A DNA stretch of 64,000 bases, taken from positions 18,089-82,088 of the forward strand of contig JBAZJW010000003.1 of assembly GCA_041651055.1 (NCBI GenBank), written 5' to 3'. How positions within the stretch are numbered: position 1 is the stretch's first letter; every line of letters begins with the position of its first letter. This document shows positions 1 through 64,000 of the stretch, piece by piece. Below the pieces are notes generated by a model. That model was not told the origin of the DNA and ran no database searches. It was given only the letters and a program-made list of their open reading frames with translations. The stretch is from Minisyncoccota bacterium (GTDB taxonomy: Bacteria > Patescibacteriota > Minisyncoccia > Phycocordibacterales > UBA5272). The translations under genes were made by a program, and so were the position numbers.

Positions 1-15
1 GCTTCGAACGTTCTC

Positions 16-3000
16 GTGGATACGACCTCACCTTCATTGAATTTCACATATCCGACGACGGATAATGGCTCGTTTATCAACGTGAATTACTCGCAGGTGA
101 ATATTTCGATTACTGAGCAGAACCTTGATTCGTTCAAGTTCAACTGGAACGGGACGAATTACTCTATATATGACGACTCTCTTGTTTTGGCGTTGAACTT
201 TAACAATAATTCGGCGATAGGGGAGAATTCAACAAGGTTTGTAGATATCTCTAAGTATGAAAATAATGGTACATGCTCAGGTTCTACATGTCCTACTTAT
301 ACAAGTACAGGAAAGTTCAATGGAGCATATCAGTTTGATGGAATAGAAGATTACATAGATCTTAATCAAACTGATTTGATATGGAATTATAGCACATCAA
401 ATAGTTTATATTTCTGGATTAAAGTAAACTCATTATTTCCTGAGTTTCCAGTAATAGCAAACTTTAAGACAAGTAATAACACTGGAATAGGAATCTTCTT
501 ATATGATGGAGTTGATATCTGTTCAAATGTTGATGATATTAGAATTAGAACTGATGGAGACATAAGTGGTTCATTTGTTGGAACATGGAAGAATGTAGTA
601 ATAACATATAATGGCGTTAATAAGTCAGATACTTCTAATTATAAGATATATGTTGATGGAGTTTCACAAGTTCTTGTGTATGGGATTCCTTGGAATGCAC
701 CTTATATAAATCTTATTGGAGTTAATGAAGTAGGGGCTTCTGATGATTACTTAACTGGTTCTCTTGATGAGATAAGATTATATAGGAGAGAACTAAGTCA
801 AGAAGAGATATTATTTATGTATGAGTCTGAATTAAGTAAATATAATTCTACTGAATACAGATTCTATTCTAACATTACAAATATTTCTGAAGGTTCTTAC
901 CAATACTATGGATGGGCTAATGATAGTGCTGGGAATAGCGGAGTTAGTGAAACAAGAAGTCTTACAGTTGATATGATCTATCCACTAGTGTCGATAATAT
1001 CAGGTCCATTGAATCATAGCAGACAGACAACCAATTATACCATTATTAATTCAAGCATTAGAGAAGACAAGTTAAATAGTTCAGGAATAATACTTGATGG
1101 AGTTGACTACCCAATCTATGATGACTCCCTAGTATTAGCGATGAATTTCAACAATAATTCAGCGATAGGGGAGAATGAGACAAGAGTTGTAGATATATCA
1201 AGATATAGTAATAATTTAACACTTGGAACTAATTCAACAAATATTCCAACATATGTGAATGGAAGATATAATTACGGAATACAATTTGATGGAAGTGATG
1301 ACATAGCACAAACAATAGAACAGATTCCAGATACAAACTCAATTACAATAGAAGGTTGGTTTTGGACTTCAAACCAAAGTTATGTGCTTGGAGCAACAAG
1401 AGCAATATATACTACCCCAAATTGCTATACTAATGATTGTGGTTTTGATTTTAAGATAGGCCCTACTGGTTTTGGATTTTTAGTAGAAACTGATAACCTG
1501 ACAGAAGGATATTGCTATGCTCCTGTCGCTAATGATTCATGGCATCACTTGGTTGCGACTTATAGTTCAGGAAATATAATTTTATATGTTGATGGAGTAC
1601 TAACAAACTCAACAATGCTAGTAGGAAGCACAGGAATTGATTTTGGAAACCGTAAGATATATTTTTCTAATTTAGGGAAATATAAAGGAAAAATTGATGA
1701 AGTACGTATCTGGAACAGAGTTCTTTCAGCAGCAGAAATTGCTTTACATTATCAATCCGAGTTTAAGAAATACAATTCAACAGAGTACAGACTATGGATA
1801 AATATAACAGAACAAAGCAAAGGAAAACACGACTACAGCATCTATGCAAGTGACGACTACCTATACAATGAGACTGAGACAAGGACATACACAATATCAA
1901 CTGCTCCAGTATTAGAGTTCGAATATCCAACAGAAGACAATAGATCAGTAATTGATAGGAATTATACTGAGATAAATATATCAATAAAAGAAGAGAACTT
2001 AGATGTATTGAATGTAAACTGGAATGGAATCCAATATAATGTAACTGAAGGATTACTATTGGGACTTGACTTTGATAACAATTCAAGAATAGGAGAGAAT
2101 GACTCAACATTCGTAGACATATCGCAGTATAACAATAATGGATCATGTTCTGGAACAAGTTGCCCTACTTTTAATGCAAGTGGAAGATTCAACGGAGCAT
2201 ACCAATTTGACGGAACAGATGATTACATAGAATTAGGAAATGATAATAGCTTAGATGTTACAAGTGAATTAACTGTTGAAGGATGGATCAAAGGGAACCC
2301 ACAAGAAGGAAAAGTAATAATAGCAAAATATGATTATGGTTTATCTAAGAGAACTTACTCATTAATGTCTGGAATAGTTTCACAAGATAAATTACTGATT
2401 GTTTTATCTGATGATGGTTCTAATATAGATAAATTGTATGAGAGTAGTATCACAACATTAGATAATACATGGAAGCATATAGCTTTAACATTTAATGGTA
2501 CTGATATATCTATTTATATTAATGGAGTACTTGACAATTCACCAACTAAAACAGTGGATGATCCGATAAATGGACTATATTCTTCAGATGCTAATACAAG
2601 CATCGGAGCATATGTGTTATCTTCCGGAGTTAAAGAAGCATTCTTCAATGGTTCAATAGATAAGCTGAGAGTATATAACAAAACACTAAGCCAAGAAGAT
2701 ATATTGTTTATCTATGACTCAGAATACAGCAAATATAATACAAGTGAATACAGGTTCTATAAGAATATAAGTGGTCTAAGTTATGGAGTGTATATGCATT
2801 CTGCATGGGCGAATGATACTGCTGGAAACTATAACTCAACAGGTACAAGGAAATTAACCTGTGATCTTGACGTTGAACTGATATTCAGTGAATGGTGTTA
2901 TCAGGAATCAGCTACAGTATTCAATCAAAGTGGAATGGATGGAAGTTGTGGTCTTAGATACAATGGATCATATTCTCTTCCAACACTGTATCACCCGATC

Positions 3001-5595
3001 AATATCGTAGATGGTAATGATTCGACAAGCGCTACTGGAAGCTATCTATATGTCAATTACACCAAACCAGATAATTCTGTTAATACAAGTTTATGGAGAG
3101 TTAAAGCAGTGTTTGAGGAATCAGCTGAGATAAGGAATCTATCAATACCTTATCCCTGTTGGAATTACTCTGAAGTTACATTAAATCTAAGAGCTTATGC
3201 GTGTGGATTCGATTGGTATTCATGTTCTTCAGAGGATGATGATTCAGTAGGGTTCTCCTGTTGGAATGGAAGCAGTTGGCAGAACATATACAATCATAGC
3301 AATGTTTCAGTCCAATATTCTATGTATGAGGAAGGGATGTGGTGGAATATAAGCGAGGAAAAGTATTCTTTTTACTCATGGAATGGAAACAAGTGGATAT
3401 ATGATATGGAACCTTTGATAAGGGTTAATTGGAGCTGTCCAAGAGGGAAGAACTACTGCACTCCAAGATATCAGAATAGCAGTCAGGGAGTTATGATGAT
3501 ATATAATAAGAGAAACATGAGTGGAGCATATATGAGACTCAATCAAACATCTGATTATATTACTGTATTCTGCGGAAACAACGCATCATATACTTCTGAT
3601 TATGTTAGAACCATTAATACTGATTGGAAGAAGGTATGCGATCTTGACATATATGAGAATTGTACCTTGTGGTGTTGGGTTAACAACTCACTTAACTCTT
3701 CTTTGTATGGTTATTCTTCTTTTTTGTTTGATATGAACTTCTCTAATTTCCCTACGATATACTTTGAAGAACCAACTGAAGACAATGGCACATATATCTC
3801 TGAGAACCATACCAAGATAGTGTTGTATTCTTCTTTTACTGATGAGGATGCTGCTTCTAATATTTCATTCAATTGGAATGATGAGATTAATATGAGTATA
3901 TTTGATGATTCTCTTGTTCTAAGTTTGAACTTCGACAATAACTCATATATCGGGGAGAATTCTATTACTGCTAAAGACACATCAAAATATAATGCAACAA
4001 TAACACATTCACTTCAATCTATAGAAGGTAAATTTGGAAAAGCATTAAACTATACTGGAAGTTCGGGTACTGGAATAGCTGGTTCTCCTTATGACATATA
4101 TGATACTCCACAATTCACTTTGGAAGCATGGATATACCAGTTAAACAGGACTGGAACAGTTGCAAATAAAGGGATTGTTGCAGGTAGAAGTTTTCGATGG
4201 CCATACTGTATGTATATATCAAATACAGGATATATTGTTAGTGGATTAACTTGGTCAGATGATAATACAGAGTATACTACAGTCAGCAATAATATAATTC
4301 CTCTCAATACATGGACACATGTTGCATTATCTTATAATGGTAGCCACGTAATTACCTGGATAAACGGAGTATTTGATAAATCTACTGCAAAAAACAAAGA
4401 CTTGAAACTTGGAACAAATAACAATTTCAAGATAGGTTATTTGGATACTACGAACTACTTTAACGGAACAATAGATGAAGTTAGATTATATAATAGAAGT
4501 CTTTCAAATGAAGAGATAAGATTACACTACTTAATTAACTTAAAGTATAAACTGCCAAATGAATATGAGATAACCATGAATATAACAAACCTAACAGATG
4601 GAGAATACCACTACCAAGGATGGTCCCAGAATAGCGAGGGACATGGGGCTGAAACAGAAAGAAGAACACTATATGTCAATAAAGAAGCTCCAGTGTTGAC
4701 CTTCCAAGACCCTACCCCCATAGATGAGGAATCTTTAACCAATAATTGGGTAGATATCAATGTAAGTATATCGGATGTTGCTAGGAATACTTTTGGAGTA
4801 ACATGGGGATCAACCAACTGCTCAATAGACGATACCTATCTTAAATTAGCTTTAAACTTCAACAATAACTCAGAGATAGGAGACAACTCAACATATTCAG
4901 TGGATATATCAAGATATGAGAACAATGGAGTAATATCTAATGGAAGCTATGTTGAAGGAAAGTTTGGACTTGGATTAAACTTCAATACTTCATCAAGAAT
5001 AACAATACAAGATATGAGTAACATATCCAAGAGCTATACAATAATGCATTGGCTTAAACCTAACCCAACATCATACAATTATCCTCCAATATTATACAAG
5101 AAATCAGGTAATAATGGATTCCTTGAATACTTTAGAAAGGCTACAAATGAGGTAAGACTAGTCATGTATAACTCATCTGGAACCAATTTTGAATGCCAAC
5201 AAACAAGCGACTACTGGATCAACACATGGAAACAAGTAGTGTGGACATATTCCAATTATAGCGGAGAGACAAAGTTATACCTTGACGGAACACTATCAAA
5301 GACATGCACAAACCAAAAAGACATAATAACGAACAGTGCGGACCTATTGATCGGATCAGATGGAACATACGGATACAATGGAACAATAGACGAGTTAAGG
5401 ATATATAGTAGAGTGTTGTCAGCAGAGGAAATAGCAATACAATATAAATCAGAATACACAAGATATAATGACAGTACTTATAGATTCATAACTAATATGA
5501 GCGCTGGAACAGGAACACAGAAGTTCTCAGCGTGGGCCAAAGACAACATGAACAACTATGGGACAACAGAGATTAGAACAGTATATATCAATTGA
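16..5595 (+). CDS. giant multi-LamG (concanavalin A-like jelly-roll) repeat surface/fibre adhesin; 5' end truncated by window edge
   Basis: 1859-codon ORF open to nt 1 (no upstream stop). Five ~200-aa units begin with DDSLVL.LNF.NNS.IGENST..VDIS.Y.NNG. Each ends in the LamG hallmark [IL]DE[VIL]R[ILV][YW][NR][RK].LS.EEI..[HMI]Y (LDEIRLYRRELSQEEI, IDEVRIWNRVLSAAEI, IDKLRVYNKTLSQEDI, IDEVRLYNRSLSNEEI, IDELRIYSRVLSAEEI). Very high density of N-x-S/T sequons. Cys/Trp-rich central insert (aa ~950-1240). Confidence 0.6.
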   Translation: MDTTSPSLNFTYPTTDNGSFINVNYSQVNISITEQNLDSFKFNWNGTNYSIYDDSLVLALNFNNNSAIGENSTRFVDISKYENNGTCSGSTCPTYTSTGKFNGAYQFDGIEDYIDLNQTDLIWNYSTSNSLYFWIKVNSLFPEFPVIANFKTSNNTGIGIFLYDGVDICSNVDDIRIRTDGDISGSFVGTWKNVVITYNGVNKSDTSNYKIYVDGVSQVLVYGIPWNAPYINLIGVNEVGASDDYLTGSLDEIRLYRRELSQEEILFMYESELSKYNSTEYRFYSNITNISEGSYQYYGWANDSAGNSGVSETRSLTVDMIYPLVSIISGPLNHSRQTTNYTIINSSIREDKLNSSGIILDGVDYPIYDDSLVLAMNFNNNSAIGENETRVVDISRYSNNLTLGTNSTNIPTYVNGRYNYGIQFDGSDDIAQTIEQIPDTNSITIEGWFWTSNQSYVLGATRAIYTTPNCYTNDCGFDFKIGPTGFGFLVETDNLTEGYCYAPVANDSWHHLVATYSSGNIILYVDGVLTNSTMLVGSTGIDFGNRKIYFSNLGKYKGKIDEVRIWNRVLSAAEIALHYQSEFKKYNSTEYRLWINITEQSKGKHDYSIYASDDYLYNETETRTYTISTAPVLEFEYPTEDNRSVIDRNYTEINISIKEENLDVLNVNWNGIQYNVTEGLLLGLDFDNNSRIGENDSTFVDISQYNNNGSCSGTSCPTFNASGRFNGAYQFDGTDDYIELGNDNSLDVTSELTVEGWIKGNPQEGKVIIAKYDYGLSKRTYSLMSGIVSQDKLLIVLSDDGSNIDKLYESSITTLDNTWKHIALTFNGTDISIYINGVLDNSPTKTVDDPINGLYSSDANTSIGAYVLSSGVKEAFFNGSIDKLRVYNKTLSQEDILFIYDSEYSKYNTSEYRFYKNISGLSYGVYMHSAWANDTAGNYNSTGTRKLTCDLDVELIFSEWCYQESATVFNQSGMDGSCGLRYNGSYSLPTLYHPINIVDGNDSTSATGSYLYVNYTKPDNSVNTSLWRVKAVFEESAEIRNLSIPYPCWNYSEVTLNLRAYACGFDWYSCSSEDDDSVGFSCWNGSSWQNIYNHSNVSVQYSMYEEGMWWNISEEKYSFYSWNGNKWIYDMEPLIRVNWSCPRGKNYCTPRYQNSSQGVMMIYNKRNMSGAYMRLNQTSDYITVFCGNNASYTSDYVRTINTDWKKVCDLDIYENCTLWCWVNNSLNSSLYGYSSFLFDMNFSNFPTIYFEEPTEDNGTYISENHTKIVLYSSFTDEDAASNISFNWNDEINMSIFDDSLVLSLNFDNNSYIGENSITAKDTSKYNATITHSLQSIEGKFGKALNYTGSSGTGIAGSPYDIYDTPQFTLEAWIYQLNRTGTVANKGIVAGRSFRWPYCMYISNTGYIVSGLTWSDDNTEYTTVSNNIIPLNTWTHVALSYNGSHVITWINGVFDKSTAKNKDLKLGTNNNFKIGYLDTTNYFNGTIDEVRLYNRSLSNEEIRLHYLINLKYKLPNEYEITMNITNLTDGEYHYQGWSQNSEGHGAETERRTLYVNKEAPVLTFQDPTPIDEESLTNNWVDINVSISDVARNTFGVTWGSTNCSIDDTYLKLALNFNNNSEIGDNSTYSVDISRYENNGVISNGSYVEGKFGLGLNFNTSSRITIQDMSNISKSYTIMHWLKPNPTSYNYPPILYKKSGNNGFLEYFRKATNEVRLVMYNSSGTNFECQQTSDYWINTWKQVVWTYSNYSGETKLYLDGTLSKTCTNQKDIITNSADLLIGSDGTYGYNGTIDELRIYSRVLSAEEIAIQYKSEYTRYNDSTYRFITNMSAGTGTQKFSAWAKDNMNNYGTTEIRTVYIN

Positions 5596-5614
5596 ATAAG
5601 AAGAGAGGAATAGA

Positions 5615-7327
5615 ATGGTAGATGTAAAAGAGATTGGAGGAAGCGTATGGACCTCTATGGGGATACCTGATGAATTCTCAGTATACATAAATAAGAAGGA
5701 TTATACTGCTCATACTGTGTCATGGAGTCTGACAAAGAAACTAAATGAGATAACAACATTTAAGGCATCACTGCTTGGAATAGATGATGATGAGAAACTG
5801 GATGTGGCTAAAGGAGAAGACATCAACATACTATTCGATGACGGAATAATAATGCAGGGATCAATAGAAAGAGTAACCTATACAACAGATTATAAGACAG
5901 AAGTAGAAGGATATGGGGATGAAGGGAAGATGCTTAAGAAGATAATCCCCGTATGCTGCGAACTATACACTGATTATAAGACTGCAATATATCATATATG
6001 TTCCGAGAATGGGGATGGGATTGAACCATTTTATCTTACCCCTGCACCAAACATAGAAGACCTTGGAATAGTCATAGCTACAATAAAGTATAAGAGCAAA
6101 CTTGAAGCAATATCCGACCTTTGCAAGGTAACGGGGAGAGAATGGTGGGTTGAGACCGATTATGACACATGGATCAGCTACTTATACATGGCATACTTCA
6201 AAGGAAGCGAAGACTCAGTTATAACATTCACCGCAGATGGAACCGCTCCAAACTGCACTGTAATAAGCTACAAACAAGATATTGAGAACTTATGTAACTC
6301 AGTCTATTATACTGGAACAATAAATTCAGTTGAGACCACTGCAAGAATAACTGACTCTTATAGGGTTACTGGTTTGAATTGGGGGGACAAATACACTGGT
6401 CTAACAGTTGACAGCAACTTATATGAGGCAATGGATGATTCACAGACTATTATGAAGTGCAAGAAGAGCGCTAGAACAGCCAATGCAAGGTTTGAAGGTA
6501 GGTATGTAAGCATTGGAAGCGATGAAGTAGCCCTGGTGTCAAGCTTCATAGACATGGGAGACTACTACCAATATGAGATTGTAAGGGATGTGTTACCTGG
6601 TTACCCGGCATCAACCCACCCCATAAGAACAGAGGTGTGTCTTGCTGCAGGAGGTCCAGGAGCGGATGCTTATGTCATTGTATCCGGGAGTGATGAGGAC
6701 TTGGCTGCTTTACCTGCTGTCGGAGTGTTAAAGATAGGATCACAGGATTATATCATATCATCAACCACCACAACTGAAGAGGATGAGGAAGGAAATATGG
6801 TTGGATTGATAAAGATGGAGTCCAGAGGATACCTCGATGAATCCCTGTATACTGAATTACCTTTCAGTCCTGAGATAACCGGTCTACCATACAAACACAG
6901 TGAAGGATCCCTCATATTCTATTGGTATGATATGGCGGTGGCGATATATAACCCAACCCATCCATACAGTGGATCATCTGTAGCCCTTGATGGATTATCA
7001 GAGAAATGGTACTCAGATACTTCAATAGATACATTGGACGGATTGGATCAAGCAGCATATAGTAAGCTGAACACTGAGACAATGAAGACAATAACAATAG
7101 AAGTATGCGACCCATATGAGATATTCCCATTGATAAGGATCGGAGATGTAGTATCATTCAACGATTCAGAGACTACTTTAACAGGAGACTACAGGGTGTT
7201 AGGATATACTCTTGGAATGGATCAAGGACAAATATCTCTTAAATACACAATTAGTCAAAACTATGTGACATGTATTGATGACCTTGCAAAGACAACAAAA
7301 GATGTCAAGAACCTAACACTACATTAA
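5615..7327 (+). CDS. hypothetical virion-associated protein (570 aa)
   Basis: long ORF 20 nt downstream of and co-oriented with the adhesin gene; no motif recognised. Confidence 0.45.
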   Translation: MVDVKEIGGSVWTSMGIPDEFSVYINKKDYTAHTVSWSLTKKLNEITTFKASLLGIDDDEKLDVAKGEDINILFDDGIIMQGSIERVTYTTDYKTEVEGYGDEGKMLKKIIPVCCELYTDYKTAIYHICSENGDGIEPFYLTPAPNIEDLGIVIATIKYKSKLEAISDLCKVTGREWWVETDYDTWISYLYMAYFKGSEDSVITFTADGTAPNCTVISYKQDIENLCNSVYYTGTINSVETTARITDSYRVTGLNWGDKYTGLTVDSNLYEAMDDSQTIMKCKKSARTANARFEGRYVSIGSDEVALVSSFIDMGDYYQYEIVRDVLPGYPASTHPIRTEVCLAAGGPGADAYVIVSGSDEDLAALPAVGVLKIGSQDYIISSTTTTEEDEEGNMVGLIKMESRGYLDESLYTELPFSPEITGLPYKHSEGSLIFYWYDMAVAIYNPTHPYSGSSVALDGLSEKWYSDTSIDTLDGLDQAAYSKLNTETMKTITIEVCDPYEIFPLIRIGDVVSFNDSETTLTGDYRVLGYTLGMDQGQISLKYTISQNYVTCIDDLAKTTKDVKNLTLH

Positions 7328-7329
7328 CT

Positions 7330-7425
7330 TATTGCAGTAATATACAATAATACTTCAATAATACTGCAGTAATATATAATAACACCGCAGTATTATTCAA
7401 TACTACTGCAGTATTATTCAATAAG
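7330..7425. repeat. four direct copies of ~16-nt motif GCAGTAWTATWYAATA in intergenic spacer
   Basis: ttgcagtaatatacaataa / ctgcagtaatatataataa / cgcagtattattcaata / ctgcagtattattcaata at 7332-7350, 7364-7382, 7387-7402, 7408-7423; AT-rich, between two + strand genes. Confidence 0.55.
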
Positions 7426-7497
7426 TATAGTAGTATATATAGATGTTTGACTATTAAATAATAAATAAAATAATCAAATAAGATCAACACAAACAAA

Positions 7498-8808
7498 ATG
7501 ACAATAATGAAGAATGGAACAATAGTAGAAGATAGAAAACTAACACAAAAAGAAAGATTCGACCTACAACTACTTGAAAGCATAAGATCAATAAGTCCAA
7601 ACTGCATAGGAATAGCCAAAGGAACAAAGATAACAGAAGGAAAAGACACTGGGATGCCAGCATACAAGCTATTCGTAAAGAAGAAACTACCAATAGAAAA
7701 GATACCAACAGGAGAAATGCTTCCAAAAGTGCTTGGAACACAAGATGAAAGACTACCAACAGACGTACAAGAACTAGGAGAGATCTATATAACATCAATG
7801 CTCAAAACCAAAAGAAGCAATAAACAGAAGATAAAGAACATAATACAAAGAATACAAGGAATAAGCAGGACAGACAAGGCAAGACCCTTCAAGATGGGAA
7901 CCAGCGGAGGATGCTGGGACACCACCGCGTTAACCAATGGGATGACCTTCAAACACATAGAATCAGGGAAGAAGGTCATATTCACCAACGGACACGGATC
8001 AGGATGCGACCTAAGAGACGAGATGCCCCTATCAACAGAGAAAAGATACCTACAACCAGGACCAGTAGACGGAGGACAACAAGAAGGAAACGTAGTAGGG
8101 GAGAGACTAAACCTGGTAAGATACAAGGACGGGAAAGGATGGAATGACGGGATGACGGTCATGGTATCCTCGGAAGACTACCTGGATGAGGAGTTGTATG
8201 AATTAGGCAGGGTAGTTGGAGTTGATACGCTGGTGGTCGGGGATAAGGTATTCAAGTCAGGTAGGACGACAGGAAAGACCGAAGGAAACTGCACATCTCT
8301 CAACGCAACAATATCAGTAAACTATGGAAACTACTCCATAACACACCTTGGATGCATACTATTCACAGGGATGAGCGCAGGAGGAGACAGCGGATCAGTG
8401 ATAGTAAAGATCAGGGAAGGTAAGATATATGTGGTAGCCTACCTATTCGCAGGGAATGAATCAGTGACAGTAGCCCATGAAATACAGAACATGATGAGCA
8501 TATTCGGATTAGCCCTAACACAGACAGAAGAACCAAACGATCCAATGGAGAATACTTACACAATGAATGTGGAAATGGAAAAAGAAACAAATGAGACACC
8601 ACAAACATGGACAGTAAAAGGAGTCATAACAGATAAGACAACAAAACAACCAATAAACGGTGTCAATGTAAAGATAGGAGAGATAAACTGCAACACAGGA
8701 TTGGATGGATCATATGCGGTTAAAGGACTCATAAAAGGGACATATAATACGCTGTTCTCAATGAGCGGATACAAGCAGATAAACGGATCAATAGTTCTTG
8801 GAGGATAA
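7498..8808 (+). CDS. trypsin-like serine protease domain protein with C-terminal CarboxypepD_reg-like beta-sandwich
   Basis: MSAGGDSGSVIV resembles the chymotrypsin-family GDSGGP catalytic-serine motif; C-terminal TWTVKGVITDKTTKQPINGVNVKIGE...DGSYAV is a carboxypeptidase-regulatory-like fold signature. Confidence 0.45.
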   Translation: MTIMKNGTIVEDRKLTQKERFDLQLLESIRSISPNCIGIAKGTKITEGKDTGMPAYKLFVKKKLPIEKIPTGEMLPKVLGTQDERLPTDVQELGEIYITSMLKTKRSNKQKIKNIIQRIQGISRTDKARPFKMGTSGGCWDTTALTNGMTFKHIESGKKVIFTNGHGSGCDLRDEMPLSTEKRYLQPGPVDGGQQEGNVVGERLNLVRYKDGKGWNDGMTVMVSSEDYLDEELYELGRVVGVDTLVVGDKVFKSGRTTGKTEGNCTSLNATISVNYGNYSITHLGCILFTGMSAGGDSGSVIVKIREGKIYVVAYLFAGNESVTVAHEIQNMMSIFGLALTQTEEPNDPMENTYTMNVEMEKETNETPQTWTVKGVITDKTTKQPINGVNVKIGEINCNTGLDGSYAVKGLIKGTYNTLFSMSGYKQINGSIVLGG

Positions 8809-8819
8809 ATACAGAGTAA

Positions 8820-9434
8820 ATGGACAAAGAAGACATAGGAGAAGAACCGGAAGAGCAAGCACCAGAGATCCAACAAGAAGAATATAATGTGAGGAAACCA
8901 GGGAGAAAGAAAGGATCAACCAATAAAGGAGTAAGGAAAGTATTATGGGACAATCTTCCAATGAATATACAACTGGAGATATGGAAGATGAAAACAGACG
9001 GGGCAAGCATAGCAAAGATCTGTAAATACGTCCACGACCAATACCCAAAGTATACTGCAAGCGAGAAATCAGCAACTAAATTCTTCAACTACCGGAAAGA
9101 GATACTATCAACAGAAGTAGTAAACTCCAAGACCTACCAAGACTCAATAGTTGAAACCTTCTCAGAGATGTGCAAAGACATGAACGTAGTGAGTAAACTG
9201 CTCGTGGAAAGAGCGAAAGAAGAAGCGATAGGGGGTAAAACAGAGGATCTAACTGATGCTGCAGGAGAATTTCTGAACTTCTTCAAAGCACACGGAGACC
9301 TCTTAGAGAAGACTGGAAGACCAGATAGCAATCTGAAACCAGTGAATACAGTACAAGAATTGAAGGACACAGTGAGTGGAATAAAGATAAAGAAGATAAA
9401 CCAGGAAGTAAAAGAAGAAGAGCCGAGCATTTGA
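8820..9434 (+). CDS. hypothetical K/E-rich protein (204 aa), last gene of + strand block
   Basis: ORF starting 12 nt after protease stop; charged, no motif. Confidence 0.4.
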   Translation: MDKEDIGEEPEEQAPEIQQEEYNVRKPGRKKGSTNKGVRKVLWDNLPMNIQLEIWKMKTDGASIAKICKYVHDQYPKYTASEKSATKFFNYRKEILSTEVVNSKTYQDSIVETFSEMCKDMNVVSKLLVERAKEEAIGGKTEDLTDAAGEFLNFFKAHGDLLEKTGRPDSNLKPVNTVQELKDTVSGIKIKKINQEVKEEEPSI

Positions 9435-9500
9435 TCATTTAATCAATCAAGCCAATGCAAACAAAGTAAGTAGAACTCTTACTACTTATTAATATCCTAA

Positions 9501-9773
9501 TCACTTCAATTGACCAACATTACCAGAAGGACTTTTACCAACTTCCTTACATATCTGTCTTGGAGTCTTATGCAATGATTCCTCAAAGTCCAACGTATCT
9601 CCTAAACACTTGAATCTATAATTCATCATGCGTTTACAGTAGACACATCTTATTGGAGAATCACTTAGAGGAATACTATATGAGTCTCCGCATTTTGGAC
9701 ACACTGCTTCCTTCAAATAATATTTTCCTCCTCTTATCCCTATCATATCACTTACTTTCCTCATATGAATCAC
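9501..9773 (-). CDS. zinc-ribbon protein
   Basis: CPKCG...CVYCK four-Cys pattern; first gene of convergent - strand array. Confidence 0.4.
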   Translation of the reverse strand: MIHMRKVSDMIGIRGGKYYLKEAVCPKCGDSYSIPLSDSPIRCVYCKRMMNYRFKCLGDTLDFEESLHKTPRQICKEVGKSPSGNVGQLK

Positions 9774-10042
9774 TTCCTAGAGGTGAATCCTTCCTCCTCG
9801 GTATACTTAAGATCCTTATAGGTGTTTTGTTTGATTGGTGGTTCCTTAGTCATATTATATCCTGTAATACAGAAAAACCAACCTAAAGCTACAAATACTA
9901 TGACATGTAATATATAATCTCTTGGAACGTATGAGACAAGTGTTGCAGCCCCAATCATAGTAGACACTAAGAATGTTATTAGAACAGTAGTGAGGAATAC
10001 TGAGATTACTCCATTTATTATTGCTTTATAAAATCGCTTCAT
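9770..10042 (-). CDS. small membrane protein
   Basis: two hydrophobic helices; 4-nt overlap with neighbours. Confidence 0.35.
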   Translation of the reverse strand: MKRFYKAIINGVISVFLTTVLITFLVSTMIGAATLVSYVPRDYILHVIVFVALGWFFCITGYNMTKEPPIKQNTYKDLKYTEEEGFTSRK

Positions 10043-10296
10043 TTTGACAACTCCATTACCTCATTAGTTTCTTTGTTTATGATGTCCTCATCATCTAATA
10101 ACAAGATTAAGGATATTCTTGTTGGATTTTTCCATAACTCCCTTAACCAATCCCTTTGTTTTAGAGCTGCTTCAAGAGTTGGAAACCAGGATGAATTCAA
10201 TCTGCCATCAAGAGATATCCATTGAACTCCAAAGTTAAGATTTCCTCTCTCCTCTTTTATTTTTAATGTATGTTCGGTTACTGTTTTTGAATTCAC
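10039..10296 (-). CDS. hypothetical protein, paralog of 10860..11075
   Basis: shares (L)NFGVQWISLDGRLNS.W.PTL..A..QRDWLR.LW...RISL with the 71-aa ORF at 10860..11075. Confidence 0.5.
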   Translation of the reverse strand: MNSKTVTEHTLKIKEERGNLNFGVQWISLDGRLNSSWFPTLEAALKQRDWLRELWKNPTRISLILLLDDEDIINKETNEVMELSK

Positions 10297-10565
10297 TGTA
10301 ATACCTTCAGGAATAATTTGTAAAATTCTTCAGGAGATGGAGCTAAAGTGATATATTCAACAAATCCATCAACCAATAAGGTAGGGATAGTTGCCACATT
10401 CTTCATCAATGCCTCAGTATAGTCTTCAGATGTTACGATCATCTTCAACTCATAATCCTTCCCCTCAACCGCTCCAGTTCTTTTAGCCGATTCCAACAAC
10501 TCTTTCTCGAATATCTTGCAATTGGGGCAGTTCTCAGATTTATATAATACTATTCTTGGGTTCAT
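10293..10565 (-). CDS. glutaredoxin/thioredoxin-fold protein
   Basis: VLYKSENCPNCK (CxxC active site after beta1) and TIPTLLVDG motif typical of glutaredoxin/NrdH-like. Confidence 0.55.
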   Translation of the reverse strand: MNPRIVLYKSENCPNCKIFEKELLESAKRTGAVEGKDYELKMIVTSEDYTEALMKNVATIPTLLVDGFVEYITLAPSPEEFYKLFLKVLQ

Positions 10566-10863
10566 TTTCTTTTACAATAAGTGAATCATCTATTGTTATA
10601 TCCGAGGCAATAATTGAATTATTCCCAATCCTTTCAACTGATACTCCCGAGATATCAACTGGTAGATTCAATTTAAGGTCTTTTACAGTTGTTAAATTTA
10701 CTGTAGCTGAGATCAGTGGTCTCTTGAACATGGAATCATCTATGTTGAATTCCAGAGCAATAGCAATCTCATCTCTTTTCAAATTGCTTGGAATGCTCTT
10801 TCCAGTTGTCAATATACGTGCATGTCCCTTACTATCAAGGATCATATACTTCTTAATTTTCAT
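10540..10863 (-). CDS. hypothetical protein (107 aa)
   Basis: ORF between the two paralogs. Confidence 0.35.
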   Translation of the reverse strand: MKIKKYMILDSKGHARILTTGKSIPSNLKRDEIAIALEFNIDDSMFKRPLISATVNLTTVKDLKLNLPVDISGVSVERIGNNSIIASDITIDDSLIVKENEPKNSII

Positions 10864-11075
10864 TTTATCTTAGTTAAGTTAACGTCATCTATTGAGACAA
10901 GTAATGAGATCCTATTTGATGAGTTCCATAACTTCCTCAACCAATCTCTCTGCCTAATAGCATCATCCAATGTAGGATACCAATTAGAATTTAAACGCCC
11001 ATCTAATGATATCCATTGAACACAGAAAGGTAGATTGCCTTTACCTTCTTCCACATTAAGTTCATATTTAGCCAT
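10860..11075 (-). CDS. hypothetical protein, paralog of 10039..10296
   Basis: see 10039..10296. Confidence 0.5.
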   Translation of the reverse strand: MAKYELNVEEGKGNLPFCVQWISLDGRLNSNWYPTLDDAIRQRDWLRKLWNSSNRISLLVSIDDVNLTKIK

Positions 11076-11077
11076 TT

Positions 11078-11344
11078 TTATCTATACATCTGTTCAAACA
11101 TTTCTTCATCAAGAAAACATTTTCCTTCAAGGAATATCTCTAAATTATCTCTTAATTGCTTAACTGCATCTAGTCTATCAATAGGTTTACCACAGCAATT
11201 ACACACCACTTCATTCATACTGCATTCATCACATATTGTTTGTCTGATGTGTCCTTTTGATTTACTATTACACATACTGCAAACAAATTCATGTGATGTA
11301 CTGAATCTTGCACCAACACATCCGCATTCTAGTGTAAATTCCAT
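11078..11344 (-). CDS. Cys-rich zinc-finger protein
   Basis: CGC...CSMC...CDEC...CNCCG clusters. Confidence 0.4.
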   Translation of the reverse strand: MEFTLECGCVGARFSTSHEFVCSMCNSKSKGHIRQTICDECSMNEVVCNCCGKPIDRLDAVKQLRDNLEIFLEGKCFLDEEMFEQMYR

Positions 11345-11364
11345 CTTGTGTTTTTAATTGATTA

Positions 11365-11574
11365 TTATTTCCATTTATGTAAACCACACAATAGTTCAGT
11401 AAAGGAGCCTTCTTTGAATATCCACATAACTGCCTTAACACTGAATAATTCACCATCAATCATAATTGAATCACCAATTCTTGGAATATCGTTCAATGAA
11501 TGTTCCTCTGGTTCTCTAAGTCCTTCTGGATAGAATGCAAACGTAACTTTCATCTTATAATTCAACATGATCAT
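11365..11574 (-). CDS. hypothetical protein
   Basis: ORF in array. Confidence 0.3.
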   Translation of the reverse strand: MIMLNYKMKVTFAFYPEGLREPEEHSLNDIPRIGDSIMIDGELFSVKAVMWIFKEGSFTELLCGLHKWK

Positions 11575-11776
11575 CTATTTGGTCGGGTATGTTGTCCTCA
11601 ACTGAGTCCTCATGTATGTAGCTTCTTAGATTGGCTCGTTGTTGTAGGATAGCATGGCACATAGGACATTCGCCATTTGGTGGAATGGTCCTATTGTGTA
11701 TGTAACACATGTTCTTATATGCCATGCTTTCTCCTCTTATATCTTTCCTTCTTTCTTGGCAGTGCACAATGGACAA
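11555..11776 (-). CDS. zinc-ribbon protein (start possibly at internal Met)
   Basis: CYIH...ECPMCH; an additional 46-codon zinc-ribbon ORF (MPVTQPRKALCKECGEE...CPLCTAKK) lies at ~11737..11877 (-). Confidence 0.3.
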   Translation of the reverse strand: MSIVHCQERRKDIRGESMAYKNMCYIHNRTIPPNGECPMCHAILQQRANLRSYIHEDSVEDNIPDQIDDHVEL

Positions 11777-12071
11777 AGCTGCTCTACTTCATATCTGCTC
11801 TTCTTCCCTTTGTTCTTAAAGGTCATCTCCTCTCCACACTCCTTACAGAGTGCTTTCCTTGGTTGAGTCACTGGCATTTTAATGGTTTAATATTTTTAAT
11901 GATTTAATATTAACCCAGGAATGCCTTCCTTCATTGATACAAGGCTTCTTAGTCCTGGACCTATAATACTTCTTTGCTCCGCACTTAGTACAAATAAGTA
12001 CAATATTATTATTTGACATTTGTGTTACAGATTTAATTAGGAATGATAGTATATATACTGTTGGTTTGTTA

Positions 12072-12308
12072 TTAGTATATTCCTTTCGCTCTTCTTCGAT
12101 CTCTCTCTATTCTATGGACAACTGCAAATTTAGCATTTAACTTCTCAAGCTCTCTTTCCAGCCTTAATTTGTATGTTATAAGCCCAAGGTCGGAGCAGTG
12201 TTCAAGTATCATATTGTATTCACGAGTTAACCTGGATATATCTTCCCCTGGTACAGTATGAGATCCTTCGCATCCATACTCATCTATATAATCATTTGTG
12301 TCTTTCAT
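12072..12308 (-). CDS. hypothetical protein
   Basis: ORF in array. Confidence 0.35.
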   Translation of the reverse strand: MKDTNDYIDEYGCEGSHTVPGEDISRLTREYNMILEHCSDLGLITYKLRLERELEKLNAKFAVVHRIERDRRRAKGIY

Positions 12309-12318
12309 TTTAAATCAA

Positions 12319-12807
12319 TTAGTATATTCCAAAGAACCCTTCCATGTTCCAATCCGTACCAATCCTTGGAATCTCATAAGAAACACTTTTGATGACCTCC
12401 CAGGAGACTTCCGGCTTGCAGGAGGAAGCATACATAGATAGGAAGTCGCTTATTTTAGTGGCATAGGCTTTGAAATGGTGAGGCACTCTCCGGTCATTGA
12501 ATATGAAGTAGGATTTCACCCCTGCCTTAGATGATTCAGTAAGGGCTGCTATCTGGTGTGGTTTGATGTTGGCCCAAGGGAAGTTGTCTTTCTTGCATGA
12601 CTTCAACTCAAGGAAATAGATATCTCCCCTGAATACGACCAGGTAATCACATGGCTGCTCAATGCAACAAAGCTTCTCAGACGCTCTTCTAAATGATTTA
12701 GTATCATATAAGCGGTGTTTATAGAATCCTTTTACCTTGGATGATAGCCTGATCAATTCTTGATTCACTTCTCGCTCAAACTCATAACCATGATTGTTAT
12801 TGACCAC
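12319..12807 (-). CDS. Hjc-like Holliday-junction resolvase / PD-(D/E)xK nuclease
   Basis: GYEFEREVNQEL...KGF...DYLVVFRGDIYFLELKS matches the Hjc pattern G..ER......GF....SG...D.I.....IE.KS (D...E.K catalytic triad). Confidence 0.5.
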   Translation of the reverse strand: MVNNNHGYEFEREVNQELIRLSSKVKGFYKHRLYDTKSFRRASEKLCCIEQPCDYLVVFRGDIYFLELKSCKKDNFPWANIKPHQIAALTESSKAGVKSYFIFNDRRVPHHFKAYATKISDFLSMYASSCKPEVSWEVIKSVSYEIPRIGTDWNMEGFFGIY

Positions 12808-12813
12808 TTTGAA

Positions 12814-13650
12814 TCAAATACCATTACATGATCCTCTGTAAGCGCAGTAAACACATAGCATATTCTCAGATTGGCATGGTAGAATCTCACCTGCCTTCAC
12901 TTTATCAAGCATCTCAACAGTCTTATCAAGATTCTCCATGAATAACCTTCTACCTTTCTCCTTATCAGAACCACTTATCTTAACGGAAACAGGCTTCTCA
13001 TCTCCAAAGAAAACAAGATACCAATCCCTATCAGATCCAAGACCATTATTAGACAACAACCACTCATATCCAGCAAGTTGAGTAATATAATCAGAAGACA
13101 CTTTCTTCTTACCAGTCTTCCAATCAACCTGCTTCAAATCATCAAAGTAGTCCAGTTGACCTGAAAAAGTATACCCCTTGTAGACAAAATAGAACCTCTT
13201 CTCAAGGATACCCTTAGAAAAGTCCATGGGGGTGTCATCAAGCCACATCCTTGCCTTAACTATGTGCTGTGTGGCCTTATCCCTTGCTTCCAGGAATACT
13301 GTTTCAGGTATTCCATCCGAATGTTCTTTAAGCAGTCCTTTTAAAGATCCATCCTCCACTTTTCCTTTAGTGAGCAATTGTTCTATCGCGGAATGAGCAG
13401 TAGTTCCTATCAGGCCCCTTATATGTTGAGGTGCTTTCTCTATCTTGAAATCAGTGGTATTAGACAGATAAGTGTACTGTAGTTTTCTACCACACTTACC
13501 AATTTCAGTAATGTGGATAAAGACTTCCGATCCAATTGACTCTGTGTTTGGTTGTTCATTCTTTTGTTCAATTGAACCTGTTTGTTCAATAGAATTTTCA
13601 GTCAATTCTTCAATAAGTTTTCCAATTGATTGTTTAGTTTCTTCTTCCAT
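12814..13650 (-). CDS. Cas4-like / RecB-family PD-(D/E)xK exonuclease with Fe-S cluster
   Basis: N-terminal Cys (EIGKCGRK), QLDYFDDLKQVDWKTGKK (D/ExK), QLAGY (QhxxY) and C-terminal C-x6-C-x2-C-x5-C (CQSENMLCVYCAYRGSC). Confidence 0.6.
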   Translation of the reverse strand: MEEETKQSIGKLIEELTENSIEQTGSIEQKNEQPNTESIGSEVFIHITEIGKCGRKLQYTYLSNTTDFKIEKAPQHIRGLIGTTAHSAIEQLLTKGKVEDGSLKGLLKEHSDGIPETVFLEARDKATQHIVKARMWLDDTPMDFSKGILEKRFYFVYKGYTFSGQLDYFDDLKQVDWKTGKKKVSSDYITQLAGYEWLLSNNGLGSDRDWYLVFFGDEKPVSVKISGSDKEKGRRLFMENLDKTVEMLDKVKAGEILPCQSENMLCVYCAYRGSCNGI

Positions 13651-13652
13651 TC

Positions 13653-14258
13653 TTATTCCTCAGATTCATCCAGTTGCTCTTCCGCTTTATTATTTGAAAA
13701 GAAGTCAGCTTCTTCCATTGCTTTCCTAATAGCAGAAGGTTCCTTGTTATCAGTATCGTCAATTATTTGATTTGTGAACTCTAGTATCTGTTCTTCCTTT
13801 GATTTAAGGAGCTTATTCTGACAGTTTTCTATTGCTTTCTTGAAGTATTCTTCCTCCGCATGTTCTGCCTCATTCCTTGCAGCCCTTAGAGATATGATCA
13901 AATTGGTTGTTTCCCTCTCTATCTCACGATATTCCTTCTTTAAGCTTGTTGAGTTGTTCTTTATCGATATTAATTTAGAGATGGCTGAGTCTATCTTATC
14001 TAATGACTCATCATTATATGTTATCTTTTTCCTCATTGACGAAGCATAGTCAATGAATTCTGACTGTATTACCTTCTTCCTGAACTCCATAGCCTTTGAG
14101 ATATCTCCATTGAATAAACGCACCGCGTTTTCTTCAAGGACCATTGACACAATCTCTCCTTTGTTCGGCAATTGGTTCAATGCTTCTATCATTTGTTGTG
14201 GTAGACTTATACTTGTCCCAATTCTCCTCATAGCTTCGTCTTTAACTATTTTCGGCAT
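13653..14258 (-). CDS. coiled-coil protein
   Basis: heptad-rich charged sequence; possible recombination partner of the adjacent nuclease. Confidence 0.4.
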   Translation of the reverse strand: MPKIVKDEAMRRIGTSISLPQQMIEALNQLPNKGEIVSMVLEENAVRLFNGDISKAMEFRKKVIQSEFIDYASSMRKKITYNDESLDKIDSAISKLISIKNNSTSLKKEYREIERETTNLIISLRAARNEAEHAEEEYFKKAIENCQNKLLKSKEEQILEFTNQIIDDTDNKEPSAIRKAMEEADFFSNNKAEEQLDESEE

Positions 14259-14290
14259 AATTATTCACCTATTCTATTTTTATTATTTGA

Positions 14291-14482
14291 TTACCACTCA
14301 ATGTCTCCTTTACTGAAAGATATTGCTGCAAAGATCATACATACAGAACACCAAATACTTACAATAATCCATTCATTTGCAAAGATGTGAAATATAGCTA
14401 GAAGAATACTAAAACTCCATAAACCAAGGAATATTATTCTATTTATTATTGTTGTTCTTTGATCTTTGACAATCTTTGGCAT
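14291..14482 (-). CDS. small membrane protein
   Basis: two TM helices. Confidence 0.3.
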   Translation of the reverse strand: MPKIVKDQRTTIINRIIFLGLWSFSILLAIFHIFANEWIIVSIWCSVCMIFAAISFSKGDIEW

Positions 14483-14601
14483 TTTCTTTTATCAATTAGT
14501 ATTCTAAGTCTTCAGATTCCTGATCCATTGCTTGTTCTGATTCAGGTAATTGAGAATCAAAGGACTTGTATAAAAGAGCTTCCTCAGCTTCCAGGTCAAT
14601 A

Positions 14602-14871
14602 TCAATGTTGGAGTATTAGGGGATCCACCATATATTCAATGACCATAACAGTACCCCCACAGCAGGTGCAATACTTGACCACGCGGGGATCACCAGATAG
14701 GACAGATACCTCTATCCAGCGTATGATGTTGGGCTCCAGGCAGTTGCATCTTTTTCCGAATTTATCCATTCTTTTAAGCTTGGAATAGATGGCGTTGTCT
14801 AATTTCTTCTTACAGTTTAGGAGTTTGTCTATGTCAGGAGCCTGCTCAATCAAAGAATCAATAAATTCCAT
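14602..14871 (-). CDS. Cys-rich small protein
   Basis: CNCLEP...CTCCGG. Confidence 0.35.
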   Translation of the reverse strand: MEFIDSLIEQAPDIDKLLNCKKKLDNAIYSKLKRMDKFGKRCNCLEPNIIRWIEVSVLSGDPRVVKYCTCCGGTVMVIEYMVDPLILQH

Positions 14872-14983
14872 TGTGTGTTTAATTTAATAATTATCAACTA
14901 CTTTTTGTCTTATTATTTATTAGATAACCAAGTATAAATACTGGAAATTGCTGGAGCTGGGCAGAAAATAGGAGGATTATTAA

Positions 14984-15048
14984 TTATAAATAATTAAAAA
15001 TAGAATTATTTTTTAAATCTAATAGGATTTTTAATTATTAATAAAAAA
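14984..15048. promoter_or_regulatory. copy 1 of ~65-bp AT-rich promoter-like repeat (second copy 48176..48243)
   Basis: TTATAAATAATTAAAAATAGAAT...CTAATAGGATT..TTAATTATT shared with 48176-48243 (23-nt identical core); on the - strand contains an archaeal TATA-like TTTATAA upstream of - strand gene starts. Confidence 0.5.
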
Positions 15049-15069
15049 TAAAACCTTCTATTTTCTTAG

Positions 15070-16236
15070 TTAAAAGGTGTATTTAGCTGATTGTACTCTT
15101 GGTTTTGCCACCACAACTCCATTAATATCCATGAGTAATTGTTCCTTGACTGCTAACTTGATCCAGAGTGAGTTGATTCGTGGTTTACTCATCTGATAGT
15201 ATTTCTCAAAGAAGAAAAATAAATCCTCTTTGGTCATGGGGTTGGGCTCATTCAATACTACTTGATACATGGCTTCCTTCTCAGGATCATCCCGCAGTAT
15301 CATCCTATTCTTGCATTCATCTCTCAATAGGGCTTTGAGTGTGTCGTCTACTATGATGTCAGGGAAAGTGCCATTGGCTGCAGCATAACCTACTGCGATC
15401 CTCTTATACAATGATTCTTCAAAGTGTGGGACTGCCATTGTTGTGTCTATGAGCTTCTCTACCTCTGAGACATCTATCTTATCAATCAATTTAGCCAGTT
15501 CATATAACTCAGCCACTTCAGCAGCCACTTCGTTCTTAACGCATTCAGAGATGGGGCGTTTCATCCTTGGGTCTCTGCCAGCTTTCTTCAATTGGATTGC
15601 TATTGTTGGAGTAGGGAATATGATTTGAATGACAAAACGCCTCAATAAACCTGATGCAGTGTCCATATTGGTTAAGCGTAGACCAGGCCATATAGTAGTT
15701 CCTATCATGGTCTCTGTGATTTCTCCAGAGCATAGATCTTTGGTTGCGGTGTCTCCGTCCAATGCTGATAGGAGATACACTTCTTCATTTGTTGAGATAG
15801 CGTTCTCGGCAAGGAGTTTGAGACGCATAAACTCGTCTGCTCCAACCATCCCTCTCTTGAATCTGCTGAAGACTCCCTTGGTTGTGATGAGTTCTCCGTC
15901 CTTGCCTGTCTTCTTGTTTGAGATGGTGCCAAGCCAGCATTCAGCTGAGAATGTGGAGCGGACTGAGACAGGGAATGTAGTGTTAGAGGAGAGGATTCCA
16001 TTGGGGCCAAGGTAGAAATTAATAGTTTGAGACTTGGTGAATCCAGAAGGAGCCATAATGCCTTCGTGTAATCGGTAATTCTCCCTGCGACCAGCGTGAT
16101 AATGGCGGTCAGTATCCAAGTTGGCAAGGTTGATAACATGGGATGCTATGGATGCACAGGCTCGCTCAGTAAGGAAGGGGAATTGGATCAAGCCCATGTT
16201 CTCGTTCTCCTGCTTAACGATTGATAATAAAGACAT
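15070..16236 (-). CDS. hypothetical protein (388 aa), possibly replication-associated
   Basis: large ORF in replication/recombination neighbourhood; no clear motif. Confidence 0.4.
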   Translation of the reverse strand: MSLLSIVKQENENMGLIQFPFLTERACASIASHVINLANLDTDRHYHAGRRENYRLHEGIMAPSGFTKSQTINFYLGPNGILSSNTTFPVSVRSTFSAECWLGTISNKKTGKDGELITTKGVFSRFKRGMVGADEFMRLKLLAENAISTNEEVYLLSALDGDTATKDLCSGEITETMIGTTIWPGLRLTNMDTASGLLRRFVIQIIFPTPTIAIQLKKAGRDPRMKRPISECVKNEVAAEVAELYELAKLIDKIDVSEVEKLIDTTMAVPHFEESLYKRIAVGYAAANGTFPDIIVDDTLKALLRDECKNRMILRDDPEKEAMYQVVLNEPNPMTKEDLFFFFEKYYQMSKPRINSLWIKLAVKEQLLMDINGVVVAKPRVQSAKYTF

Positions 16237-16237
16237 C

Positions 16238-16483
16238 TTAGCCGCCTCCCTGCTTATCTTCCATCATTGAATCATTGAGAAAGATCTTGTTTGTAGTGGT
16301 CTTCTGATAGATTATCTTGGAATTCCTTCTAATCAATAAGTCAGATATGTCCTGTCTAAGCTGTTGGATGTCCTCTGCGTTCCCTTTGAAGACCACTCCA
16401 TAGTTCACCAATAAAGGCATAATTGATGGAGTAGATTCTTTCTTGTCGGTTGATTCAGGTCTTTTCATTTTGTAGTTTATCAT
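16238..16483 (-). CDS. hypothetical protein
   Basis: ORF in array. Confidence 0.3.
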   Translation of the reverse strand: MINYKMKRPESTDKKESTPSIMPLLVNYGVVFKGNAEDIQQLRQDISDLLIRRNSKIIYQKTTTNKIFLNDSMMEDKQGGG

Positions 16484-16841
16484 TAGATTTGATTGGGACC
16501 ATTATATAGATACGTTTACCTCTCTTGCAGATATCATAAGGAAAGACACCATGCTTCTTTAACACTAATATTCTGCTCACAATAGCCCTATGATCCATAT
16601 CATTTGAATCATAGAACGCTCTTCTCACAATGTGTTTGACTCCAAGAATCCTTAATCTATCATGTATGGTAGTGATTGATAAGACTTGGAATCCTTCTTC
16701 GAATAGGAATTCAACTGTTTCAAGGACCAATTCGGTGAATTGATCCAATGAAATAGTCTCCAATGAGGTCAAAGAAGAGAGGGGCTTCTTTGACTGTATC
16801 CTCAGTTGGGAGTGTTCCTTATACTTTGTCAACTGTTCCAT
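16455..16841 (-). CDS. hypothetical protein
   Basis: ORF in array. Confidence 0.3.
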   Translation of the reverse strand: MEQLTKYKEHSQLRIQSKKPLSSLTSLETISLDQFTELVLETVEFLFEEGFQVLSITTIHDRLRILGVKHIVRRAFYDSNDMDHRAIVSRILVLKKHGVFPYDICKRGKRIYIMVPIKSNDKLQNEKT

Positions 16842-17799
16842 TTGTCTTTCCTTCTGCTATGGCTTTGGAATTGTTTATCCTGTGCTCCTCATTCATGTTC
16901 AATACGAAGTCGTCCCTTATCTGGGAGTAGAGACCGACAAATTCTGTTGTAGATTTATCATTGCCTGTTCCTGGAGTGGTCTTTGATATTGTGTATTTGC
17001 GCCCTTCCAGTTCAGGGCTGCCTCTTGTCTTCTCCAATAGGGCGATTCGTTTGATGGTCCCGTACTCGTCTATTCTTTTGATGATGAAGCGGTAGCTAAT
17101 GTAATCTGGGAAGGTCTTGTACCAGATAGGGACATCTTCTTTCACTATCTCCCTCTTCTCATTTACCTTGTCTTCAGTGTGTGTAGTAACGATCATATCT
17201 AGTCCATTGTCACGGGCATAGAAGTATATGAGTTCAAAGGCTTCGATTATGTAATCGTTACGGAGATTCCAATCTTCTGCACTCACTTTAATAGTGTCGT
17301 CTTCCTTCTTGCCGAAGTATTTGATCTTTTCCAATGGGATGTTCTTGGCTTGGAGCATCATCTTGAAAGAGCGTTGTTTGAGACGGTCAACTCCTTCGAA
17401 GGCCAGGAGACCGAATTGGCCTTTGTTTACTTCAAGTGTCTTCTTGACTGCGGACATTCCTATCTTCAAGCCTCTGCGATAATCGTCTCCGCAGGTGGTT
17501 CCTGAGACCACTATGAATCTATCGCGCAAGTGTGGATAGTGTGTTGAGATGATTTTGTTGATGCTTCCATCCATGTCAAATACGAGACACTTTTTGTCTT
17601 TGGGAAGATTGGAGGCAAAGTCACATATGATGCTGCTCTTACAGGTGGAGTCTTTGCCGCACAATGCTATCACATTGGGGTCCATCACTGTGAAGGCTTC
17701 ATCTATCTCGGCTTCTGAGATGTCATTTACTATTTCATCTTTTTTCTTGGTTCCATTCCAGGAACTTATATCAAATGTTTTACCTGCCATTTTGTTCAC
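16819..17799 (-). CDS. PP-loop (PAPS-reductase-like) ATP pyrophosphatase family protein
   Basis: VIALCGKDSTCKSSIICDFA resembles the hhhhSGGKDS PP-loop of PAPS reductase/phage DUF3440 proteins, followed by LVFDMDGS. Confidence 0.35.
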   Translation of the reverse strand: MNKMAGKTFDISSWNGTKKKDEIVNDISEAEIDEAFTVMDPNVIALCGKDSTCKSSIICDFASNLPKDKKCLVFDMDGSINKIISTHYPHLRDRFIVVSGTTCGDDYRRGLKIGMSAVKKTLEVNKGQFGLLAFEGVDRLKQRSFKMMLQAKNIPLEKIKYFGKKEDDTIKVSAEDWNLRNDYIIEAFELIYFYARDNGLDMIVTTHTEDKVNEKREIVKEDVPIWYKTFPDYISYRFIIKRIDEYGTIKRIALLEKTRGSPELEGRKYTISKTTPGTGNDKSTTEFVGLYSQIRDDFVLNMNEEHRINNSKAIAEGKTNGTVDKV

Positions 17800-17973
17800 A
17801 TACTTTCACTTACGTCTTTAGCTATTGCCATCATGTCTATCATAACTGCTTTCATTCCATCCATAAATTCCTTATATTCTGTTGGATTGGTCTTTCTCAG
17901 TATCACTAATTTCTCAAGGAAATCAGTATTGCTCATATCAATGCTTGCCATTTTCTTTAATTACAAATTATCT

Positions 17974-18162
17974 TTAGTTTTTTGATTGATGTTCCACTCT
18001 TATATAATATTTGGATAAGGAGTGATGCTTTAGACAATTCTTACAGGTGCAGCGATCATACTTATAGGTTAATTTGGATTTGGTATCATCTTCCAAATCA
18101 AGTCCGCATAAGGTTTCCTGCTTGTCTGAATTGTATAAGTGGATACGAAAAGGTCTTGGCAT
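17974..18162 (-). CDS. small zinc-binding protein
   Basis: CGLD...CTCKNC. Confidence 0.3.
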   Translation of the reverse strand: MPRPFRIHLYNSDKQETLCGLDLEDDTKSKLTYKYDRCTCKNCLKHHSLSKYYIRVEHQSKN

Positions 18163-18235
18163 CTTGCTCTCCTTTTAATTGATAAGAAAAACATTGGAGA
18201 AGCGGAAGTTGTCTTCTCCAATGAGGGGGAATTGC

Positions 18236-18997
18236 TTAGATAACTGCTCGCGCATTTATCTGAGTTTTTCCGCCCTTGTCCTGGTTCACATATCCGAAGA
18301 CAGTGATCTTCTTTCCTTTTGCCGTCTTGTCTGTCTCAGGTCCGTTCACATATACTGTGACTGGGATCCCTTTTATGGAGACAAGTTCAAGTCCGTGTCC
18401 GCCATCATACTTGAAGACCCTTCCAACTATGCCAGTGAAGAACTCGCTCTTCTTCATGTAGTTGTCGGCTTCAGATATGTTGTGGACTCCTATCTTCTGG
18501 ACCAGCTGCTCGGTTGTCGGGAACGTGGCGGTGGACGCTTTGATTATGTCCTTGCCTTCTCCCAGCACTCGCAGCTTGGGCAGTTGATCACCGTTGCCTG
18601 CTACCAGCTTGGCTTTGCAGTCATACAGTTCTCCTTCAGATACTCCGTCCAATAGGGCTATGCGGTCATTGTAGAAGGATGCATCGTATAATACATCCTT
18701 TTCCAGTTTGCCGTCCACTCCTACAAAGGCATATACGCGGGCCACTGTGTAGGGCTCTTTGCCTTCTTTGGTTGGCTTCACAACTTGGGGGTCGCTTATT
18801 GATAGGACCCTCATTGTGATCTCTGCCACTCGTCCTCCGAATAGGTTTGCATTCTCTGACTTCCATAGACAGAATGCAGTCTCTTCGTCATATCCCTTTG
18901 TTACCATTTCAGCTATTGCTTTTTCAATATCAGCCAATGGTACCCCAGTTGTTGTTGAGGCTATTATTGCCTCCTTCTCTATGTTTTTGTCTTGCAT
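18236..18997 (-). CDS. putative OB-fold ssDNA-binding protein
   Basis: beta-rich segments (RVLSISDPQVV...YTVARVYAFVGVDG; KITVFGYVNQDKGGKTQINARAV) compatible with RPA/SSB OB folds; position in replication module. Confidence 0.3.
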   Translation of the reverse strand: MQDKNIEKEAIIASTTTGVPLADIEKAIAEMVTKGYDEETAFCLWKSENANLFGGRVAEITMRVLSISDPQVVKPTKEGKEPYTVARVYAFVGVDGKLEKDVLYDASFYNDRIALLDGVSEGELYDCKAKLVAGNGDQLPKLRVLGEGKDIIKASTATFPTTEQLVQKIGVHNISEADNYMKKSEFFTGIVGRVFKYDGGHGLELVSIKGIPVTVYVNGPETDKTAKGKKITVFGYVNQDKGGKTQINARAVI

Positions 18998-19035
18998 TTT
19001 CTTTTGTTCTACCTCACTCCCTCATGGGGAATGGG

Positions 19036-19371
19036 CTAATCTTTGGGATTAGTGTGAGTTTTATCTTCAGTTCTCTTTGATACTTCTTCTCTTGAGACTT
19101 GGAATAAAGGAATTCTGTTGTCGCATACAGGACAATATACACATGCTTCTTTGATCTTGTACTTGGTGTATTCCAGAGTCTCTTTGTCTATTACGCTTCT
19201 GATGTATGTAGTGATGCCAAGCCAGTTTTTAATCTCTTTTTTCTTGTATGTTGTATTTGCATCAGTCATCTCTTCTTTCTCTCTTTCTTTGTACATCAGG
19301 TCTTCTTTTGAGTAACTTGACACAAACCTACATTGAGGACAAGTTATATATCTTTCTCTTGTGTTTGCCAT
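19036..19371 (-). CDS. zinc-ribbon protein (start trimmed to internal Met)
   Basis: CPQCR...CVYCPVCD; the longer ORF overlaps the upstream gene. Confidence 0.35.
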   Translation of the reverse strand: MANTRERYITCPQCRFVSSYSKEDLMYKEREKEEMTDANTTYKKKEIKNWLGITTYIRSVIDKETLEYTKYKIKEACVYCPVCDNRIPLFQVSREEVSKRTEDKTHTNPKD

Positions 19372-19381
19372 TTTCAGTTGA

Positions 19382-19693
19382 TTATCGATGTTGTCTTTTG
19401 ATTGCGAATACTTGTCTTGTATAAGCAAGATATACCTTAGTGTTATTTTCTTCAATTACATGTGCGTGTTCAGTTCCCAATGCCACATGATTTCCTTTGT
19501 GTCCATGATCCATTGTGCAGTGATATGCTTTGTAAATTGATTGGTCTGATTCAAAGGCGAATTCAGTTGGAATATGTATGTAGTGGTCTTTGTCAACTAA
19601 TCGTTTTCCACAAGGAGTTGGACTTATCTCCACATCTGAGACAAGTTGACCAACCTTTAAGTAGTTCTGCCAGGGCGTGTCTTTAGCTTTCAT
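19382..19693 (-). CDS. hypothetical protein
   Basis: ORF in array; His-rich HCTMDHGHKGNH. Confidence 0.35.
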   Translation of the reverse strand: MKAKDTPWQNYLKVGQLVSDVEISPTPCGKRLVDKDHYIHIPTEFAFESDQSIYKAYHCTMDHGHKGNHVALGTEHAHVIEENNTKVYLAYTRQVFAIKRQHR

Positions 19694-19899
19694 TCTTTGA
19701 TTTCTTTATCATGTATCTCTTTGACAATGGATTCAATCATAGTTATCAGTGTTTCCTTTCTTGTCTCATTTATAACACTATCCTTTATCACAGAGTATAC
19801 AATGGATAGAACAAAGGAGTCATTGATGTCTTCATCTATTCCTTTGTATTCTGCTTTGTCCATGAATTCCCTTACCATTGAACCAATCGTAGTTGTCAT
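19690..19899 (-). CDS. hypothetical protein
   Basis: ORF in array. Confidence 0.3.
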   Translation of the reverse strand: MTTTIGSMVREFMDKAEYKGIDEDINDSFVLSIVYSVIKDSVINETRKETLITMIESIVKEIHDKEIKE

Positions 19900-20058
19900 T
19901 TTATGTTTTTGAAACTGAGTCTATTAAATAGTGTATCCTCTTTGCAGCTTCTCTCTCTTCTTCTTTTGAATTGGAACATACTAATACATGATCTACAAGG
20001 CAGTTTAAGTCATCTAAATCCAATGTTATTTTGGTATCAATTATCTTTGGCATTTTAT

Positions 20059-21819
20059 TTACTCTTTAATTAGATTGAAGAAGGTTTGGGGGAGTAGGGA
20101 TAAGTGGGATATTATCTTGAAGTTCCTGCGTTGAGGACCGAGGATGTCGTTGTAGTCCTTGATAACTCTCTCTCTCATTGAAGCGTCTGATTGAATGTAA
20201 GCAATTCCATAGATTGAGATGCCTGAGCGGTGAGCTATCTTGGATTGCTCAATGGCTTCCTGCTTGTCTGATGCTATGCCGTCAGAAATGAAGAGGATGC
20301 GTTTTATGTTATTGGCTTTGCATCTTGTAATGGCAGTCCCAAGGGCTCGTCCAAGAGGGGTGAGTTTGTCAGCGTCAAAGCCTCCAAGCAAGGCACGGGT
20401 TTGGTCTGTGAATCGTTCTGTTCGTTCCTTTACCATGCGGATCTGATCCTTGTGTCCAAAGTATAGCATCTCGTATTTAATCTTGGTTGTGGTGAGGGCT
20501 TCACATATTATTGCTAGTGACATTATGTATTGGTTCTCGTATTGGGAGACGCTTCCTGAGTTGTCCACTAATATGTATAAGTCGGTTTTGTTTGAGATGC
20601 GTTCTTCATTGTTGAAGTATTTGTCGGAGCAGGAGATGTAGGCTTCAGGGTCGAAGTCTTCTCCTTCAGTGTCTAAGTGCTCATCCCAGCCAATGGTCCA
20701 CTTCTTGAGACGCTGCTTCATGTCAAGGGTTTCGCGTTGGACTGCTCCCTTCAATGTGTTGTATCTGCCGATGTCTGAGGAATTGGAGCGGATTATTGGT
20801 GTCTTGGCTATCTTCATCTGTTGTGTGTATTGGTCGCATAGTGATTTGAATTCTACCTTGAGTTCTTCTGTTGGGGAGGTTTCATCGGAGTCTATTTGTT
20901 GCAGGATCTTTTCGACTGCTTCAAGGCTTCCTCTTATTGATGCTTCGGATGTTTGTATCTTTTGTCCAGGAGTTGTGTTAGTATCAAGTTCTCCAGGTGC
21001 TTGGATATAGACCATGTTCAAGCCTTGGGAGTTTGGGTCGAGTTCTTGAGAGGTTGATCCATTCTCTTTCCTTTCATTGTATTGGTCTCTGAAATCGGGT
21101 TCATCTGGGAATAGTTTGGAGAACTTGAATGTGGACTCTATTGCTTGGTCTGTGGTCTCGATGTCTTGGAATTCAGGTATCAATGCTTTTAGTTGTGTTA
21201 GGAGTTCAGGTGAGAGTTTTTCATACATTGGGTTGGTGTCTCTTTCAGTGTCTTTGGATATGGAGCGGAGAGAGTCGAGGATGTAGAGTCCTGCGATTCT
21301 AACAGTTGAGAGAGAGTGCTTTAATCTTGTGTATTCCTTTGCGTTCTTCTTCAAGTAGTATTGGTCTCTGAAGCGTTGTTCTCTGTAGTAGCCTGTGTAA
21401 GTGCGAAGACTGATTTTTTCTATGCGGTAATCTTCTAAGGCATTGAATAATTGGAAGATGAATTTGTCTTTGGCGTGTTCTTTTGGCAGTATGTCAGGGT
21501 TTATGTGGGGTGTGTGCCAGATGTGGAGTGATTCATGGAAAGTCTCAAAGCGGAAGAGTCTCCATATATTGAAGTCTTGGGTTAGATCGCCTGAAAACAT
21601 TGGGAGTTGAGGAATGAGAATTGTGCCTCTGCTGTCTTTAGTAATTAGTGTGGAGAATCCTTTGTTTGTGAGTGAGGTGATTATATGAGTATTCTTGCAT
21701 TTGGACCATACACGAGCCAAATGATTCAAGTGATCTACTCTTACATCATTGGTATAAGTGGTTTGAATAGATTGCTGTTGAGACATATTATCAATGTCGT
21801 CTGGAGTTGGTTGTTTCAT
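20059..21819 (-). CDS. von Willebrand factor A (vWA) domain protein, CoxE/NorD-like
   Basis: C-terminal MIDAS: LYILVDNSGSV (DxSxS)...TPLGRAL...ILFISDG; long N-terminal extension. Confidence 0.6.
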   Translation of the reverse strand: MKQPTPDDIDNMSQQQSIQTTYTNDVRVDHLNHLARVWSKCKNTHIITSLTNKGFSTLITKDSRGTILIPQLPMFSGDLTQDFNIWRLFRFETFHESLHIWHTPHINPDILPKEHAKDKFIFQLFNALEDYRIEKISLRTYTGYYREQRFRDQYYLKKNAKEYTRLKHSLSTVRIAGLYILDSLRSISKDTERDTNPMYEKLSPELLTQLKALIPEFQDIETTDQAIESTFKFSKLFPDEPDFRDQYNERKENGSTSQELDPNSQGLNMVYIQAPGELDTNTTPGQKIQTSEASIRGSLEAVEKILQQIDSDETSPTEELKVEFKSLCDQYTQQMKIAKTPIIRSNSSDIGRYNTLKGAVQRETLDMKQRLKKWTIGWDEHLDTEGEDFDPEAYISCSDKYFNNEERISNKTDLYILVDNSGSVSQYENQYIMSLAIICEALTTTKIKYEMLYFGHKDQIRMVKERTERFTDQTRALLGGFDADKLTPLGRALGTAITRCKANNIKRILFISDGIASDKQEAIEQSKIAHRSGISIYGIAYIQSDASMRERVIKDYNDILGPQRRNFKIISHLSLLPQTFFNLIKE

Positions 21820-21961
21820 AGTCTCACTCTTATTCTTTGTTTAACTGGTTTGCATTTATGCTCTTTCATCTCTCTTGGAGTTGGATTTAATAGTAATAAC
21901 CCACATGACTTACATTTCCAGTTTACTCCAATTGTTAGTTGTTTCATCTTGCTCCTAAGTG

Positions 21962-22216
21962 TTATAACTCTAAAAGTAACTTTGCATCATTATTCCATGT
22001 TCCATCTTTGTTCTCACGCCATGACATGTCTATAAACAAATTCTTCAAGTCCAGAATGTAAGCAGATTTGTAGTGATGATTTGAGAGTTCTATGGCGATG
22101 GCTTCTGCTATTCCAGCAGTTTCAGGTTGTCCTCTTCTTTGATATATGTCTCTTTTATCTTCCATTGATTTGATATAATATATCTGGGCTTCTTTGTATT
22201 CATCCATTGTAATCAC
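21962..22216 (-). CDS. hypothetical protein
   Basis: between AAA+ and vWA genes. Confidence 0.3.
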   Translation of the reverse strand: MITMDEYKEAQIYYIKSMEDKRDIYQRRGQPETAGIAEAIAIELSNHHYKSAYILDLKNLFIDMSWRENKDGTWNNDAKLLLEL

Positions 22217-22437
22217 TCCAATTTGATCTTACCTTGTTTGTATTGATGATATAATCTGACAACCAATCCTTTGTCTCTTATAGCGATTACTTGATTGTAG
22301 GAGCGATCTATGAATTTGGAGATTAATTCTAAGACAGTGAACCATGTGAGCATTATTCCAAGTAGGGATATACAGAGACAATCCAGGAAACCAAGGATTA
22401 TCAGTGTATAGTAAATTGATTCGAGTATTGGGATCAT
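22213..22437 (-). CDS. small membrane protein
   Basis: two TM helices. Confidence 0.3.
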   Translation of the reverse strand: MIPILESIYYTLIILGFLDCLCISLLGIMLTWFTVLELISKFIDRSYNQVIAIRDKGLVVRLYHQYKQGKIKLE

Positions 22438-22679
22438 TCTAATTTCCTCTTTACATATTCAGCTCTTGCTCTTTGTTCCAGTTCTTCTGCTTTGGAGAGA
22501 TCGAAGTTGAAGTATTCGAAGGCGGCTAGTATTTGAACTAGGGATTGAACTACTGCTTCTTCCACTTCTTTTTGTGTTGTCAGTTCATGTGAGCAGCATC
22601 CGCAGCCAGTTGATCTGGCACTGAATCCTTCTTCATCTATTTTGTTATCTTTATTAGACCAGAAACTCATTAGTCCCAT
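22434..22679 (-). CDS. hypothetical protein
   Basis: CGCCSHE. Confidence 0.3.
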   Translation of the reverse strand: MGLMSFWSNKDNKIDEEGFSARSTGCGCCSHELTTQKEVEEAVVQSLVQILAAFEYFNFDLSKAEELEQRARAEYVKRKLE

Positions 22680-22866
22680 TTTAGTTTTTATTTTTTATTC
22701 TCTTTGGACAATGATCTATATCGCAGAGACATAATACACCTGGGCCTTCATGTCTTGCATAGCATATTGCAGCTTCCATTGTCTCATTTTTGTTGTGTAT
22801 GATTTCTCTTGAAAGACAATCCTCATTTGAGGTGCTTATTATCCAAGTTAGTCCCATTTTGCTTGT

Positions 22867-23886
22867 TTAGATTGTAATGTCGTCCGCTTTAACTTTTTGC
22901 TCTTCATAGCAGCCAAGGGAATGTGCAAGCGTTTTAAGGTTATCCATGTGGAAGGTTCCCCATTGTCTCATAGCATTAATCAATGTAAGATCAATGGTTT
23001 CGGTCAATGAGTAGCCGCTGTTTAGTAGGTGGGCTGCTGTGATTGATTCTCTTGTGGTGGGGCGGTATGGGTATTCGTCTGTGCTTCTAATGTTCTCGAA
23101 TAGCTTCAATACCTTAAGCAAGTCATCGCGGTGTTGTGATTCTAGTGTCAGCTTTCTTTCGACTATTTTGAGTTCGGTGAAGGCTGGGGGATAGTTGTAG
23201 ACTAGGCGTGCTGAGAATCGTGAGAGTATTTGTTGGGGTAGTTCCTTTGCTCCAGGGCAGTCAAGGGGATTGATTGAGGCGGTGAAAAACCAGGAGGGTT
23301 TAGCGTGTATTGTTAGTCCTTCATAGTTGAGTTCTCGTCTGTCGTCTAGGCATTCATTTAAGCGGATTAGGACATCTGGCTCGGATTGATTGATTTCATC
23401 TAGCATTAAGATTGAGCCTTCTTCCATTGAGAGGGGGAGTGGTCCTTTTTTCCAGTTGATGTTTCCGTCCTGTAAATCCAAGCGTCCAAGTAAATGCTGT
23501 TCTCTGCAGCGTAGTGAGAGGTTTAGTGAGTGTATGTTTTGGTTGTATTTTTCTGCCATTAGTAGAATAGAGATCGTCTTGCCACAACCAGGGGGGCCAA
23601 TGAGTAGGGGGTTGATTCCTTTTTCATACAAGTGGCATAGTTTTCTGAAATTGCCTTCCCAGTCGTAGAATTTGCCTCCGCTTAGGTCTTTGAGTATCCA
23701 GATTGCTCCAGAACGTATTATGATATCCTTCTGTTTTAGTGAGTCTAGTGCAGGGTAGATGTTTTGTATGGTGAGCGGTTCTGGGAGATTTAGGGGTTTG
23801 CTCCATTCTATGAGTTCTGTGGGTGAGCCTTTCTTGTGTTGGTCCAGTATTGATACCAGTATTCCTTCTATTTGTGCTTTATCCAT
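22867..23886 (-). CDS. MoxR-like (AAA_5) AAA+ ATPase
   Basis: Walker A LLIGPPGCGKT, Walker B ILMLDEINQ, sensor ..FFTASINP; partner of the downstream vWA protein. Confidence 0.6.
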   Translation of the reverse strand: MDKAQIEGILVSILDQHKKGSPTELIEWSKPLNLPEPLTIQNIYPALDSLKQKDIIIRSGAIWILKDLSGGKFYDWEGNFRKLCHLYEKGINPLLIGPPGCGKTISILLMAEKYNQNIHSLNLSLRCREQHLLGRLDLQDGNINWKKGPLPLSMEEGSILMLDEINQSEPDVLIRLNECLDDRRELNYEGLTIHAKPSWFFTASINPLDCPGAKELPQQILSRFSARLVYNYPPAFTELKIVERKLTLESQHRDDLLKVLKLFENIRSTDEYPYRPTTRESITAAHLLNSGYSLTETIDLTLINAMRQWGTFHMDNLKTLAHSLGCYEEQKVKADDITI

Positions 23887-23898
23887 TTTGCTTTAGCT

Positions 23899-24273
23899 TT
23901 AGAGTTGTTTTCTTTTTTCATGTATCTTTAATGATTCGCTTGGGTTTTGTTGTAGGAATGTCTTCCACTGATCGTATGTGTATGTAATTCCTTTGTAGTA
24001 TACTGATATGATTTCTCCACTTCCTTTGCATGTGAATTGGGGAAGTTCCAGGCCATCAGCTAATGTTGTGTTGTCTATTTCTAGTTCTTGTTTTAGTTGG
24101 GTTGATATTATTTCTTGTCGTAGTTCTTCGCATATTGTTTGTATGTTAGTATAGTCTGATAAGGAGATATCTATTCCTAGATACATATCTCCATAAGTTG
24201 ACATTTCATCAAGAATTAGATCCACTATTTTTGTCAGAGAATTTATATTGACTTTTATTGTTTGATTTTCCAT
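23899..24273 (-). CDS. hypothetical protein
   Basis: ORF in array. Confidence 0.3.
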   Translation of the reverse strand: MENQTIKVNINSLTKIVDLILDEMSTYGDMYLGIDISLSDYTNIQTICEELRQEIISTQLKQELEIDNTTLADGLELPQFTCKGSGEIISVYYKGITYTYDQWKTFLQQNPSESLKIHEKRKQL

Positions 24274-24429
24274 CTTGCTTTCACTTTATTTGATGATTTC
24301 ACTTTCCTCTTTTGCTTTGGAGAATCAGAGGAATGCAATAAAAAAATTGGACATAGACCCCCTATCCTTTTTAGGGGAATAGGGGTGGTGTATACCTGTC
24401 TGTGTCCGTCGTAATGGGGGATTATTAAT

Positions 24430-24684
24430 TCACATCCGGTGCTTAAATAGTAAATTACGTAGTCGCTGTAATCGTGTTTTCATGTCGTGGTGTGTCGTGG
24501 GTTTAAGGGGCTTTAGGGTGCTATCTACTTTGTCTTGGGTGATTCTCCAGATACCGCAGTAGCATAGCCAGGAAGTGCCATCCCATTCCACTTCACCTGT
24601 TTTTAGCGATATGTATGTGGCTTGCTGAAGGGGGCACTTGTGGATGGGACAGTTTGGGACTTTAATAGGGGTTGATGAGATCAT
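24430..24684 (-). CDS. zinc-ribbon protein
   Basis: CPIHKCPL...CYCG. Confidence 0.3.
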   Translation of the reverse strand: MISSTPIKVPNCPIHKCPLQQATYISLKTGEVEWDGTSWLCYCGIWRITQDKVDSTLKPLKPTTHHDMKTRLQRLRNLLFKHRM

Positions 24685-24689
24685 AAGAA

Positions 24690-24887
24690 TTAGATGTGGA
24701 TTCCTGTATCGCTCATCTTCTCAAAGTCTTCTTCACTGATTGAGTTGGATTCAGTTGTGTTTAGACCTACTGGATCCTCTCCTATGTCTTCGTCAATGAT
24801 TATGTAATCAATGGGTTCAGTGCTTTCAACAGCACATACACAGCCCCCTTGGACTTGTATCACTACTTTTGGTTTTTGTGTGGTCAT
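24690..24887 (-). CDS. hypothetical protein
   Basis: ORF in array. Confidence 0.3.
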   Translation of the reverse strand: MTTQKPKVVIQVQGGCVCAVESTEPIDYIIIDEDIGEDPVGLNTTESNSISEEDFEKMSDTGIHI

Positions 24888-25105
24888 TTTGTTTGATTTT
24901 TTATAAGATATTCCCTGATAAGAGATCTAAGTTGTGGAACTCCAATACTGTTTAATTCTCCTGTCTTTATCCATTGTAGAAGACCAACAGTTCCATGCAT
25001 GAATGTGTGGAATGGATCAACATTATGATATACCTGATGATTTCTTTGTCTATACTCAATGATAACTCTTTGAGCTATATCTACTCTATTTTCTATGGTT
25101 GTCAT
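24884..25105 (-). CDS. hypothetical protein
   Basis: ORF in array. Confidence 0.3.
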   Translation of the reverse strand: MTTIENRVDIAQRVIIEYRQRNHQVYHNVDPFHTFMHGTVGLLQWIKTGELNSIGVPQLRSLIREYLIKNQTK

Positions 25106-25107
25106 CT

Positions 25108-25323
25108 TCAGTGTTCACTTATGTTTATGCGAGATAAGATATCTGATTCTCCATCATCTCTGCCTCTTCCATAATATGTTTGCTTAAGGTCAATGAGAAC
25201 ATCATACAATTGTTCATCAGTGGTTGCTTCTTTGATTTGTTTCAAGTAATCCTGCACTTCAAGCTCATCTTCAACACGTTGCAGCCTTACTTTCTCTTTG
25301 TGATACTCTTCAAATGTAGCCAT
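25108..25323 (-). CDS. hypothetical protein
   Basis: ORF in array. Confidence 0.3.
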   Translation of the reverse strand: MATFEEYHKEKVRLQRVEDELEVQDYLKQIKEATTDEQLYDVLIDLKQTYYGRGRDDGESDILSRINISEH

Positions 25324-25640
25324 GTTAAGAAATTATAAGGAGGCTGGTGTGAGGAATTAGCTCACATCTGCTTCATCAGTTGTTTTAATCACTTTCGGAA
25401 GCTGTCTTACACGGATTCTTCAAGGGTGAAAGGTATGAAGGTACCATTTGCTTGAAGTTCCCCATTAGACGAACCAGCCATCTTTACATATTTGATTTTA
25501 ATATTAATCTACATCAATACTACTCAAAAACACCTAATTTTATCAAATTCTGAAACGGAACCATATTTACAATGCTTGCATATCCAATCGTCAATCTTAC
25601 TCATCGTTCATTCCCTCCTTTGCAATCTGTCTCTAATGTT

Positions 25641-25745
25641 TCCCCATGTTGGGAATCGAACCCACACCCCAGGGTAATATTACCTCCCCAAAGGCTCCAT
25701 TCCAGGACTAGGGGATTTCGATCCATTTATGCTAGCTCGGCTTTG
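25641..25745 (-). tRNA. tRNA-like element (possible intron-containing tRNA or tRNA 3' fragment)
   Basis: - strand reads GTGGG-TTCGATT-CCCAA (canonical T-arm) followed by CATGGGG-A acceptor 3' strand (plus 25641-25665); no clean 5' acceptor partner found by eye; internal perfect palindrome GGTAATATTACC (25672-25683). Confidence 0.3.
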
Positions 25746-25873
25746 GCTTCCATTATATCTCGTTCTTCTATCTTTTTGCCTAGCAATTCCTTCGCTTTTT
25801 TAATTGCCTCTTGCTCGCTCTCTGCCTCAACCGTAGGGCAGACCGTTATATAAACATTGTAGTCCATTTTGAA

Positions 25874-26041
25874 TCTTATTAAGTGTTATATCCGCAGTCA
25901 TAGCATACAAGATCTTTATATTCTCCTTCCATAGTACATACATCGGTGTTCTGAGAACCGCATCTAGGGCATTTATCGCCCTTCCTTTGCTTCTGCTCAG
26001 CCGTTGAATCTGGATAGGTTTTATAACAATGCTTTTTGTTC
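25874..26041 (-). CDS. small zinc-ribbon protein (~55 aa; coordinates approximate)
   Basis: MMNKKHCYKTYPDS...KCPRCGSQNTDVC...CYDCGYNT; preceded by variant linker; below 60-aa ORF track cutoff. Confidence 0.3.
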
Positions 26042-26056
26042 ATCATTCATCCCCTC

Positions 26057-26263
26057 CTAATGGTTTATTGCTTGGGTTAGGTCTTGTTCTGAAATTATAT
26101 TTCCTTTATCATCGCTAACTACAAGAAAAACCGCTTTTATCGTTTTAAGATACTCACAGGTTAAAGTTCCTTCTACACAGAACTTATACCAAAACTCAGC
26201 CTCAGTTGCCTTCAACATTGATATTTTCCCATCTTTATAATTAATTCTCAGTTTTACAGTCAT
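26057..26263 (-). CDS. hypothetical small protein
   Basis: linker-preceded ORF. Confidence 0.4.
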   Translation of the reverse strand: MTVKLRINYKDGKISMLKATEAEFWYKFCVEGTLTCEYLKTIKAVFLVVSDDKGNIISEQDLTQAINH

Positions 26264-26266
26264 CGT

Positions 26267-26635
26267 TCATTCCCTCCTTTTAATCTCTGTCTCTTTCGAT
26301 TTTTCTTCTATTGGCTTATAATCCGGGCAATCCGACATCTCGCCATAACAATAGAAAAAGCATTGTTCTTGTATTTCACTACTTGGATTATGACACCAAT
26401 CGCCATGTAAAAACTTGCAGTCGGGACAGATACATGCAAGAGTGCCCTTTTCAATAACTCCCACCCCCTTCAAACGAGCAATCTCCTGGTCCTTCTCTTT
26501 GTGGTCTGGAAAGTAATGGTCCTCAACGCAGGACATACAACAAAAAACATACTCGTCCCCATCCGCTTCTATCACTCTGATTGCATCAAAAGAGCTAAAC
26601 ACGCCCTTGCAAGCCTCACAACCAAGTTTAGTCAT
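26267..26635 (-). CDS. Cys-rich zinc-binding protein
   Basis: CEACKG...CCMSC...CICPDCKF; ends ..EIKRRE* inside linker. Confidence 0.45.
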   Translation of the reverse strand: MTKLGCEACKGVFSSFDAIRVIEADGDEYVFCCMSCVEDHYFPDHKEKDQEIARLKGVGVIEKGTLACICPDCKFLHGDWCHNPSSEIQEQCFFYCYGEMSDCPDYKPIEEKSKETEIKRRE

Positions 26636-26638
26636 CGT

Positions 26639-26845
26639 TCATTCCCTCCTTTTTTCTCTGTCTCTTTCGATTATTTTTTTTGTTTTGTCAAGGAAAACCT
26701 CGAGAGCCGCATCCTTGACCTTCTGGTACTCAGCCAATGCCGGAGCCTCGACCTTCTGGTACTCAGCCCAGAAAACTAATACCTCTTTCTCGTTCCTCTT
26801 GATCGCATTAAGATTTTCCTTAGAAAAAACCATATTATAGCTCAT
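26639..26845 (-). CDS. hypothetical small protein with internal tandem duplication
   Basis: AEYQKVEAPALAEYQKVKDAAL from a ~30-nt tandem duplication (26715-26775); ends ..EKRRE* inside linker. Confidence 0.45.
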   Translation of the reverse strand: MSYNMVFSKENLNAIKRNEKEVLVFWAEYQKVEAPALAEYQKVKDAALEVFLDKTKKIIERDREKRRE

Positions 26846-26869
26846 CGTTCATTCCCTCCTTTTAACTGT

Positions 26870-27025
26870 TTCTAATGATTTATTCTCGTAGCCCTGCGCA
26901 CGTTTCAGAATGGCTTTATATTCCTTGTCTGTATACTGCCGTCCGCATCTGGGGCATTCTCCGATCCGGGGGTCGAAGTCGCTTTCTTCAAGCAAAACCT
27001 TACACCTTGTGCAATATGCGTCCAT
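26870..27025 (-). CDS. small zinc-ribbon protein (51 aa)
   Basis: MDAYCTRCKV...ECPRCGRQY...; stop codon TAG at 26870-72; start ATG overlaps stop of upstream gene (TAATG); below ORF-track cutoff. Confidence 0.4.
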
Positions 27026-27351
27026 TATCCTTTATGACCCTCTGTCTCTTTCGATTCTTTCCATTTTAACCCGGCACAGCTAATAATGTCCTTTGCCTGA
27101 ATCAAGTCATGATATAGCCGTGCGTTCTCGGCTTTCAGTTCCGCTATTTCTCCCTTCATCCTTGCAGCTTCAATATAACATGAATCCGCTTTAAGGCTCA
27201 TAATCTCCTGGTCCTTCTTCTTTAGTTCATTTAGAAGGCGTAAACAATCTTTATGGTCCAGTTCTAGTCCTCGGTGATTTAGCGTTCCCTCATAAAGTAA
27301 TTGCTTCCACTCATCCCAATTCTGAGAATTCAAAACTTGTGTTTTGTCCAT
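27025..27351 (-). CDS. coiled-coil protein
   Basis: heptad repeats; C-terminus ..KESKETEGHKG encoded by linker core. Confidence 0.4.
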   Translation of the reverse strand: MDKTQVLNSQNWDEWKQLLYEGTLNHRGLELDHKDCLRLLNELKKKDQEIMSLKADSCYIEAARMKGEIAELKAENARLYHDLIQAKDIISCAGLKWKESKETEGHKG

Positions 27352-27352
27352 G

Positions 27353-27559
27353 TTACTGTTTACCCTCTGTCTCTTTGGGATGGTATTTTCCTGAAACTTC
27401 TATATCCTCTCCTGATAGTCCGTTTGAATCTATCTCAATCTTATAGCGGGCAATTCTTCCAGAGTATAGTTCCATCGTTCCTGAAATTTCGGTCGCCCCA
27501 TCTCGTAGCATTTCCATCACCGCTTCCCCAATCTTGCCCGTCGTGCTAATTGCGCTCAT
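27353..27559 (-). CDS. hypothetical small protein, first gene of linker array
   Basis: preceded by SD-ATG half of linker; ends ..KETEGKQ. Confidence 0.4.
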   Translation of the reverse strand: MSAISTTGKIGEAVMEMLRDGATEISGTMELYSGRIARYKIEIDSNGLSGEDIEVSGKYHPKETEGKQ

Positions 27560-27827
27560 CGTTCATTCCCTCCTTGAACAAGCGATCAAACGAATATTAA
27601 AAAACTTACAAAAAGAAGGGAAGGTAGATGTAATAGAAGATAAAAGCCATGTCGTATTACTTAGAAAATAGGACTCAATTATATGTAAAAAGAAAAATAA
27701 TCACCAGTTAATCGCTTTAAGTTTCGCTGTTTTCTGGGGTTTTTTATACTTGGCGTAAAAGTCTTCCCCAACTTGTTTCAACTTACCTAAAACCTCCTTC
27801 TCTCTTTCTTTCACCTTTAGGGGAGCA

Positions 27828-28091
27828 TCATATCTTTTCATTTTTCAATACATCATTCAAAAGTTCTTTTCTTATCTTGCTATGCCTAGCGTTTTCTTCT
27901 TCATATTTTTTATGGATTTTTTCCATTAGCTCAGATTCATCATAATGTCTTCCTGTCTCTTTTGACAAGCATTCAAATAAAAGCAAATCAGAAAGAGATT
28001 TGTCATGATTGCATATGGAACATCTGTATTCAAAGGGATTAACTCTTATGCTTTCTGTATCAGTGTTGCAGATGGAGCAAGGGGTTTTCAT
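27828..28091 (-). CDS. zinc-ribbon protein
   Basis: CSICN...CSICNHD. Confidence 0.35.
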   Translation of the reverse strand: MKTPCSICNTDTESIRVNPFEYRCSICNHDKSLSDLLLFECLSKETGRHYDESELMEKIHKKYEEENARHSKIRKELLNDVLKNEKI

Positions 28092-28321
28092 TCTACAGTA
28101 TCTATTGAAGTTATTTCAACTCCACTGAATTCACGCTCACCATCTTCAATTCTGTTTTCATTTGATATGTCTTTGATGTTCTTTATAACAATATCAAAGG
28201 TGATAGTAGAATCGTCATATAAGTCATCAACTGAATTCCATATAGCATCCATTATCTCTTGAGGATATTGGTCCTTTAGTGAGTCCATAAATGCCTTTAA
28301 CTTAATTGTTGTCTCTTTCAT
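28088..28321 (-). CDS. hypothetical acidic protein
   Basis: ORF in overlapping operon. Confidence 0.3.
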   Translation of the reverse strand: MKETTIKLKAFMDSLKDQYPQEIMDAIWNSVDDLYDDSTITFDIVIKNIKDISNENRIEDGEREFSGVEITSIDTVE

Positions 28322-28725
28322 TGTATATGAGATTGTTCTAAATATTTATGCTCACCATACTCATTCACTTCATCAGTCCTAATGAATTTAAAATAATCAA
28401 CTGGTTTTAATGATGCAAGAATTGGAGCTTCTTCTACTGTCAAACTTAGTTTCCTACTTTTAGGTATTAAAATATAATCTCTAGTAGAATCCAAATATAA
28501 GTAAATTGATAGAGTACAGCCATAACTTTTTTCTTGTTCAAGCTCATCTATTTTCTTACGAATACTTAGAAGATTCTCACTCCAATTTGATACTGAGTCA
28601 AACCACAATATCTTTTGATCTTCACTTAGTTTTAAGTCATCTTTATATTCCTTTTTCAGAATATCTATTTTATTGATTATCAATCGTCTTCTTATAATAT
28701 ATGGATTTGAACTGTCTCCTTTCAT
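28318..28725 (-). CDS. hypothetical protein
   Basis: ORF in overlapping operon. Confidence 0.3.
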   Translation of the reverse strand: MKGDSSNPYIIRRRLIINKIDILKKEYKDDLKLSEDQKILWFDSVSNWSENLLSIRKKIDELEQEKSYGCTLSIYLYLDSTRDYILIPKSRKLSLTVEEAPILASLKPVDYFKFIRTDEVNEYGEHKYLEQSHIQ

Positions 28726-29381
28726 TTTAAATACTCTTGTAGAAATCTGACTCTGCTTTCATAATCTTCATCTATGAGAAGCAATGATGAGGGGATCTTT
28801 GAGTTGTCATGGATACAGGCATAGGATTCACGGACCTCTTGGTTAAAGAATTCCTTTAGTTCCATGTTGCGAGCGCACTTCTCATGGATATAGATGCCAT
28901 GAGTGTTGACTCCTTCAATTATGTTTGAGATGATTGGGTAATAACGGCAGATCTCAGGTCTGCAGGAATACACAGAACATCTGGAGTCCTTGGTAAAAGG
29001 ACATGGAGAACACTTCATATTGAATGTGTTGTCACTATCACTCTTCTTCACAGGAGAGATTCTATACAAATACATAAGGCGGGATTCAGTGATACCAAGG
29101 GAATCTGAGAGTCTTATGATGTCTTTGTCAGTCATACCGAGATTGTCGGGAGCAATGCAGCATAGACCACATCCTTTGCATTTGACTTTTGGATCAGTGA
29201 GAAGCTTGTATAAGACCATTGCTATGTAGTGGTCGGTTTGGAATGGGAAAGGAGCGAAGAAGGTTCCATCTATTTGGAGGATAGAATCAAGATAATCTTC
29301 CAGTTGCTCATCTGATATGGTGTGGAGATCGACTGGGGGGAATACTGGTTCTCCTATCTTGCGATTCTGTAGTGCTTTCAT
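28722..29381 (-). CDS. YkgJ-family (CxxCxxCC) putative Fe-S/zinc-cluster protein
   Basis: KVKCKGCGLCCIAPD plus downstream CSPCPF...CSVYSCRPEIC, as in UPF0153/YkgJ. Confidence 0.4.
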   Translation of the reverse strand: MKALQNRKIGEPVFPPVDLHTISDEQLEDYLDSILQIDGTFFAPFPFQTDHYIAMVLYKLLTDPKVKCKGCGLCCIAPDNLGMTDKDIIRLSDSLGITESRLMYLYRISPVKKSDSDNTFNMKCSPCPFTKDSRCSVYSCRPEICRYYPIISNIIEGVNTHGIYIHEKCARNMELKEFFNQEVRESYACIHDNSKIPSSLLLIDEDYESRVRFLQEYLK

Positions 29382-29776
29382 TTTTGTCTTGATGTCTCTA
29401 CAAGTTTTATCAATTCAGGATTCTCATAGATATTACCAAGGATAGTTAATTTATCTCCAGGTCTTGCCAGATTAGCCATTGGAAACCAGCTACCATATCT
29501 GTAGACTCCGAAGAAGCCAGTTATGTATTTCACTTCAGATAAATAGCAGTAACTTACAATATCATTGGACATCTTTATCTGAAGAATATCCCCTTCAAAT
29601 ATCTTTGAGTCTGTTTTGTCAAGGAAACCTGTGTATTGCATCAGATGGATTTGATTATATCCGATGTAGTGTCCTATATGCTCAAAGAATCGTCTTAATT
29701 CATGTATGTTCTTTTGAGAAGGACATACCATCTCTTTGGTTTTATCATTCCAGTATCTAAAAGTTGGAAGGCTCAT
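29378..29776 (-). CDS. YopX-family phage protein
   Basis: C-terminal LTILGNIYENPELIK is the YopX signature (IGNIYENPELL). Confidence 0.5.
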   Translation of the reverse strand: MSLPTFRYWNDKTKEMVCPSQKNIHELRRFFEHIGHYIGYNQIHLMQYTGFLDKTDSKIFEGDILQIKMSNDIVSYCYLSEVKYITGFFGVYRYGSWFPMANLARPGDKLTILGNIYENPELIKLVETSRQK

Positions 29777-29964
29777 TTCATATACCTCGCTTTATTGACT
29801 TCATTTGTGAGTATTTCTGTTGTGGAACGAAGAGAGTTCACAAGAGAGTCGAGGGTTTCGATGTCTTGAGAACTTATTAATTCAGAGATAGTGGATCTCT
29901 TATTCTTTATCCTTATGAATAGTTCACTGTTAGGATATACTGTAATGCTTGTTGTGTGGTTCAT
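29773..29964 (-). CDS. hypothetical protein
   Basis: ORF in overlapping operon. Confidence 0.3.
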   Translation of the reverse strand: MNHTTSITVYPNSELFIRIKNKRSTISELISSQDIETLDSLVNSLRSTTEILTNEVNKARYMK

Positions 29965-30563
29965 TGTTCAGAGTAAATTTCATCAAGTGTTTTCAACTGT
30001 TGATTGATGCTGAATTTAGTGTCTTTGAAGTGTTTCTTTAATACTGCATACTGGGTTGGATTCATTCTTCCGTCAAGTGTCAGGATTGTGTGTTCACATA
30101 TTCTTCTAATAACTATCCATCCTCTCTTCATCAAGTAATCAGTATCATTGCGCTCTTCAGTATCTGGATTGGTGTATTCTATGTATGAGTTGATGAATAT
30201 TCTATGATCTCCATAAGGGACGTTGTACCATTCACCAGATGGGGGCATCAGTACTTCTTCATTTCTTTCATCAGTGCAGGAAGCTATCTGAGCAGTCCAC
30301 AGGTAAGGACCAACTTGAGCTATCTCACGAACCAGTGCTCTCTTGTATTGTTCTCCGAATTTGGGATTAGAAGCTAAGACAGCAGCAGTTACGTTTCCAT
30401 CTAAGAATCCATATAATCTATCTGCAGGCTTGGAATCCTTCGCATAACAAGGGAGATCTATGTTAAAGCCTCCAAAGCAACACTTATTAGATAGACAATA
30501 CTTGCATGATTTATCTTCACAAATCCCTTGACACTTAGTTGCTCTTTTCATCTTATTCACCAT
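29961..30563 (-). CDS. hypothetical protein with Cys-rich N-terminus
   Basis: CQGICEDKSCKYCLSNKCC. Confidence 0.35.
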   Translation of the reverse strand: MVNKMKRATKCQGICEDKSCKYCLSNKCCFGGFNIDLPCYAKDSKPADRLYGFLDGNVTAAVLASNPKFGEQYKRALVREIAQVGPYLWTAQIASCTDERNEEVLMPPSGEWYNVPYGDHRIFINSYIEYTNPDTEERNDTDYLMKRGWIVIRRICEHTILTLDGRMNPTQYAVLKKHFKDTKFSINQQLKTLDEIYSEQ

Positions 30564-30744
30564 TCAATTGCTTTCCTGCTAGTTTGATCAATGCTTTCAC
30601 TGTTCTTCCTTTGTTGTCTAAGATGTGTTCGTCAACCCACATGGCAGTGAATAGCTTGATGTTCAATGCTTCCATAGGAGGGAGAGAACCGCTTTCGATC
30701 TTGGCTGCTATGTCCTTGAATGTTTGGATGTAGGATTGGTCCAT
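30553..30744 (-). CDS. hypothetical protein (start trimmed)
   Basis: longer ORF overlaps membrane-protein ORF upstream. Confidence 0.25.
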   Translation of the reverse strand: MDQSYIQTFKDIAAKIESGSLPPMEALNIKLFTAMWVDEHILDNKGRTVKALIKLAGKQLNGE

Positions 30745-30745
30745 G

Positions 30746-30928
30746 TTATTTGTTGGAGTATTCAAGAAGTTCTGTATATAAGACAACAAAGGATATGATA
30801 ACACAGTATAGGAATGTGTTGAATTCTCCATATGTTGTTAGAGAGATTTGCATCATTCCCACTATAAGATAACTCCATATAATTGATAGTATGAATGATA
30901 TGATGAGACAGGAGAGTTTGTGTTTCAT
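30746..30928 (-). CDS. small membrane protein
   Basis: two TM helices. Confidence 0.3.
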   Translation of the reverse strand: MKHKLSCLIISFILSIIWSYLIVGMMQISLTTYGEFNTFLYCVIISFVVLYTELLEYSNK

Positions 30929-31067
30929 CTTAATTGGCGAATTTTTAATTCCTTTAGTATTTCATCAGCAAAATCTTTATCACTTTGATCATTGGATTTT
31001 CTAGTTTCATTTAATAATACAATCAAATCCATGTCGCTCAATTCTTTAAGGTAAGGAAATTCCATTT

Positions 31068-31349
31068 TTATACTAATCTATTTAGTAAGAAATCCAATCC
31101 ATATGAAGCTACTCTTATTATATCTTTTACATCTGTAAGAGGTTTATATTTTCCATCTTTAAAATCAGTTAATTGAAGAAAACAAGATTCGCTTTTCATT
31201 GTAGATTTTCTAACAAGAGTCATTTTGATGCCATTTCCTGTTGGTAGAAAATCGAGAATCAGATCCTCATTTAAAGAATCAGGAAGGTTTTTATCTTTCA
31301 ATTGCTTCTTCAACCATTCTTTAATTAAAGATTCTTTTGTGGTTGTCAT
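31068..31349 (-). CDS. hypothetical protein
   Basis: ORF in overlapping operon. Confidence 0.3.
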   Translation of the reverse strand: MTTTKESLIKEWLKKQLKDKNLPDSLNEDLILDFLPTGNGIKMTLVRKSTMKSESCFLQLTDFKDGKYKPLTDVKDIIRVASYGLDFLLNRLV

Positions 31350-31768
31350 GGTCCTTTGTATTCTGTCAACGCTTTCATGAATGGTTCTTTTAAATAATTT
31401 GAACCAACAGAAACAATGCCTTCAGAGTCAAGTTTGTCAAGCCAAGATTCTAAAAATTCATCCCATAGTCTTTCACGCTTTATGTAGTCAGTTGCTTTGA
31501 TGTCTTTGTTGTAGTATAGGAGTTCACCTATTTCGATCTCTGATATAGGGAGAGAAGGTTCAAATGGGATATCATCATGGTCTCGCATCACCTGAGTGGA
31601 TCTGTATTGAGAAAGGATGGAGAATGATTTGATGCTGAACTTGGCTCTCTGTCCATTCTCATCTGTGAGTTCAATAGAAGAGAATTGGCGGAACTCATGT
31701 GTCTTTTTGCAGTCAAGAATTTGATTTAAATACTTTGATTTGATTGTGGCTTGTAGTTCCATTTTCAT
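31346..31768 (-). CDS. hypothetical protein
   Basis: ORF in overlapping operon. Confidence 0.3.
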   Translation of the reverse strand: MKMELQATIKSKYLNQILDCKKTHEFRQFSSIELTDENGQRAKFSIKSFSILSQYRSTQVMRDHDDIPFEPSLPISEIEIGELLYYNKDIKATDYIKRERLWDEFLESWLDKLDSEGIVSVGSNYLKEPFMKALTEYKGP

Positions 31769-32160
31769 AGTTCTCTTGAATATCTATATAAACATCCATG
31801 GGATGTTTTAATAACAAAATCAAATATTAATATCTTATGCTCTAGAGCAGTTAGGGGATCTGAAGATTCAAACAGTTGATAATCAATAACCTTTGCAATT
31901 TTTATTTCATCAGGAAATGGAGGTTCAGTAATATAAATTTCTCTCTCAAACCGTTCACTTATAGGTATCTCATTGTACTCTTTTTCAGAATTATATAAGA
32001 GTAAAGAAATATTATGTATAGCTTCAATACTCTGTTTTTCCTCAGAAAGATCATTTAAATAGTTAAGAGTATATCTATAATTATTTACTTCTTTTAAATG
32101 TTTTTGATAGTATCGTTCATAAACATCAACTGGATTTATCTTTTTCATTTTAGATTGCAT
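31765..32160 (-). CDS. hypothetical protein
   Basis: ORF in overlapping operon. Confidence 0.3.
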   Translation of the reverse strand: MQSKMKKINPVDVYERYYQKHLKEVNNYRYTLNYLNDLSEEKQSIEAIHNISLLLYNSEKEYNEIPISERFEREIYITEPPFPDEIKIAKVIDYQLFESSDPLTALEHKILIFDFVIKTSHGCLYRYSREL

Positions 32161-32407
32161 TAAACTCGTTAACTATCTCCCCAGTCTTAGAATTATAATA
32201 GAACCAATTATTAGTCCAGTTCCAAGGATCACCTGTTTTAGCTATCTCCACATATATTGTCCACCATTCCTTGCTTTTAACTCTACTTGCAGTAAAATAA
32301 GATATCTCAATTATTTCATATCCTCCAGGAACGATCTTTAGAATATCCTTTCTGAAATTCCTGAGAGCATAAGGCTTGAACCAATATAAGTATTTTAAGT
32401 ATTCCAT
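32150..32407 (-). CDS. hypothetical protein
   Basis: ORF in overlapping operon. Confidence 0.3.
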   Translation of the reverse strand: MEYLKYLYWFKPYALRNFRKDILKIVPGGYEIIEISYFTASRVKSKEWWTIYVEIAKTGDPWNWTNNWFYYNSKTGEIVNEFNAI

Positions 32408-32409
32408 CT

Positions 32410-32622
32410 TTATTCATAGATTAACATGTCAGGATCGCAGGCTTGAGGAGTTGGATTCAGAATGCAGACTCCATCATAACAGTGATAGAATCTTACAAAT
32501 ACATACTTGGAATTGGTGGATGTGATGATACCGCGCTCACAGTCCTTATGCAACTTGTCTCCTTTAGCATGGTGAGGGATGTAGATCACTGAGAGACCTG
32601 GTTCAAAGTCAGATGAGTTCAT
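32410..32622 (-). CDS. hypothetical protein
   Basis: ORF in overlapping operon. Confidence 0.3.
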   Translation of the reverse strand: MNSSDFEPGLSVIYIPHHAKGDKLHKDCERGIITSTNSKYVFVRFYHCYDGVCILNPTPQACDPDMLIYE

Positions 32623-32864
32623 TTTGTTTTCTCTAAGACTATAAGCTCTATAAAATCTATATCAGAAGAATGAATCTCTTTAATGTAATACCCATTCAAA
32701 TTAAGATAATCAAGAAGATAGAAACCCCTTAGTATCTTAAGTTCAGAAGGTATCCTTATTATGAAGTGATCTGGATTTATGTAAGATACACTGACTCGTG
32801 GAGTTACACTAAGAGAAGAAATACAAAGTTCTTCCAATCTTTCTATGTGTTCTGCAGTATTCAT
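32619..32864 (-). CDS. hypothetical protein
   Basis: ORF in overlapping operon. Confidence 0.3.
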   Translation of the reverse strand: MNTAEHIERLEELCISSLSVTPRVSVSYINPDHFIIRIPSELKILRGFYLLDYLNLNGYYIKEIHSSDIDFIELIVLEKTK

Positions 32865-33130
32865 TTCTTTCTACGGCTCAAAGAGAACTTGGTTACAATG
32901 CCTAAGTTCATGAGCATTGATTGGGAGACATAATGAGGTTGGACAAGTTCTTCAATATCATAAGTTGAGACAATATAATCGTTGATATCGTAGTGATTGT
33001 CAATAACCCACCAATCATCGGAAGTTCCTTGGATGACTCCCATACCATGATTGAGTTTTTCTTTACCGAAAAATATGGATGTTTTCTTTAGCTTTATGAG
33101 ATCCCCTATTTTATACTTTCGCTTTGTCAT
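32861..33130 (-). CDS. hypothetical protein (start trimmed to MTKRKYK)
   Basis: N-terminal 45 codons of the track ORF overlap the next gene in another frame and look non-coding. Confidence 0.3.
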   Translation of the reverse strand: MTKRKYKIGDLIKLKKTSIFFGKEKLNHGMGVIQGTSDDWWVIDNHYDINDYIVSTYDIEELVQPHYVSQSMLMNLGIVTKFSLSRRKK

Positions 33131-33371
33131 TTTGCAGTTTTGATTCCAATTGGTTGACACGCTGTTGGAATGCTTTAGATTTACGTTCCAGTGTAGCATA
33201 CTCAAGCATCCTTTTGTTCTTAGCCCATGCAAGCTTAGACTCAAGGATATTGATGTTAGAGTCAAGGTTGGAAATAGAGGTATTGCGTCTTACAATATTG
33301 TTGAATTGTCTCAGAAGGGATTCCCTATCAGCGTCGGAGTTACATGCCTTCAATAATCTATCAAGGTCCAT
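33111..33371 (-). CDS. coiled-coil protein
   Basis: heptad-rich. Confidence 0.35.
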   Translation of the reverse strand: MDLDRLLKACNSDADRESLLRQFNNIVRRNTSISNLDSNINILESKLAWAKNKRMLEYATLERKSKAFQQRVNQLESKLQNDKAKV

Positions 33372-33856
33372 TACTTTTTGAATCCAATATCAGTTGCTAC
33401 TGTGTCCTTTACTTTGTCGTAGGTAGCTTCAAGGAGGAAGTAACCTGCGATGTCTTGGATGGTGTCATAGGTGGATTCATTGGAAACTTCCTGCTGCTTG
33501 TTGGAGAGGGTTGTAAGTCTCATCAGTTTTTCCCATAACCTCATCAATAAGTAATTAGGGCCGAGTATTTTGCGGAGCTTATAGTAGGCTGAACCATAGT
33601 CGGAGTCCTTCTTCCTTACGAGCTCTGCAAGGTCAATGGCCTCGGAGATGAAGGGGTTGTAGTCCATGATGTTTTTGGAGAGCCAAGGGCATACCTTATC
33701 CAGTTCATTCTTGGTTAATCCTGAGTTGTAGGAGAAAGCAGTACCTATGTTTCCATTGGTTTTTAATACAATAACCATACCTGTTCTCCCATCAATCAAT
33801 TCTTGAACATCCCTCTTTATATCCTCTTTAGATACTCTTTTAAATTGTGTGTCCAT
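33371..33856 (-). CDS. hypothetical protein
   Basis: ORF in array. Confidence 0.35.
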   Translation of the reverse strand: MDTQFKRVSKEDIKRDVQELIDGRTGMVIVLKTNGNIGTAFSYNSGLTKNELDKVCPWLSKNIMDYNPFISEAIDLAELVRKKDSDYGSAYYKLRKILGPNYLLMRLWEKLMRLTTLSNKQQEVSNESTYDTIQDIAGYFLLEATYDKVKDTVATDIGFKK

Positions 33857-33998
33857 TTTTATATTAAGTTACCTAGATTGAAGTGGATCCATAGGGCTCT
33901 ACCAACAAGGAAGAAGAATACAAGGAGCCCAAGTTGAACTAATACAAGCAGAATCCATCCATAGTTAGAAAACCATTCCATTATACTATTCTTAAGGT

Positions 33999-34226
33999 TC
34001 ATTTTAGTTCATCTGCTTTAGAAAACAACTCCTTTATCATCCTTACAATCTCAGCCTTAATTATGTCAGGCAGGTCTACTATTTGCTCGACAACAGGTGC
34101 TGCGATTATCATTGCCCTGCTTAAAAGTAACCCATCTGTAGGTTTTTTATATACAATTGTTATTTGTATCTCTCCTTTCTTTAGAAAAGATTCAACTAAT
34201 TTGTTCTTGTTATTATTTGAGTTCAT
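33999..34226 (-). CDS. hypothetical protein
   Basis: ORF in array. Confidence 0.3.
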   Translation of the reverse strand: MNSNNNKNKLVESFLKKGEIQITIVYKKPTDGLLLSRAMIIAAPVVEQIVDLPDIIKAEIVRMIKELFSKADELK

Positions 34227-34251
34227 TTTAATTTGAAATTAGTGTAAGTAT

Positions 34252-34671
34252 TTATGAGAGCTTCCTTATATACTTACGCTTTAATATCTGAATCCAGCTT
34301 AACTCATAACATTCGACTCCAGATGGGAATCTGTTAGCTCGCTTGTGTTCTCCTTTTATCATGCCATCCACCTCTCTCCAGGATAATATCAATGGCATTC
34401 TTATCCTGGGAGATTGGAGGGATTTACCTATGAAAATATAATAGAAGGTGTCTGGGTGTTTGATGTTGTTGTGGGTGTTGGCATTGATCTTGACCTTGCC
34501 TACCTGCTTTCTTTTTGTTCCAGTGTAAAAGTAAAATGATTTGATTTCGATCTTGAATTTACCAAGATCGATGTCATGGTCGTCAAATTCAGAGGTAAGA
34601 GTACCGCGAAGCATGGCACCAATGAACTGCTCTATCTCAGTGCCTTCTGCTTTGTTATCTTTGATTGTCAT
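34252..34671 (-). CDS. hypothetical protein, possible PD-(D/E)xK nuclease
   Basis: DIDLGKFKIEIKS resembles a D..E.K nuclease core. Confidence 0.25.
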   Translation of the reverse strand: MTIKDNKAEGTEIEQFIGAMLRGTLTSEFDDHDIDLGKFKIEIKSFYFYTGTKRKQVGKVKINANTHNNIKHPDTFYYIFIGKSLQSPRIRMPLILSWREVDGMIKGEHKRANRFPSGVECYELSWIQILKRKYIRKLS

Positions 34672-34848
34672 CCTCTCTCTTTGTACTTTACACGCAGTCT
34701 ATTAGCAGCTAGACATATTGCTTCATCTAAATCATTTTTAGAATCAAGTAATTCCTTCTGAAGTTCTTCTATGATCTCTTCTTTGCGTAACAACTCAGCC
34801 TTTAAATCAGCTATCAATTGTTCAGTAGGTGTTAGAGATGCCATTGTA

Positions 34849-35151
34849 TTAGATTATCTTGTGGAAATATAGGTCAATTAAGTCAATGAGAGATACTTGA
34901 ATTGATCCTCCTTCATCGTACCTAATCAAGTTGTCAAATAGAAAACTTAGAGGATGAGTGTTGTCATCTTCACATTCAATACTGTACTGCTCTCCAAGTT
35001 CTACAAGTTTGTTATTCCAGGATTTAAGACCATCACGCACTTCTTCCAGTAATTGGATGCGGTCAGAGTAATTAAGATCATATATGGTTGGTTGTTCAAA
35101 TCCAAGCTCAAGTAGTTTCTCAAGAACCTCATCCAATGTTTTAGAGTCCAT
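34849..35151 (-). CDS. hypothetical acidic protein
   Basis: ORF in array. Confidence 0.3.
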   Translation of the reverse strand: MDSKTLDEVLEKLLELGFEQPTIYDLNYSDRIQLLEEVRDGLKSWNNKLVELGEQYSIECEDDNTHPLSFLFDNLIRYDEGGSIQVSLIDLIDLYFHKII

Positions 35152-35170
35152 TGTTCATGCATTTATGGAA

Positions 35171-35431
35171 TCATTTGTATACTAGGAATCTTATGATCCT
35201 AATAAAAAGACCAAACAGGATGCTATGTAATACTAATTTAAGGATGCTAGTGTAGTGATAAATATTAAAAATAGATAGGACAAGAAGAAAGATAAGGCCG
35301 AAGAATGAGTAAATTGTGATAACAAACAGGAAGATAAGAAGAATTATAAGACAAAGTAAAAGCCCAATTGCAGATCCAATTATAGTAGTTGCCAATATAT
35401 CAGATAATGTTTCCTTGGTTGTGTCGTCCAT
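35171..35431 (-). CDS. small membrane protein
   Basis: two TM helices. Confidence 0.3.
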   Translation of the reverse strand: MDDTTKETLSDILATTIIGSAIGLLLCLIILLIFLFVITIYSFFGLIFLLVLSIFNIYHYTSILKLVLHSILFGLFIRIIRFLVYK

Positions 35432-35465
35432 TTTGATTTTATTTGATCAATTGATTGTATGATTC

Positions 35466-35918
35466 CTACAAAAGTCCAATCTTATCCAACTGTTGTCTAT
35501 TTAATCTTGCGGTTGCTTTAGTATTATTGAAAGCCTTCTGTAATTTCTTCAATACCAGGATGGATGAATGAAGGGGTCTTTTTCCATTAAACTTAAAATC
35601 ATTACAAATAGATCTGGAATGACTGCTAATTGGAAATTTTGGATTCTTAAGAAGAAGCAAGTATAAGAGAGAACCGCACAATAAGTTCTTACCACCTGAA
35701 AACTTTATCGACCTACACTCACCAGATGTTAATAGATTAAAAAGATCAGAACGATAAGAAGAATATTTAGACGGAAGGAAGTTATCAAGGTAAGTATTAA
35801 CAAGAGCAGTCCTTCTACGATTACTTAAGGCTACCATATATCCTTTCTTACGCTCAGGATTATTACGACACCACTCCTTAAGATAAGCATTCAATTCTTC
35901 CCTAGACTTAGGAGCCAT
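35466..35918 (-). CDS. hypothetical basic protein; first gene of the - strand array
   Basis: followed upstream by a 500-bp AT-rich divergent promoter region. Confidence 0.35.
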   Translation of the reverse strand: MAPKSREELNAYLKEWCRNNPERKKGYMVALSNRRRTALVNTYLDNFLPSKYSSYRSDLFNLLTSGECRSIKFSGGKNLLCGSLLYLLLLKNPKFPISSHSRSICNDFKFNGKRPLHSSILVLKKLQKAFNNTKATARLNRQQLDKIGLL

Positions 35919-36419
35919 AATATTAGATTTAGAAACTAAAGTATAAATAGATAAGCAGTATTTATAGTTGAAAGAGTATGATAATATTAGAGGAATCCTG
36001 CAAAGCCTCGTGTCGGTTATAACATTGGTAGGTTATAAAATTGGGTCACTGGCTAGTTCCTTGTGTTCATCTAGTCCAGTGATCCTCATATTAGAATCAA
36101 GCATATATAAAATCAATCATATCTGTTTGTTTTTTCAATAAGGGATTCAAGCCTTAGAAGTTTGAAATCAATAGTCCTCTGGATATCTTTGAATACGTTG
36201 CGATCTGGATTGATAGCGCATAATATCGTGGTGCTGATTCACGAAATGCACGAACTAGGGATAAAGCCAGATTTTAAAAATATATCATTATAATGTACTA
36301 TTTTTTATAAAAACATATTGATTTATTAACCCTTGTGTGCTATAATATATTTGTTTGATACCCGCTATCGTTACTGTAACAGTGATGATAGGCTTAGATT
36401 ACCGTTACATCTGTATATA

Positions 36420-36752
36420 ATGGCTTCTAGTGACAAAGTTGCTATATTTATTGATTCGGGCTATTTTAACAAAGCCTTAGAGGAATTTGCCGAAGAGGTA
36501 AATGGTAGGAGGAAGTTACCTAGGATAGATTTTGGTAAAATCGGATCTGTCTTAGCAGAAATAGTAAACGCTGATTTATTTAGGGTATATTTTTATGATT
36601 GCCGCCCATTTCAAAGCAGCCCGCCAACACCCGAAGAAAGCACTAAATTTGCTTTAAATGACCGATTTCTCAAAGCACTAACTCGTATTCCTCGTTTTGT
36701 TGTTCGTGAAGGAAGACTTAATCGTTATACCGTAGTATGCAAGAAATGTAAT
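36420..36752 (+). pseudogene. N-terminal half of a LabA/NYN-domain gene, interrupted at ~36751
   Basis: KVAIFIDSGYF (NYN kvavfiDgeN), FRVYFYDC, RFVVREGRL; homology stops where GC-rich DNA begins. Confidence 0.55.
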
Positions 36753-37036
36753 AGGGCAGGGTGCCGGTTGTCTTCGGGTATAATATTTACTGCATGCTGG
36801 GCCGTAAGACCGGGAAGTTGCTTGCCCATAATGGGTTGTATGTTAAGAGTTTAAGCGTCGGATGGGCCGAATTAAAGAGGGATTTCTCCGGGTACGCAGT
36901 CAACGGGACTGCCTTGAATGCATCGCTGGATACGGGTAAGTCTTCCGTACAATAGAAGTTTTTGTGGGTATTCGTCCTCAGGCAGTTATAGTCGAGGGCA
37001 AAAGTTGTCCACAGACATGCCCTTAAGGGCAACTAG
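36751..37036 (+). ncRNA. RNase P RNA-like fragment lacking the 5' ~70 nt (P1-P4 5' strand)
   Basis: AUAGGGCAGGGUGCC (15/15 identical to the E. coli M1 RNA P5/P5.1 region), then GGCCGUAAGACCGGG, CUGCCUUGAAUGCAUCGCUGG, and UGUCCACAGACAUGCCCUUAAGG resembling the M1 RNA P4 3' strand UGUCCACGACAGAACCCGGCUUA, in the canonical order; followed by an oligo-T at 37039-37045. Confidence 0.45.
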
Positions 37037-37781
37037 CCTTTTTTTAAAAATCAGATTACGTGCCCTCGAATAGATTCGCGGCCGATAGCAGTCTAAATGC
37101 ATTTAAGGCATTTGCCTTTTTGCACAATTTATGGCCACGATTATGTCCAAATCAGCGTTTTTAAGCTCTTTTGTATCATTATCCGGTTTGCCTTAGGCTG
37201 TGGGTTCTTTCCGCCTTGCAGCAGCCGAGGTCATATTATAGTGCAGGAGATAACTTTCCTGCGCCCGTCGAGCGCATGCCTGTCAGGCGGAAAATTTGTG
37301 CCTAGAGGCACATGCCCCTTGAGGGCAAAGTCCCTTTATCTCCCTGCACTTGTTTCAAGGGCCAAAATCTTAGGGGTATTCTGGTCCTCGACTATAGTTC
37401 TTCAGGTCTTTTGCCTGCCTATTTTACAACAGTTTTCCGGCATTTAGGGATTGAATAATCGTGGAGGGATAACTTTTCCCTCCTTAAGGCATTCCCTGCG
37501 AGCATCCCGAGTTTTTCGTGAAAGACCTTTGTTCTCCCGCGCTGGTTTCCAGTAGGCGGACTTGCCTGGAAGGCGTTCCTCTTTAAAGGCGCGAAAATTT
37601 AATCCTTGACTAAGTGTTTTCCCTGTCTGCTCGGGGTCTGCTTCGAACACTTTTTTTCTATGCCGATGAGCCGCATATTTTCCAGGGAACCTACAGAAAA
37701 AAATTTGTTAGACGCAACATATCTTTTATTATAAATATATTCCAGTAAACATGATATAAGGACATAGTCTTATATAGTAAC

Positions 37782-38228
37782 GTGACATTACTTTATTTTG
37801 CCTATGGCGCGAATATGAACCACAAGCACATGAAAGACGCGTGCTCTCAGAGCAGGTTCTTGAAGAGGGCTTTTCTGGAGGATCATAAGATAATATACGA
37901 CGGGTACTCGGATTACATGAGAAGAAGAGCAAGGGCCAATGTCATCAGCTCTGAGGGCAGTGTCGTGTGGGGCGGCCTGTATGAGATAAGCGAGACGGAC
38001 CTTGTATCGCTGGACGTATCGGAGTACGCGCCTAACTCATTCGACCGGAAGACAACCGTCGTCAAAGACGAGGACGGGAAGACATATGAGGTCATCGTCT
38101 ACCGCAGGGAAAAAAGGGAGTTGTGCGCGCCTTCTACGGAGTACAGGCAGACCATAATACAGGGAGCAAAAGACTGCAACCTCCCCCAGGGATATATAAG
38201 GGGGATAAGTTATAGAGTAAGCGGATGA
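37782..38228 (+). CDS. gamma-glutamyl cyclotransferase-like (AIG2/GGCT family) protein
   Basis: N-terminal LYFAYGANMN matches the YFAYGSNM family signature; upstream TATA-like TTTATTATAAATATATT at ~37725. Confidence 0.55.
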   Translation: MTLLYFAYGANMNHKHMKDACSQSRFLKRAFLEDHKIIYDGYSDYMRRRARANVISSEGSVVWGGLYEISETDLVSLDVSEYAPNSFDRKTTVVKDEDGKTYEVIVYRREKRELCAPSTEYRQTIIQGAKDCNLPQGYIRGISYRVSG

Positions 38229-38242
38229 TTATCAAAATCTGA

Positions 38243-38680
38243 TTACATGTATTTAGACTGGCTTTTAGTCTCCCGGGCAGTTGGCTCTTCCTCTGCAGGC
38301 ACCGGTTCTTCTACCTGGACATCATCGGCCGGTTCGTCTACAGGGTCGTCTTCCAGGTATTCATCCAGCCGGTAGAGCCAGCAGCATTTGCCGCATTCAA
38401 GTTCCAGTTCTCCCGCGCAGTTGCCGTTTGTCCCTTCCTGCATCACTATTTCCCCGTCTCTCACATATGCTGTTATCTTGTTCTGGCATTCGGGGTTCTC
38501 ACAGGTGAAAGACACTTTTTCCGCCTCGCACACAAGTTCCGGTTTATAGACCATGTTCTCATCCTCCGATAGATCTTCGTTTAGTATCGCTCTTTCTGCG
38601 CTCGTGTAGCTTCCATATCTCAAGACAAGATATAGAAGGTACGCAACGCCAACCAGGAAAAATAAGCTTCCCAAGTCCAT
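38243..38680 (-). CDS. hypothetical membrane-anchored acidic protein with Cys pairs
   Basis: N-terminal TM helix, CEAE...CENPEC...CAGELELECGKCC. Confidence 0.4.
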   Translation of the reverse strand: MDLGSLFFLVGVAYLLYLVLRYGSYTSAERAILNEDLSEDENMVYKPELVCEAEKVSFTCENPECQNKITAYVRDGEIVMQEGTNGNCAGELELECGKCCWLYRLDEYLEDDPVDEPADDVQVEEPVPAEEEPTARETKSQSKYM

Positions 38681-38684
38681 TAAA

Positions 38685-40061
38685 TCATTCCTTCTTCTTT
38701 GTTTCGTGCTTTATCTCGTGCCTGCGCGTTATGGGCTCTACTCCGACAGCTTCGAATATCTTCGGCAGAGCCGCTGTTCCCTGCATCACGGTATTCAGGA
38801 TGGATCCGCCAAGTCCCATGTCTGACGTATCCCCTGTCTGGACTATCGTTATCTTGTCTCCGATGTTCTTCAGGGGCTCTGCTATTCTCTCGGCTATCAA
38901 AGGAAGCGTCTCTATCTTCATTATCTCAAGGCCGCTCTGGTTCAATTCCTTGTATGCTTCCGCCTTCTTCTGGACTCCTTCCGCTTCGGCTAGAAGCTTT
39001 TGTTTCTGTCCCTCCGCTTCGGCCAGTAATTTTGCCTTTATTGCTTCCGCTTCCCCGATCCCTTCCAGCTTCTTCTTCTCGGACTCTCCCGCCGCAATAG
39101 CGATCGTCTTGACTTTCTCGGCCTCTCCTTCAAGCTGCTGTATTTCCTTGTTTCGTTCGGATATCTCTACTTGTTTCTGCTTCTGTATTAGTTCGATCTT
39201 CATCTGCTCTTCTTTCAGTTTCTGTGTTTGTATGGCAGTCTCTATATCCTTTGCCTTGTCGGCCATGGCCTGCTGCGTGAATGTCTCCTGGTTGTATAGC
39301 GCCATCTTTATCTGTTTTTCTTTTTCGTATTCTGCTATCTTTGTCTGCGCTATGTTCTCCTGCTCGCTTGCTTCCTGGTTCGCCTTGGCGGTCGCCTTCC
39401 GGGACTCGCTCTTCGCGTTGGCTTCGGCTATCTCCGCTGCTTTTATCTTTTCGGCAAGCTCCTTTGCGTAGAGGGACTCTATGTACCCTCTGCCGGTCTC
39501 TTTCTTTGTTGACGATGAATCGCTGATGTCCTTTATCGTGAAGGATACTATCGAGAGGCCCATCTTCTCCAGGTCGTCTTTTGCGTTCTCAAGGACCCTT
39601 TTGTTGAAGCTTTCCCGGTCCTGTATCAATTCCTCGACTGTCATGTTGGCGCATATCGCCCTTATGTGGCCCTCCATTGTCTCTTCTATCTTCTGCATTA
39701 TCCTTTCGGTCTCAAAGCCCAGGAATGATTTTGATACGTTGGCGTATCCTTCTTCGGTGTCCTGCAACTGTAATTGTGCGACTGCTTCCACGTCGACGGG
39801 AACGATAAGCTGAGTCTGCACGTTTTCCTTTACTATTGTGACGGTCATAAGCTGTTTTGTTATGGACCACGCTTCTTCCAGGACAGGGAATATGAGCGTT
39901 GCTCCTCCCGACACGAATCTTGTTCCTTTCCTTCCGGAGATCACCATAAGCTTTGACGGGGGTACTTTGATATAGTTCCTGCTCATAACATACGCTCCCC
40001 CCATGACCGCTATTGCTCCCCCGCCGACTATTATCGGCAGCACGAATCCGTCGATGTTCAT
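38685..40061 (-). CDS. flotillin / SPFH (band 7) domain protein
   Basis: N-terminal TM segment, SPFH core (VISGRKGTRFVSGGATLIFPVLE...TVEELIQDRESFNKRV...GLSIVSFTIKDISD) and long Ala/Glu-rich coiled coil (AEAEGQKQKLLAEAEG). Confidence 0.7.
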   Translation of the reverse strand: MNIDGFVLPIIVGGGAIAVMGGAYVMSRNYIKVPPSKLMVISGRKGTRFVSGGATLIFPVLEEAWSITKQLMTVTIVKENVQTQLIVPVDVEAVAQLQLQDTEEGYANVSKSFLGFETERIMQKIEETMEGHIRAICANMTVEELIQDRESFNKRVLENAKDDLEKMGLSIVSFTIKDISDSSSTKKETGRGYIESLYAKELAEKIKAAEIAEANAKSESRKATAKANQEASEQENIAQTKIAEYEKEKQIKMALYNQETFTQQAMADKAKDIETAIQTQKLKEEQMKIELIQKQKQVEISERNKEIQQLEGEAEKVKTIAIAAGESEKKKLEGIGEAEAIKAKLLAEAEGQKQKLLAEAEGVQKKAEAYKELNQSGLEIMKIETLPLIAERIAEPLKNIGDKITIVQTGDTSDMGLGGSILNTVMQGTAALPKIFEAVGVEPITRRHEIKHETKKKE

Positions 40062-40639
40062 TTTTCAGCCTCTCTTGATGCTTTTTTTACTTTCAACATG
40101 TCGCCGCATAGTCCGGCGACTATTACATTCGTTCCCTTGGGCAGGCTTTCGTCCGAGACCGCCAGTAAAGACTTATGGCTCCCGTCTACGAAAAGAACTT
40201 CCCCCTTGTCGCCCGCGCCCTTTATCTCCACTGTCACTACGCCCTCTTTTCCTATGAAATCCCTCAGCTTGCGTATAGAGCTTGGCGAATTGGAGAACAC
40301 CTTGGACATTAGATACGTTGATGAGACGGTTATCGCTAAAGAGATAAAAAGCGACGCAGGAACCAGGACAAAAGGACTCATTTCAGGATACGCGAGCAGG
40401 AGATATACCCCGGCCCCTCCGAAAGTCGTGCAGAACGCGCCCATCGCGAATGTGCCAAAGCCGTGGAAAGACACTCCGTCGAATGCATCCCCCAGGAGGG
40501 ATATGCCATCCAACGCGTTGCCCACGCCTTCCAATACCCCTTCCAGGGCGTCGCCTAATATGTCGGCAAAGAAGCTGACAACTGTGATCAATAGCCCCAT
40601 CAAGAATATTATTCCGAAAACTAGTAGAATATCTATCAT
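40058..40639 (-). CDS. NfeD-like membrane protein (YuaF/YqiJ type), operon partner of flotillin
   Basis: multi-TM N-terminus plus C-terminal OB-like beta domain GKEGVVTVEIKGAGDKGEVLFVDGSHKSLLAVSDESLPKGTNVIVAGL; 4-nt overlap with flotillin gene. Confidence 0.6.
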   Translation of the reverse strand: MIDILLVFGIIFLMGLLITVVSFFADILGDALEGVLEGVGNALDGISLLGDAFDGVSFHGFGTFAMGAFCTTFGGAGVYLLLAYPEMSPFVLVPASLFISLAITVSSTYLMSKVFSNSPSSIRKLRDFIGKEGVVTVEIKGAGDKGEVLFVDGSHKSLLAVSDESLPKGTNVIVAGLCGDMLKVKKASREAEK

Positions 40640-40796
40640 TTTTATTGAATAATATTTAGATTATGTTATATTTATATAAATATTCTGTATAAAACTTTGA
40701 TTCTTTCCTGAATTTGTAGATTTGTGGGAAGTGAGCGAATGTAGTGCCTAACTTTCCGGACCAAAAAAAATATTTAAATAATCAGAAAACACATAC

Positions 40797-41309
40797 ATGT
40801 ATGTGATGAAAGCCAGCAAACATCGCATGCTTTCTTTTATGATGGTCGCCGCGTCTACCGCTGCCGGCGCGAACTCCGTAATGGGCCCTCTGACAGGCAT
40901 TTGGGGAGTGGCAATGATATTCTTATTCCTCCCGGTATGGCTTCTTGAGGCCGTAATCATTTACTTCGCAGCAAGGAAGATATGTTCCTACAGTATAAGC
41001 CTCAAGCGCGCATTTATCACGTCTTTTGCAGCCAACACCGCCTCGACAATAGGCGGCCTTATGGCAATGCAAATTTGCTACTTTATTACCTTCCTACTGT
41101 TCCATAACTATACCCTGAGCATATTTTACGAGATCGTCCCCGTCTTTGCCCTGGGTTTTGTGATAACGGTCATCATAGAAACGGTCGTGGTGCATATCTC
41201 AGTCAAGGATAAAGGCAGAGGCTGCAAGCCTTTTTATATTTCCATGCTGATGAATCTGGCGTCATATGCCCTGCTTGCAGCGCTTGCAGTCATCAGATAC
41301 AGTCGTTGA
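40797..41309 (+). CDS. integral membrane protein (4-5 TM helices)
   Basis: hydrophobic segments throughout; GC-rich codon usage like neighbours. Confidence 0.4.
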   Translation: MYVMKASKHRMLSFMMVAASTAAGANSVMGPLTGIWGVAMIFLFLPVWLLEAVIIYFAARKICSYSISLKRAFITSFAANTASTIGGLMAMQICYFITFLLFHNYTLSIFYEIVPVFALGFVITVIIETVVVHISVKDKGRGCKPFYISMLMNLASYALLAALAVIRYSR

Positions 41310-41634
41310 CGTTCTTAAGCCACATTAGCAGCGTCGACTGAACCGTTCCGGATGCCTCGGCGCTTATCCTCTCCGCGTCGTATCCGAACGTTATTAGCAG
41401 GTTCTCGAGAGCCCGGACCAATAGTTCGTAGTACTTGTCCGGATCGTATTCCCCCCGTATCTGCTTCGGCGTGTAGCGCCGCTCGGGCTTCTTCGCGCAG
41501 GCATCTGTTATCACGTACTCGACCGATTCCCCCGGCCGGGTCTTCAGACCGTAGCGTTCCAGCTTTTCCATCACGACCTTTTGCGCCGCCGCGCTCTTGT
41601 ATTCATTCCGCTCCCTTGTCACGCTCTTGAACAT
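41293..41634 (-). pseudogene. C-terminal (thumb-tip) fragment of a family-B DNA polymerase gene, truncated at the block boundary
   Basis: RERNEYKSAAAQKVVMEKLERYG...EYDPDKYYELLVRALENLLITFGYDAERI parallels archaeal PolB C-termini (..[24 protein letters not shown]...[29 protein letters not shown]); in-frame stop 12 codons upstream of the ATG in low-GC DNA. Confidence 0.5.
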
Positions 41635-41913
41635 ACAATTGACTACAAGCAGAAAGGCGTAGATATACTACTATCTATGGATTTAGTAAAGTTGGTTTCT
41701 AAGGAAGAAATAAACAAAGCAGTACTAATAACTGGTGACAGTGACTTTGTGCCTGCGGTTCGAATGGCAAAGGATGATACGATCCAAATTTATTTGATAC
41801 ATGGTACTAGAATCCATAATGGAAAAACTCTTCCACTAGCTCATGATGAACTTTATTCGTTATGTGACGAACGCATACCTATAACAAAGGAGCTACTTAA
41901 AAGGCTGACCTAA
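41634..41913 (+). pseudogene. C-terminal half of the LabA/NYN-domain gene
   Basis: KQKGVDILLSMDL...AVLITGDSDFVPAVRMAKDDTIQIYLI matches NYN gk.dvDialavDa...vvLvSgDsDFaplv...G..V.v. Confidence 0.55.
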
Positions 41914-42076
41914 TCATCTCTTTCTGCTAATAAACTCCCTCGTCTGCTAATAAAGTCGCTGGTTTTCATGACTAAATTAGCAAAGCCAGTATAGATATGT
42001 TAGGATAAGTATAAAACAGATAGAAGAATCTAAGGGGATACCAAGAAGAATCCAGAGAAGTATTAACCTGGAATAC

Positions 42077-42310
42077 CTACTTGAAGTCGAAGGCTTCGAT
42101 AACTTCATCCGGTGTTGGATTATATATGTCTCCACACCCAATTGTTCCATCATATTCATTTTCTTTGTCAACTACAAGAGCGCGTTTAGGCATGGTTCTC
42201 TTCTTGTATCCACAAAGGGGACATGCTTCTCCCGGCTTCCTGCTATCAATTCGTTCTTTCCTTTTAAGCACCTTATCCAAGTATGCTCCGATCTTATCCA
42301 ATGTGTTCAT
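42077..42310 (-). CDS. zinc-ribbon protein
   Basis: CPLCGYKK...GCGD. Confidence 0.35.
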   Translation of the reverse strand: MNTLDKIGAYLDKVLKRKERIDSRKPGEACPLCGYKKRTMPKRALVVDKENEYDGTIGCGDIYNPTPDEVIEAFDFK

Positions 42311-42497
42311 TTTATGTGTATAAGTTATGAGAGAAATTGGAGCCAGTCAGGATTTGCACCTGACAACCTGGGGACATTGTACTGTGTCAATCCCATACTG
42401 TAACAGCAGCGGCACTACAATCTTTCTCCGCCCTTGACTCCATTAATATATGAGAGTATTATGTAGAATTGATGAAAAAAGTTAATGAAAAAAAGAG

Positions 42498-42770
42498 TTA
42501 GAGCTTATTTCTCTTCTCCATATCATTCCATAACTCAGTCATCATCAAGTAGAAACCAGCTATAGTTATCCCCCAAAAGAATGCAGTAATAAAGAGTTCA
42601 GGTAATGCTTCTCCATAGTTGTTAATTGCAACCCATGATTTTTTAGAGCTGTCCATCCAGCTTGTAAACCATACAAGCTGTAGTAGGGAGGCAAGACCCG
42701 TGCTCCATATAAGAGATATTAACTTGACATACCTTCTAATAATGTGTTTATCCATTTTTTTAGAGCACAT
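42498..42770 (-). CDS. small membrane protein
   Basis: 2-3 TM helices. Confidence 0.35.
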   Translation of the reverse strand: MCSKKMDKHIIRRYVKLISLIWSTGLASLLQLVWFTSWMDSSKKSWVAINNYGEALPELFITAFFWGITIAGFYLMMTELWNDMEKRNKL

Positions 42771-43188
42771 AAATGAATCTATCTCCTGTTGTTTCCCTGG
42801 TTAAAGCCCTCCAAGGCCACTTATCCTCCATACCAATTACCTGGTTTCCTTCTAATTCAATCACTCCAGGTCTTGAAGTCTCCGGAACAACCAGGGAATA
42901 TGTAACTTTGGATGGTATTGGAGAGAAATAAGTCCATAAAAGCCACTCTATTTTTCCATACCTCACCATTCCATTGTTCGATATATTGGTGACATTAAAA
43001 CCATCAGGTATAGATTCTTCAATTCCAACAACTACTGTATCATTTGTCTTTGTTATGTCCAATGATATAGAGTAATTGTATCCTCTATGCATTATTAAAG
43101 AGCTACAGTCTCGTTCAATTGTTGCGGTTCCATAACAGGTTCCTATCAGCGCAAGAATTAGTATTCCTGCTATTGTTTTTGTATTCAT
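42760..43188 (-). CDS. secreted protein with signal peptide
   Basis: MNTKTIAGILILALIGTCYG hydrophobic leader; NxS/T sequons. Confidence 0.4.
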   Translation of the reverse strand: MNTKTIAGILILALIGTCYGTATIERDCSSLIMHRGYNYSISLDITKTNDTVVVGIEESIPDGFNVTNISNNGMVRYGKIEWLLWTYFSPIPSKVTYSLVVPETSRPGVIELEGNQVIGMEDKWPWRALTRETTGDRFIYVL

Positions 43189-43397
43189 CTTAGTTTATTT
43201 ACTCTATTTATATTCACTTCAGGGAATTTGGCTTCCAACAAAAAACCTATGATTTCTTCAACACCATCATCTCTCATACGTACTATTGAGATTAGGCGAG
43301 TAACATAGCCCATCTTTTCAAGTTTATCACATTTAGGGTAAAAATCCTTAAGAGTCATATTTAGAGGGAGAGACTCTGATACTGTAGGTTCAACCAT
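43185..43397 (-). CDS. hypothetical protein
   Basis: ORF in array. Confidence 0.3.
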   Translation of the reverse strand: MVEPTVSESLPLNMTLKDFYPKCDKLEKMGYVTRLISIVRMRDDGVEEIIGFLLEAKFPEVNINRVNKLR

Positions 43398-43456
43398 TTT
43401 CTGTTTAAATAATAGAATAATAAGTATTTATATTTGTATGTCTAATATTAGTTTGT

Positions 43457-43780
43457 ATGGATCCAATAACATACAATGCATTGGTAGGAGTAATAGCTGC
43501 AGGAGTGCTGGCTATGAGTACGTATATAAGGAAAAGAGAGCAGGATGGTACGAGTTTTGAGTTTTCAAAGCTTCTAGCCACAGGGATAACAGGGATTATT
43601 GTAGGGATAAGTGCGGCATTCATGGGGATACAGGTGAGTGAGTCATGGCTGCTAATACAGTTGGGAGCATATGCAGGATTCACTTCCATACTTGAGTCCT
43701 GGATTCGTATAGTCCTTACAAAGCTTAGAGGAATAGGAGTTGTTAATTCCTTGTACTCGAAGATCTATAAGACTGTATGA
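43457..43780 (+). CDS. small membrane protein (only + strand gene in this block)
   Basis: three TM helices. Confidence 0.3.
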   Translation: MDPITYNALVGVIAAGVLAMSTYIRKREQDGTSFEFSKLLATGITGIIVGISAAFMGIQVSESWLLIQLGAYAGFTSILESWIRIVLTKLRGIGVVNSLYSKIYKTV

Positions 43781-44015
43781 TCTGTTCTTCTTTCTTTTTT
43801 TCTTTTATCCTATTTGATTCATCTATTGATTTACGTGCTTCTTTCAGTGATTCTTCTTCTGTTAAATGTTTGAAGAAGCAGCGGATTCCGCGAGCATAGT
43901 TCTCAACCCTATTATCTTCAGGCATCACTATTGGTTCTCTCTTTGATATTTCATTCGATTCAATTGTTTCTATGTCCTCATATGTTTCCGTGTCCATTTT
44001 AGTGTAAATCAGCAA
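43743..44015 (-). CDS. hypothetical protein
   Basis: ORF in array. Confidence 0.3.
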   Translation of the reverse strand: MLIYTKMDTETYEDIETIESNEISKREPIVMPEDNRVENYARGIRCFFKHLTEEESLKEARKSIDESNRIKEKKKEEQIIQSYRSSSTRN

Positions 44016-44046
44016 TAATTTGTAATAAGTAATGATTTGTAGTATT

Positions 44047-44427
44047 TTAGTAATAATGTGAGAGAGCCATTATCTTGAATGCTTTATTAGTCATATCAAT
44101 ATCATTCTTATCAATGAAATTAACTAAAGGCATGATCAGTTCATCTAACTCTTTGTTTTCAATCTCGATGTAATCCAAATTGCCTCCATCTTCATCACTA
44201 TCACTCATTGCAAGTATGTTACCAATGAGACAATATTCTCCTGACATTCCATCAGTTACTATACGGATTCCTCTATTCTCTTCAATGTCTGAGTATTCGT
44301 CAAAGGCAAATTCAGCAAGAGAGGAGTCTTCAATCCCATCAGGCAATAGTTTCCTGTATTCTTCCTCGTTCAGTTTTATCCCATACATTACCAGTGTTAC
44401 GCAGTGTGTGCTCATTTTGGTTTCCAC
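44047..44427 (-). CDS. hypothetical acidic protein
   Basis: ORF in array. Confidence 0.3.
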   Translation of the reverse strand: METKMSTHCVTLVMYGIKLNEEEYRKLLPDGIEDSSLAEFAFDEYSDIEENRGIRIVTDGMSGEYCLIGNILAMSDSDEDGGNLDYIEIENKELDELIMPLVNFIDKNDIDMTNKAFKIMALSHYY

Positions 44428-44798
44428 TTCTCTTTGTACATCTTTTCATATAATTCAAGTAAGTAGTTGTAGAAGTCTGTTGCAAGTTCCTGAGAGTGTC
44501 CTACTTTAAGTAATTCCTTCTCCCATGCTCTATAAGGAGTATAACTACATGCAGTTTGTTTATTATTACATAGACCAAGTACACAGTAATTTACACCACT
44601 TCCAGCATAATTGTAGAGTTCACAAAAAGGACAGTCAAATTTTCTAGGTCCAATCCCAAGTTCATCCAAGAGTTTTCCTTTCAAGTTATTTAAGTTTCCA
44701 TAACTTGTTGATGGTGTATTGCTTAGTTCCTTCCATAATAGAAGACACTCATTGAATGCTTTCCTATTTCGTTTGCTTGGCTTCATGTATACTTCCAT
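44412..44798 (-). CDS. hypothetical protein with Cys motifs
   Basis: CPFCEL...CVLGLC. Confidence 0.3.
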   Translation of the reverse strand: MEVYMKPSKRNRKAFNECLLLWKELSNTPSTSYGNLNNLKGKLLDELGIGPRKFDCPFCELYNYAGSGVNYCVLGLCNNKQTACSYTPYRAWEKELLKVGHSQELATDFYNYLLELYEKMYKEKWKPK

Positions 44799-44822
44799 TT
44801 TACCTCTAATATATTGAGATAG

Positions 44823-45275
44823 TTATTCAACAAAAACATACTCATACATATAAACGGGATATCCTGACTCATCATGTCCATATTTTGTATTAGCCGTTCT
44901 TTTAAACACCAATGGTTGAGGCATACTAACAGGTATATTCATCGCTTCACATACTTCATATATCTTGTTTGATCTTCTAGGAAATTGGATTATATCTCCT
45001 GCATATTCAGAAAAAAATTTAGTATCAAAGGTGTGTGTATCAAGCTTATGCTTTATTTCCTTTAGCTCTGTAGAATACCTCTTTTCCTTTGTATTTAGTT
45101 CTTCCTCAAAAGGATCCAAGATTTTTGCTTTTGTATATATTGATACATCAAGTTTATCTCTTATTTTCTTAATATCTTTTTTACATATCCTTATATCATC
45201 TAATTCCATCTGTATTGCTTTGATCCTGCTTCTAGATCTAGCTTCAAATGAATCATATGGGTTTATTGCTTCCAT
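44823..45275 (-). CDS. hypothetical protein
   Basis: ORF in array. Confidence 0.3.
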   Translation of the reverse strand: MEAINPYDSFEARSRSRIKAIQMELDDIRICKKDIKKIRDKLDVSIYTKAKILDPFEEELNTKEKRYSTELKEIKHKLDTHTFDTKFFSEYAGDIIQFPRRSNKIYEVCEAMNIPVSMPQPLVFKRTANTKYGHDESGYPVYMYEYVFVE

Positions 45276-45281
45276 TTTACT

Positions 45282-45746
45282 TTATTCTTTCACTACTTTG
45301 ATTGTTAGAGTGGTTGATCCTTCGATCCATGGAGGCATCTTATCTGATTGAGCAAATGACTCACACCATCCATACAAGAAGTGGTTCATATAGTTATTTT
45401 CAAAATCTATCCAATTATCTATGGTAACTTCACGAGTCCAGTTTTCATAAGTGGCATCGTCCATACCAGAATATTTCCTAGTGTCTTCTATTTCATCAGT
45501 GACATCCTCAGTGTATGTATGTTTGCCGTCTGTGATTATTACTTTGACTCTTAGGGGTTTCTTCAAAGTATCCAATGCTTCCTTTAGTTCAGGGATGCAG
45601 TTGGATTCTAAGAATAGCAGCAATTCAAGACGAGTAATTCCGTTGCCTTCATCCAGTACTATCATATCTATTGGTTCATTGTTATTTGCTCCAAGAGTCA
45701 ATAGGATATACTTCTTCAACACTTCCCTAGCTTGTATTTTGTCCAT
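45282..45746 (-). CDS. hypothetical protein
   Basis: ORF in array. Confidence 0.3.
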   Translation of the reverse strand: MDKIQAREVLKKYILLTLGANNNEPIDMIVLDEGNGITRLELLLFLESNCIPELKEALDTLKKPLRVKVIITDGKHTYTEDVTDEIEDTRKYSGMDDATYENWTREVTIDNWIDFENNYMNHFLYGWCESFAQSDKMPPWIEGSTTLTIKVVKE

Positions 45747-46002
45747 TGTATATACTACATAAAAATTGCGCTTTTAGTACGTATTCAGAAGACCCAACTG
45801 GATATTCTTCTATTACCGCCGTTCCTTTGATTATCTTTCCAATATTACAGCTTAATCCTGGAGCAATATCCAAAGTTACAGGGATCTCAATGTCTTCATT
45901 ATTAATTTGGTCTCTCATTTTGTGAAGAGATTCAAGTGAAAAACTAACACCCTTGTTTTTCCCTGACACAGCTAAAACTGCAATATATGTCTTAGGTTCC
46001 AT
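45727..46002 (-). CDS. hypothetical protein
   Basis: ORF in array. Confidence 0.3.
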   Translation of the reverse strand: MEPKTYIAVLAVSGKNKGVSFSLESLHKMRDQINNEDIEIPVTLDIAPGLSCNIGKIIKGTAVIEEYPVGSSEYVLKAQFLCSIYNGQNTS

Positions 46003-46008
46003 TGTATA

Positions 46009-46191
46009 TTATTCCTTAGTCTTATTCTTAATGATCCTACGTATATCCCTTAACTTACTTGTCAATGTTTGAGCCATTTCAGTGAAGTCAACCCAGTCAT
46101 CAAAAGAAAGTTTTTTATCCTTTGAGTAGTTGGCTAAATTAGTCAATTCATCATCAATGATTTGACACGATTCCTTAACTGTTCGGCTCAT
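46009..46191 (-). CDS. hypothetical protein
   Basis: ORF in array. Confidence 0.25.
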   Translation of the reverse strand: MSRTVKESCQIIDDELTNLANYSKDKKLSFDDWVDFTEMAQTLTSKLRDIRRIIKNKTKE

Positions 46192-46373
46192 GTTTAATCT
46201 CCTAAGTATTCATTTAATATACGACTCAAGTTGAGTTTGAGCTGTTCTTTCTTAACTCCGATCATATCATCAGACGAGGGGTATTTATATTTGAGATACT
46301 ATCCATCAATAGCAGAACATAATATAATCTCCAGTTGTTCTATTAAGTTTGATGAGACCATTGTAGTAACTAT

Positions 46374-46877
46374 TCAATATTCTCCCTCCTCATAATCTAT
46401 TGAGAAATCTGAGATAAATAGTTCAATGTCAATAGAGAATCCAGCTTTGATCAATTCATCAGCCCACTTCCTCCTCAACATACGTATAGCAGTCCTGGGT
46501 TTATGCAAAGACATCAAGTAATCCTGATCTGATTTGAATCTGGAATCAATTTCATTTAGGATGACGGCGCGATTGGATTCATCTATCTTCACAACCTGCT
46601 GCTCTAATAGGAGAGAGGGATATATGATTTGAAGTTCATGGACTGTTGTAGATGAGGCTCCCTTGAATATGAAGGTGGCGCGCTTCAGATTGCGAGTACC
46701 TGGCTCATGCTCCTTTATTATCTGAAGCGTCCCTTTCAGTTCAGGGGGTATCAGCCAGAGGTATTTTTCAGCCAGGTAGTTGCCTATCCATTTCCATTTG
46801 TCTCTTTTGCGGTACTTCTCAAATTCTTTTCGGTTTCCTTCGTATTCTACTCCTGAGATCGTTGCTGTGTAATCCAT
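46374..46877 (-). CDS. hypothetical protein
   Basis: ORF in array. Confidence 0.35.
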   Translation of the reverse strand: MDYTATISGVEYEGNRKEFEKYRKRDKWKWIGNYLAEKYLWLIPPELKGTLQIIKEHEPGTRNLKRATFIFKGASSTTVHELQIIYPSLLLEQQVVKIDESNRAVILNEIDSRFKSDQDYLMSLHKPRTAIRMLRRKWADELIKAGFSIDIELFISDFSIDYEEGEY

Positions 46878-46882
46878 CTTAA

Positions 46883-47056
46883 TTAGAAGTCTATTCCTCC
46901 AAATTGCCAGGAGTAAACTATTCTACCATCAACCATAAAAGGCTCACCAGTATTTGGATCAACTGATGCATGACACTTGGAACATTCAGAAGCACATGCA
47001 CCAATGTTTATTCCTATATGCCCGCAGGCTCCACACTTTATTTCTTTTGTTTCCAT
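46883..47056 (-). CDS. small zinc-ribbon protein (57 aa)
   Basis: METKEIKCGACGH...CSKCHASVDPNTG; fills the gap between neighbours; below ORF-track cutoff. Confidence 0.35.
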   Translation of the reverse strand: METKEIKCGACGHIGINIGACASECSKCHASVDPNTGEPFMVDGRIVYSWQFGGIDF

Positions 47057-47544
47057 TGTTTAGTGAATGATTTCAATGAGGGTTCATCCTCGAATAGTTT
47101 CCAGAAGCGGGATGCTTCAATGTAGGACTGTTGTCGTGAGGGGGGCCAGGCTGACATGCGGGAAAGGTTGGAGGCGCGGTCACACATCTTTATCATTACA
47201 GCATCCCTTGATTTCAAGTTGGGGAAATAGTAGCCTGTTGATTTAGTTCCAGCGTGAGTGAGTTCATTGATTAGTTTAACTGCTCTTTCGTCAAAGACTT
47301 CCAGCAGTTGAGAGTATGTCAAATGCAAGTCTTCAACCAAGTCATGACCATAAGCTTCTTGGATTACATGAGGTTGATCTGTTAATACTTTCACCATTGA
47401 GACTACTGGGAGGAGGTGGGCGTTGAAGTAGGGGATGCCCTCATCGTCCAATACATCTTTGAATGCGGCGGCAGTGTAAGAGTAAATGCGTTGCTCCCAT
47501 TGGGGCAAGTATAGGAAGTCCTTAAGTGTTTGATCGTCTTTCAT
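47038..47544 (-). CDS. HD-domain phosphohydrolase-like protein
   Basis: H..(x29)..HD..ED: YFNAHLLPVV...AYGHDLVEDL compatible with YfbR-type HD hydrolases. Confidence 0.35.
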   Translation of the reverse strand: MKDDQTLKDFLYLPQWEQRIYSYTAAAFKDVLDDEGIPYFNAHLLPVVSMVKVLTDQPHVIQEAYGHDLVEDLHLTYSQLLEVFDERAVKLINELTHAGTKSTGYYFPNLKSRDAVMIKMCDRASNLSRMSAWPPSRQQSYIEASRFWKLFEDEPSLKSFTKQWKQKK

Positions 47545-47692
47545 TTTAATTTGGGTTTAGTCCAACCAGTGCTTACAACAAAAGTATCTCTCGGATCTAC
47601 GTTGTATTTGTCATCAACTTCTATAGTTAGTTCCCCTGTGAGAGTATCCATTGAAGGCTCTCCTTTGAAATGAGCTACAAGAACTTTCATTT

Positions 47693-48133
47693 TTATTCAG
47701 ACGGTTTGAATAGATCTTTTCCATAAGAAATATTCCTAAGTGTTCTTTTTTGCTCATCAGATAAATTTGAATCATTTATCTTCTTTAGTTCCTCTTGAAG
47801 TTCGTCCTTTGCAGGAGCTACAATAGTGGCCCAAGTCTCTGAACCTGCAAGAGAACTTGTCATGTAAGGATAGGTTTTGTTTGACGTAGTGAATGTAAGA
47901 TTAGACAAGTGGTAGCCATAATGTTTTCCATACTCATGATAACAATTCTCATCAAATTCACATTCAGAACATTCATAGGTGCCGAGAGTGACAATGCCTT
48001 TGAAGTCTCCCTTGGTTTGTATAAGGTCACCCAAGCTGATATCTTTTCCATTCATATCCTTAATTCCAATAGGTATCTTTTTCATTTTAAGTATAGTCAA
48101 AATATGCTTCCATCTCAAGAATCTCCTGACCAA
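47693..48133 (-). CDS. hypothetical protein with Cys pair
   Basis: YECSECEFDENC; immediately downstream of promoter-like repeat copy 2. Confidence 0.35.
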   Translation of the reverse strand: MVRRFLRWKHILTILKMKKIPIGIKDMNGKDISLGDLIQTKGDFKGIVTLGTYECSECEFDENCYHEYGKHYGYHLSNLTFTTSNKTYPYMTSSLAGSETWATIVAPAKDELQEELKKINDSNLSDEQKRTLRNISYGKDLFKPSE

Positions 48134-48175
48134 TCTGCTTCAACGGATTGTAAAAAAAAGAAGGGGATTTTATTT

Positions 48176-48243
48176 TTATAAATAATTAAAAATAGAATAA
48201 AAAATTTTTTCTAATAGGATTATTAATTATTTTTAATTAATAA
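48176..48243. promoter_or_regulatory. copy 2 of ~65-bp AT-rich promoter-like repeat
   Basis: see 14984..15048; lies between tRNA-like genes and the next - strand gene start. Confidence 0.5.
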
Positions 48244-48300
48244 TGGGGGGTTGTTTTTAGATCGTGGAGTATGGTTAGTGTATAGATTGAGATATTTCTT

Positions 48301-48394
48301 TGCAGGTTGGGGGAATCGAACCCCCGACTCTCACAGGACTATTTATTCATCACAGTTAGTGACTTTCCCAGTTAATCCATTGGTCGATACCTGC
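48301..48394 (-). tRNA. tRNA-like gene, 94 nt, probably intron-containing
   Basis: perfect T-arm GGGGG-TTCGATT-CCCCC; acceptor 3' AACCTGC-A pairs with 5' GCAGGT(A) at 48388-48394; ~21 nt longer than a canonical tRNA. Confidence 0.45.
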
Positions 48395-48402
48395 TTACGT
48401 AT

Positions 48403-48473
48403 TGGAAGGGGTGGGATTCGAACCCACACTCATGGTATCACCCGCAACACATCCATATTATATTATCCCTTCC
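48403..48473 (-). tRNA. tRNA-like gene, 71 nt, with atypical AT-rich D region
   Basis: perfect 7-bp acceptor GGAAGGG/CCCTTCC and perfect T-arm GTGGG-TTCGAAT-CCCAC; the D/anticodon region did not fold canonically by eye. Confidence 0.4.
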
Positions 48474-48745
48474 TTTTTGATATTGTATGATTCGTCAAAT
48501 GCTTCTATGTTATCCAATTGTTCTTGAGTGAAAGGCCCATATGATTCTTGATCATTGTCTTCATCTCTTGCATTATCAAGCTCTTCTTTGGATAATACTC
48601 CAATATTTGTATAAGTATTGAATCCACAACGCTTGCATATTCCTTCAATCACATCAAACGGTTTATAATCAGAGTAACACTCTAAAGTTTGCTTTCCTCT
48701 GCAGCGAGGGCAATCATTTGAGTAACTGGTTCCTGACATCTTCAA
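48458..48745 (-). CDS. zinc-ribbon protein
   Basis: CPRCRG...CKRCGF. Confidence 0.35.
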   Translation of the reverse strand: MKMSGTSYSNDCPRCRGKQTLECYSDYKPFDVIEGICKRCGFNTYTNIGVLSKEELDNARDEDNDQESYGPFTQEQLDNIEAFDESYNIKKEGII

Positions 48746-48978
48746 TCATCTCCATTGTATTCTTCTATTCTGTCAAAGTCCAAGAGAACATCTCCACAAT
48801 TTTCGCATTCAATAGCGACATTCATGATAGGGCCTGTTCTCTTTCCTGTCTTATGATTCATCTTAGAATAACCAACACATACAATCCAGTGACCAATGTG
48901 TTGCCTTAGTGTTTCAAAGTCGTGTGCTCCCATAAGAATTAGTCCTCCTTGTTTGATTTGCCAGTAGCACAAGTCCAA
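48742..48978 (-). CDS. small Cys-containing protein
   Basis: CVGY...CENCGD. Confidence 0.3.
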   Translation of the reverse strand: MDLCYWQIKQGGLILMGAHDFETLRQHIGHWIVCVGYSKMNHKTGKRTGPIMNVAIECENCGDVLLDFDRIEEYNGDD

Positions 48979-49175
48979 TGAACTGGAATTGCTACTGAGT
49001 TATATACTTTTCCTTCTCTGCACTTCTCCTGTTCTATGACATCTTCTCCAGGACCAACAGGGACTAAACATATTAGGTCACCCAATTTAAATAAGTGCTT
49101 GCATGCGGGGCATTCTTTTCCAATTATTGGAGAATTTTGTTTAAGCGGTCCGAACTTCCTTAATTCAGTAATCAT
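48939..49175 (-). CDS. zinc-ribbon protein
   Basis: CPACKH...CREG..HWTC. Confidence 0.3.
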   Translation of the reverse strand: MITELRKFGPLKQNSPIIGKECPACKHLFKLGDLICLVPVGPGEDVIEQEKCREGKVYNSVAIPVHWTCATGKSNKED

Positions 49176-49391
49176 TTTGTTTTGTTTGATTTATATTTTT
49201 TCATAAGTATCTCAGTTATTTCACTACGTTCCTAATTGGTTAAATCCAAGACTATCTCTATATCAACCATGAATCTATTGGTTGAATCTGAGATCTTACA
49301 CATATATCTGCGTCCCTTGTATATAACATCGTAATAGGTTGCAGTCATGTCTCCTGTCTTGCGGATTGTATCTGACATTTTGATTTATTGA

Positions 49392-49577
49392 TTATTCTAT
49401 GTCATCTAGGAAGGCTCTGACAGTTTTGATATTATTGTAGATGTGGGTTGAGGTATCCTGTCCAGAGGATTCCATCTCTTCCATATGTGTGCGTTCATCA
49501 TCTTCCAAGTAGTCAAGTATGGTTCTCATCGAGGAGAGAACAGCATCGGTCAGTTCAGCCATTTTTATTCGATCCAA
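49392..49577 (-). CDS. hypothetical protein
   Basis: ORF in array. Confidence 0.25.
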   Translation of the reverse strand: MDRIKMAELTDAVLSSMRTILDYLEDDERTHMEEMESSGQDTSTHIYNNIKTVRAFLDDIE

Positions 49578-49580
49578 GTG

Positions 49581-49919
49581 TTATGGTTGGTTTATAACTT
49601 CCTTCTTTAATTTCTTCTTCAAGTAGTTGTAGAAGATTAAAGCGTTCTCAGGAGTTTGAACAAGATACCAGTTTACATAAGGTTTGTTTCTACTATTACA
49701 CTTATTGATAGGACAGGAATAACAGCCTCCATTGTATTGATTGCAGTAGTATTCGCAGAGGAAACATTCTGCCATGACAAAATCATCAGATATACCAATT
49801 GCAGTCCTAGCCATATACTTGTTTATTTCTGATGATAGGGTTGGGTCGCTATGCTTGGATAACCATTCCCACGCCTTAAGACAATAAGAGTGGGCCTCTT
49901 CTTCAGTCAATGTTTTCAT
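49581..49919 (-). CDS. Cys-rich protein
   Basis: CFLCEYYC...CYSCPINKC. Confidence 0.3.
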   Translation of the reverse strand: MKTLTEEEAHSYCLKAWEWLSKHSDPTLSSEINKYMARTAIGISDDFVMAECFLCEYYCNQYNGGCYSCPINKCNSRNKPYVNWYLVQTPENALIFYNYLKKKLKKEVINQP

Positions 49920-50316
49920 TTGGTTTATCGTATTTCAATAAGAGTTCACATAGGTCGGCTTTAAATAAGTGTTCATCAGAGGGTGAGAGCTTGATTCCAA
50001 GGTCCGTATAAAGCAGTAGAGTGATGGAGGTTGAGAGTTTGAGGAGGGAGTCATAGGGTGTAGCTGGAGGGGTTGTGGTTTGGTGGGTCAGGATGACTGC
50101 ATAGGACTCTATCTTAGACAGTGTGTTGCGTTCTTTCTCCATTAGGAACCAGGTGTTCAACATGCGAAGGGAGTCGAATTGAAGCAATCGCTTGGAGAAA
50201 TGGATGTCAAAGTCCTTATTAGACATAAGGCGTTCAGATGTTGGGGAAATCATTGTAATCAGGTGAAGTCTCTGAGTTCGTCTTTGTTCATTGGTCGGGA
50301 GGCTCCACATATACAC
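49903..50316 (-). CDS. hypothetical protein
   Basis: ORF in array. Confidence 0.3.
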   Translation of the reverse strand: MYMWSLPTNEQRRTQRLHLITMISPTSERLMSNKDFDIHFSKRLLQFDSLRMLNTWFLMEKERNTLSKIESYAVILTHQTTTPPATPYDSLLKLSTSITLLLYTDLGIKLSPSDEHLFKADLCELLLKYDKPNENID

Positions 50317-51386
50317 GAGACAGTCATATCTACCATGTCGTAACAGCAGTAGTCGTGTTTCTTACAGGTTTTCTCCTCAGTGGATTTTTTCTTTGAGGAA
50401 TTTAGTTCTGAATCCTTTGAGAAAGTCCTGAACCAGGACTCCTTTTCCTTAGCGACTTGGACTAGTTTGGCGGCTTCCTTCTTGATTGCTTTGATTATGC
50501 GGTTTGGAATTTTTCGTCCAAGATACTCATAGATAAAGATTTCCTGATCCCTGGTCTCAATGGCCTCCTTACAATAATGCTTTCTAACATAGTCGATTGG
50601 GTCTGTTTTCTTGGAGAGGTGGAGACCGCACCATATTGCTAGGACGGTTCCAGTGCGGCCGTGAGCTCCTTCACATGTGACCAATACTTTTCCAGTGGTG
50701 GTTCTCTCTTTTAAGTAGTCAATGATCACATCCATTTGTTCTTTGGTTGGGGGAGTGCGGTCCATGACATCAACGATTAATGGAGAGAAGTAGCGGGTGT
50801 CAAAGATGGGGTATTCTCTGAGGGTGTGGTTGTCAGTCATAACCCAACCTGAGAATTCCTTCAAGCGATCATAAGGTATTGTGTAGGACATCAGGCGGAC
50901 TGGTTGTAGATTGAATAGCTTGGGGTGGCTGTGTTCAATGGTGTGGGAGCAAGTATCAAAGTTGTAATAAGTGTTTGAGTGGATACAAGCTGAGCCTTTG
51001 GTGTAGAGGCCGCCGCTCAATGTGGTTTGACCTCTCATCATAGCTTCCTCTTGTTCGAGCTTGTATTCTTCAAACATGTCGCGTTCTTCTTCTGATGAGG
51101 CGCATTGAGTTAGGTAGCCTTCACATGCCAAGACAATGCGCTCATAATCTTCTTCAGAGTGACATTCAAGAGCGCAATCACATCCAATGCAGTCTACAGG
51201 TGAGCCGCATATGTCAATGTCTGATATCATAGTAGAATCTACAAGTGGAAGGATACCATAATCCTTTGACTCCTTTTCGCTCACATCGTGGTCTGAGAAT
51301 AAGGAGACAATGGCTTGGTTCTCATTGATGTCATCTGAGAAGTCTTCATTTGAGTTACGTCTGCTTGTGTGTTTGTTTCGTCCCAT
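50259..51386 (-). CDS. protein-tyrosine / dual-specificity phosphatase-like protein with Cys-rich N-terminal half
   Basis: GKVLVTCEGAHGRTGTVLAIW matches the Cys-X5-Arg P-loop (h-C-x2-G-x2-R-[ST]-G) of PTP/DSP enzymes. Confidence 0.5.
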   Translation of the reverse strand: MGRNKHTSRRNSNEDFSDDINENQAIVSLFSDHDVSEKESKDYGILPLVDSTMISDIDICGSPVDCIGCDCALECHSEEDYERIVLACEGYLTQCASSEEERDMFEEYKLEQEEAMMRGQTTLSGGLYTKGSACIHSNTYYNFDTCSHTIEHSHPKLFNLQPVRLMSYTIPYDRLKEFSGWVMTDNHTLREYPIFDTRYFSPLIVDVMDRTPPTKEQMDVIIDYLKERTTTGKVLVTCEGAHGRTGTVLAIWCGLHLSKKTDPIDYVRKHYCKEAIETRDQEIFIYEYLGRKIPNRIIKAIKKEAAKLVQVAKEKESWFRTFSKDSELNSSKKKSTEEKTCKKHDYCCYDMVDMTVSCICGASRPMNKDELRDFT

Positions 51387-51841
51387 TTTTGAATCTTATT
51401 TAATGTATTTTAAAAAGTATGTTTAATTGGATAAGTGAGAATAAAACTCAAGAGAGTTTAAGCTCTTGAGTAAATACTGTTGTTGTTTCCGTTGTCGTGG
51501 TCGATCTATTGGCTGCCGTATCCGTAGGTTTTGTCAACTATTTCCTGAGCGTTTTCTCCCTTAGATATGTGGGTTACGGAGAGGACAGAAGGGGTTGCCT
51601 TTGATGTTCCCTGGGTGTATAGGAAGCGAACAGCTGAGTTCACTACTCCAACACATAAGCCAACTGAGGTTACTTGTGATGCGTGGTTTCCTTGCTTCCA
51701 GGTAAAGGACTCAGGTAGCTCTCCTTTTACAGTTGTGGTCTGATCTGCAAGTTGTATGCGGACTCTTACTGCTTCTTCACTGATCGCTCTGATTCCAATT
51801 AATCCTTTGTTGTTTCTTCAGGTTCTGTTGGGGTGGTCATC

Positions 51842-52060
51842 TTAAGGTTTGTAACGCGGTTCGATTGTGGTTCCGAATCGTTTGAGTCTGCATAGGGAGT
51901 TGATTTGATTGATGCGGAATATAAGGGAACGTGCTTGTTTTACTGTCATGCCTTCGATTAACTGTCGTTCATGTTCCATGAGGCCGTCAGTGTTTACTGG
52001 TTGGTTGTCTGCTTCAAGTTCGCGTTGTCTCATCTGTTTGATTGCATCGGAGAAGGTCAT
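51842..52060 (-). CDS. hypothetical protein
   Basis: ORF; the 450-bp tract 51387-51841 upstream of it has no ORF >=60 aa. Confidence 0.3.
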   Translation of the reverse strand: MTFSDAIKQMRQRELEADNQPVNTDGLMEHERQLIEGMTVKQARSLIFRINQINSLCRLKRFGTTIEPRYKP

Positions 52061-52344
52061 TTTATTTTTTGTAGTCTGGAGAGCACTTGTATCTGAATAA
52101 ATCTGGTTGGAATTGGGGGTTGTCTTTTTTGAAGACGAGGCAGAGAGCGTCCAGTTGTTGTTCTATGCTTCCAGTGCGGAAGGCTTTGGCTACCAGTTCG
52201 TAATCTTTGCGGCTTGTCATTTTGATTTGTTTAGTTTACGTAAGGCAAAGTATCATCCAAGATATATTCCAAGGAAAGAGCCAAGGTATATTCCAAAGAA
52301 AAAGGCAAGTGACCATTGAATCAGTGTAATTTGTGCGATTTGAT

Positions 52345-52767
52345 TCATTTTTGTTTGTTTAATTTGATTCTATTGATTTTTTCTTCTTGTAACTCTGCAA
52401 GTATTGTTTTAAGGTAATCTACCTCTGATTGTATTAGTGATATCATATATGAGTCAGTTGGGTCTATTGTTGTTTGTAGTTTTCTTTTTCCTTCTAAAAC
52501 GTATTTTGTGTGTATTTTGTCCCAAGGCGTATTTACACAATGTCCATCTCTTAAGCGTATTGGACAATATTCGCATTTAAAATTTACGAAGAATGTTAAG
52601 CATAAAGGGCATGTATCAGTGTAGATTTCAGGGGAGTATGGTTTTTTGGCATTTGGCTTTAAGTTGTCTTTGATCCAGTGAGAGATGCTTTGCTTGGTTG
52701 CCTCGATTGCTTTGTTAAGGTCTTGGTCTGTGTGTGTTGTTGTGTATTTGGTTGTACTGATTGTCAT
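52345..52767 (-). CDS. Cys-rich protein
   Basis: CPLCLTFF...CEYCPIRLRDGHC. Confidence 0.3.
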   Translation of the reverse strand: MTISTTKYTTTHTDQDLNKAIEATKQSISHWIKDNLKPNAKKPYSPEIYTDTCPLCLTFFVNFKCEYCPIRLRDGHCVNTPWDKIHTKYVLEGKRKLQTTIDPTDSYMISLIQSEVDYLKTILAELQEEKINRIKLNKQK

Positions 52768-52777
52768 TTTTATTTGT

Positions 52778-52972
52778 TTATTTTGATTCGTTTAAGAGTG
52801 ATCTTGCGTGTTGGATTATTTTGGTTGCGGATTGCTTGAGTATTCCTATTTCTTCAAAGTCAAGATATGTGGATTCTGAGACATCTTGGATTGAGTAGAT
52901 TCCTTGGGAGTTTAGGGCTTTCTCAAGTTTTGGTCCGATTCCTGCTATTTCTTTTAGGTCGTATTCGTCCAT
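52778..52972 (-). CDS. helix-hairpin-helix (HhH) DNA-binding mini-protein
   Basis: LKEIAGIGPKLEKAL is a classic HhH (h.G.G...a..h) motif. Confidence 0.45.
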   Translation of the reverse strand: MDEYDLKEIAGIGPKLEKALNSQGIYSIQDVSESTYLDFEEIGILKQSATKIIQHARSLLNESK

Positions 52973-53182
52973 TTTTGTTGTAACTTGATTTTATCTGGTT
53001 TTAAGATTAATTGTTTTTATAAAGGAATTGGCTTCGTGTTCGTAGTATATGAATTCGATTGATGATTCGATCAAGTAGTTTGATTAATTCATTCCATGTT
53101 TGTCGTAGTCGTAACAGGAGTGTCCATGTATGTCTAAATCTTGTTCATTCATTATAGTATTTTAAGTGTTTGTGTGAATTGA

Positions 53183-53602
53183 TTAGAGGGGTTTGTATGA
53201 GCAGATGGGGTAGCGTCTGTCTGCTTTGGAGGTGTATGGTTTGAGGTTGTAGATGCGGCTTGGGGGCCTGGGTTCAAGGGGGTTGCGGTTTAGGTCTTTT
53301 TTCTTGCGTTTTAGGTAGTCTATTGCGTCTTCTTTTTGTGTTGAGTGGAATTGTTTTAGGGTTTTGACTGTGGTGGGGGTTATGTGGAGTATTTGGTAGA
53401 CTAGTTGGTTTGGGCGTAGTAGTAGGGGGAGGATTTTTAGTGAGTCGTTTAGGCCTAGGCGGTAGTAGCCGTTGAATTCGCCTTTTTTATCGTATGTTTC
53501 GATCCAGTTGGTTGAATGCTGGATTTGCGTTGTAAGTGGTTCGATTAATGGTGTGGTCATTGGTTCCTTTATTGGTTCCTGCTCTTTAATCAGTGTTTCC
53601 AT
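53183..53602 (-). CDS. hypothetical protein
   Basis: ORF in array. Confidence 0.3.
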   Translation of the reverse strand: METLIKEQEPIKEPMTTPLIEPLTTQIQHSTNWIETYDKKGEFNGYYRLGLNDSLKILPLLLRPNQLVYQILHITPTTVKTLKQFHSTQKEDAIDYLKRKKKDLNRNPLEPRPPSRIYNLKPYTSKADRRYPICSYKPL

Positions 53603-53609
53603 GTTAGAT

Positions 53610-53807
53610 TTATCTTAATTTGCAGTACTCTTTGAATCTGGGTGTGTGTTTATGAAGTAGTGAATCATATTTGGAGTATTTATCAGATAATGGGTGTTCA
53701 TTGTCTCTTATTCCAACTAGGCGGTTATAGAGAGTCATGAAGTAATGTAAACTTGCCTCACTTAAAGCATTGTCGTATTCTTTTAGTTCTTGTTCAAATG
53801 TTTCCAT
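53610..53807 (-). CDS. hypothetical protein
   Basis: ORF in array. Confidence 0.3.
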   Translation of the reverse strand: METFEQELKEYDNALSEASLHYFMTLYNRLVGIRDNEHPLSDKYSKYDSLLHKHTPRFKEYCKLR

Positions 53808-53813
53808 GTTAGA

Positions 53814-54029
53814 TTAAGGCTTTGTAATTGTTGCTCTTATGGTGTATGTTGATTCGTCAAAGGTTCGTGTGTAGGTGTAGAGTTTCCATGTGCCTGGGAG
53901 GAAGCCAAGGCCTTTTAGGATTCTGTTGGCGGCTCCTTTGAGTGTTTTTAGATCTCTGATGAAGATTCCGTTGTCAGAACCCAGTCCTGCTAGTTGTCCG
54001 TTTATGTGCCTTTCAGCAAAGTAGTTCAT
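53814..54029 (-). CDS. hypothetical protein
   Basis: ORF in array. Confidence 0.3.
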   Translation of the reverse strand: MNYFAERHINGQLAGLGSDNGIFIRDLKTLKGAANRILKGLGFLPGTWKLYTYTRTFDESTYTIRATITKP

Positions 54030-54393
54030 GTTAGAGGTTATTGCTTAGGATATATCTTGTGTATCTCATCTCATCATCTAACTGTTCATATACTGAGTTC
54101 TTGAATTGGTTGTCTTTGCTTGGGATTCTGTCTAATAGGATTGTTAAGGCATTCATTATGGCTTCTTGATTCCTGAGTATCTGTTTGGGTGTTGGGTCCA
54201 TGTTATGGTTTAGATGGTGATGAGTTTATTTGATTGATTAAATCCTTGCAGCCTTTAAGGATTGTTGACTTCTGTAGTTCTGATAGTTCTTGTGAGTCAA
54301 TTGTTATTGTATTTTGTCCCTGGTATATGCAGGTTATTGTATTGTTTTTATTTGTGTATTTGCCAAAAGTAATTGGGTCCATGTTAGAGTTTA

Positions 54394-54711
54394 TTATTGA
54401 CTATTTTCTTGTAGTTTTTCAAGTATGGTGTCATCTGTGAAGGCTATCCGGGTTTTTAGGGCTTGGTCAGCTGGCGGGCCTGAGAAGATACGTTTGAAGG
54501 CGGATTCTTTAAGTACGACAAGGCGGCCTGTGTTGGGGTTTATTAGGAGGATGCCTTCAGTTAAGTATTTGGTTTGGCATTCTTCGCATACTTGGGGTAG
54601 GGTTGAGTCTTTAGGAGGGAGTTCGTATTTAGTGTTTTTTCGTGCTATGAGGATTACTTCCCTGTGGCATATCATACAGTCTTTTACCAGTGTTGTTTCT
54701 CCAAGTTTCAT
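54394..54711 (-). CDS. zinc-ribbon protein
   Basis: CMICHREV...CEECQ. Confidence 0.3.
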   Translation of the reverse strand: MKLGETTLVKDCMICHREVILIARKNTKYELPPKDSTLPQVCEECQTKYLTEGILLINPNTGRLVVLKESAFKRIFSGPPADQALKTRIAFTDDTILEKLQENSQ

Positions 54712-54719
54712 TTTGTTTG

Positions 54720-55070
54720 GTTTATTTGTTATGTTAAGGTAATTGTGGGGATAGTTTGGGGATAGTTGTTGGAAAGATGCGGGAAAGATTGACTCAAATT
54801 TGGGTAGGTACTCGGATTTGAGCAGGTACTCATTTTTGGGTAATTACTCAAAAGTGAGTAGGAAAAGTGTTAGAAAGTGGACTCACTTAATTCCAAGATA
54901 GGTGAGGACTTGGACATTAAGTGAGTGTAAGTGTAATAGGTATCAAGAGAACCATATTGATGTATTTTAATATATCAATAAGGGTTTATTATTGGGTTTT
55001 TTCTTAAGTTTATTCAAATAAATTGAATAAAAGAAAAACAATAAATAAAAGAAGAATTTTTGTTCGTTTA
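54720..55070. promoter_or_regulatory. iteron-like cluster of short direct/inverted repeats (candidate origin or operator array)
   Basis: GGGATAGTT x2, GGAAAGAT x2, GGTACTC x2 plus GTAATTACTC / GTGGACTCAC and inverted GTGAGTAGG / GTGAGTGTAAGTG within 54745-54935, followed by AT-rich DNA. Confidence 0.45.
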
Positions 55071-55071
55071 T

Positions 55072-55593
55072 TCAAGAGAAGATTTCCTCAAAACCGGGGG
55101 AAAAGCGAAAAAGCTCTGAATGAGTTGATTTCAATAAACGAAGAGCAATTTCAGGAGAAACAAAGCCTTTATAATCGGTTTCATAGATTTCCTTAATGCG
55201 ATTAATGTAAGCATGTTTTATTCCCTCTGACTCGATTTTACACTGGTTTTTCCAGTCAGGGTCGAGAGAAATGCTCTTGAATAGGTTTGATGTTGCTTTT
55301 TGGACAAGGGCTTCAAAAACTGCTCGGTCTTTTTGGAGGAGTAAAGCCATTTCAGGAGTTAAAGGAATTGTCATAGTGTTTATACCAATGCCTATGCGTA
55401 TTTGTTTTTGACTTTCGATAAGTTCTTTATCGTAGGCGATTATTTGTTCATAGGTTTTGTTGTCGTATTTTCTTTTACGGAAGTCATAGCGGCGCATATG
55501 ACTTAATTTCTTTTCGTTCTCTTTCGTTCTTTCACTTGGTCCGGTCAAGAGGACTTTTCCTCTTGGATGGTTTCGTCTATCCATTGGTTTCAC
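55072..55593 (-). CDS. hypothetical basic protein
   Basis: ORF. Confidence 0.35.
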   Translation of the reverse strand: MKPMDRRNHPRGKVLLTGPSERTKENEKKLSHMRRYDFRKRKYDNKTYEQIIAYDKELIESQKQIRIGIGINTMTIPLTPEMALLLQKDRAVFEALVQKATSNLFKSISLDPDWKNQCKIESEGIKHAYINRIKEIYETDYKGFVSPEIALRLLKSTHSELFRFSPGFEEIFS

Positions 55594-55682
55594 CTTTTAT
55601 TTTTAATTTTTTTTAATTTGTGAGAATGAATAGAAGAAGACCAAGTTCAGTTGACTTGGCTCTACAGATTCGATCAAGCCCT

Positions 55683-56096
55683 TTATTTCAGGGTTAATGC
55701 TCCCAGGACTTTTATCTGGGTTTCCGCCTGTCCACCGAGGTACTTGATACCGCTTAACCACTCGGTCGGATACTGCGTTGGATTTTCAAACGCAGCCAGA
55801 GCAGTCTTGTTCATTGCGTCTATTTGCTCCTCGGTGTAGACGATTCCCACTGCTGCTGATTGAGTCACTATTGACTTAACTTTGGCTAATGGGTCGCCTG
55901 TTTTTACGTCGCATACTCGTGCGACTTCGGTCAGCACTTTGACTGCTGCTGTCAGTTCTTCTTTGCTTATGCCGTGAAGTTCAATCTTTGTCGCAAGTGT
56001 TGCGGCTGGGATTGACTTCTTTTTCTCGTCTGTTTCTGTTGCCATTTTTCGCTCAATTAATTGAGAGGGAAATGGAGAGTTAATTATTTGGAACAA
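55683..56096 (-). CDS. hypothetical Ala-rich protein
   Basis: ORF. Confidence 0.35.
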   Translation of the reverse strand: MFQIINSPFPSQLIERKMATETDEKKKSIPAATLATKIELHGISKEELTAAVKVLTEVARVCDVKTGDPLAKVKSIVTQSAAVGIVYTEEQIDAMNKTALAAFENPTQYPTEWLSGIKYLGGQAETQIKVLGALTLK

Positions 56097-56135
56097 GTGT
56101 GAGTCGTCAATGTAGGCAGTGTGCCTCTATTGGAT

Positions 56136-56351
56136 TTATCTTCTGAGAATCAATCCGAGCAATCTGTCGGGGTCGAAGTCGGACATCTTTATCAGTTGCC
56201 TCTCGCTCATCCCTGTCATCATGGAGATTTCCTTAAGTGGGATCTTCGATGTGCTTCCATTGGCTTCCAGTACAAAGACAGGCTCCCTGCTTCTTGTTTT
56301 GATTGGCAGGTCGCTCACCCTTATCTGGATGCCCCTTGTTGTATAGGTCAT
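56136..56351 (-). CDS. small protein, possible HTH regulator
   Basis: MTGMSERQLIKMSDF helix-turn-helix-like; overlapping alternative-frame ORF 56233..56421 considered less likely. Confidence 0.3.
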   Translation of the reverse strand: MTYTTRGIQIRVSDLPIKTRSREPVFVLEANGSTSKIPLKEISMMTGMSERQLIKMSDFDPDRLLGLILRR

Positions 56352-56929
56352 CCTTAAAGTCTGTTAAGTTGGATATATCTGAGAATTCCTTGGAGATTAT
56401 CTTTATGAATCTTCTTATCATTCAGAATTTTCTGAATTAATTTATTCTTATCTCCATGTCTTAGAAGTGTTATTAACACGTAGTCAGGGATGGATTCAAG
56501 ATTTATTTCCATGTTCATATCAGTTCCACTATGTAGAACATTAATTGAATCAGTTTCATTTTATTTTTTTAGAATCATTGATTAAACATTTTTTGCATGT
56601 AACTGCTTTTTTTGTTCTTGAAGCATTATTTATTTCGTTAAGACTAAGCCCACATGCTATTTTATTGTCTCCGATAATTAAGTGAATAAATTTGTTTTTC
56701 ATTTTGAGTATACTTTAGGAATCAAGTCTCTTACATTGGGTACAGTCCATTTTTGAGAAGAAAATGATTAACTCATTTTTGAGTTAATCAAATTATGTGC
56801 ATGTTTACTTCATACATCATCCATTCTGTGCCTGAGCATATCTGTATGTTGGCTATGTAAGCACAAGCATCCAAATATCTCTGAGCAAGTCGAGAGAATT
56901 CCATTGTTTAGTTCACCTTAAAACAGTTG

Positions 56930-57600
56930 CTTGGCGGCATAGTGATTGAACACACATGCCTTAACCAGCCCGTGCAGTCTTCCAATTAAGGCTTGACTGC
57001 ACGCTGTGGTATTTAGAAGCAGCACCATGTTTACTCCTTTCACCATATTGGCTTATGGATGCCAACAGCTTTCCCGTTGAATGCAGAACAGCTGAATAAG
57101 TCAGCCCGATTCAAAGGTTATACTATGTGGCAGTGCTGCCCGTATGCCTGCATTATTTAAATACTTGCCCGCTCTGCCTCCGACAGCCGACAGTCTAAAC
57201 TGTAGTAGTCATGCGTCCTCCCCGTTTTTGCTATTATCTCCAATCTTCCAAGGACCGAGTAGTTACTGACTACATCACCCGGTTAGTTCCTTGACCGTCA
57301 AGGAGAGCAATTCGTAAGAGCCGACGCTCAAGAGTATAGAGCCTCAAGTTTGTTTTTTGCGCTTTGCGACACGAGAGCCAGGCTAACAGCTCCCGTTTTT
57401 TTGCTCAATCTCATACAACCTCTGAGATTGTCGCACCGCTCCCGCTATATGGGAGATTCGGAGTCACTCTTATAGGATACAGGATAACAGGTCGCTGCCC
57501 GCATTTCCTCCTATGATAACCATTAGACGATTAGGATATAAGAGCGATTACGACCAATTTCCCAAACCAAAACCAGCACCCTGCGAATTCACAGAGCAAA
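56930..57600. other. GC-richer (~45-50%) segment with no ORF >=60 aa in any frame; candidate ncRNA or decayed foreign DNA
   Basis: composition contrast with flanks; several stem-capable GC tracts (e.g. GCACCGCTCCCGCTATATGGGAGATTCGGAG); weak RNase P-like 8-mers (GUAAGAGC) noted but not conclusive. Confidence 0.35.
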
Positions 57601-57792
57601 AAGATTAGAAGGGGTAGTTACACTATTTTTTCTCAGTCTGACCTTTGACTTTTTCTTATTCTGATCTTTGATTATTCTGACCTTTGGTAAAAATCGGACT
57701 CAAACATTAGAAGCATAAATACTTATACTCTCATAATTACACATTCCAAACAATTAATCTTAACATATACTTAATCAACCAAAAATACAAAC

Positions 57793-58180
57793 CACAATGC
57801 TCACCAACATAAGAACCCAAATTAAAACAAACCCAGCAGAACCCAATCTCATCTTTGATCCTATAACACTAATGACTCTACACTTATTATCAATAAACAA
57901 AACCAAATATTGCATCCATCAATCACAATGCTAACAAACATAGACCTACAAATCAAAACAAGCCTCACAACCTCAAACCACATCATTGATCCAATAACAT
58001 CAAAGACCCCACACCATCTCCAAATAGATAAACCCAAATACAATTACCACCCACAATGCTAACCAATATCGACTTACAGATCAAGACCGGACTAACAACC
58101 TCAGACTTCATAATAAAAGGAGCCACAGACTTCAAATACTGGGCCGAAACCCTATACGACTACACAATCAAACCATACCA
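57793..58180 (+). repeat. three diverged tandem ~130-bp copies of the terL 5' end (CACAATGCT.AC.AA.AT...)
   Basis: unit starts at 57793, 57924, 58052 (ATGs at 57797, 57928, 58056; not in frame with one another). Copies 1-2 encode MLTNIRTQIKTNPAEP.. and MLTNIDLQIKTSLTTS.. versus the real MLTNIDLQIKTGLTTS.. Confidence 0.65.
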
Positions 58181-59600
58181 CATCGAATGGGCCAACAACC
58201 TAACACAACAAACACGCTCCTCAACCATCGCAGCAAGAGGACTAGGCAAATCACTCATACTAGGAACCCTAATGCCCATCTGGCTAAGCTTCTACGACTA
58301 CACACCACAGACAACAAACCTAAAAGGAATAGTAATAGCAGCCCAAAACCTAAGCCAAAGCACTAAACTAATGATGAACATCCGAAACCACATCAACAAA
58401 ACAGAACTAACACAACTACTCATACCAAAAACAGGAGACTACACCTGGACCAAAAAAGAAATAAACACCACAACCGACTGGAAAATAAACGTACTACCAT
58501 ACAGCGACAACGCAAGAGGACCACACGTCCCATACCTCCTAATGGAAGAAGCAGGTCTATTCACCGACCTAGAAATATACACAGACGTATTCCTACCAAT
58601 GATCCAAAGAGCCAACGGCAACGCAATGTTATTAGGGACCCCAAAAACAGCATACGACCTGCTAGCAAGAAGCCAAATACCCGGAAGCGGATACCAGATA
58701 AGCAAATACCCCCTAATCAAAAACGGAGAATGCATCCTACCAGAAATATTCCCCCCAGAACGAATACAACAAATACGAAAAGACATCGGAGAACTAAGCT
58801 TCGCAAGAGAATACCTACTCGAAATAGTAGGAGAAGGACGAGCAATAAAAACACAACACATAATAGACAGCCTAGACCCAACAGAAACCTTCACCACACT
58901 AGGAACCGAAACAGGAGAATACTACATAGGAGCAGACCTAGCACTATCCCCCACAGGAGACTACACAGTACTAACAGTCATAGAACGCTACAATGGACGC
59001 TACCACATCCGCAAAATAGAAGAATACCGCGGCATGAGCTTCGACAACCAAATAAACACCATAGCCACCCTATACAAACAATACAACCCCGTCACCCTAC
59101 TAATAGACGAAAGCAACTTCGGAGGAATAGTAACCCAAAAACTACAAACACAATACAACATACCAGCCCAAAGCATCAAATTCCTCCCAACCACCCGCAA
59201 CACCATGCTCATAAGACTAATAAACACCTTCACATCAAACAAAATAACCATACCACGAAACCCCAACTGCCCCACCACCCTCACACTAACAGACCACCTA
59301 CTAGACCAAATAAGCAGCCTACACAGCGACAAAACACGCAGCGGCCAAGACACCTACAAAGCATCAACAAAACACGATGATTCTTTAATGTCCCTAGCAC
59401 TAGCCCTACACGCAGCAGGAGACACAGACAACTACCAAGAAACAGCCATACTAACAGCCAAACCACCAACAAACCAAACACAACAAAACAAGATAATACA
59501 AGACAACTACTATGAAACAATACAAAAAATGAGACAAAAACCAATAAAAGAAACCAAAGAATACGGATCAGCCTTCAACAAATGGCTACCACACAACTAA
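58056..59600 (+). CDS. terL: terminase large subunit
   Basis: Walker A AARGLGKSLILG, Walker B-like VPYLLMEEAG, C-terminal RNase H-like nuclease Asp motifs YYIGADLALSPTGDYTVLTVIE and LLIDESNFGG; strongly A/C-rich codon usage. Confidence 0.65.
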   Translation: MLTNIDLQIKTGLTTSDFIIKGATDFKYWAETLYDYTIKPYHIEWANNLTQQTRSSTIAARGLGKSLILGTLMPIWLSFYDYTPQTTNLKGIVIAAQNLSQSTKLMMNIRNHINKTELTQLLIPKTGDYTWTKKEINTTTDWKINVLPYSDNARGPHVPYLLMEEAGLFTDLEIYTDVFLPMIQRANGNAMLLGTPKTAYDLLARSQIPGSGYQISKYPLIKNGECILPEIFPPERIQQIRKDIGELSFAREYLLEIVGEGRAIKTQHIIDSLDPTETFTTLGTETGEYYIGADLALSPTGDYTVLTVIERYNGRYHIRKIEEYRGMSFDNQINTIATLYKQYNPVTLLIDESNFGGIVTQKLQTQYNIPAQSIKFLPTTRNTMLIRLINTFTSNKITIPRNPNCPTTLTLTDHLLDQISSLHSDKTRSGQDTYKASTKHDDSLMSLALALHAAGDTDNYQETAILTAKPPTNQTQQNKIIQDNYYETIQKMRQKPIKETKEYGSAFNKWLPHN

Positions 59601-60325
59601 AACACCAAACTAATCAAGCCACACAATCAACTGACACAATCAACTGACACAATCAACTGACACAACTAACAGAGACAACTAACAGAGACAAACAAACCAA
59701 AAAACCAACCAAGACAACACAAGTAAACAAAGACAACCAAACACACAACATACCAATATGAATAAGCAAAGACAACTAACACAACTAACAGAAACAACAC
59801 AACCAAACCACGCAACTAAGCAGACAAAGATAACTAAACCAAACAACAAACTAACACAACCAAAACAAGACAACTAAAACAAGACAACTAAACCAAGACA
59901 ATTAGATCATACAATAAAACCATACAACCAAACCAAGACAGATAAACTAAAAAAACTAACTAACTCAACTGTTAAGAATCAAAACAACTAACAGAGATAA
60001 CATAACCAAATCACACAATTAATCAAAATAACTAAACAACACAATTAGATCATACAACTAAACCATACAACTAACTAACACAACAAACCAAATAAAACAA
60101 ATCAAAAACAACCAAACACAAACCAATCAGAAAAATTTAATATAAATACTACAATACATATACAACTAATATATACCATACAAAACTAATTAATAAAAAA
60201 CCAAATAAACAAGCACTAAAACAAACAGATATCAAAACAAATAAATACAAAAACAAATAAAAACCAAATTAATAAAAAACAAGACTAAAAAACAACAATA
60301 ACATACAATCAATAAATATTACAAG
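59601..60325. repeat. ~720-bp almost pure A/C low-complexity spacer with short tandem repeats
   Basis: CACAATCAACTGA x3, CAACTAACAGAGACA x2, many CAA/ACA/CAAAC units; G and T nearly absent on + strand; no plausible ORF (the - strand 64-aa ORF is a composition artefact). Confidence 0.6.
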
Positions 60326-61744
60326 ATGACAACACCAAATCAAAAAACAAAAACCCAAAGAAGATCACAACCAATATCAACACACACACAAAACATACAA
60401 AACACCGGATTCCAAGGAATAATACCCACACTGCAAAAATTCATGTACGGAGAACAAAAAACAGACAACACCCCCGAACCGGAAATAGGAAACAAAGGAT
60501 ACAGCACCGGACTAACACTAAACAGGGCAAGCAAAGCAGACCTGGAAGCACTATACATAAGCGACCCAGTAATATTCAACGGAATAAACACCTACTACAA
60601 AACAATCCTCTCAAACCCCCCAACCCTGACAAACGGATCGGAAAAAGACCAAAAAAAACTAGACCAATTCAGCAAACAAATAAAACTACAAAGAAGCATA
60701 ATACCAAGCATAACCCAACACAGCCTCATATACGGAACCGCGTGGAATGAAAAAATCTACAACAAAGCCCCCAGAGGAAACATCCTACACAAAATACTCG
60801 GAATACCCACAAGAGACCCCAAACTAATGGACTTCCTAAGACACCAAAACACCAACTACATAAGATTCAACGAAGTAGGAGAACCGGAAGGATACTGCCA
60901 ATACATAGCTGACGGAATACACTACGAAGGAACCGACACCATAATAAACGGAACAAACAGCCTAAAAGCCATACCCTTCACCCCAAACAAAATAATGTGG
61001 ACCAACTACATAGCAGTAGGAGACACCTATGAAGGAATAGGCCTGGTCGAACCAATACTAAACAGCTCACTAGACAAAAACAACGCCCAAAAAGGATTCA
61101 GCGCATACATCTACCGACTAGGACACGGACTACTAGGCATCAAAGCAGGAAACGAAAGATTCATACCCTCAACCGACATGATACACAAAGCCATACAGAT
61201 CTTCAGCAACATAAACACCGAAACAGTAGTCTCCTACCCCTACTACCTACAACCCGAAATGATCGAACCCAAAAGAGGAATAGAACGACTAAGAGAACAA
61301 GTAGACTACTTCATAGACCAACAAATAGCCGGAATCGGTTTGCCAGCATGCTTAGTAACAGGCCAAGGAACTTCTATGAACCGCAGCATCCTGGACAAAA
61401 TGATGATGCTATTCTACCAAAGCCTCACCATGATCCAAAACAACATATCTATAAGCATAGAAGACAACCTATCCCAAGAACTAATGGACATATACGGACT
61501 AGACAACCCCCCAAGACTAGAATGGCCCGACATAAACATAGAAAGCATGGACAGCAAAGCAAACAGGCTAAGCACATACGCAAAAGCAGGCCTGCTAGGA
61601 GCCACCCCAATGCTGCAGACATACATACGACACTCAGAACACCTACCCCAAGAAGGAGACAACACGCCCAACACGCCAGACACCCAATCAAACGAAGACC
61701 AGGAGAACCACAAATCAAAGCTGGATTCAATCCTCGACTTCTAA
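60326..61744 (+). CDS. putative portal protein (472 aa)
   Basis: size and position immediately after terL in a co-oriented packaging block; no motif verified. Confidence 0.35.
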   Translation: MTTPNQKTKTQRRSQPISTHTQNIQNTGFQGIIPTLQKFMYGEQKTDNTPEPEIGNKGYSTGLTLNRASKADLEALYISDPVIFNGINTYYKTILSNPPTLTNGSEKDQKKLDQFSKQIKLQRSIIPSITQHSLIYGTAWNEKIYNKAPRGNILHKILGIPTRDPKLMDFLRHQNTNYIRFNEVGEPEGYCQYIADGIHYEGTDTIINGTNSLKAIPFTPNKIMWTNYIAVGDTYEGIGLVEPILNSSLDKNNAQKGFSAYIYRLGHGLLGIKAGNERFIPSTDMIHKAIQIFSNINTETVVSYPYYLQPEMIEPKRGIERLREQVDYFIDQQIAGIGLPACLVTGQGTSMNRSILDKMMMLFYQSLTMIQNNISISIEDNLSQELMDIYGLDNPPRLEWPDINIESMDSKANRLSTYAKAGLLGATPMLQTYIRHSEHLPQEGDNTPNTPDTQSNEDQENHKSKLDSILDF

Positions 61745-61758
61745 ACCACATAAAAAAG

Positions 61759-63945
61759 ATGCCAAACCCCCAAACTAACACCAAACCACCACATGAAAAC
61801 AATGAGAAAATAGCGGAGTTGGTTCACTCCAACTCCGAAATAGGCTCGTCAGGATCCTCACCAACATCTTCCCCCGATTCCTCCGTCTCGGAAGCATCCT
61901 CGACTACGGAACCTCGCTCAGACTCGGCTTCATATCCTTCCTCGTTACAGGGATTGGTTCACGCCAATCCCACGTTACCTACGGAGTCGGTCTCTAAGAC
62001 CTCCTCGACGTTACAATTACAAGATGAATCATCTGTGAATGTTACATCAGACGTTACATTACGAGAACAAATAGCCAATCAATCCCATACTCAATGGTCT
62101 AAATGGATGGAATATCTATTCAATGAATCAAATCAATTAGAAGATGGAACAGTAAGCATCCCACCAACTAAAGTAAGCAGATGGAAGAGACAAATAGTTA
62201 CAGATTACAAAGACTTAACTATAGAAGAGCAGAATAGTGACTTAAAAGAAGCAGATATCTACATACAAATCTTTAATTCATACTTACATAATTCCAAAGA
62301 GACCTTAGATAATGCAGAGTTAGTTCAATCCAACTCTGAAATGAATGAATCAAGTGAAAAACCACTGAATAAAGAAGAAAAGAACGCTCCGACCAACTGC
62401 GAACTAATGAAGCCATTCACCCCAATGCAGATGACAAACAAACAAATGAACATAGAAGACATCAATTACTACTTCAACGACAAATACTCAGAGAAATACA
62501 TGCTATTCAACCAAACAAACAAAGGAACACACATATTCCTACATAAAGGAAGCAGATGGAACGGTTCAACAGTAAAGATATACAACGACAACAAAGAAGA
62601 GATAACTGACAGATACCCAGACATAGTATACCAAGCACCTGAACTGACAGATTACTCCATAATAGTGGAAGGAATAATAGAAAACAATGGAACACTAGAC
62701 TCTGGAACTCTAAATGGAACACCAAAAGGAACAGTAAACTCTGGAACACAGAATGAAACACTAAATGAAACACTAAATGGAACACTACAACTATACGACA
62801 TACTATACTACGACCAACCGATGAACAGATCACAGCTGATAGAAAGACTAAGAGTATTATTCATGAATATAAAAGACACTGAAAACATAAAGAAGAACAG
62901 ACCAATACCTGAGAAAAACATCAAACACATGATCAAACTAGCTAAAAAGATGGGAACAGGCATAATAAGACACCTAGACTCAGCCTACCATATCAATGAA
63001 CATGGAAACGACAAAGGATTCCAACTCTCAGACACTTCTGCAGCCTCCTCCACTAACACTGATACAATATATAATAATATACATACAATAGGCAACAACA
63101 CTTCTACAATACTAAAAGAGATATCAGACAAATTACCACAAACATTCATATCAGAATTAAGCAAAGCAAAAGACAACTGGATACCATTCACACTATCAAA
63201 GCATTACAGAGGACACAAAGAAGGAAATAATATAATAATGAATAGCGTACACCAGGATCTAAGATTCAACATCCCCAATTCAACAAACGTACAAGCAATA
63301 ACGATACTAACACCAGGAAACAATGAAAATCAGGACCTACTAACAATAGGGGAAGCAGCTAGAAATGGAAAGATAAGATTCCTGGTAAAAGAACCAGAAC
63401 CAATACAAAGCACAAAACCAACATACTACCAAGAGAATAACCCAGGAGCCACAACAGTACCTGGATTCAGCATAGTAGTAGCAGAAGGCCAATACACGCT
63501 CCTGGAATCAACAGATACCAAGCTACATATCGAATTAAACTGCATAGAGTCCTCATCCAGTGAAGGAGAGCATACAGTAAGAAAAAACAAGGAAGTCATA
63601 GATAAAGCGCTGGAAGCAGGGATCAAAGTAGACGAAATAGACTGGAGTACTTTAAAAGACATATCAGGGGTGTGGAGCCTAAGCGAAGCGCATATGACAG
63701 ACACTACAATACTACTTATGAGGCTTCTAAACAGGGGAACAGCAAGATTACTTGAAAAAGTAGACAAAACATGGATGGAACAAGTCAAAAAAGGACACAT
63801 ACACAAGACCGGAGTAAACAAGGAAAAACTATACAAAATAGCCCTTATGAGCGAAGAAGGATACTACAGACCAGAGATAGCCAAAGAGATAGGAACAAAC
63901 AAGGACACAGTATACAGATGGCAGAAAGCATTAGGATACTACTAA
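61759..63945 (+). CDS. hypothetical head-morphogenesis/structural protein (728 aa) with C-terminal HTH-like motif
   Basis: in-frame ATG after portal stop (the track ORF's first 137 codons overlap portal in an H/P/R-rich alternate frame and are discounted); internal repeats ELVHSNSE / ELVQSNSE and NGTL/NETL runs; C-terminal RPEIAKEIGTNKDTVYRWQK. Confidence 0.35.
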   Translation: MPNPQTNTKPPHENNEKIAELVHSNSEIGSSGSSPTSSPDSSVSEASSTTEPRSDSASYPSSLQGLVHANPTLPTESVSKTSSTLQLQDESSVNVTSDVTLREQIANQSHTQWSKWMEYLFNESNQLEDGTVSIPPTKVSRWKRQIVTDYKDLTIEEQNSDLKEADIYIQIFNSYLHNSKETLDNAELVQSNSEMNESSEKPLNKEEKNAPTNCELMKPFTPMQMTNKQMNIEDINYYFNDKYSEKYMLFNQTNKGTHIFLHKGSRWNGSTVKIYNDNKEEITDRYPDIVYQAPELTDYSIIVEGIIENNGTLDSGTLNGTPKGTVNSGTQNETLNETLNGTLQLYDILYYDQPMNRSQLIERLRVLFMNIKDTENIKKNRPIPEKNIKHMIKLAKKMGTGIIRHLDSAYHINEHGNDKGFQLSDTSAASSTNTDTIYNNIHTIGNNTSTILKEISDKLPQTFISELSKAKDNWIPFTLSKHYRGHKEGNNIIMNSVHQDLRFNIPNSTNVQAITILTPGNNENQDLLTIGEAARNGKIRFLVKEPEPIQSTKPTYYQENNPGATTVPGFSIVVAEGQYTLLESTDTKLHIELNCIESSSSEGEHTVRKNKEVIDKALEAGIKVDEIDWSTLKDISGVWSLSEAHMTDTTILLMRLLNRGTARLLEKVDKTWMEQVKKGHIHKTGVNKEKLYKIALMSEEGYYRPEIAKEIGTNKDTVYRWQKALGYY

Positions 63946-64000
63946 AAGTTGTCACTAATCTAAGTGAGAAAAATAGAGACAAAAAACCAGATAAACAACA

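Follow-up and report, generated by a model that had tools for sequence, protein, structure and literature searches.

The locus described here raises the question of why a tailed virus should carry the last codons of a family B DNA polymerase gene, and whether this short reading frame is part of a viral polymerase or the trace of some other event. The stretch of DNA that we analysed (the window, 64,000 nucleotides) belongs to a record of 84,899 bp (ENA ERZ27247363:k141_3129407), window position 1 being record position 829, and represents an uncultured tailed virus of ~38% GC. SRR8542065 contains this virus as well. Among its products are the large subunit of a terminase (58056-59600), a Mu-like portal and tail proteins, one of which is 1,859 amino acids long with five Laminin_G_3 domains, together with a Cas4-like nuclease, RecU, YopX, a MoxR/VWA pair and dozens of small ORFs without a family match. 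NCBI places the record in a 'Candidatus Paceibacterota' MAG despite these virus genes. No close relative of the virus was found among cultured isolates or in IMG/VR, and since its terminase (TerL) shows only ~24% identity to that of any isolate phage, assignment of a host through relatives failed.

The polymerase-like ORF lies on the minus strand at 41293..41634 and comprises 113 codons, of which codons 3-113 occupy 41628..41296 and are followed by a stop at 41293-41295. A sequence-only reading had taken it for the orphan C-terminus of a family B polymerase, and database searches bear this out. In the PDB, phmmer matched the 113-aa sequence to 33 chains of archaeal PolB, the lowest E-value being 1.7e-6; the alignments, with bit scores of 29-31, pair query residues 2-107 with residues 663-770 of the 773-residue Thermococcus PolB. 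HMMER, run exhaustively over 1.84 billion representative proteins, returned 215 matches at E<=1e-3 (best E 1.5e-16), and in the full-length proteins among them (715-830 aa) the aligned part is always the extreme C-terminus; a word-indexed homologue search had returned only the self-match. The ORF also covers positions 616-715 of the 717 in the NCBIfam profile NF004418, 'type B DNA-directed DNA polymerase' (E 1.6e-8). In a BLASTP comparison, the intact 724-aa PolB encoded by a Logan contig (termed L002) is 75% identical to the ORF across its residues 620-722 (E 2e-49). The top matches are thus PolB proteins rather than unrelated sequences, and the similarity is confined to their last ~105-110 residues. 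Pfam PF00136 gives no match to the ORF, in keeping with the presence of only the tail of that domain.

Codons 3-113 represent the end of the thumb domain, with clear homology to the PolB C-terminus, and finish in a PIP-like sequence, QSTLLMWL. In the replicative PolB of Thermococcales (PDB 1TGO, 1WNS and 3A2F) the shared segment is the thumb region 663-770, including the terminal QxxLxxWL, although identity over the aligned part is modest and the N-terminal, exonuclease, palm and fingers domains of these enzymes have no counterpart in the ORF. Neither the 3'-5' exonuclease domain (Exo I-III) nor motifs A (DxxSLYPS), B (KxxxNSxYG) and C (YxDTDS) with the palm and fingers are present in the ORF or elsewhere in the window, as judged for the exonuclease domain by tblastn and by alignment of the ORF to the PolB tail only. 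Motifs A-C fall at residues ~345-490 of the L002 PolB, upstream of the point at which homology with the viral sequence breaks off.

Split PolB genes occur in some methanogens, and the ORF might accordingly be one piece of a naturally split or intein-bearing polB with its other part or parts elsewhere in the viral genome, of which ~12 kb of the 84.9-kb record lies outside the sequence examined. Against this, tblastn with two different full-length PolBs detected no second piece in the 64-kb window (next best E 0.46), Pfam and PHROG scans of ~30 larger window ORFs revealed no polymerase, and the gene table of the 8.5 kb beyond the window, to record position 72,559, contains no PolB or other polymerase. 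No intein (Hint) signature was found by Pfam scan. Moreover, the break falls inside the thumb, ~105 residues from the end, and coincides to the nucleotide with a junction to antisense DNA of an unrelated gene described below. We therefore consider a split or intein-bearing gene very unlikely. The earlier suggestion that no other DNA polymerase is visible in the window holds on these searches, and no remaining parts of the gene were found nearby, although a strongly diverged polymerase might be hidden among the ORFs without annotation or in the last ~12 kb of the record.

The upstream limit of the ORF was located precisely. PolB homology starts at codon 3 (a Lys codon, 41626-41628), DNA-level similarity to donor-like PolB genes begins at 41628, and GC content changes across this point from 0.57-0.60 to 0.375, in agreement with the sequence-only reading, which had placed the start of homology within a few codons of a GC transition. 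That reading also drew attention to an in-frame stop 12 codons upstream in low-GC DNA; this is the TAG at 41668-41670, the nearest in-frame stop upstream of the ATG, in DNA of 37% GC. It had concluded that the polymerase is cut and not merely unannotated, which is confirmed in that only the C-terminal thumb part is present and the break is the right junction of a 4,876-bp insert. Codons 1 and 2 (ATG TTC, 41634..41629) do not belong to the polymerase at all, being antisense DNA of a recipient gene of the NYN/LabA family.

This recipient gene lies on the plus strand and is divided into two halves. The N-terminal half (codons 1-111, 36420..36752, GC 0.375), delimited by alignment of the rejoined ORF with a homologue, is called as an ORF at 36333-36854 that continues out of frame into insert DNA; the C-terminal half (94 codons and a stop, 41629..41913, GC 0.365) matches positions 71-124 of the Pfam NYN profile (E 9e-9). 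Joining 36420-36752 to 41629-41913 in silico yields an uninterrupted ORF of 205 amino acids, which can be aligned over its whole length with P0272, an intact LabA/DUF88 protein of 201 aa encoded on a cellular contig of archaeal appearance (58% identity, E 2e-86). The alignment is free of gaps across the junction, where the rejoined ORF reads CKKCNEHTIDYKQKGV and P0272 reads CPKCGDIRSAFEQKGV. Over 100 further intact homologues (each ~180-200 aa) span 96-98% of the rejoined sequence, and Pfam NYN (PF01936) now scores 42.4 bits, against a gathering score of 24.2, in one stretch over profile positions 1-124. Only after this excision is there a complete NYN domain in a single frame, each half being incomplete as the sequence stands. 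Since removal of 36753-41628 restores the NYN reading frame, the block is inserted in the NYN gene, where it separates the neighbouring codons Asn-111 and Glu-112. At the junctions we detected neither missing nor duplicated target sequence, nor any microhomology.

It is necessary to consider whether such a block could have been stitched into the viral contig from another organism during assembly. The record derives from a short-read metagenome assembly (the k141 name is in the style of MEGAHIT), the GC step of 10 points is sharp, and the binning in 'Candidatus Paceibacterota' is at odds with the virus genes on the contig, all of which would be compatible with a chimera. However, an assembler would have had to re-enter the viral sequence at exactly the adjacent codon, such that excision restores a perfect 205-aa NYN ORF, and there are no repeats at either junction able to mislead an assembly with k=141. 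A junction-spanning ORF of 173 aa (P0273) and the 113-aa ORF abutting the other junction both occur in entries derived from the ENA, Logan, JGI and NCBI versions of the contig (84,899 and 84,939 bp), which include several assemblies, such as those of ENA and Logan. A chimera is therefore extremely unlikely, and the return to exactly the next codon with no guiding repeat rules it out in practice. An 'empty-site' viral relative with an intact NYN gene was sought in IMG/VR using the rejoined NYN sequence, the flotillin encoded by the block and flanking proteins of 375 aa and 150 aa, and none was recovered. The rebuilt empty site likewise has no exact 24-mer match in JGI metagenomes or IMG/VR; as regards JGI metagenomes this negative is uninformative, because the occupied right junction is also missing there by exact search.

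The foreign block extends over 36753..41628 (4,876 bp, each boundary good to ~3 nt) and has a GC content of 0.482, compared with 0.379 for the rest of the window, the step falling at the block boundaries. At its left edge is a 5'-truncated rhodanese fragment, the C-terminal ~65 codons of the gene (36758..36955, plus strand), in which 36758-36916 corresponds to residues 107-159 of a 178-aa rhodanese encoded by a JGI contig, L095 (75% identity, E 3e-23 by tblastn). The fragment is out of frame with the N-terminal half of NYN, its own frame is open and its pN/pS against L095 is 0.31. It is followed by ~0.8 kb without a convincing gene (36956..37781), in a position occupied in L095 by genes for a 182-aa sce7726-family protein and a 75-aa protein; neither of these proteins has a tblastn match here, Rfam gives none, and the sole similarity is a 45-bp DNA match of 37172-37215 to L095 positions 7271-7315.

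The central part of the block is better preserved. A GGACT/AIG2 gamma-glutamyl cyclotransferase-like gene (37782..38228, plus strand; Pfam PF13772 and PF06094) encodes a protein with 89% amino acid identity to the L095 homologue (pN/pS 0.09; dN/dS 0.06). Beside it, on the minus strand, is a 145-aa ORF (38243..38680) with an N-terminal hydrophobic segment and Cys clusters, which matches no Pfam or NCBIfam family and is kept in both L002 and L095 at 67-69% amino acid identity (pN/pS against L095 0.32). The flotillin (SPFH/Band 7) gene (38685..40061, minus strand) scores above the cut-offs for both Band_7 (E 6e-20, 72 bits) and Flot (E 2e-10, 41 bits); its product is 93-95% identical to the L002 and L095 homologues, with a dN/dS of 0.03 against L002. 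Adjacent and co-oriented, with a 4-nt overlap with the flotillin start, is a gene for a putative NfeD-like membrane protein (40058..40639, minus strand), 81% identical in amino acid sequence to its counterparts in L002 and L095. The Pfam match to NfeD is weak (E 4.7e-4, 20.7 bits, below the gathering score of 29.1), and the tentative assignment draws in addition on homologues named by JGI as 'membrane protein implicated in regulation of membrane protease activity' and on a stronger NfeD call in a further contig, L003. Finally, a hydrophobic ORF of 170 aa (40797..41309, plus strand) is convergent with the polymerase fragment and overlaps it by 17 nt. It has no homologue in contigs L002-L006, and no Pfam or NCBIfam match, and occupies a variable slot between polB and nfeD that is filled by a gene for a 592-aa protein in L002 and by genes for 374-, 92- and 49-aa proteins in L095. 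Across 35.5-42.5 kb Rfam at a permissive threshold gave no match.

The two contigs show what the donor locus might have looked like. L002 (8.2 kb, 51% GC) encodes the full-length 724-aa PolB, the 592-aa protein, NfeD, a flotillin 94-95% identical to that of the block, a 152-aa protein and GGACT. L095, which like L096 is a JGI contig of 48% GC with a related flotillin copy (0.484 for L095), encodes a PolB cut by the contig end and 85% identical to that of L002, followed by the 374-, 92- and 49-aa proteins, NfeD, flotillin, a 145-aa protein and GGACT, and thereafter a sce7726-like protein, the 75-aa protein, rhodanese and a PAS/response-regulator/TrmB protein. The block is collinear with both, following the order PolB, variable gene(s), NfeD, flotillin, 145-aa protein, GGACT and, after an interval, rhodanese, and gene orientation is common to all three. 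Nucleotide identity from NfeD through GGACT is 80-82% (82% for L095 over 40686..37735 and 80.6% for L002), and L095 also matches both end fragments. At synonymous sites the insert differs from these contigs by a pS of about 0.5 for the central genes and of 0.74-0.79 for its end fragments. We rejected a recent capture directly from either L002 or L095, whose divergence from the insert is excessive for this and whose genes between polB and nfeD are different. A donor genome was not found among GTDB representative genomes, where the best match to a flotillin profile has 35% identity. The rhodanese and PAS/TrmB regulator genes suggest a cellular or megaplasmid context for L095 and L002.

Both ends of the insert are 5'-truncated genes facing inward, rhodanese on the left and polB on the right, and homologous DNA continues past them in the donor-like contigs, through ~460-620 upstream PolB codons at one end and the first 106 rhodanese codons (in L095) at the other. 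Continuation of donor-like DNA past each break point means that the insert was cut at arbitrary places and does not end at the termini of an element. This bears on a rival view, in which the block would be a mobile element in its own right (transposon, IS200/IS605-like or homing cassette), with the PolB piece as part of its structure and NYN genes as its target. The insertion is codon-clean and without target loss, as such an element might produce, and IS200/IS605-type elements likewise lack terminal inverted repeats and target duplications. On the other hand, Pfam and NCBIfam scans of the insert ORFs found no transposase, integrase, TnpB or other recombinase domain and no homing endonuclease, and a repeat search found no flanking or terminal direct or inverted repeats and no target duplication. 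Together with collinear homology beyond both ends, which lie inside donor genes, this makes a mobile element highly improbable.

We therefore favour the view that the 113-aa ORF is a non-functional polB remnant that marks one breakpoint of a gene-capture event by illegitimate recombination, a reading to which we assign a probability of roughly 0.85. Under this model the tailed virus (~38% GC) would have acquired an arbitrary 4,876-bp segment of an archaeal-type replicon (~48% GC) resembling L095 and L002, the transferred piece reaching from the middle of the rhodanese gene to ~105 codons before the polB stop. The segment may have been joined between Asn-111 and Glu-112 of NYN by end-joining at a break, or by a double template switch during replication; it is the lack of target loss or duplication and of microhomology that points to illegitimate recombination. 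The event is likely to have been recent, as both NYN halves and the terminal fragments are still open and the GC difference has not been evened out.

Capture of this kind is well known, and what we describe is an unusually cleanly documented instance and not a new system. The block shares with tailed-virus mosaicism and 'moron'-type acquisition a compositionally distinct segment of cellular type, arbitrary borders, truncated genes and the absence of a recombinase or repeats. It differs from these in that both break points, the target gene and donor-like loci are resolved to the codon, the insert lies inside a gene instead of between genes, and no transcription signals of its own were identified. 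The locus thus provides a clean record of a virus picking up cellular-type DNA. The fragment itself is of little importance; its proper annotation is pseudogene or gene remnant, and it should not be listed as a viral DNA polymerase.

The type of polymerase from which the remnant derives can be approached through its intact homologues. In the L002 PolB motif A is intact, motif B is degenerate and motif C reads HGIVDS where the PolB of P. abyssi has YIDTDG; no Pfam exonuclease domain was found in this protein. More generally, in the intact homologues L002 and L095 the Tyr and first Asp of motif C are replaced and the distal Asp is kept, and the signal for an exonuclease domain is absent or weak. 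Replacement of the Tyr and first Asp of YGDTD with conservation of the distal Asp, and loss of Exo I, are the hallmark of the PolB2 clade (PMC2527604; PMC11791011, section 3.1), which comprises 'inactivated' or translesion B-family polymerases (Rogozin et al. 2008, PMC2527604; Timinskas et al. 2025, PMC11791011). As the motif C and exonuclease pattern of L002 matches this hallmark and the remnant is 75% identical to the C-terminus of L002, a PolB2-type (translesion) gene, rather than a replicative one, is the probable source of the remnant, an assignment made by way of L002, the remnant being only the last ~111 residues, outside of which the diagnostic motifs lie. The best NCBIfam models for the L002 PolB are 'type B DNA-directed DNA polymerase' families of 665-717 aa, with scores below the cut-offs, and its nearest annotated relatives are PolBs of haloarchaeal megaplasmids (30-35% identity). 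PolB2 is associated in operons with iRadA and PPB2 (PMC11791011); directly upstream of the L002 PolB is a 144-aa ORF without a Pfam or NCBIfam match, at which the contig ends.

The state of the reading frame invites a further explanation, namely that the 113-aa ORF has been co-opted and is expressed from the ATG at the junction as a ~13-kDa thumb-tip/PIP-box protein, which would bind host PCNA during infection, for example as a decoy or inhibitor. If true, this would represent a new viral clamp-targeting factor born of a recombination accident, interfering with or hijacking host replication or repair. The frame of 113 codons is intact despite 30% nucleotide divergence from homologues, and the ATG is situated exactly at the junction. 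In Thermococcus PolB the aligned counterpart of the C-terminal QSTLLMWL is QVGLGAWL, a region described as the PCNA-binding motif (PMC11791011, section 3.3.3, numbering from PDB 3a2f), and the sequence of the remnant suits the pattern Qxx(L)xx(aromatic)(hydrophobic) better than do the corresponding sequences of L002 (QMKLLYWS) or L095. Comparison of the remnant with L002 and L095 gives a pN of 0.17-0.18 and a pS of 0.74-0.78, hence a pN/pS of 0.22-0.24, this ratio being used in place of dN/dS because synonymous differences are saturated. When all 92 differences over 309 nucleotides were treated as neutral, the frame stayed open in only 1.7% of simulations.

The low pN/pS and the simulation result indicate that most of the divergence accrued under purifying selection before truncation, and they do not show selection on the fragment itself. 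A low ratio is thus expected without any co-option, and the rhodanese fragment on the left of the insert, for which a function is implausible, displays the same combination of an open frame and a pN/pS of 0.31. The ATG (41634-41632) is the reverse complement of a His codon of NYN (CAT at 41632-41634) and is therefore a chance supply by the recipient flank. No Shine-Dalgarno-like motif is seen by eye in the 26 nt that precede it, and a consensus scan located no promoter-like site within ~350 nt upstream, promoter- and terminator-like sites in general being no more frequent than in shuffled sequence. In addition, the 3' end of the remnant overlaps the convergent 170-aa ORF, and no second, independent case of such a stand-alone fragment came to light in a related virus. 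Co-option is accordingly very doubtful, and we prefer to regard the ORF as a remnant that is likely to be without function.

Two further, modest uses attach to the locus. The donor-type locus (PolB2-like polymerase, NfeD-flotillin, rhodanese and TrmB/PAS; ~48% GC) offers a lead to the host of the virus or to a co-resident replicon. The central cargo is clearly conserved, with a dN/dS of 0.03-0.15 for NfeD-flotillin, and the virus appears to keep this membrane-scaffold pair under purifying selection. Bacterial operons such as the floA/floT loci with nfeD in Bacillus and Staphylococcus (PMC4928834, PMC11222466) contain the same co-oriented pair, in the present case with the 4-nt overlap and with the Band_7/SPFH and flotillin domains present. 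In contrast to those operons, the pair described here is virus-encoded and its closest relatives are found on uncultured archaeal-type contigs, and it may merit study as an auxiliary function.

The viral NYN/LabA-family gene is present as two halves on the forward strand (36420-36752 and 41629-41913), both of which remain open and are separated by the 4,876-bp insert. When the insert is removed in silico, the halves join into a 205-aa NYN/LabA ORF with 58% identity to an intact gene on contig L007, an archaeal-looking cellular contig that encodes PGK, AsnC, KaiC-like ATPases and FilR1/HVO_A0261-type regulators.

At the insert edge opposite the PolB remnant lies a 5'-truncated rhodanese gene fragment (36758-36955, forward strand), which shows 75% identity to residues 107-159 of the rhodanese encoded by L095, one of the metagenomic contigs collinear with the insert. 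This fragment mirrors the PolB remnant. No convincing ORF is present in the following ~0.8 kb of the insert (36956-37781), the counterpart of which in L095 holds two genes, and this interval has no Rfam match. Two hairpin motifs that resemble each other occur within it, ACATGCCCTTAAGGGCAA followed by a T-run (~37016-37033) and ACATGCCCCTTGAGGGCAAAG (~37310-37330).

Intact homologues of the remnant are found on L095 (3-1733) and on a second collinear contig, L002 (737-2911). Both possess the motif C sequence HGIVDS and a degenerate motif B, and an exonuclease domain is undetectable in either protein, a combination that is a hallmark of PolB2. An unannotated 144-aa ORF precedes the polymerase gene on L002 and could be a PPB2 partner, the product associated with PolB2 in operons. 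The C-terminus of the remnant retains a PIP-box-like sequence, QSTLLMWL (41296-41325, reverse strand), which resembles the canonical clamp-binding motif more closely than do the matching residues in L002 or L095.

Between the polB remnant and nfeD is a 170-aa hydrophobic ORF (40797-41309, forward strand) without homologues. As L002 (592 aa), L095 (374, 92 and 49 aa) and a third contig (608 aa) each carry different genes at this position, the polB-nfeD slot is a variable hotspot of the donor lineage. On more distant contigs too (L003-L006; 16-74 kb, 51% GC), an NfeD-flotillin pair is preceded, at a distance of a few kb upstream, by a family-B polymerase (e.g. L003 5269-11383), and the same protein has a further record on a 113-kb contig. 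This polymerase is canonical (766 aa), with both exonuclease and polymerase domains, and the flotillins show 43-45% identity to that in the window. Small unannotated ORFs are abundant on L003-L006, and these contigs have the appearance of viruses or of mobile elements of another kind. The PolB-NfeD-flotillin linkage is recurrent.

NCBI places the proteins of the contig in a 'Candidatus Paceibacterota' MAG (MFA5132838.1). Because genes for a terminase, a Mu-like portal and tail proteins are present on its ENA record (k141_3129407, L093), the contig is probably viral and assigned in error to a bacterial MAG. The virus is also represented in run SRR8542065, with 100% identity over 12.1 kb. A 13-nt tandem repeat, ACACAATCAACTG (~59621-59659), which separates the genes for terminase and portal, is present in three copies in the window compared with two in the ENA record; therefore either the window derives from another version of the assembly, probably that of 84,939 bp, or the repeat number is polymorphic.

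Other viral genes in the window include one (16-5595, forward strand) whose very large product, a tail-associated protein of 1,859 aa, contains five concanavalin/Laminin_G_3 domains. A MoxR-type AAA+ ATPase (22867-23886, reverse strand) is paired with a VWA-domain protein (20059-21819, reverse strand) in the region 20059-23886, an arrangement also observed in some auxiliary or defence-related modules of phages.

Follow-up and report, generated by a model that had tools for sequence, protein, structure and literature searches.

Gene content and composition of the terL region

The window analyzed here is a 64,000-nucleotide stretch of contig JBAZJW010000003.1 in which the leftward genes stop near position 56900 and terL, encoding the large terminase subunit, is the first of the rightward late genes (Table 1). 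The two gene sets are separated by about 1.15 kb without a credible ORF. Immediately before terL, this interval contains additional copies of the gene's own start. The MLTN N-terminus encoded at the third of the resulting ATGs is conserved in a relative with 81% identity (P0002), in three others (P0003, P0005 and P0006) and in L026, a JGI metagenome contig that is the closest relative with DNA and whose TerL N-terminus is 87% identical at the amino acid level. On its contig, ERZ1426824, the terL gene encoding P0002 lies at 1931 with an upstream gap of 1068 nt. The pattern MLTN..L...TG....F is common to TerL homologues down to 39% identity and is also found in the relatives' DNA. This conservation identifies the third ATG as the start of terL, as the sequence-only reading had assumed in stating that only the third unit continues into the gene.

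No separate small-terminase gene is recognizable near terL. The gene after the portal (61746-63945) encodes a 728-amino acid protein in which an ATP-dependent DNA ligase domain is weakly recognized and whose C-terminus contains a helix-turn-helix (HTH_23); there is also a Terminase_5-like match below the cutoff. An 865-amino acid ORF listed from 61348 is an out-of-frame extension, and the stop-poor A/C composition of the region permits such an ORF. We used a second independent assembly (L001) for comparison; it is identical to the window across 16 kb, with the sole exception of one 13-nt repeat unit at 59621-59633.

The composition of these genes is unusual. Third codon positions in terL are A 54%, C 40%, G 5% and T 2%, and the portal gene is similar (58056-61744), an extreme bias with a near-absence of G and T. 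Because the A/C bias tracks the coding strand on both DNA strands, including the − strand genes at 52345-54711, it acts at the level of mRNA or codons rather than replication. Between about 57.5 and 61.5 kb there is a strong C>G skew, and an excess of A over T (A>>T) persists through the late genes. On the − strand, five small genes lie in a run at 53183-54382, all with the start context (C/A)TAAC-ATG and mostly followed by GA; weak similarity of their starts (z~3.3-3.6 in three) suggests that they may be tandem paralogues. The 725-nt spacer between terL and the portal gene (59601-60325) is ORF-free, has a composition of A 59%, C 23%, G 4.8% and T 13%, and is made of nested tandem repeats with periods of 13, 14, 26 and 58. 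Its ACACAATCAACTG array differs by one unit (13 nt) between the two assemblies, and such variation in copy number shows that slippage is active in the A/C-rich spacers.

Table 1. Positions of the features at the 5′ end of terL and of the adjoining genes
Feature	Position	Strand	Description
Three direct repeats TTCTGAYCTTTGA	57627..57688	+	Just upstream of the leader; separate from the duplication
Leader containing units 1-2	57695..58055	+	4.7% G, unstructured, without Shine-Dalgarno
Unit 1 (U1)	57793..57923	+	131 nt; start module 57793-57855 and 68-nt tail 57856-57923
uORF1, MLTNIRTQIKTNPAEPNLIFDPITLMTLHLLSINKTKYCIHQSQC	57797..57934	+	45 codons; stop TAA 57932-57934 overlaps the uORF2 ATG
Unit 2 (U2), chimeric pseudo-copy	57924..58051	+	128 nt; start module 57924-57986, tail 57987-58051
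uORF2, MLTNIDLQIKTSLTTSNHIIDPITSKTPHHLQIDKPKYNYHPQC	57928..58062	+	44 codons; stop TAA 58060-58062 overlaps the terL ATG
Unit 3 (U3) start module, genuine terL start	58052..58114	+	ATG 58056, codons 1-20; unit taken as 58052-~58114/58179
terL, large terminase subunit	58056..59600	+	514 aa; Pfam Terminase_6C 5.3e-11; PHROG 38 terminase large subunit 1.6e-25
Mu-type portal gene	60326-61744		Downstream of terL

The start of terL is present in three tandem units of mosaic similarity

Three head-to-tail units open with CACAATGCT at 57793, 57924 and 58052, giving spacings of 131 and 128 nt. The ORFs that begin in them have the N-termini MLTNIRTQIKT... in unit 1, MLTNIDLQIKT... in unit 2 and MLTNIDLQIKT... 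in unit 3, which is TerL itself. Because this strand is A/C-rich, we compared local alignment scores with those of 1000 dinucleotide-preserving shuffles. Similarity between the tandem copies lies far above composition-matched chance (z=12.6-14.8), confirming the three ~130-bp units of the sequence-only reading. Whole units 1 and 2 align with a score of 44 compared to 12.9±2.1 in the shuffles (z=14.8), and units 2 and 3 with a score of 36 compared to 11.3±2.0; in both cases, 0/1000 shuffles equaled the score. That reading named one outcome that would undo it, a similarity ending after the first ~20 nt. Instead, with those nucleotides removed, the similarity persists both between units 1 and 2 (z=12.3) and between units 2 and 3 (z=7.0).

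While the description as three tandem units holds, the similarity among them is not uniform. Unit 2 resembles unit 3 from nt 21 to 63 (z=10.0) and not after nt 63 (z=-0.4), whereas units 1 and 2 remain similar beyond nt 63 across a 65-nt tail (z=7.8). Units 1 and 3 are marginally similar as whole units (z=2.2, 43/1000 shuffles equal) and unrelated beyond nt 20 (z=-1.0). The array is thus a mosaic. The resemblance of unit 2 to unit 3 is confined to nt 1-63, units 1 and 2 correspond along their entire length, and what units 1 and 3 have in common is limited to the vicinity of the ATG; unit 2 has a start module like that of unit 3 and a tail like that of unit 1. Overall, the copies are 67-78% identical and the start modules 52-75%.

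A hidden Markov model built from units 1 and 2 alone recovered positions 1-61 of unit 3 (E=3.7e-4) and matched nothing else in the 64-kb window. No additional copies came up in the window when nhmmer was run with profiles of the unit, the start and the tail. TRF did not report the 130-nt period, as the copies are too diverged. Among the 28 genes of the contig, terL is the only one with an upstream copy of its own start (z=13.5).

The array is derived and specific to this lineage

The sequence-only reading had suggested a comparison with relatives. In L026, 877 nt upstream of terL align with window positions 56931-57730, mostly at ~80% identity, and the alignment then runs into a single terL start. 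The window has roughly 300 extra nucleotides at this point, units 1 and 2 among them. An upstream copy of the terL start is absent in 7/7 relatives, namely L026 and six that are more distant. Since the array is missing from all of these and is unique among the 28 genes of the contig, it is a derived, lineage-specific state. The direction of change, a gain, would follow from parsimony; L026 is the one close relative with DNA, and tandem copies can be lost.

Beyond these genomes, we found no close relative in IMG/VR, where a 15-mer scan returned chance matches only, or in GTDB genomes, and matches to TerL of isolated phages were all <25% identical. Two of the relatives have features of their own at this locus. 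In L002, a hairpin resembling an intrinsic terminator (GAGGGAA...TTCCCTC and a T run, 5890-5930) follows a G-poor stretch and precedes terL by ~70 nt. In L006, an intein with a LAGLIDADG domain interrupts TerL (6001-8616).

Upstream copies decay while the genuine start is conserved

We assigned changes in the first 60 coding nucleotides to branches using L026 as the outgroup. Unit 1 retains the L026 states CTC and CAAATTAAAACA, which are lost in unit 3, and is therefore the older copy. The start module of unit 2 has the derived states of unit 3 (ACA ACC TCA), joined to the tail of unit 1. This combination is the outcome expected of unequal crossing-over in a two-copy array; re-duplication of a tail-plus-start segment would yield the same mosaic.

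The copies have since changed in different ways. On the unit 2 branch there are eight changes, 8/8 of them to A or C and distributed as 3/1/4 over codon positions 1/2/3. All five changes on the unit 3 branch are synonymous, with four at third positions and one at a silent first position of Leu. The upstream copies thus decay without coding constraint, and the functional copy is conserved. Consistent with this, unit 3 contains 16 G residues compared to 7 in unit 1 and 6 in unit 2, and the base composition of the pseudo-copies has come to resemble that of the G-poor leader (4.7% G). The decay of unit 1 is uneven: its first 33 coding nucleotides are identical to the L026 terL start at 25/33 positions (76%), while nt 34-60 match at 10/27 (37%), which is close to chance (Fisher p=0.004).

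The origin of the tail is less apparent than that of the start module. Similarity between the tail module and the leader is not significant, and the tail of unit 2, though not that of unit 1, has a marginal similarity to terL from codon 21 onward (p=0.02-0.05, with a 4-nt deletion). Taken together, the absence of the array from L026 and the six other relatives, the mosaic and the decay toward A and C support the suggestion of the sequence-only reading that the region is a remnant of repeated slippage or recombination. We dropped template and variable repeats of a diversity-generating retroelement (DGR) as an explanation, given that there is no reverse transcriptase and the differences are not adenine-specific. 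Phase-variation cassettes were dropped for want of inverted repeats.

Two upstream ORFs lead into terL

Units 1 and 2 do not terminate quickly, as had been proposed. Each carries an ORF that spans the whole unit and ends within the next start, with stop/start overlaps of the form ATGCTAA at 57928-57934 and 58056-58062. The first two ORFs do lie in mutually different frames, as the sequence-only reading stated; each of the two units has a length of 2 mod 3, which puts all three ATGs in different frames. Frameshift-extended TerL isoforms were dropped since the frames do not connect.

The non-ATG frames of the units contain 2-5 stops each. In composition-matched shuffles, the uORF1 frame stays open with P=0.09 (its other two frames have 5 and 2 stops) and the uORF2 frame with P=0.19; given the homology of the tails, the two values are not independent. 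The uORF1 and uORF2 peptides are 57% identical, their codons differ evenly at the three positions (15/13/17), and pN/pS is about 0.5 compared to 0.62-0.73 in control frames. Protein searches found no homologues of the uORF peptides, and the TerL N-terminus as a query likewise returned nothing.

A Shine-Dalgarno-like motif precedes only about 3/28 genes, and upstream regions are A-rich and G-poor (48458-69315 equivalent in L001), which implies Shine-Dalgarno-independent initiation in the host. The only ATGs in the leader are at 57797, 57872 (in frame within uORF1) and 57928, and the start context CACAAUGCU is the same at the pseudo-starts and at terL. Over 421 nt, the leader folds with a minimum free energy of -14.8 kcal/mol and is no more stable than shuffled sequence (z=+0.49). 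Re-initiation without a Shine-Dalgarno sequence at starts that overlap or adjoin a stop is established in E. coli and for f1/M13 gene V-VII (PMC2268962). With no Shine-Dalgarno sites and an unstructured leader, both uORFs are probably translated and coupled to terL. The earlier idea that the pseudo-starts are decoy initiation sites is mechanistically plausible, judging by their shared start context and by a genome that does not use Shine-Dalgarno sequences. A scan for sigma-70 promoters and terminators showed no enrichment at the array; the tail of unit 1 has one promoter-like site, which is not conserved in unit 2. The portal gene starts behind its 725-nt A/C spacer, which is untranslated and has no coupled uORF.

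Conserved elements upstream of the array

Several elements between the divergent operons are separate from the duplication. The three direct repeats that precede the leader have a counterpart at a conserved position in L026, where CTGACCTTT occurs twice (~785-835). These repeats may be protein-binding sites, either a late promoter or activator site of the rightward operon or a better pac candidate than the array.

Farther upstream, positions 56931-57625 (1-775 in L026) form an ORF-free element of ~700 nt that is ~80% conserved. Its alignment contains 28 pairs (− strand) or 21 pairs (+ strand) in which both sides have changed in a compensatory manner, compared to 0-2 in slid controls. Although it has no Rfam match, its single-sequence fold has z=-2.7 on both strands; the − strand is slightly favored, with more G-U pairs and a lower energy. 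We consider this element a candidate for a large structured noncoding RNA or leader. A motif, (G/A)AATTCACA(G/A), occurs upstream of terL at 57586 in the window, at ~739 in L026, at 5216 and 5640 in L002 and at 5274 in L006. It thus lies in the noncoding region of four phages with the divergent-operon layout, whereas nine others lack it upstream of terL.

Discussion

The array at the start of terL was probably left behind by two tandem duplications of the gene's 5′ end in this lineage. It is most likely tolerated rather than selected, an ordinary relic and not a packaging signal. A segment of ~130 bp, containing ~20 nt of leader, the ATG, the first 20 codons and a tail of ~45-65 nt, would have been duplicated once to produce unit 1. 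A second event would then have produced the chimeric unit 2, either because the pseudo-copy and the real start underwent unequal crossing-over or because the tail plus the start was duplicated again; under the former, the history would be one duplication followed by unequal crossing-over in place of two successive duplications. Only the downstream copy would stay joined to terL and under purifying selection, with the upstream copies drifting toward the A/C-rich, G-poor composition of this phage's leaders. As a by-product, each copy still forms an ORF of 44-45 codons that opens with an ATG and runs to a TAA overlapping the following ATG (AUGCUAA). Ribosomes would be expected to initiate at the pseudo-starts, to stop 1 nt beyond the following AUG and, in part, to begin again there. 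Since such partial re-initiation would leave terL translation unblocked, the duplication would be tolerable.

The sequence-only reading also offered a packaging (pac/cos) or regulatory structure at this site. The three repeats would then be recognized by the packaging machinery or by a DNA-binding regulator where the packaging operon begins. Terminase-binding regions, such as lambda cosB and SPP1 pacL/pacR, typically contain direct repeats, and the array shares this property. It also has a suitable position, at the terL start with no recognizable small-terminase gene upstream, and the second gene downstream encodes a protein with an HTH at its C-terminus. However, L026 lacks units 1 and 2 even though its TerL N-terminus is 87% identical and the rest of the upstream region is common to both, and the copies, at 67-78% identity, keep only the start-codon context well. 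The CTGACCTTT repeats present upstream in both the window and L026 are a better conserved candidate for a binding site. Because the array is absent in L026, its core is start context, its transcript is unstructured and it has no Rfam match, the proposed pac/cos or regulatory structure finds no support, and we consider it very unlikely. A structured RNA leader, such as an attenuator or a riboswitch-like element, is extremely improbable, and so is an assembly artefact. In favor of the RNA there is one weak point, a small imperfect palindrome (TTGATCC.ATAACATCAA) that opens each tail. Against it stand the folding energy, which is that of shuffled sequence, and the lack of any Rfam match at E<=1; a tRNA scan was also empty. 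An artefact is rejected because the two assemblies agree base for base across the units and copies that are only 67-78% identical cannot come from repeat mis-assembly. The Rfam scan, the folding and the agreement of the assemblies effectively refute both.

Selection for the pseudo-starts themselves is more probable than these, but we regard it as unlikely. Here, the pseudo-starts would be kept as a chain of stop-start-coupled uORFs (AUGCUAA) that sets TerL output. Such a chain could act as a ribosome relay to a start without a Shine-Dalgarno sequence, could damp TerL relative to portal and capsid, or could provide ribosome cover against Rho loading on the C-rich, G-poor leader. Several observations fit: the pseudo-starts carry the terL start context, the uORFs are open over the full unit with both stops overlapping the next AUG, and unit 1 is best preserved over its 5′ 33 nt. 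Additionally, with no Shine-Dalgarno sites and an unstructured leader, any AUG is a likely start, and re-initiation of the required kind is documented (PMC2268962). Open frames and the conserved 5′ end of unit 1 are weak hints of constraint that a purely neutral relic does not predict, although a homologous open tail and local rearrangement provide neutral alternatives. Arguing against selection, the array is missing from L026 and six other relatives, and the portal gene starts behind a 725-nt untranslated spacer, which shows that initiation in this genome does not require a relay. The peptides, with differences of 15/13/17 and pN/pS of about 0.5, give no sign of purifying selection. ATGCTAA is the commonest form of the conserved Met-Leu(CTA)-Thr start, and ATGCTAAC is found in L002 and L004 too; the openness of the frames has a joint p of only ~0.02-0.09. 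On balance, it is unlikely that the uORF chain is functionally maintained. The specific version in which duplication of the terL initiation region gave rise to two AUGCUAA-coupled mini-cistrons that were then selected as a ribosome relay is likewise unlikely. If correct, it would load ribosomes on the Shine-Dalgarno-less terL and keep the rut-like C-rich, G-poor leader translated, tuning terminase dosage in a phage whose host is Shine-Dalgarno-independent and possibly belongs to the CPR. More broadly, a functional chain would illustrate translational control without Shine-Dalgarno sequences.

As a relic, the array is a worked example of how a duplicated initiation region creates uORFs, with the copies decaying under A/C pressure and the real start kept. 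Recognizing it as such also disposes of a pac/cos annotation that is tempting but lacks support. Its surroundings, with the covarying ~700-nt element, the A/C-only spacers and the third-position bias, are arguably more interesting than the triplication itself.

Relation to known systems

Tandem duplications by slippage or unequal crossing-over are the closest parallels; the state is likewise derived here, and the middle copy is chimeric as that process would lead one to expect. Amplifications of the terminase region in phage T4, known as Hp17, were reportedly selected to raise gp17 output. They resemble the present array in placing head-to-tail copies at the terminase locus, but here only the first ~20 codons and the leader are copied rather than the whole gene, and the copies are old and diverged (52-75% in the start module), with no evident selective driver. 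The lambda cosB R sites and SPP1 pacL/pacR are also direct repeats that head packaging genes. Unlike those short conserved boxes, the units at terL are diverged, 130 nt long and centered on a start codon, and the array is missing in the close relative L026.

The leader itself recalls the TMV omega leader, which is G-poor, CA-rich and unstructured, works without a Shine-Dalgarno sequence and is active in E. coli too. The terL leader, at 4.7% G, is similarly A/C-rich, virtually structureless and without a Shine-Dalgarno sequence, although these features are common to every leader and spacer near terL in this phage and do not belong to the triplication as such. Coupled phage cistrons offer a parallel for the predicted translation of the array. 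In contrast to f1/M13 gene V-VII and MS2 coat/lysis (PMC2268962), the upstream cistrons here are nonconserved pseudo-copies of the terL start, and they would be coupled to it judging from the sequence. They nevertheless share with those pairs a phage late-gene context, the lack of a Shine-Dalgarno sequence and a stop that falls 1 nt past the downstream AUG.
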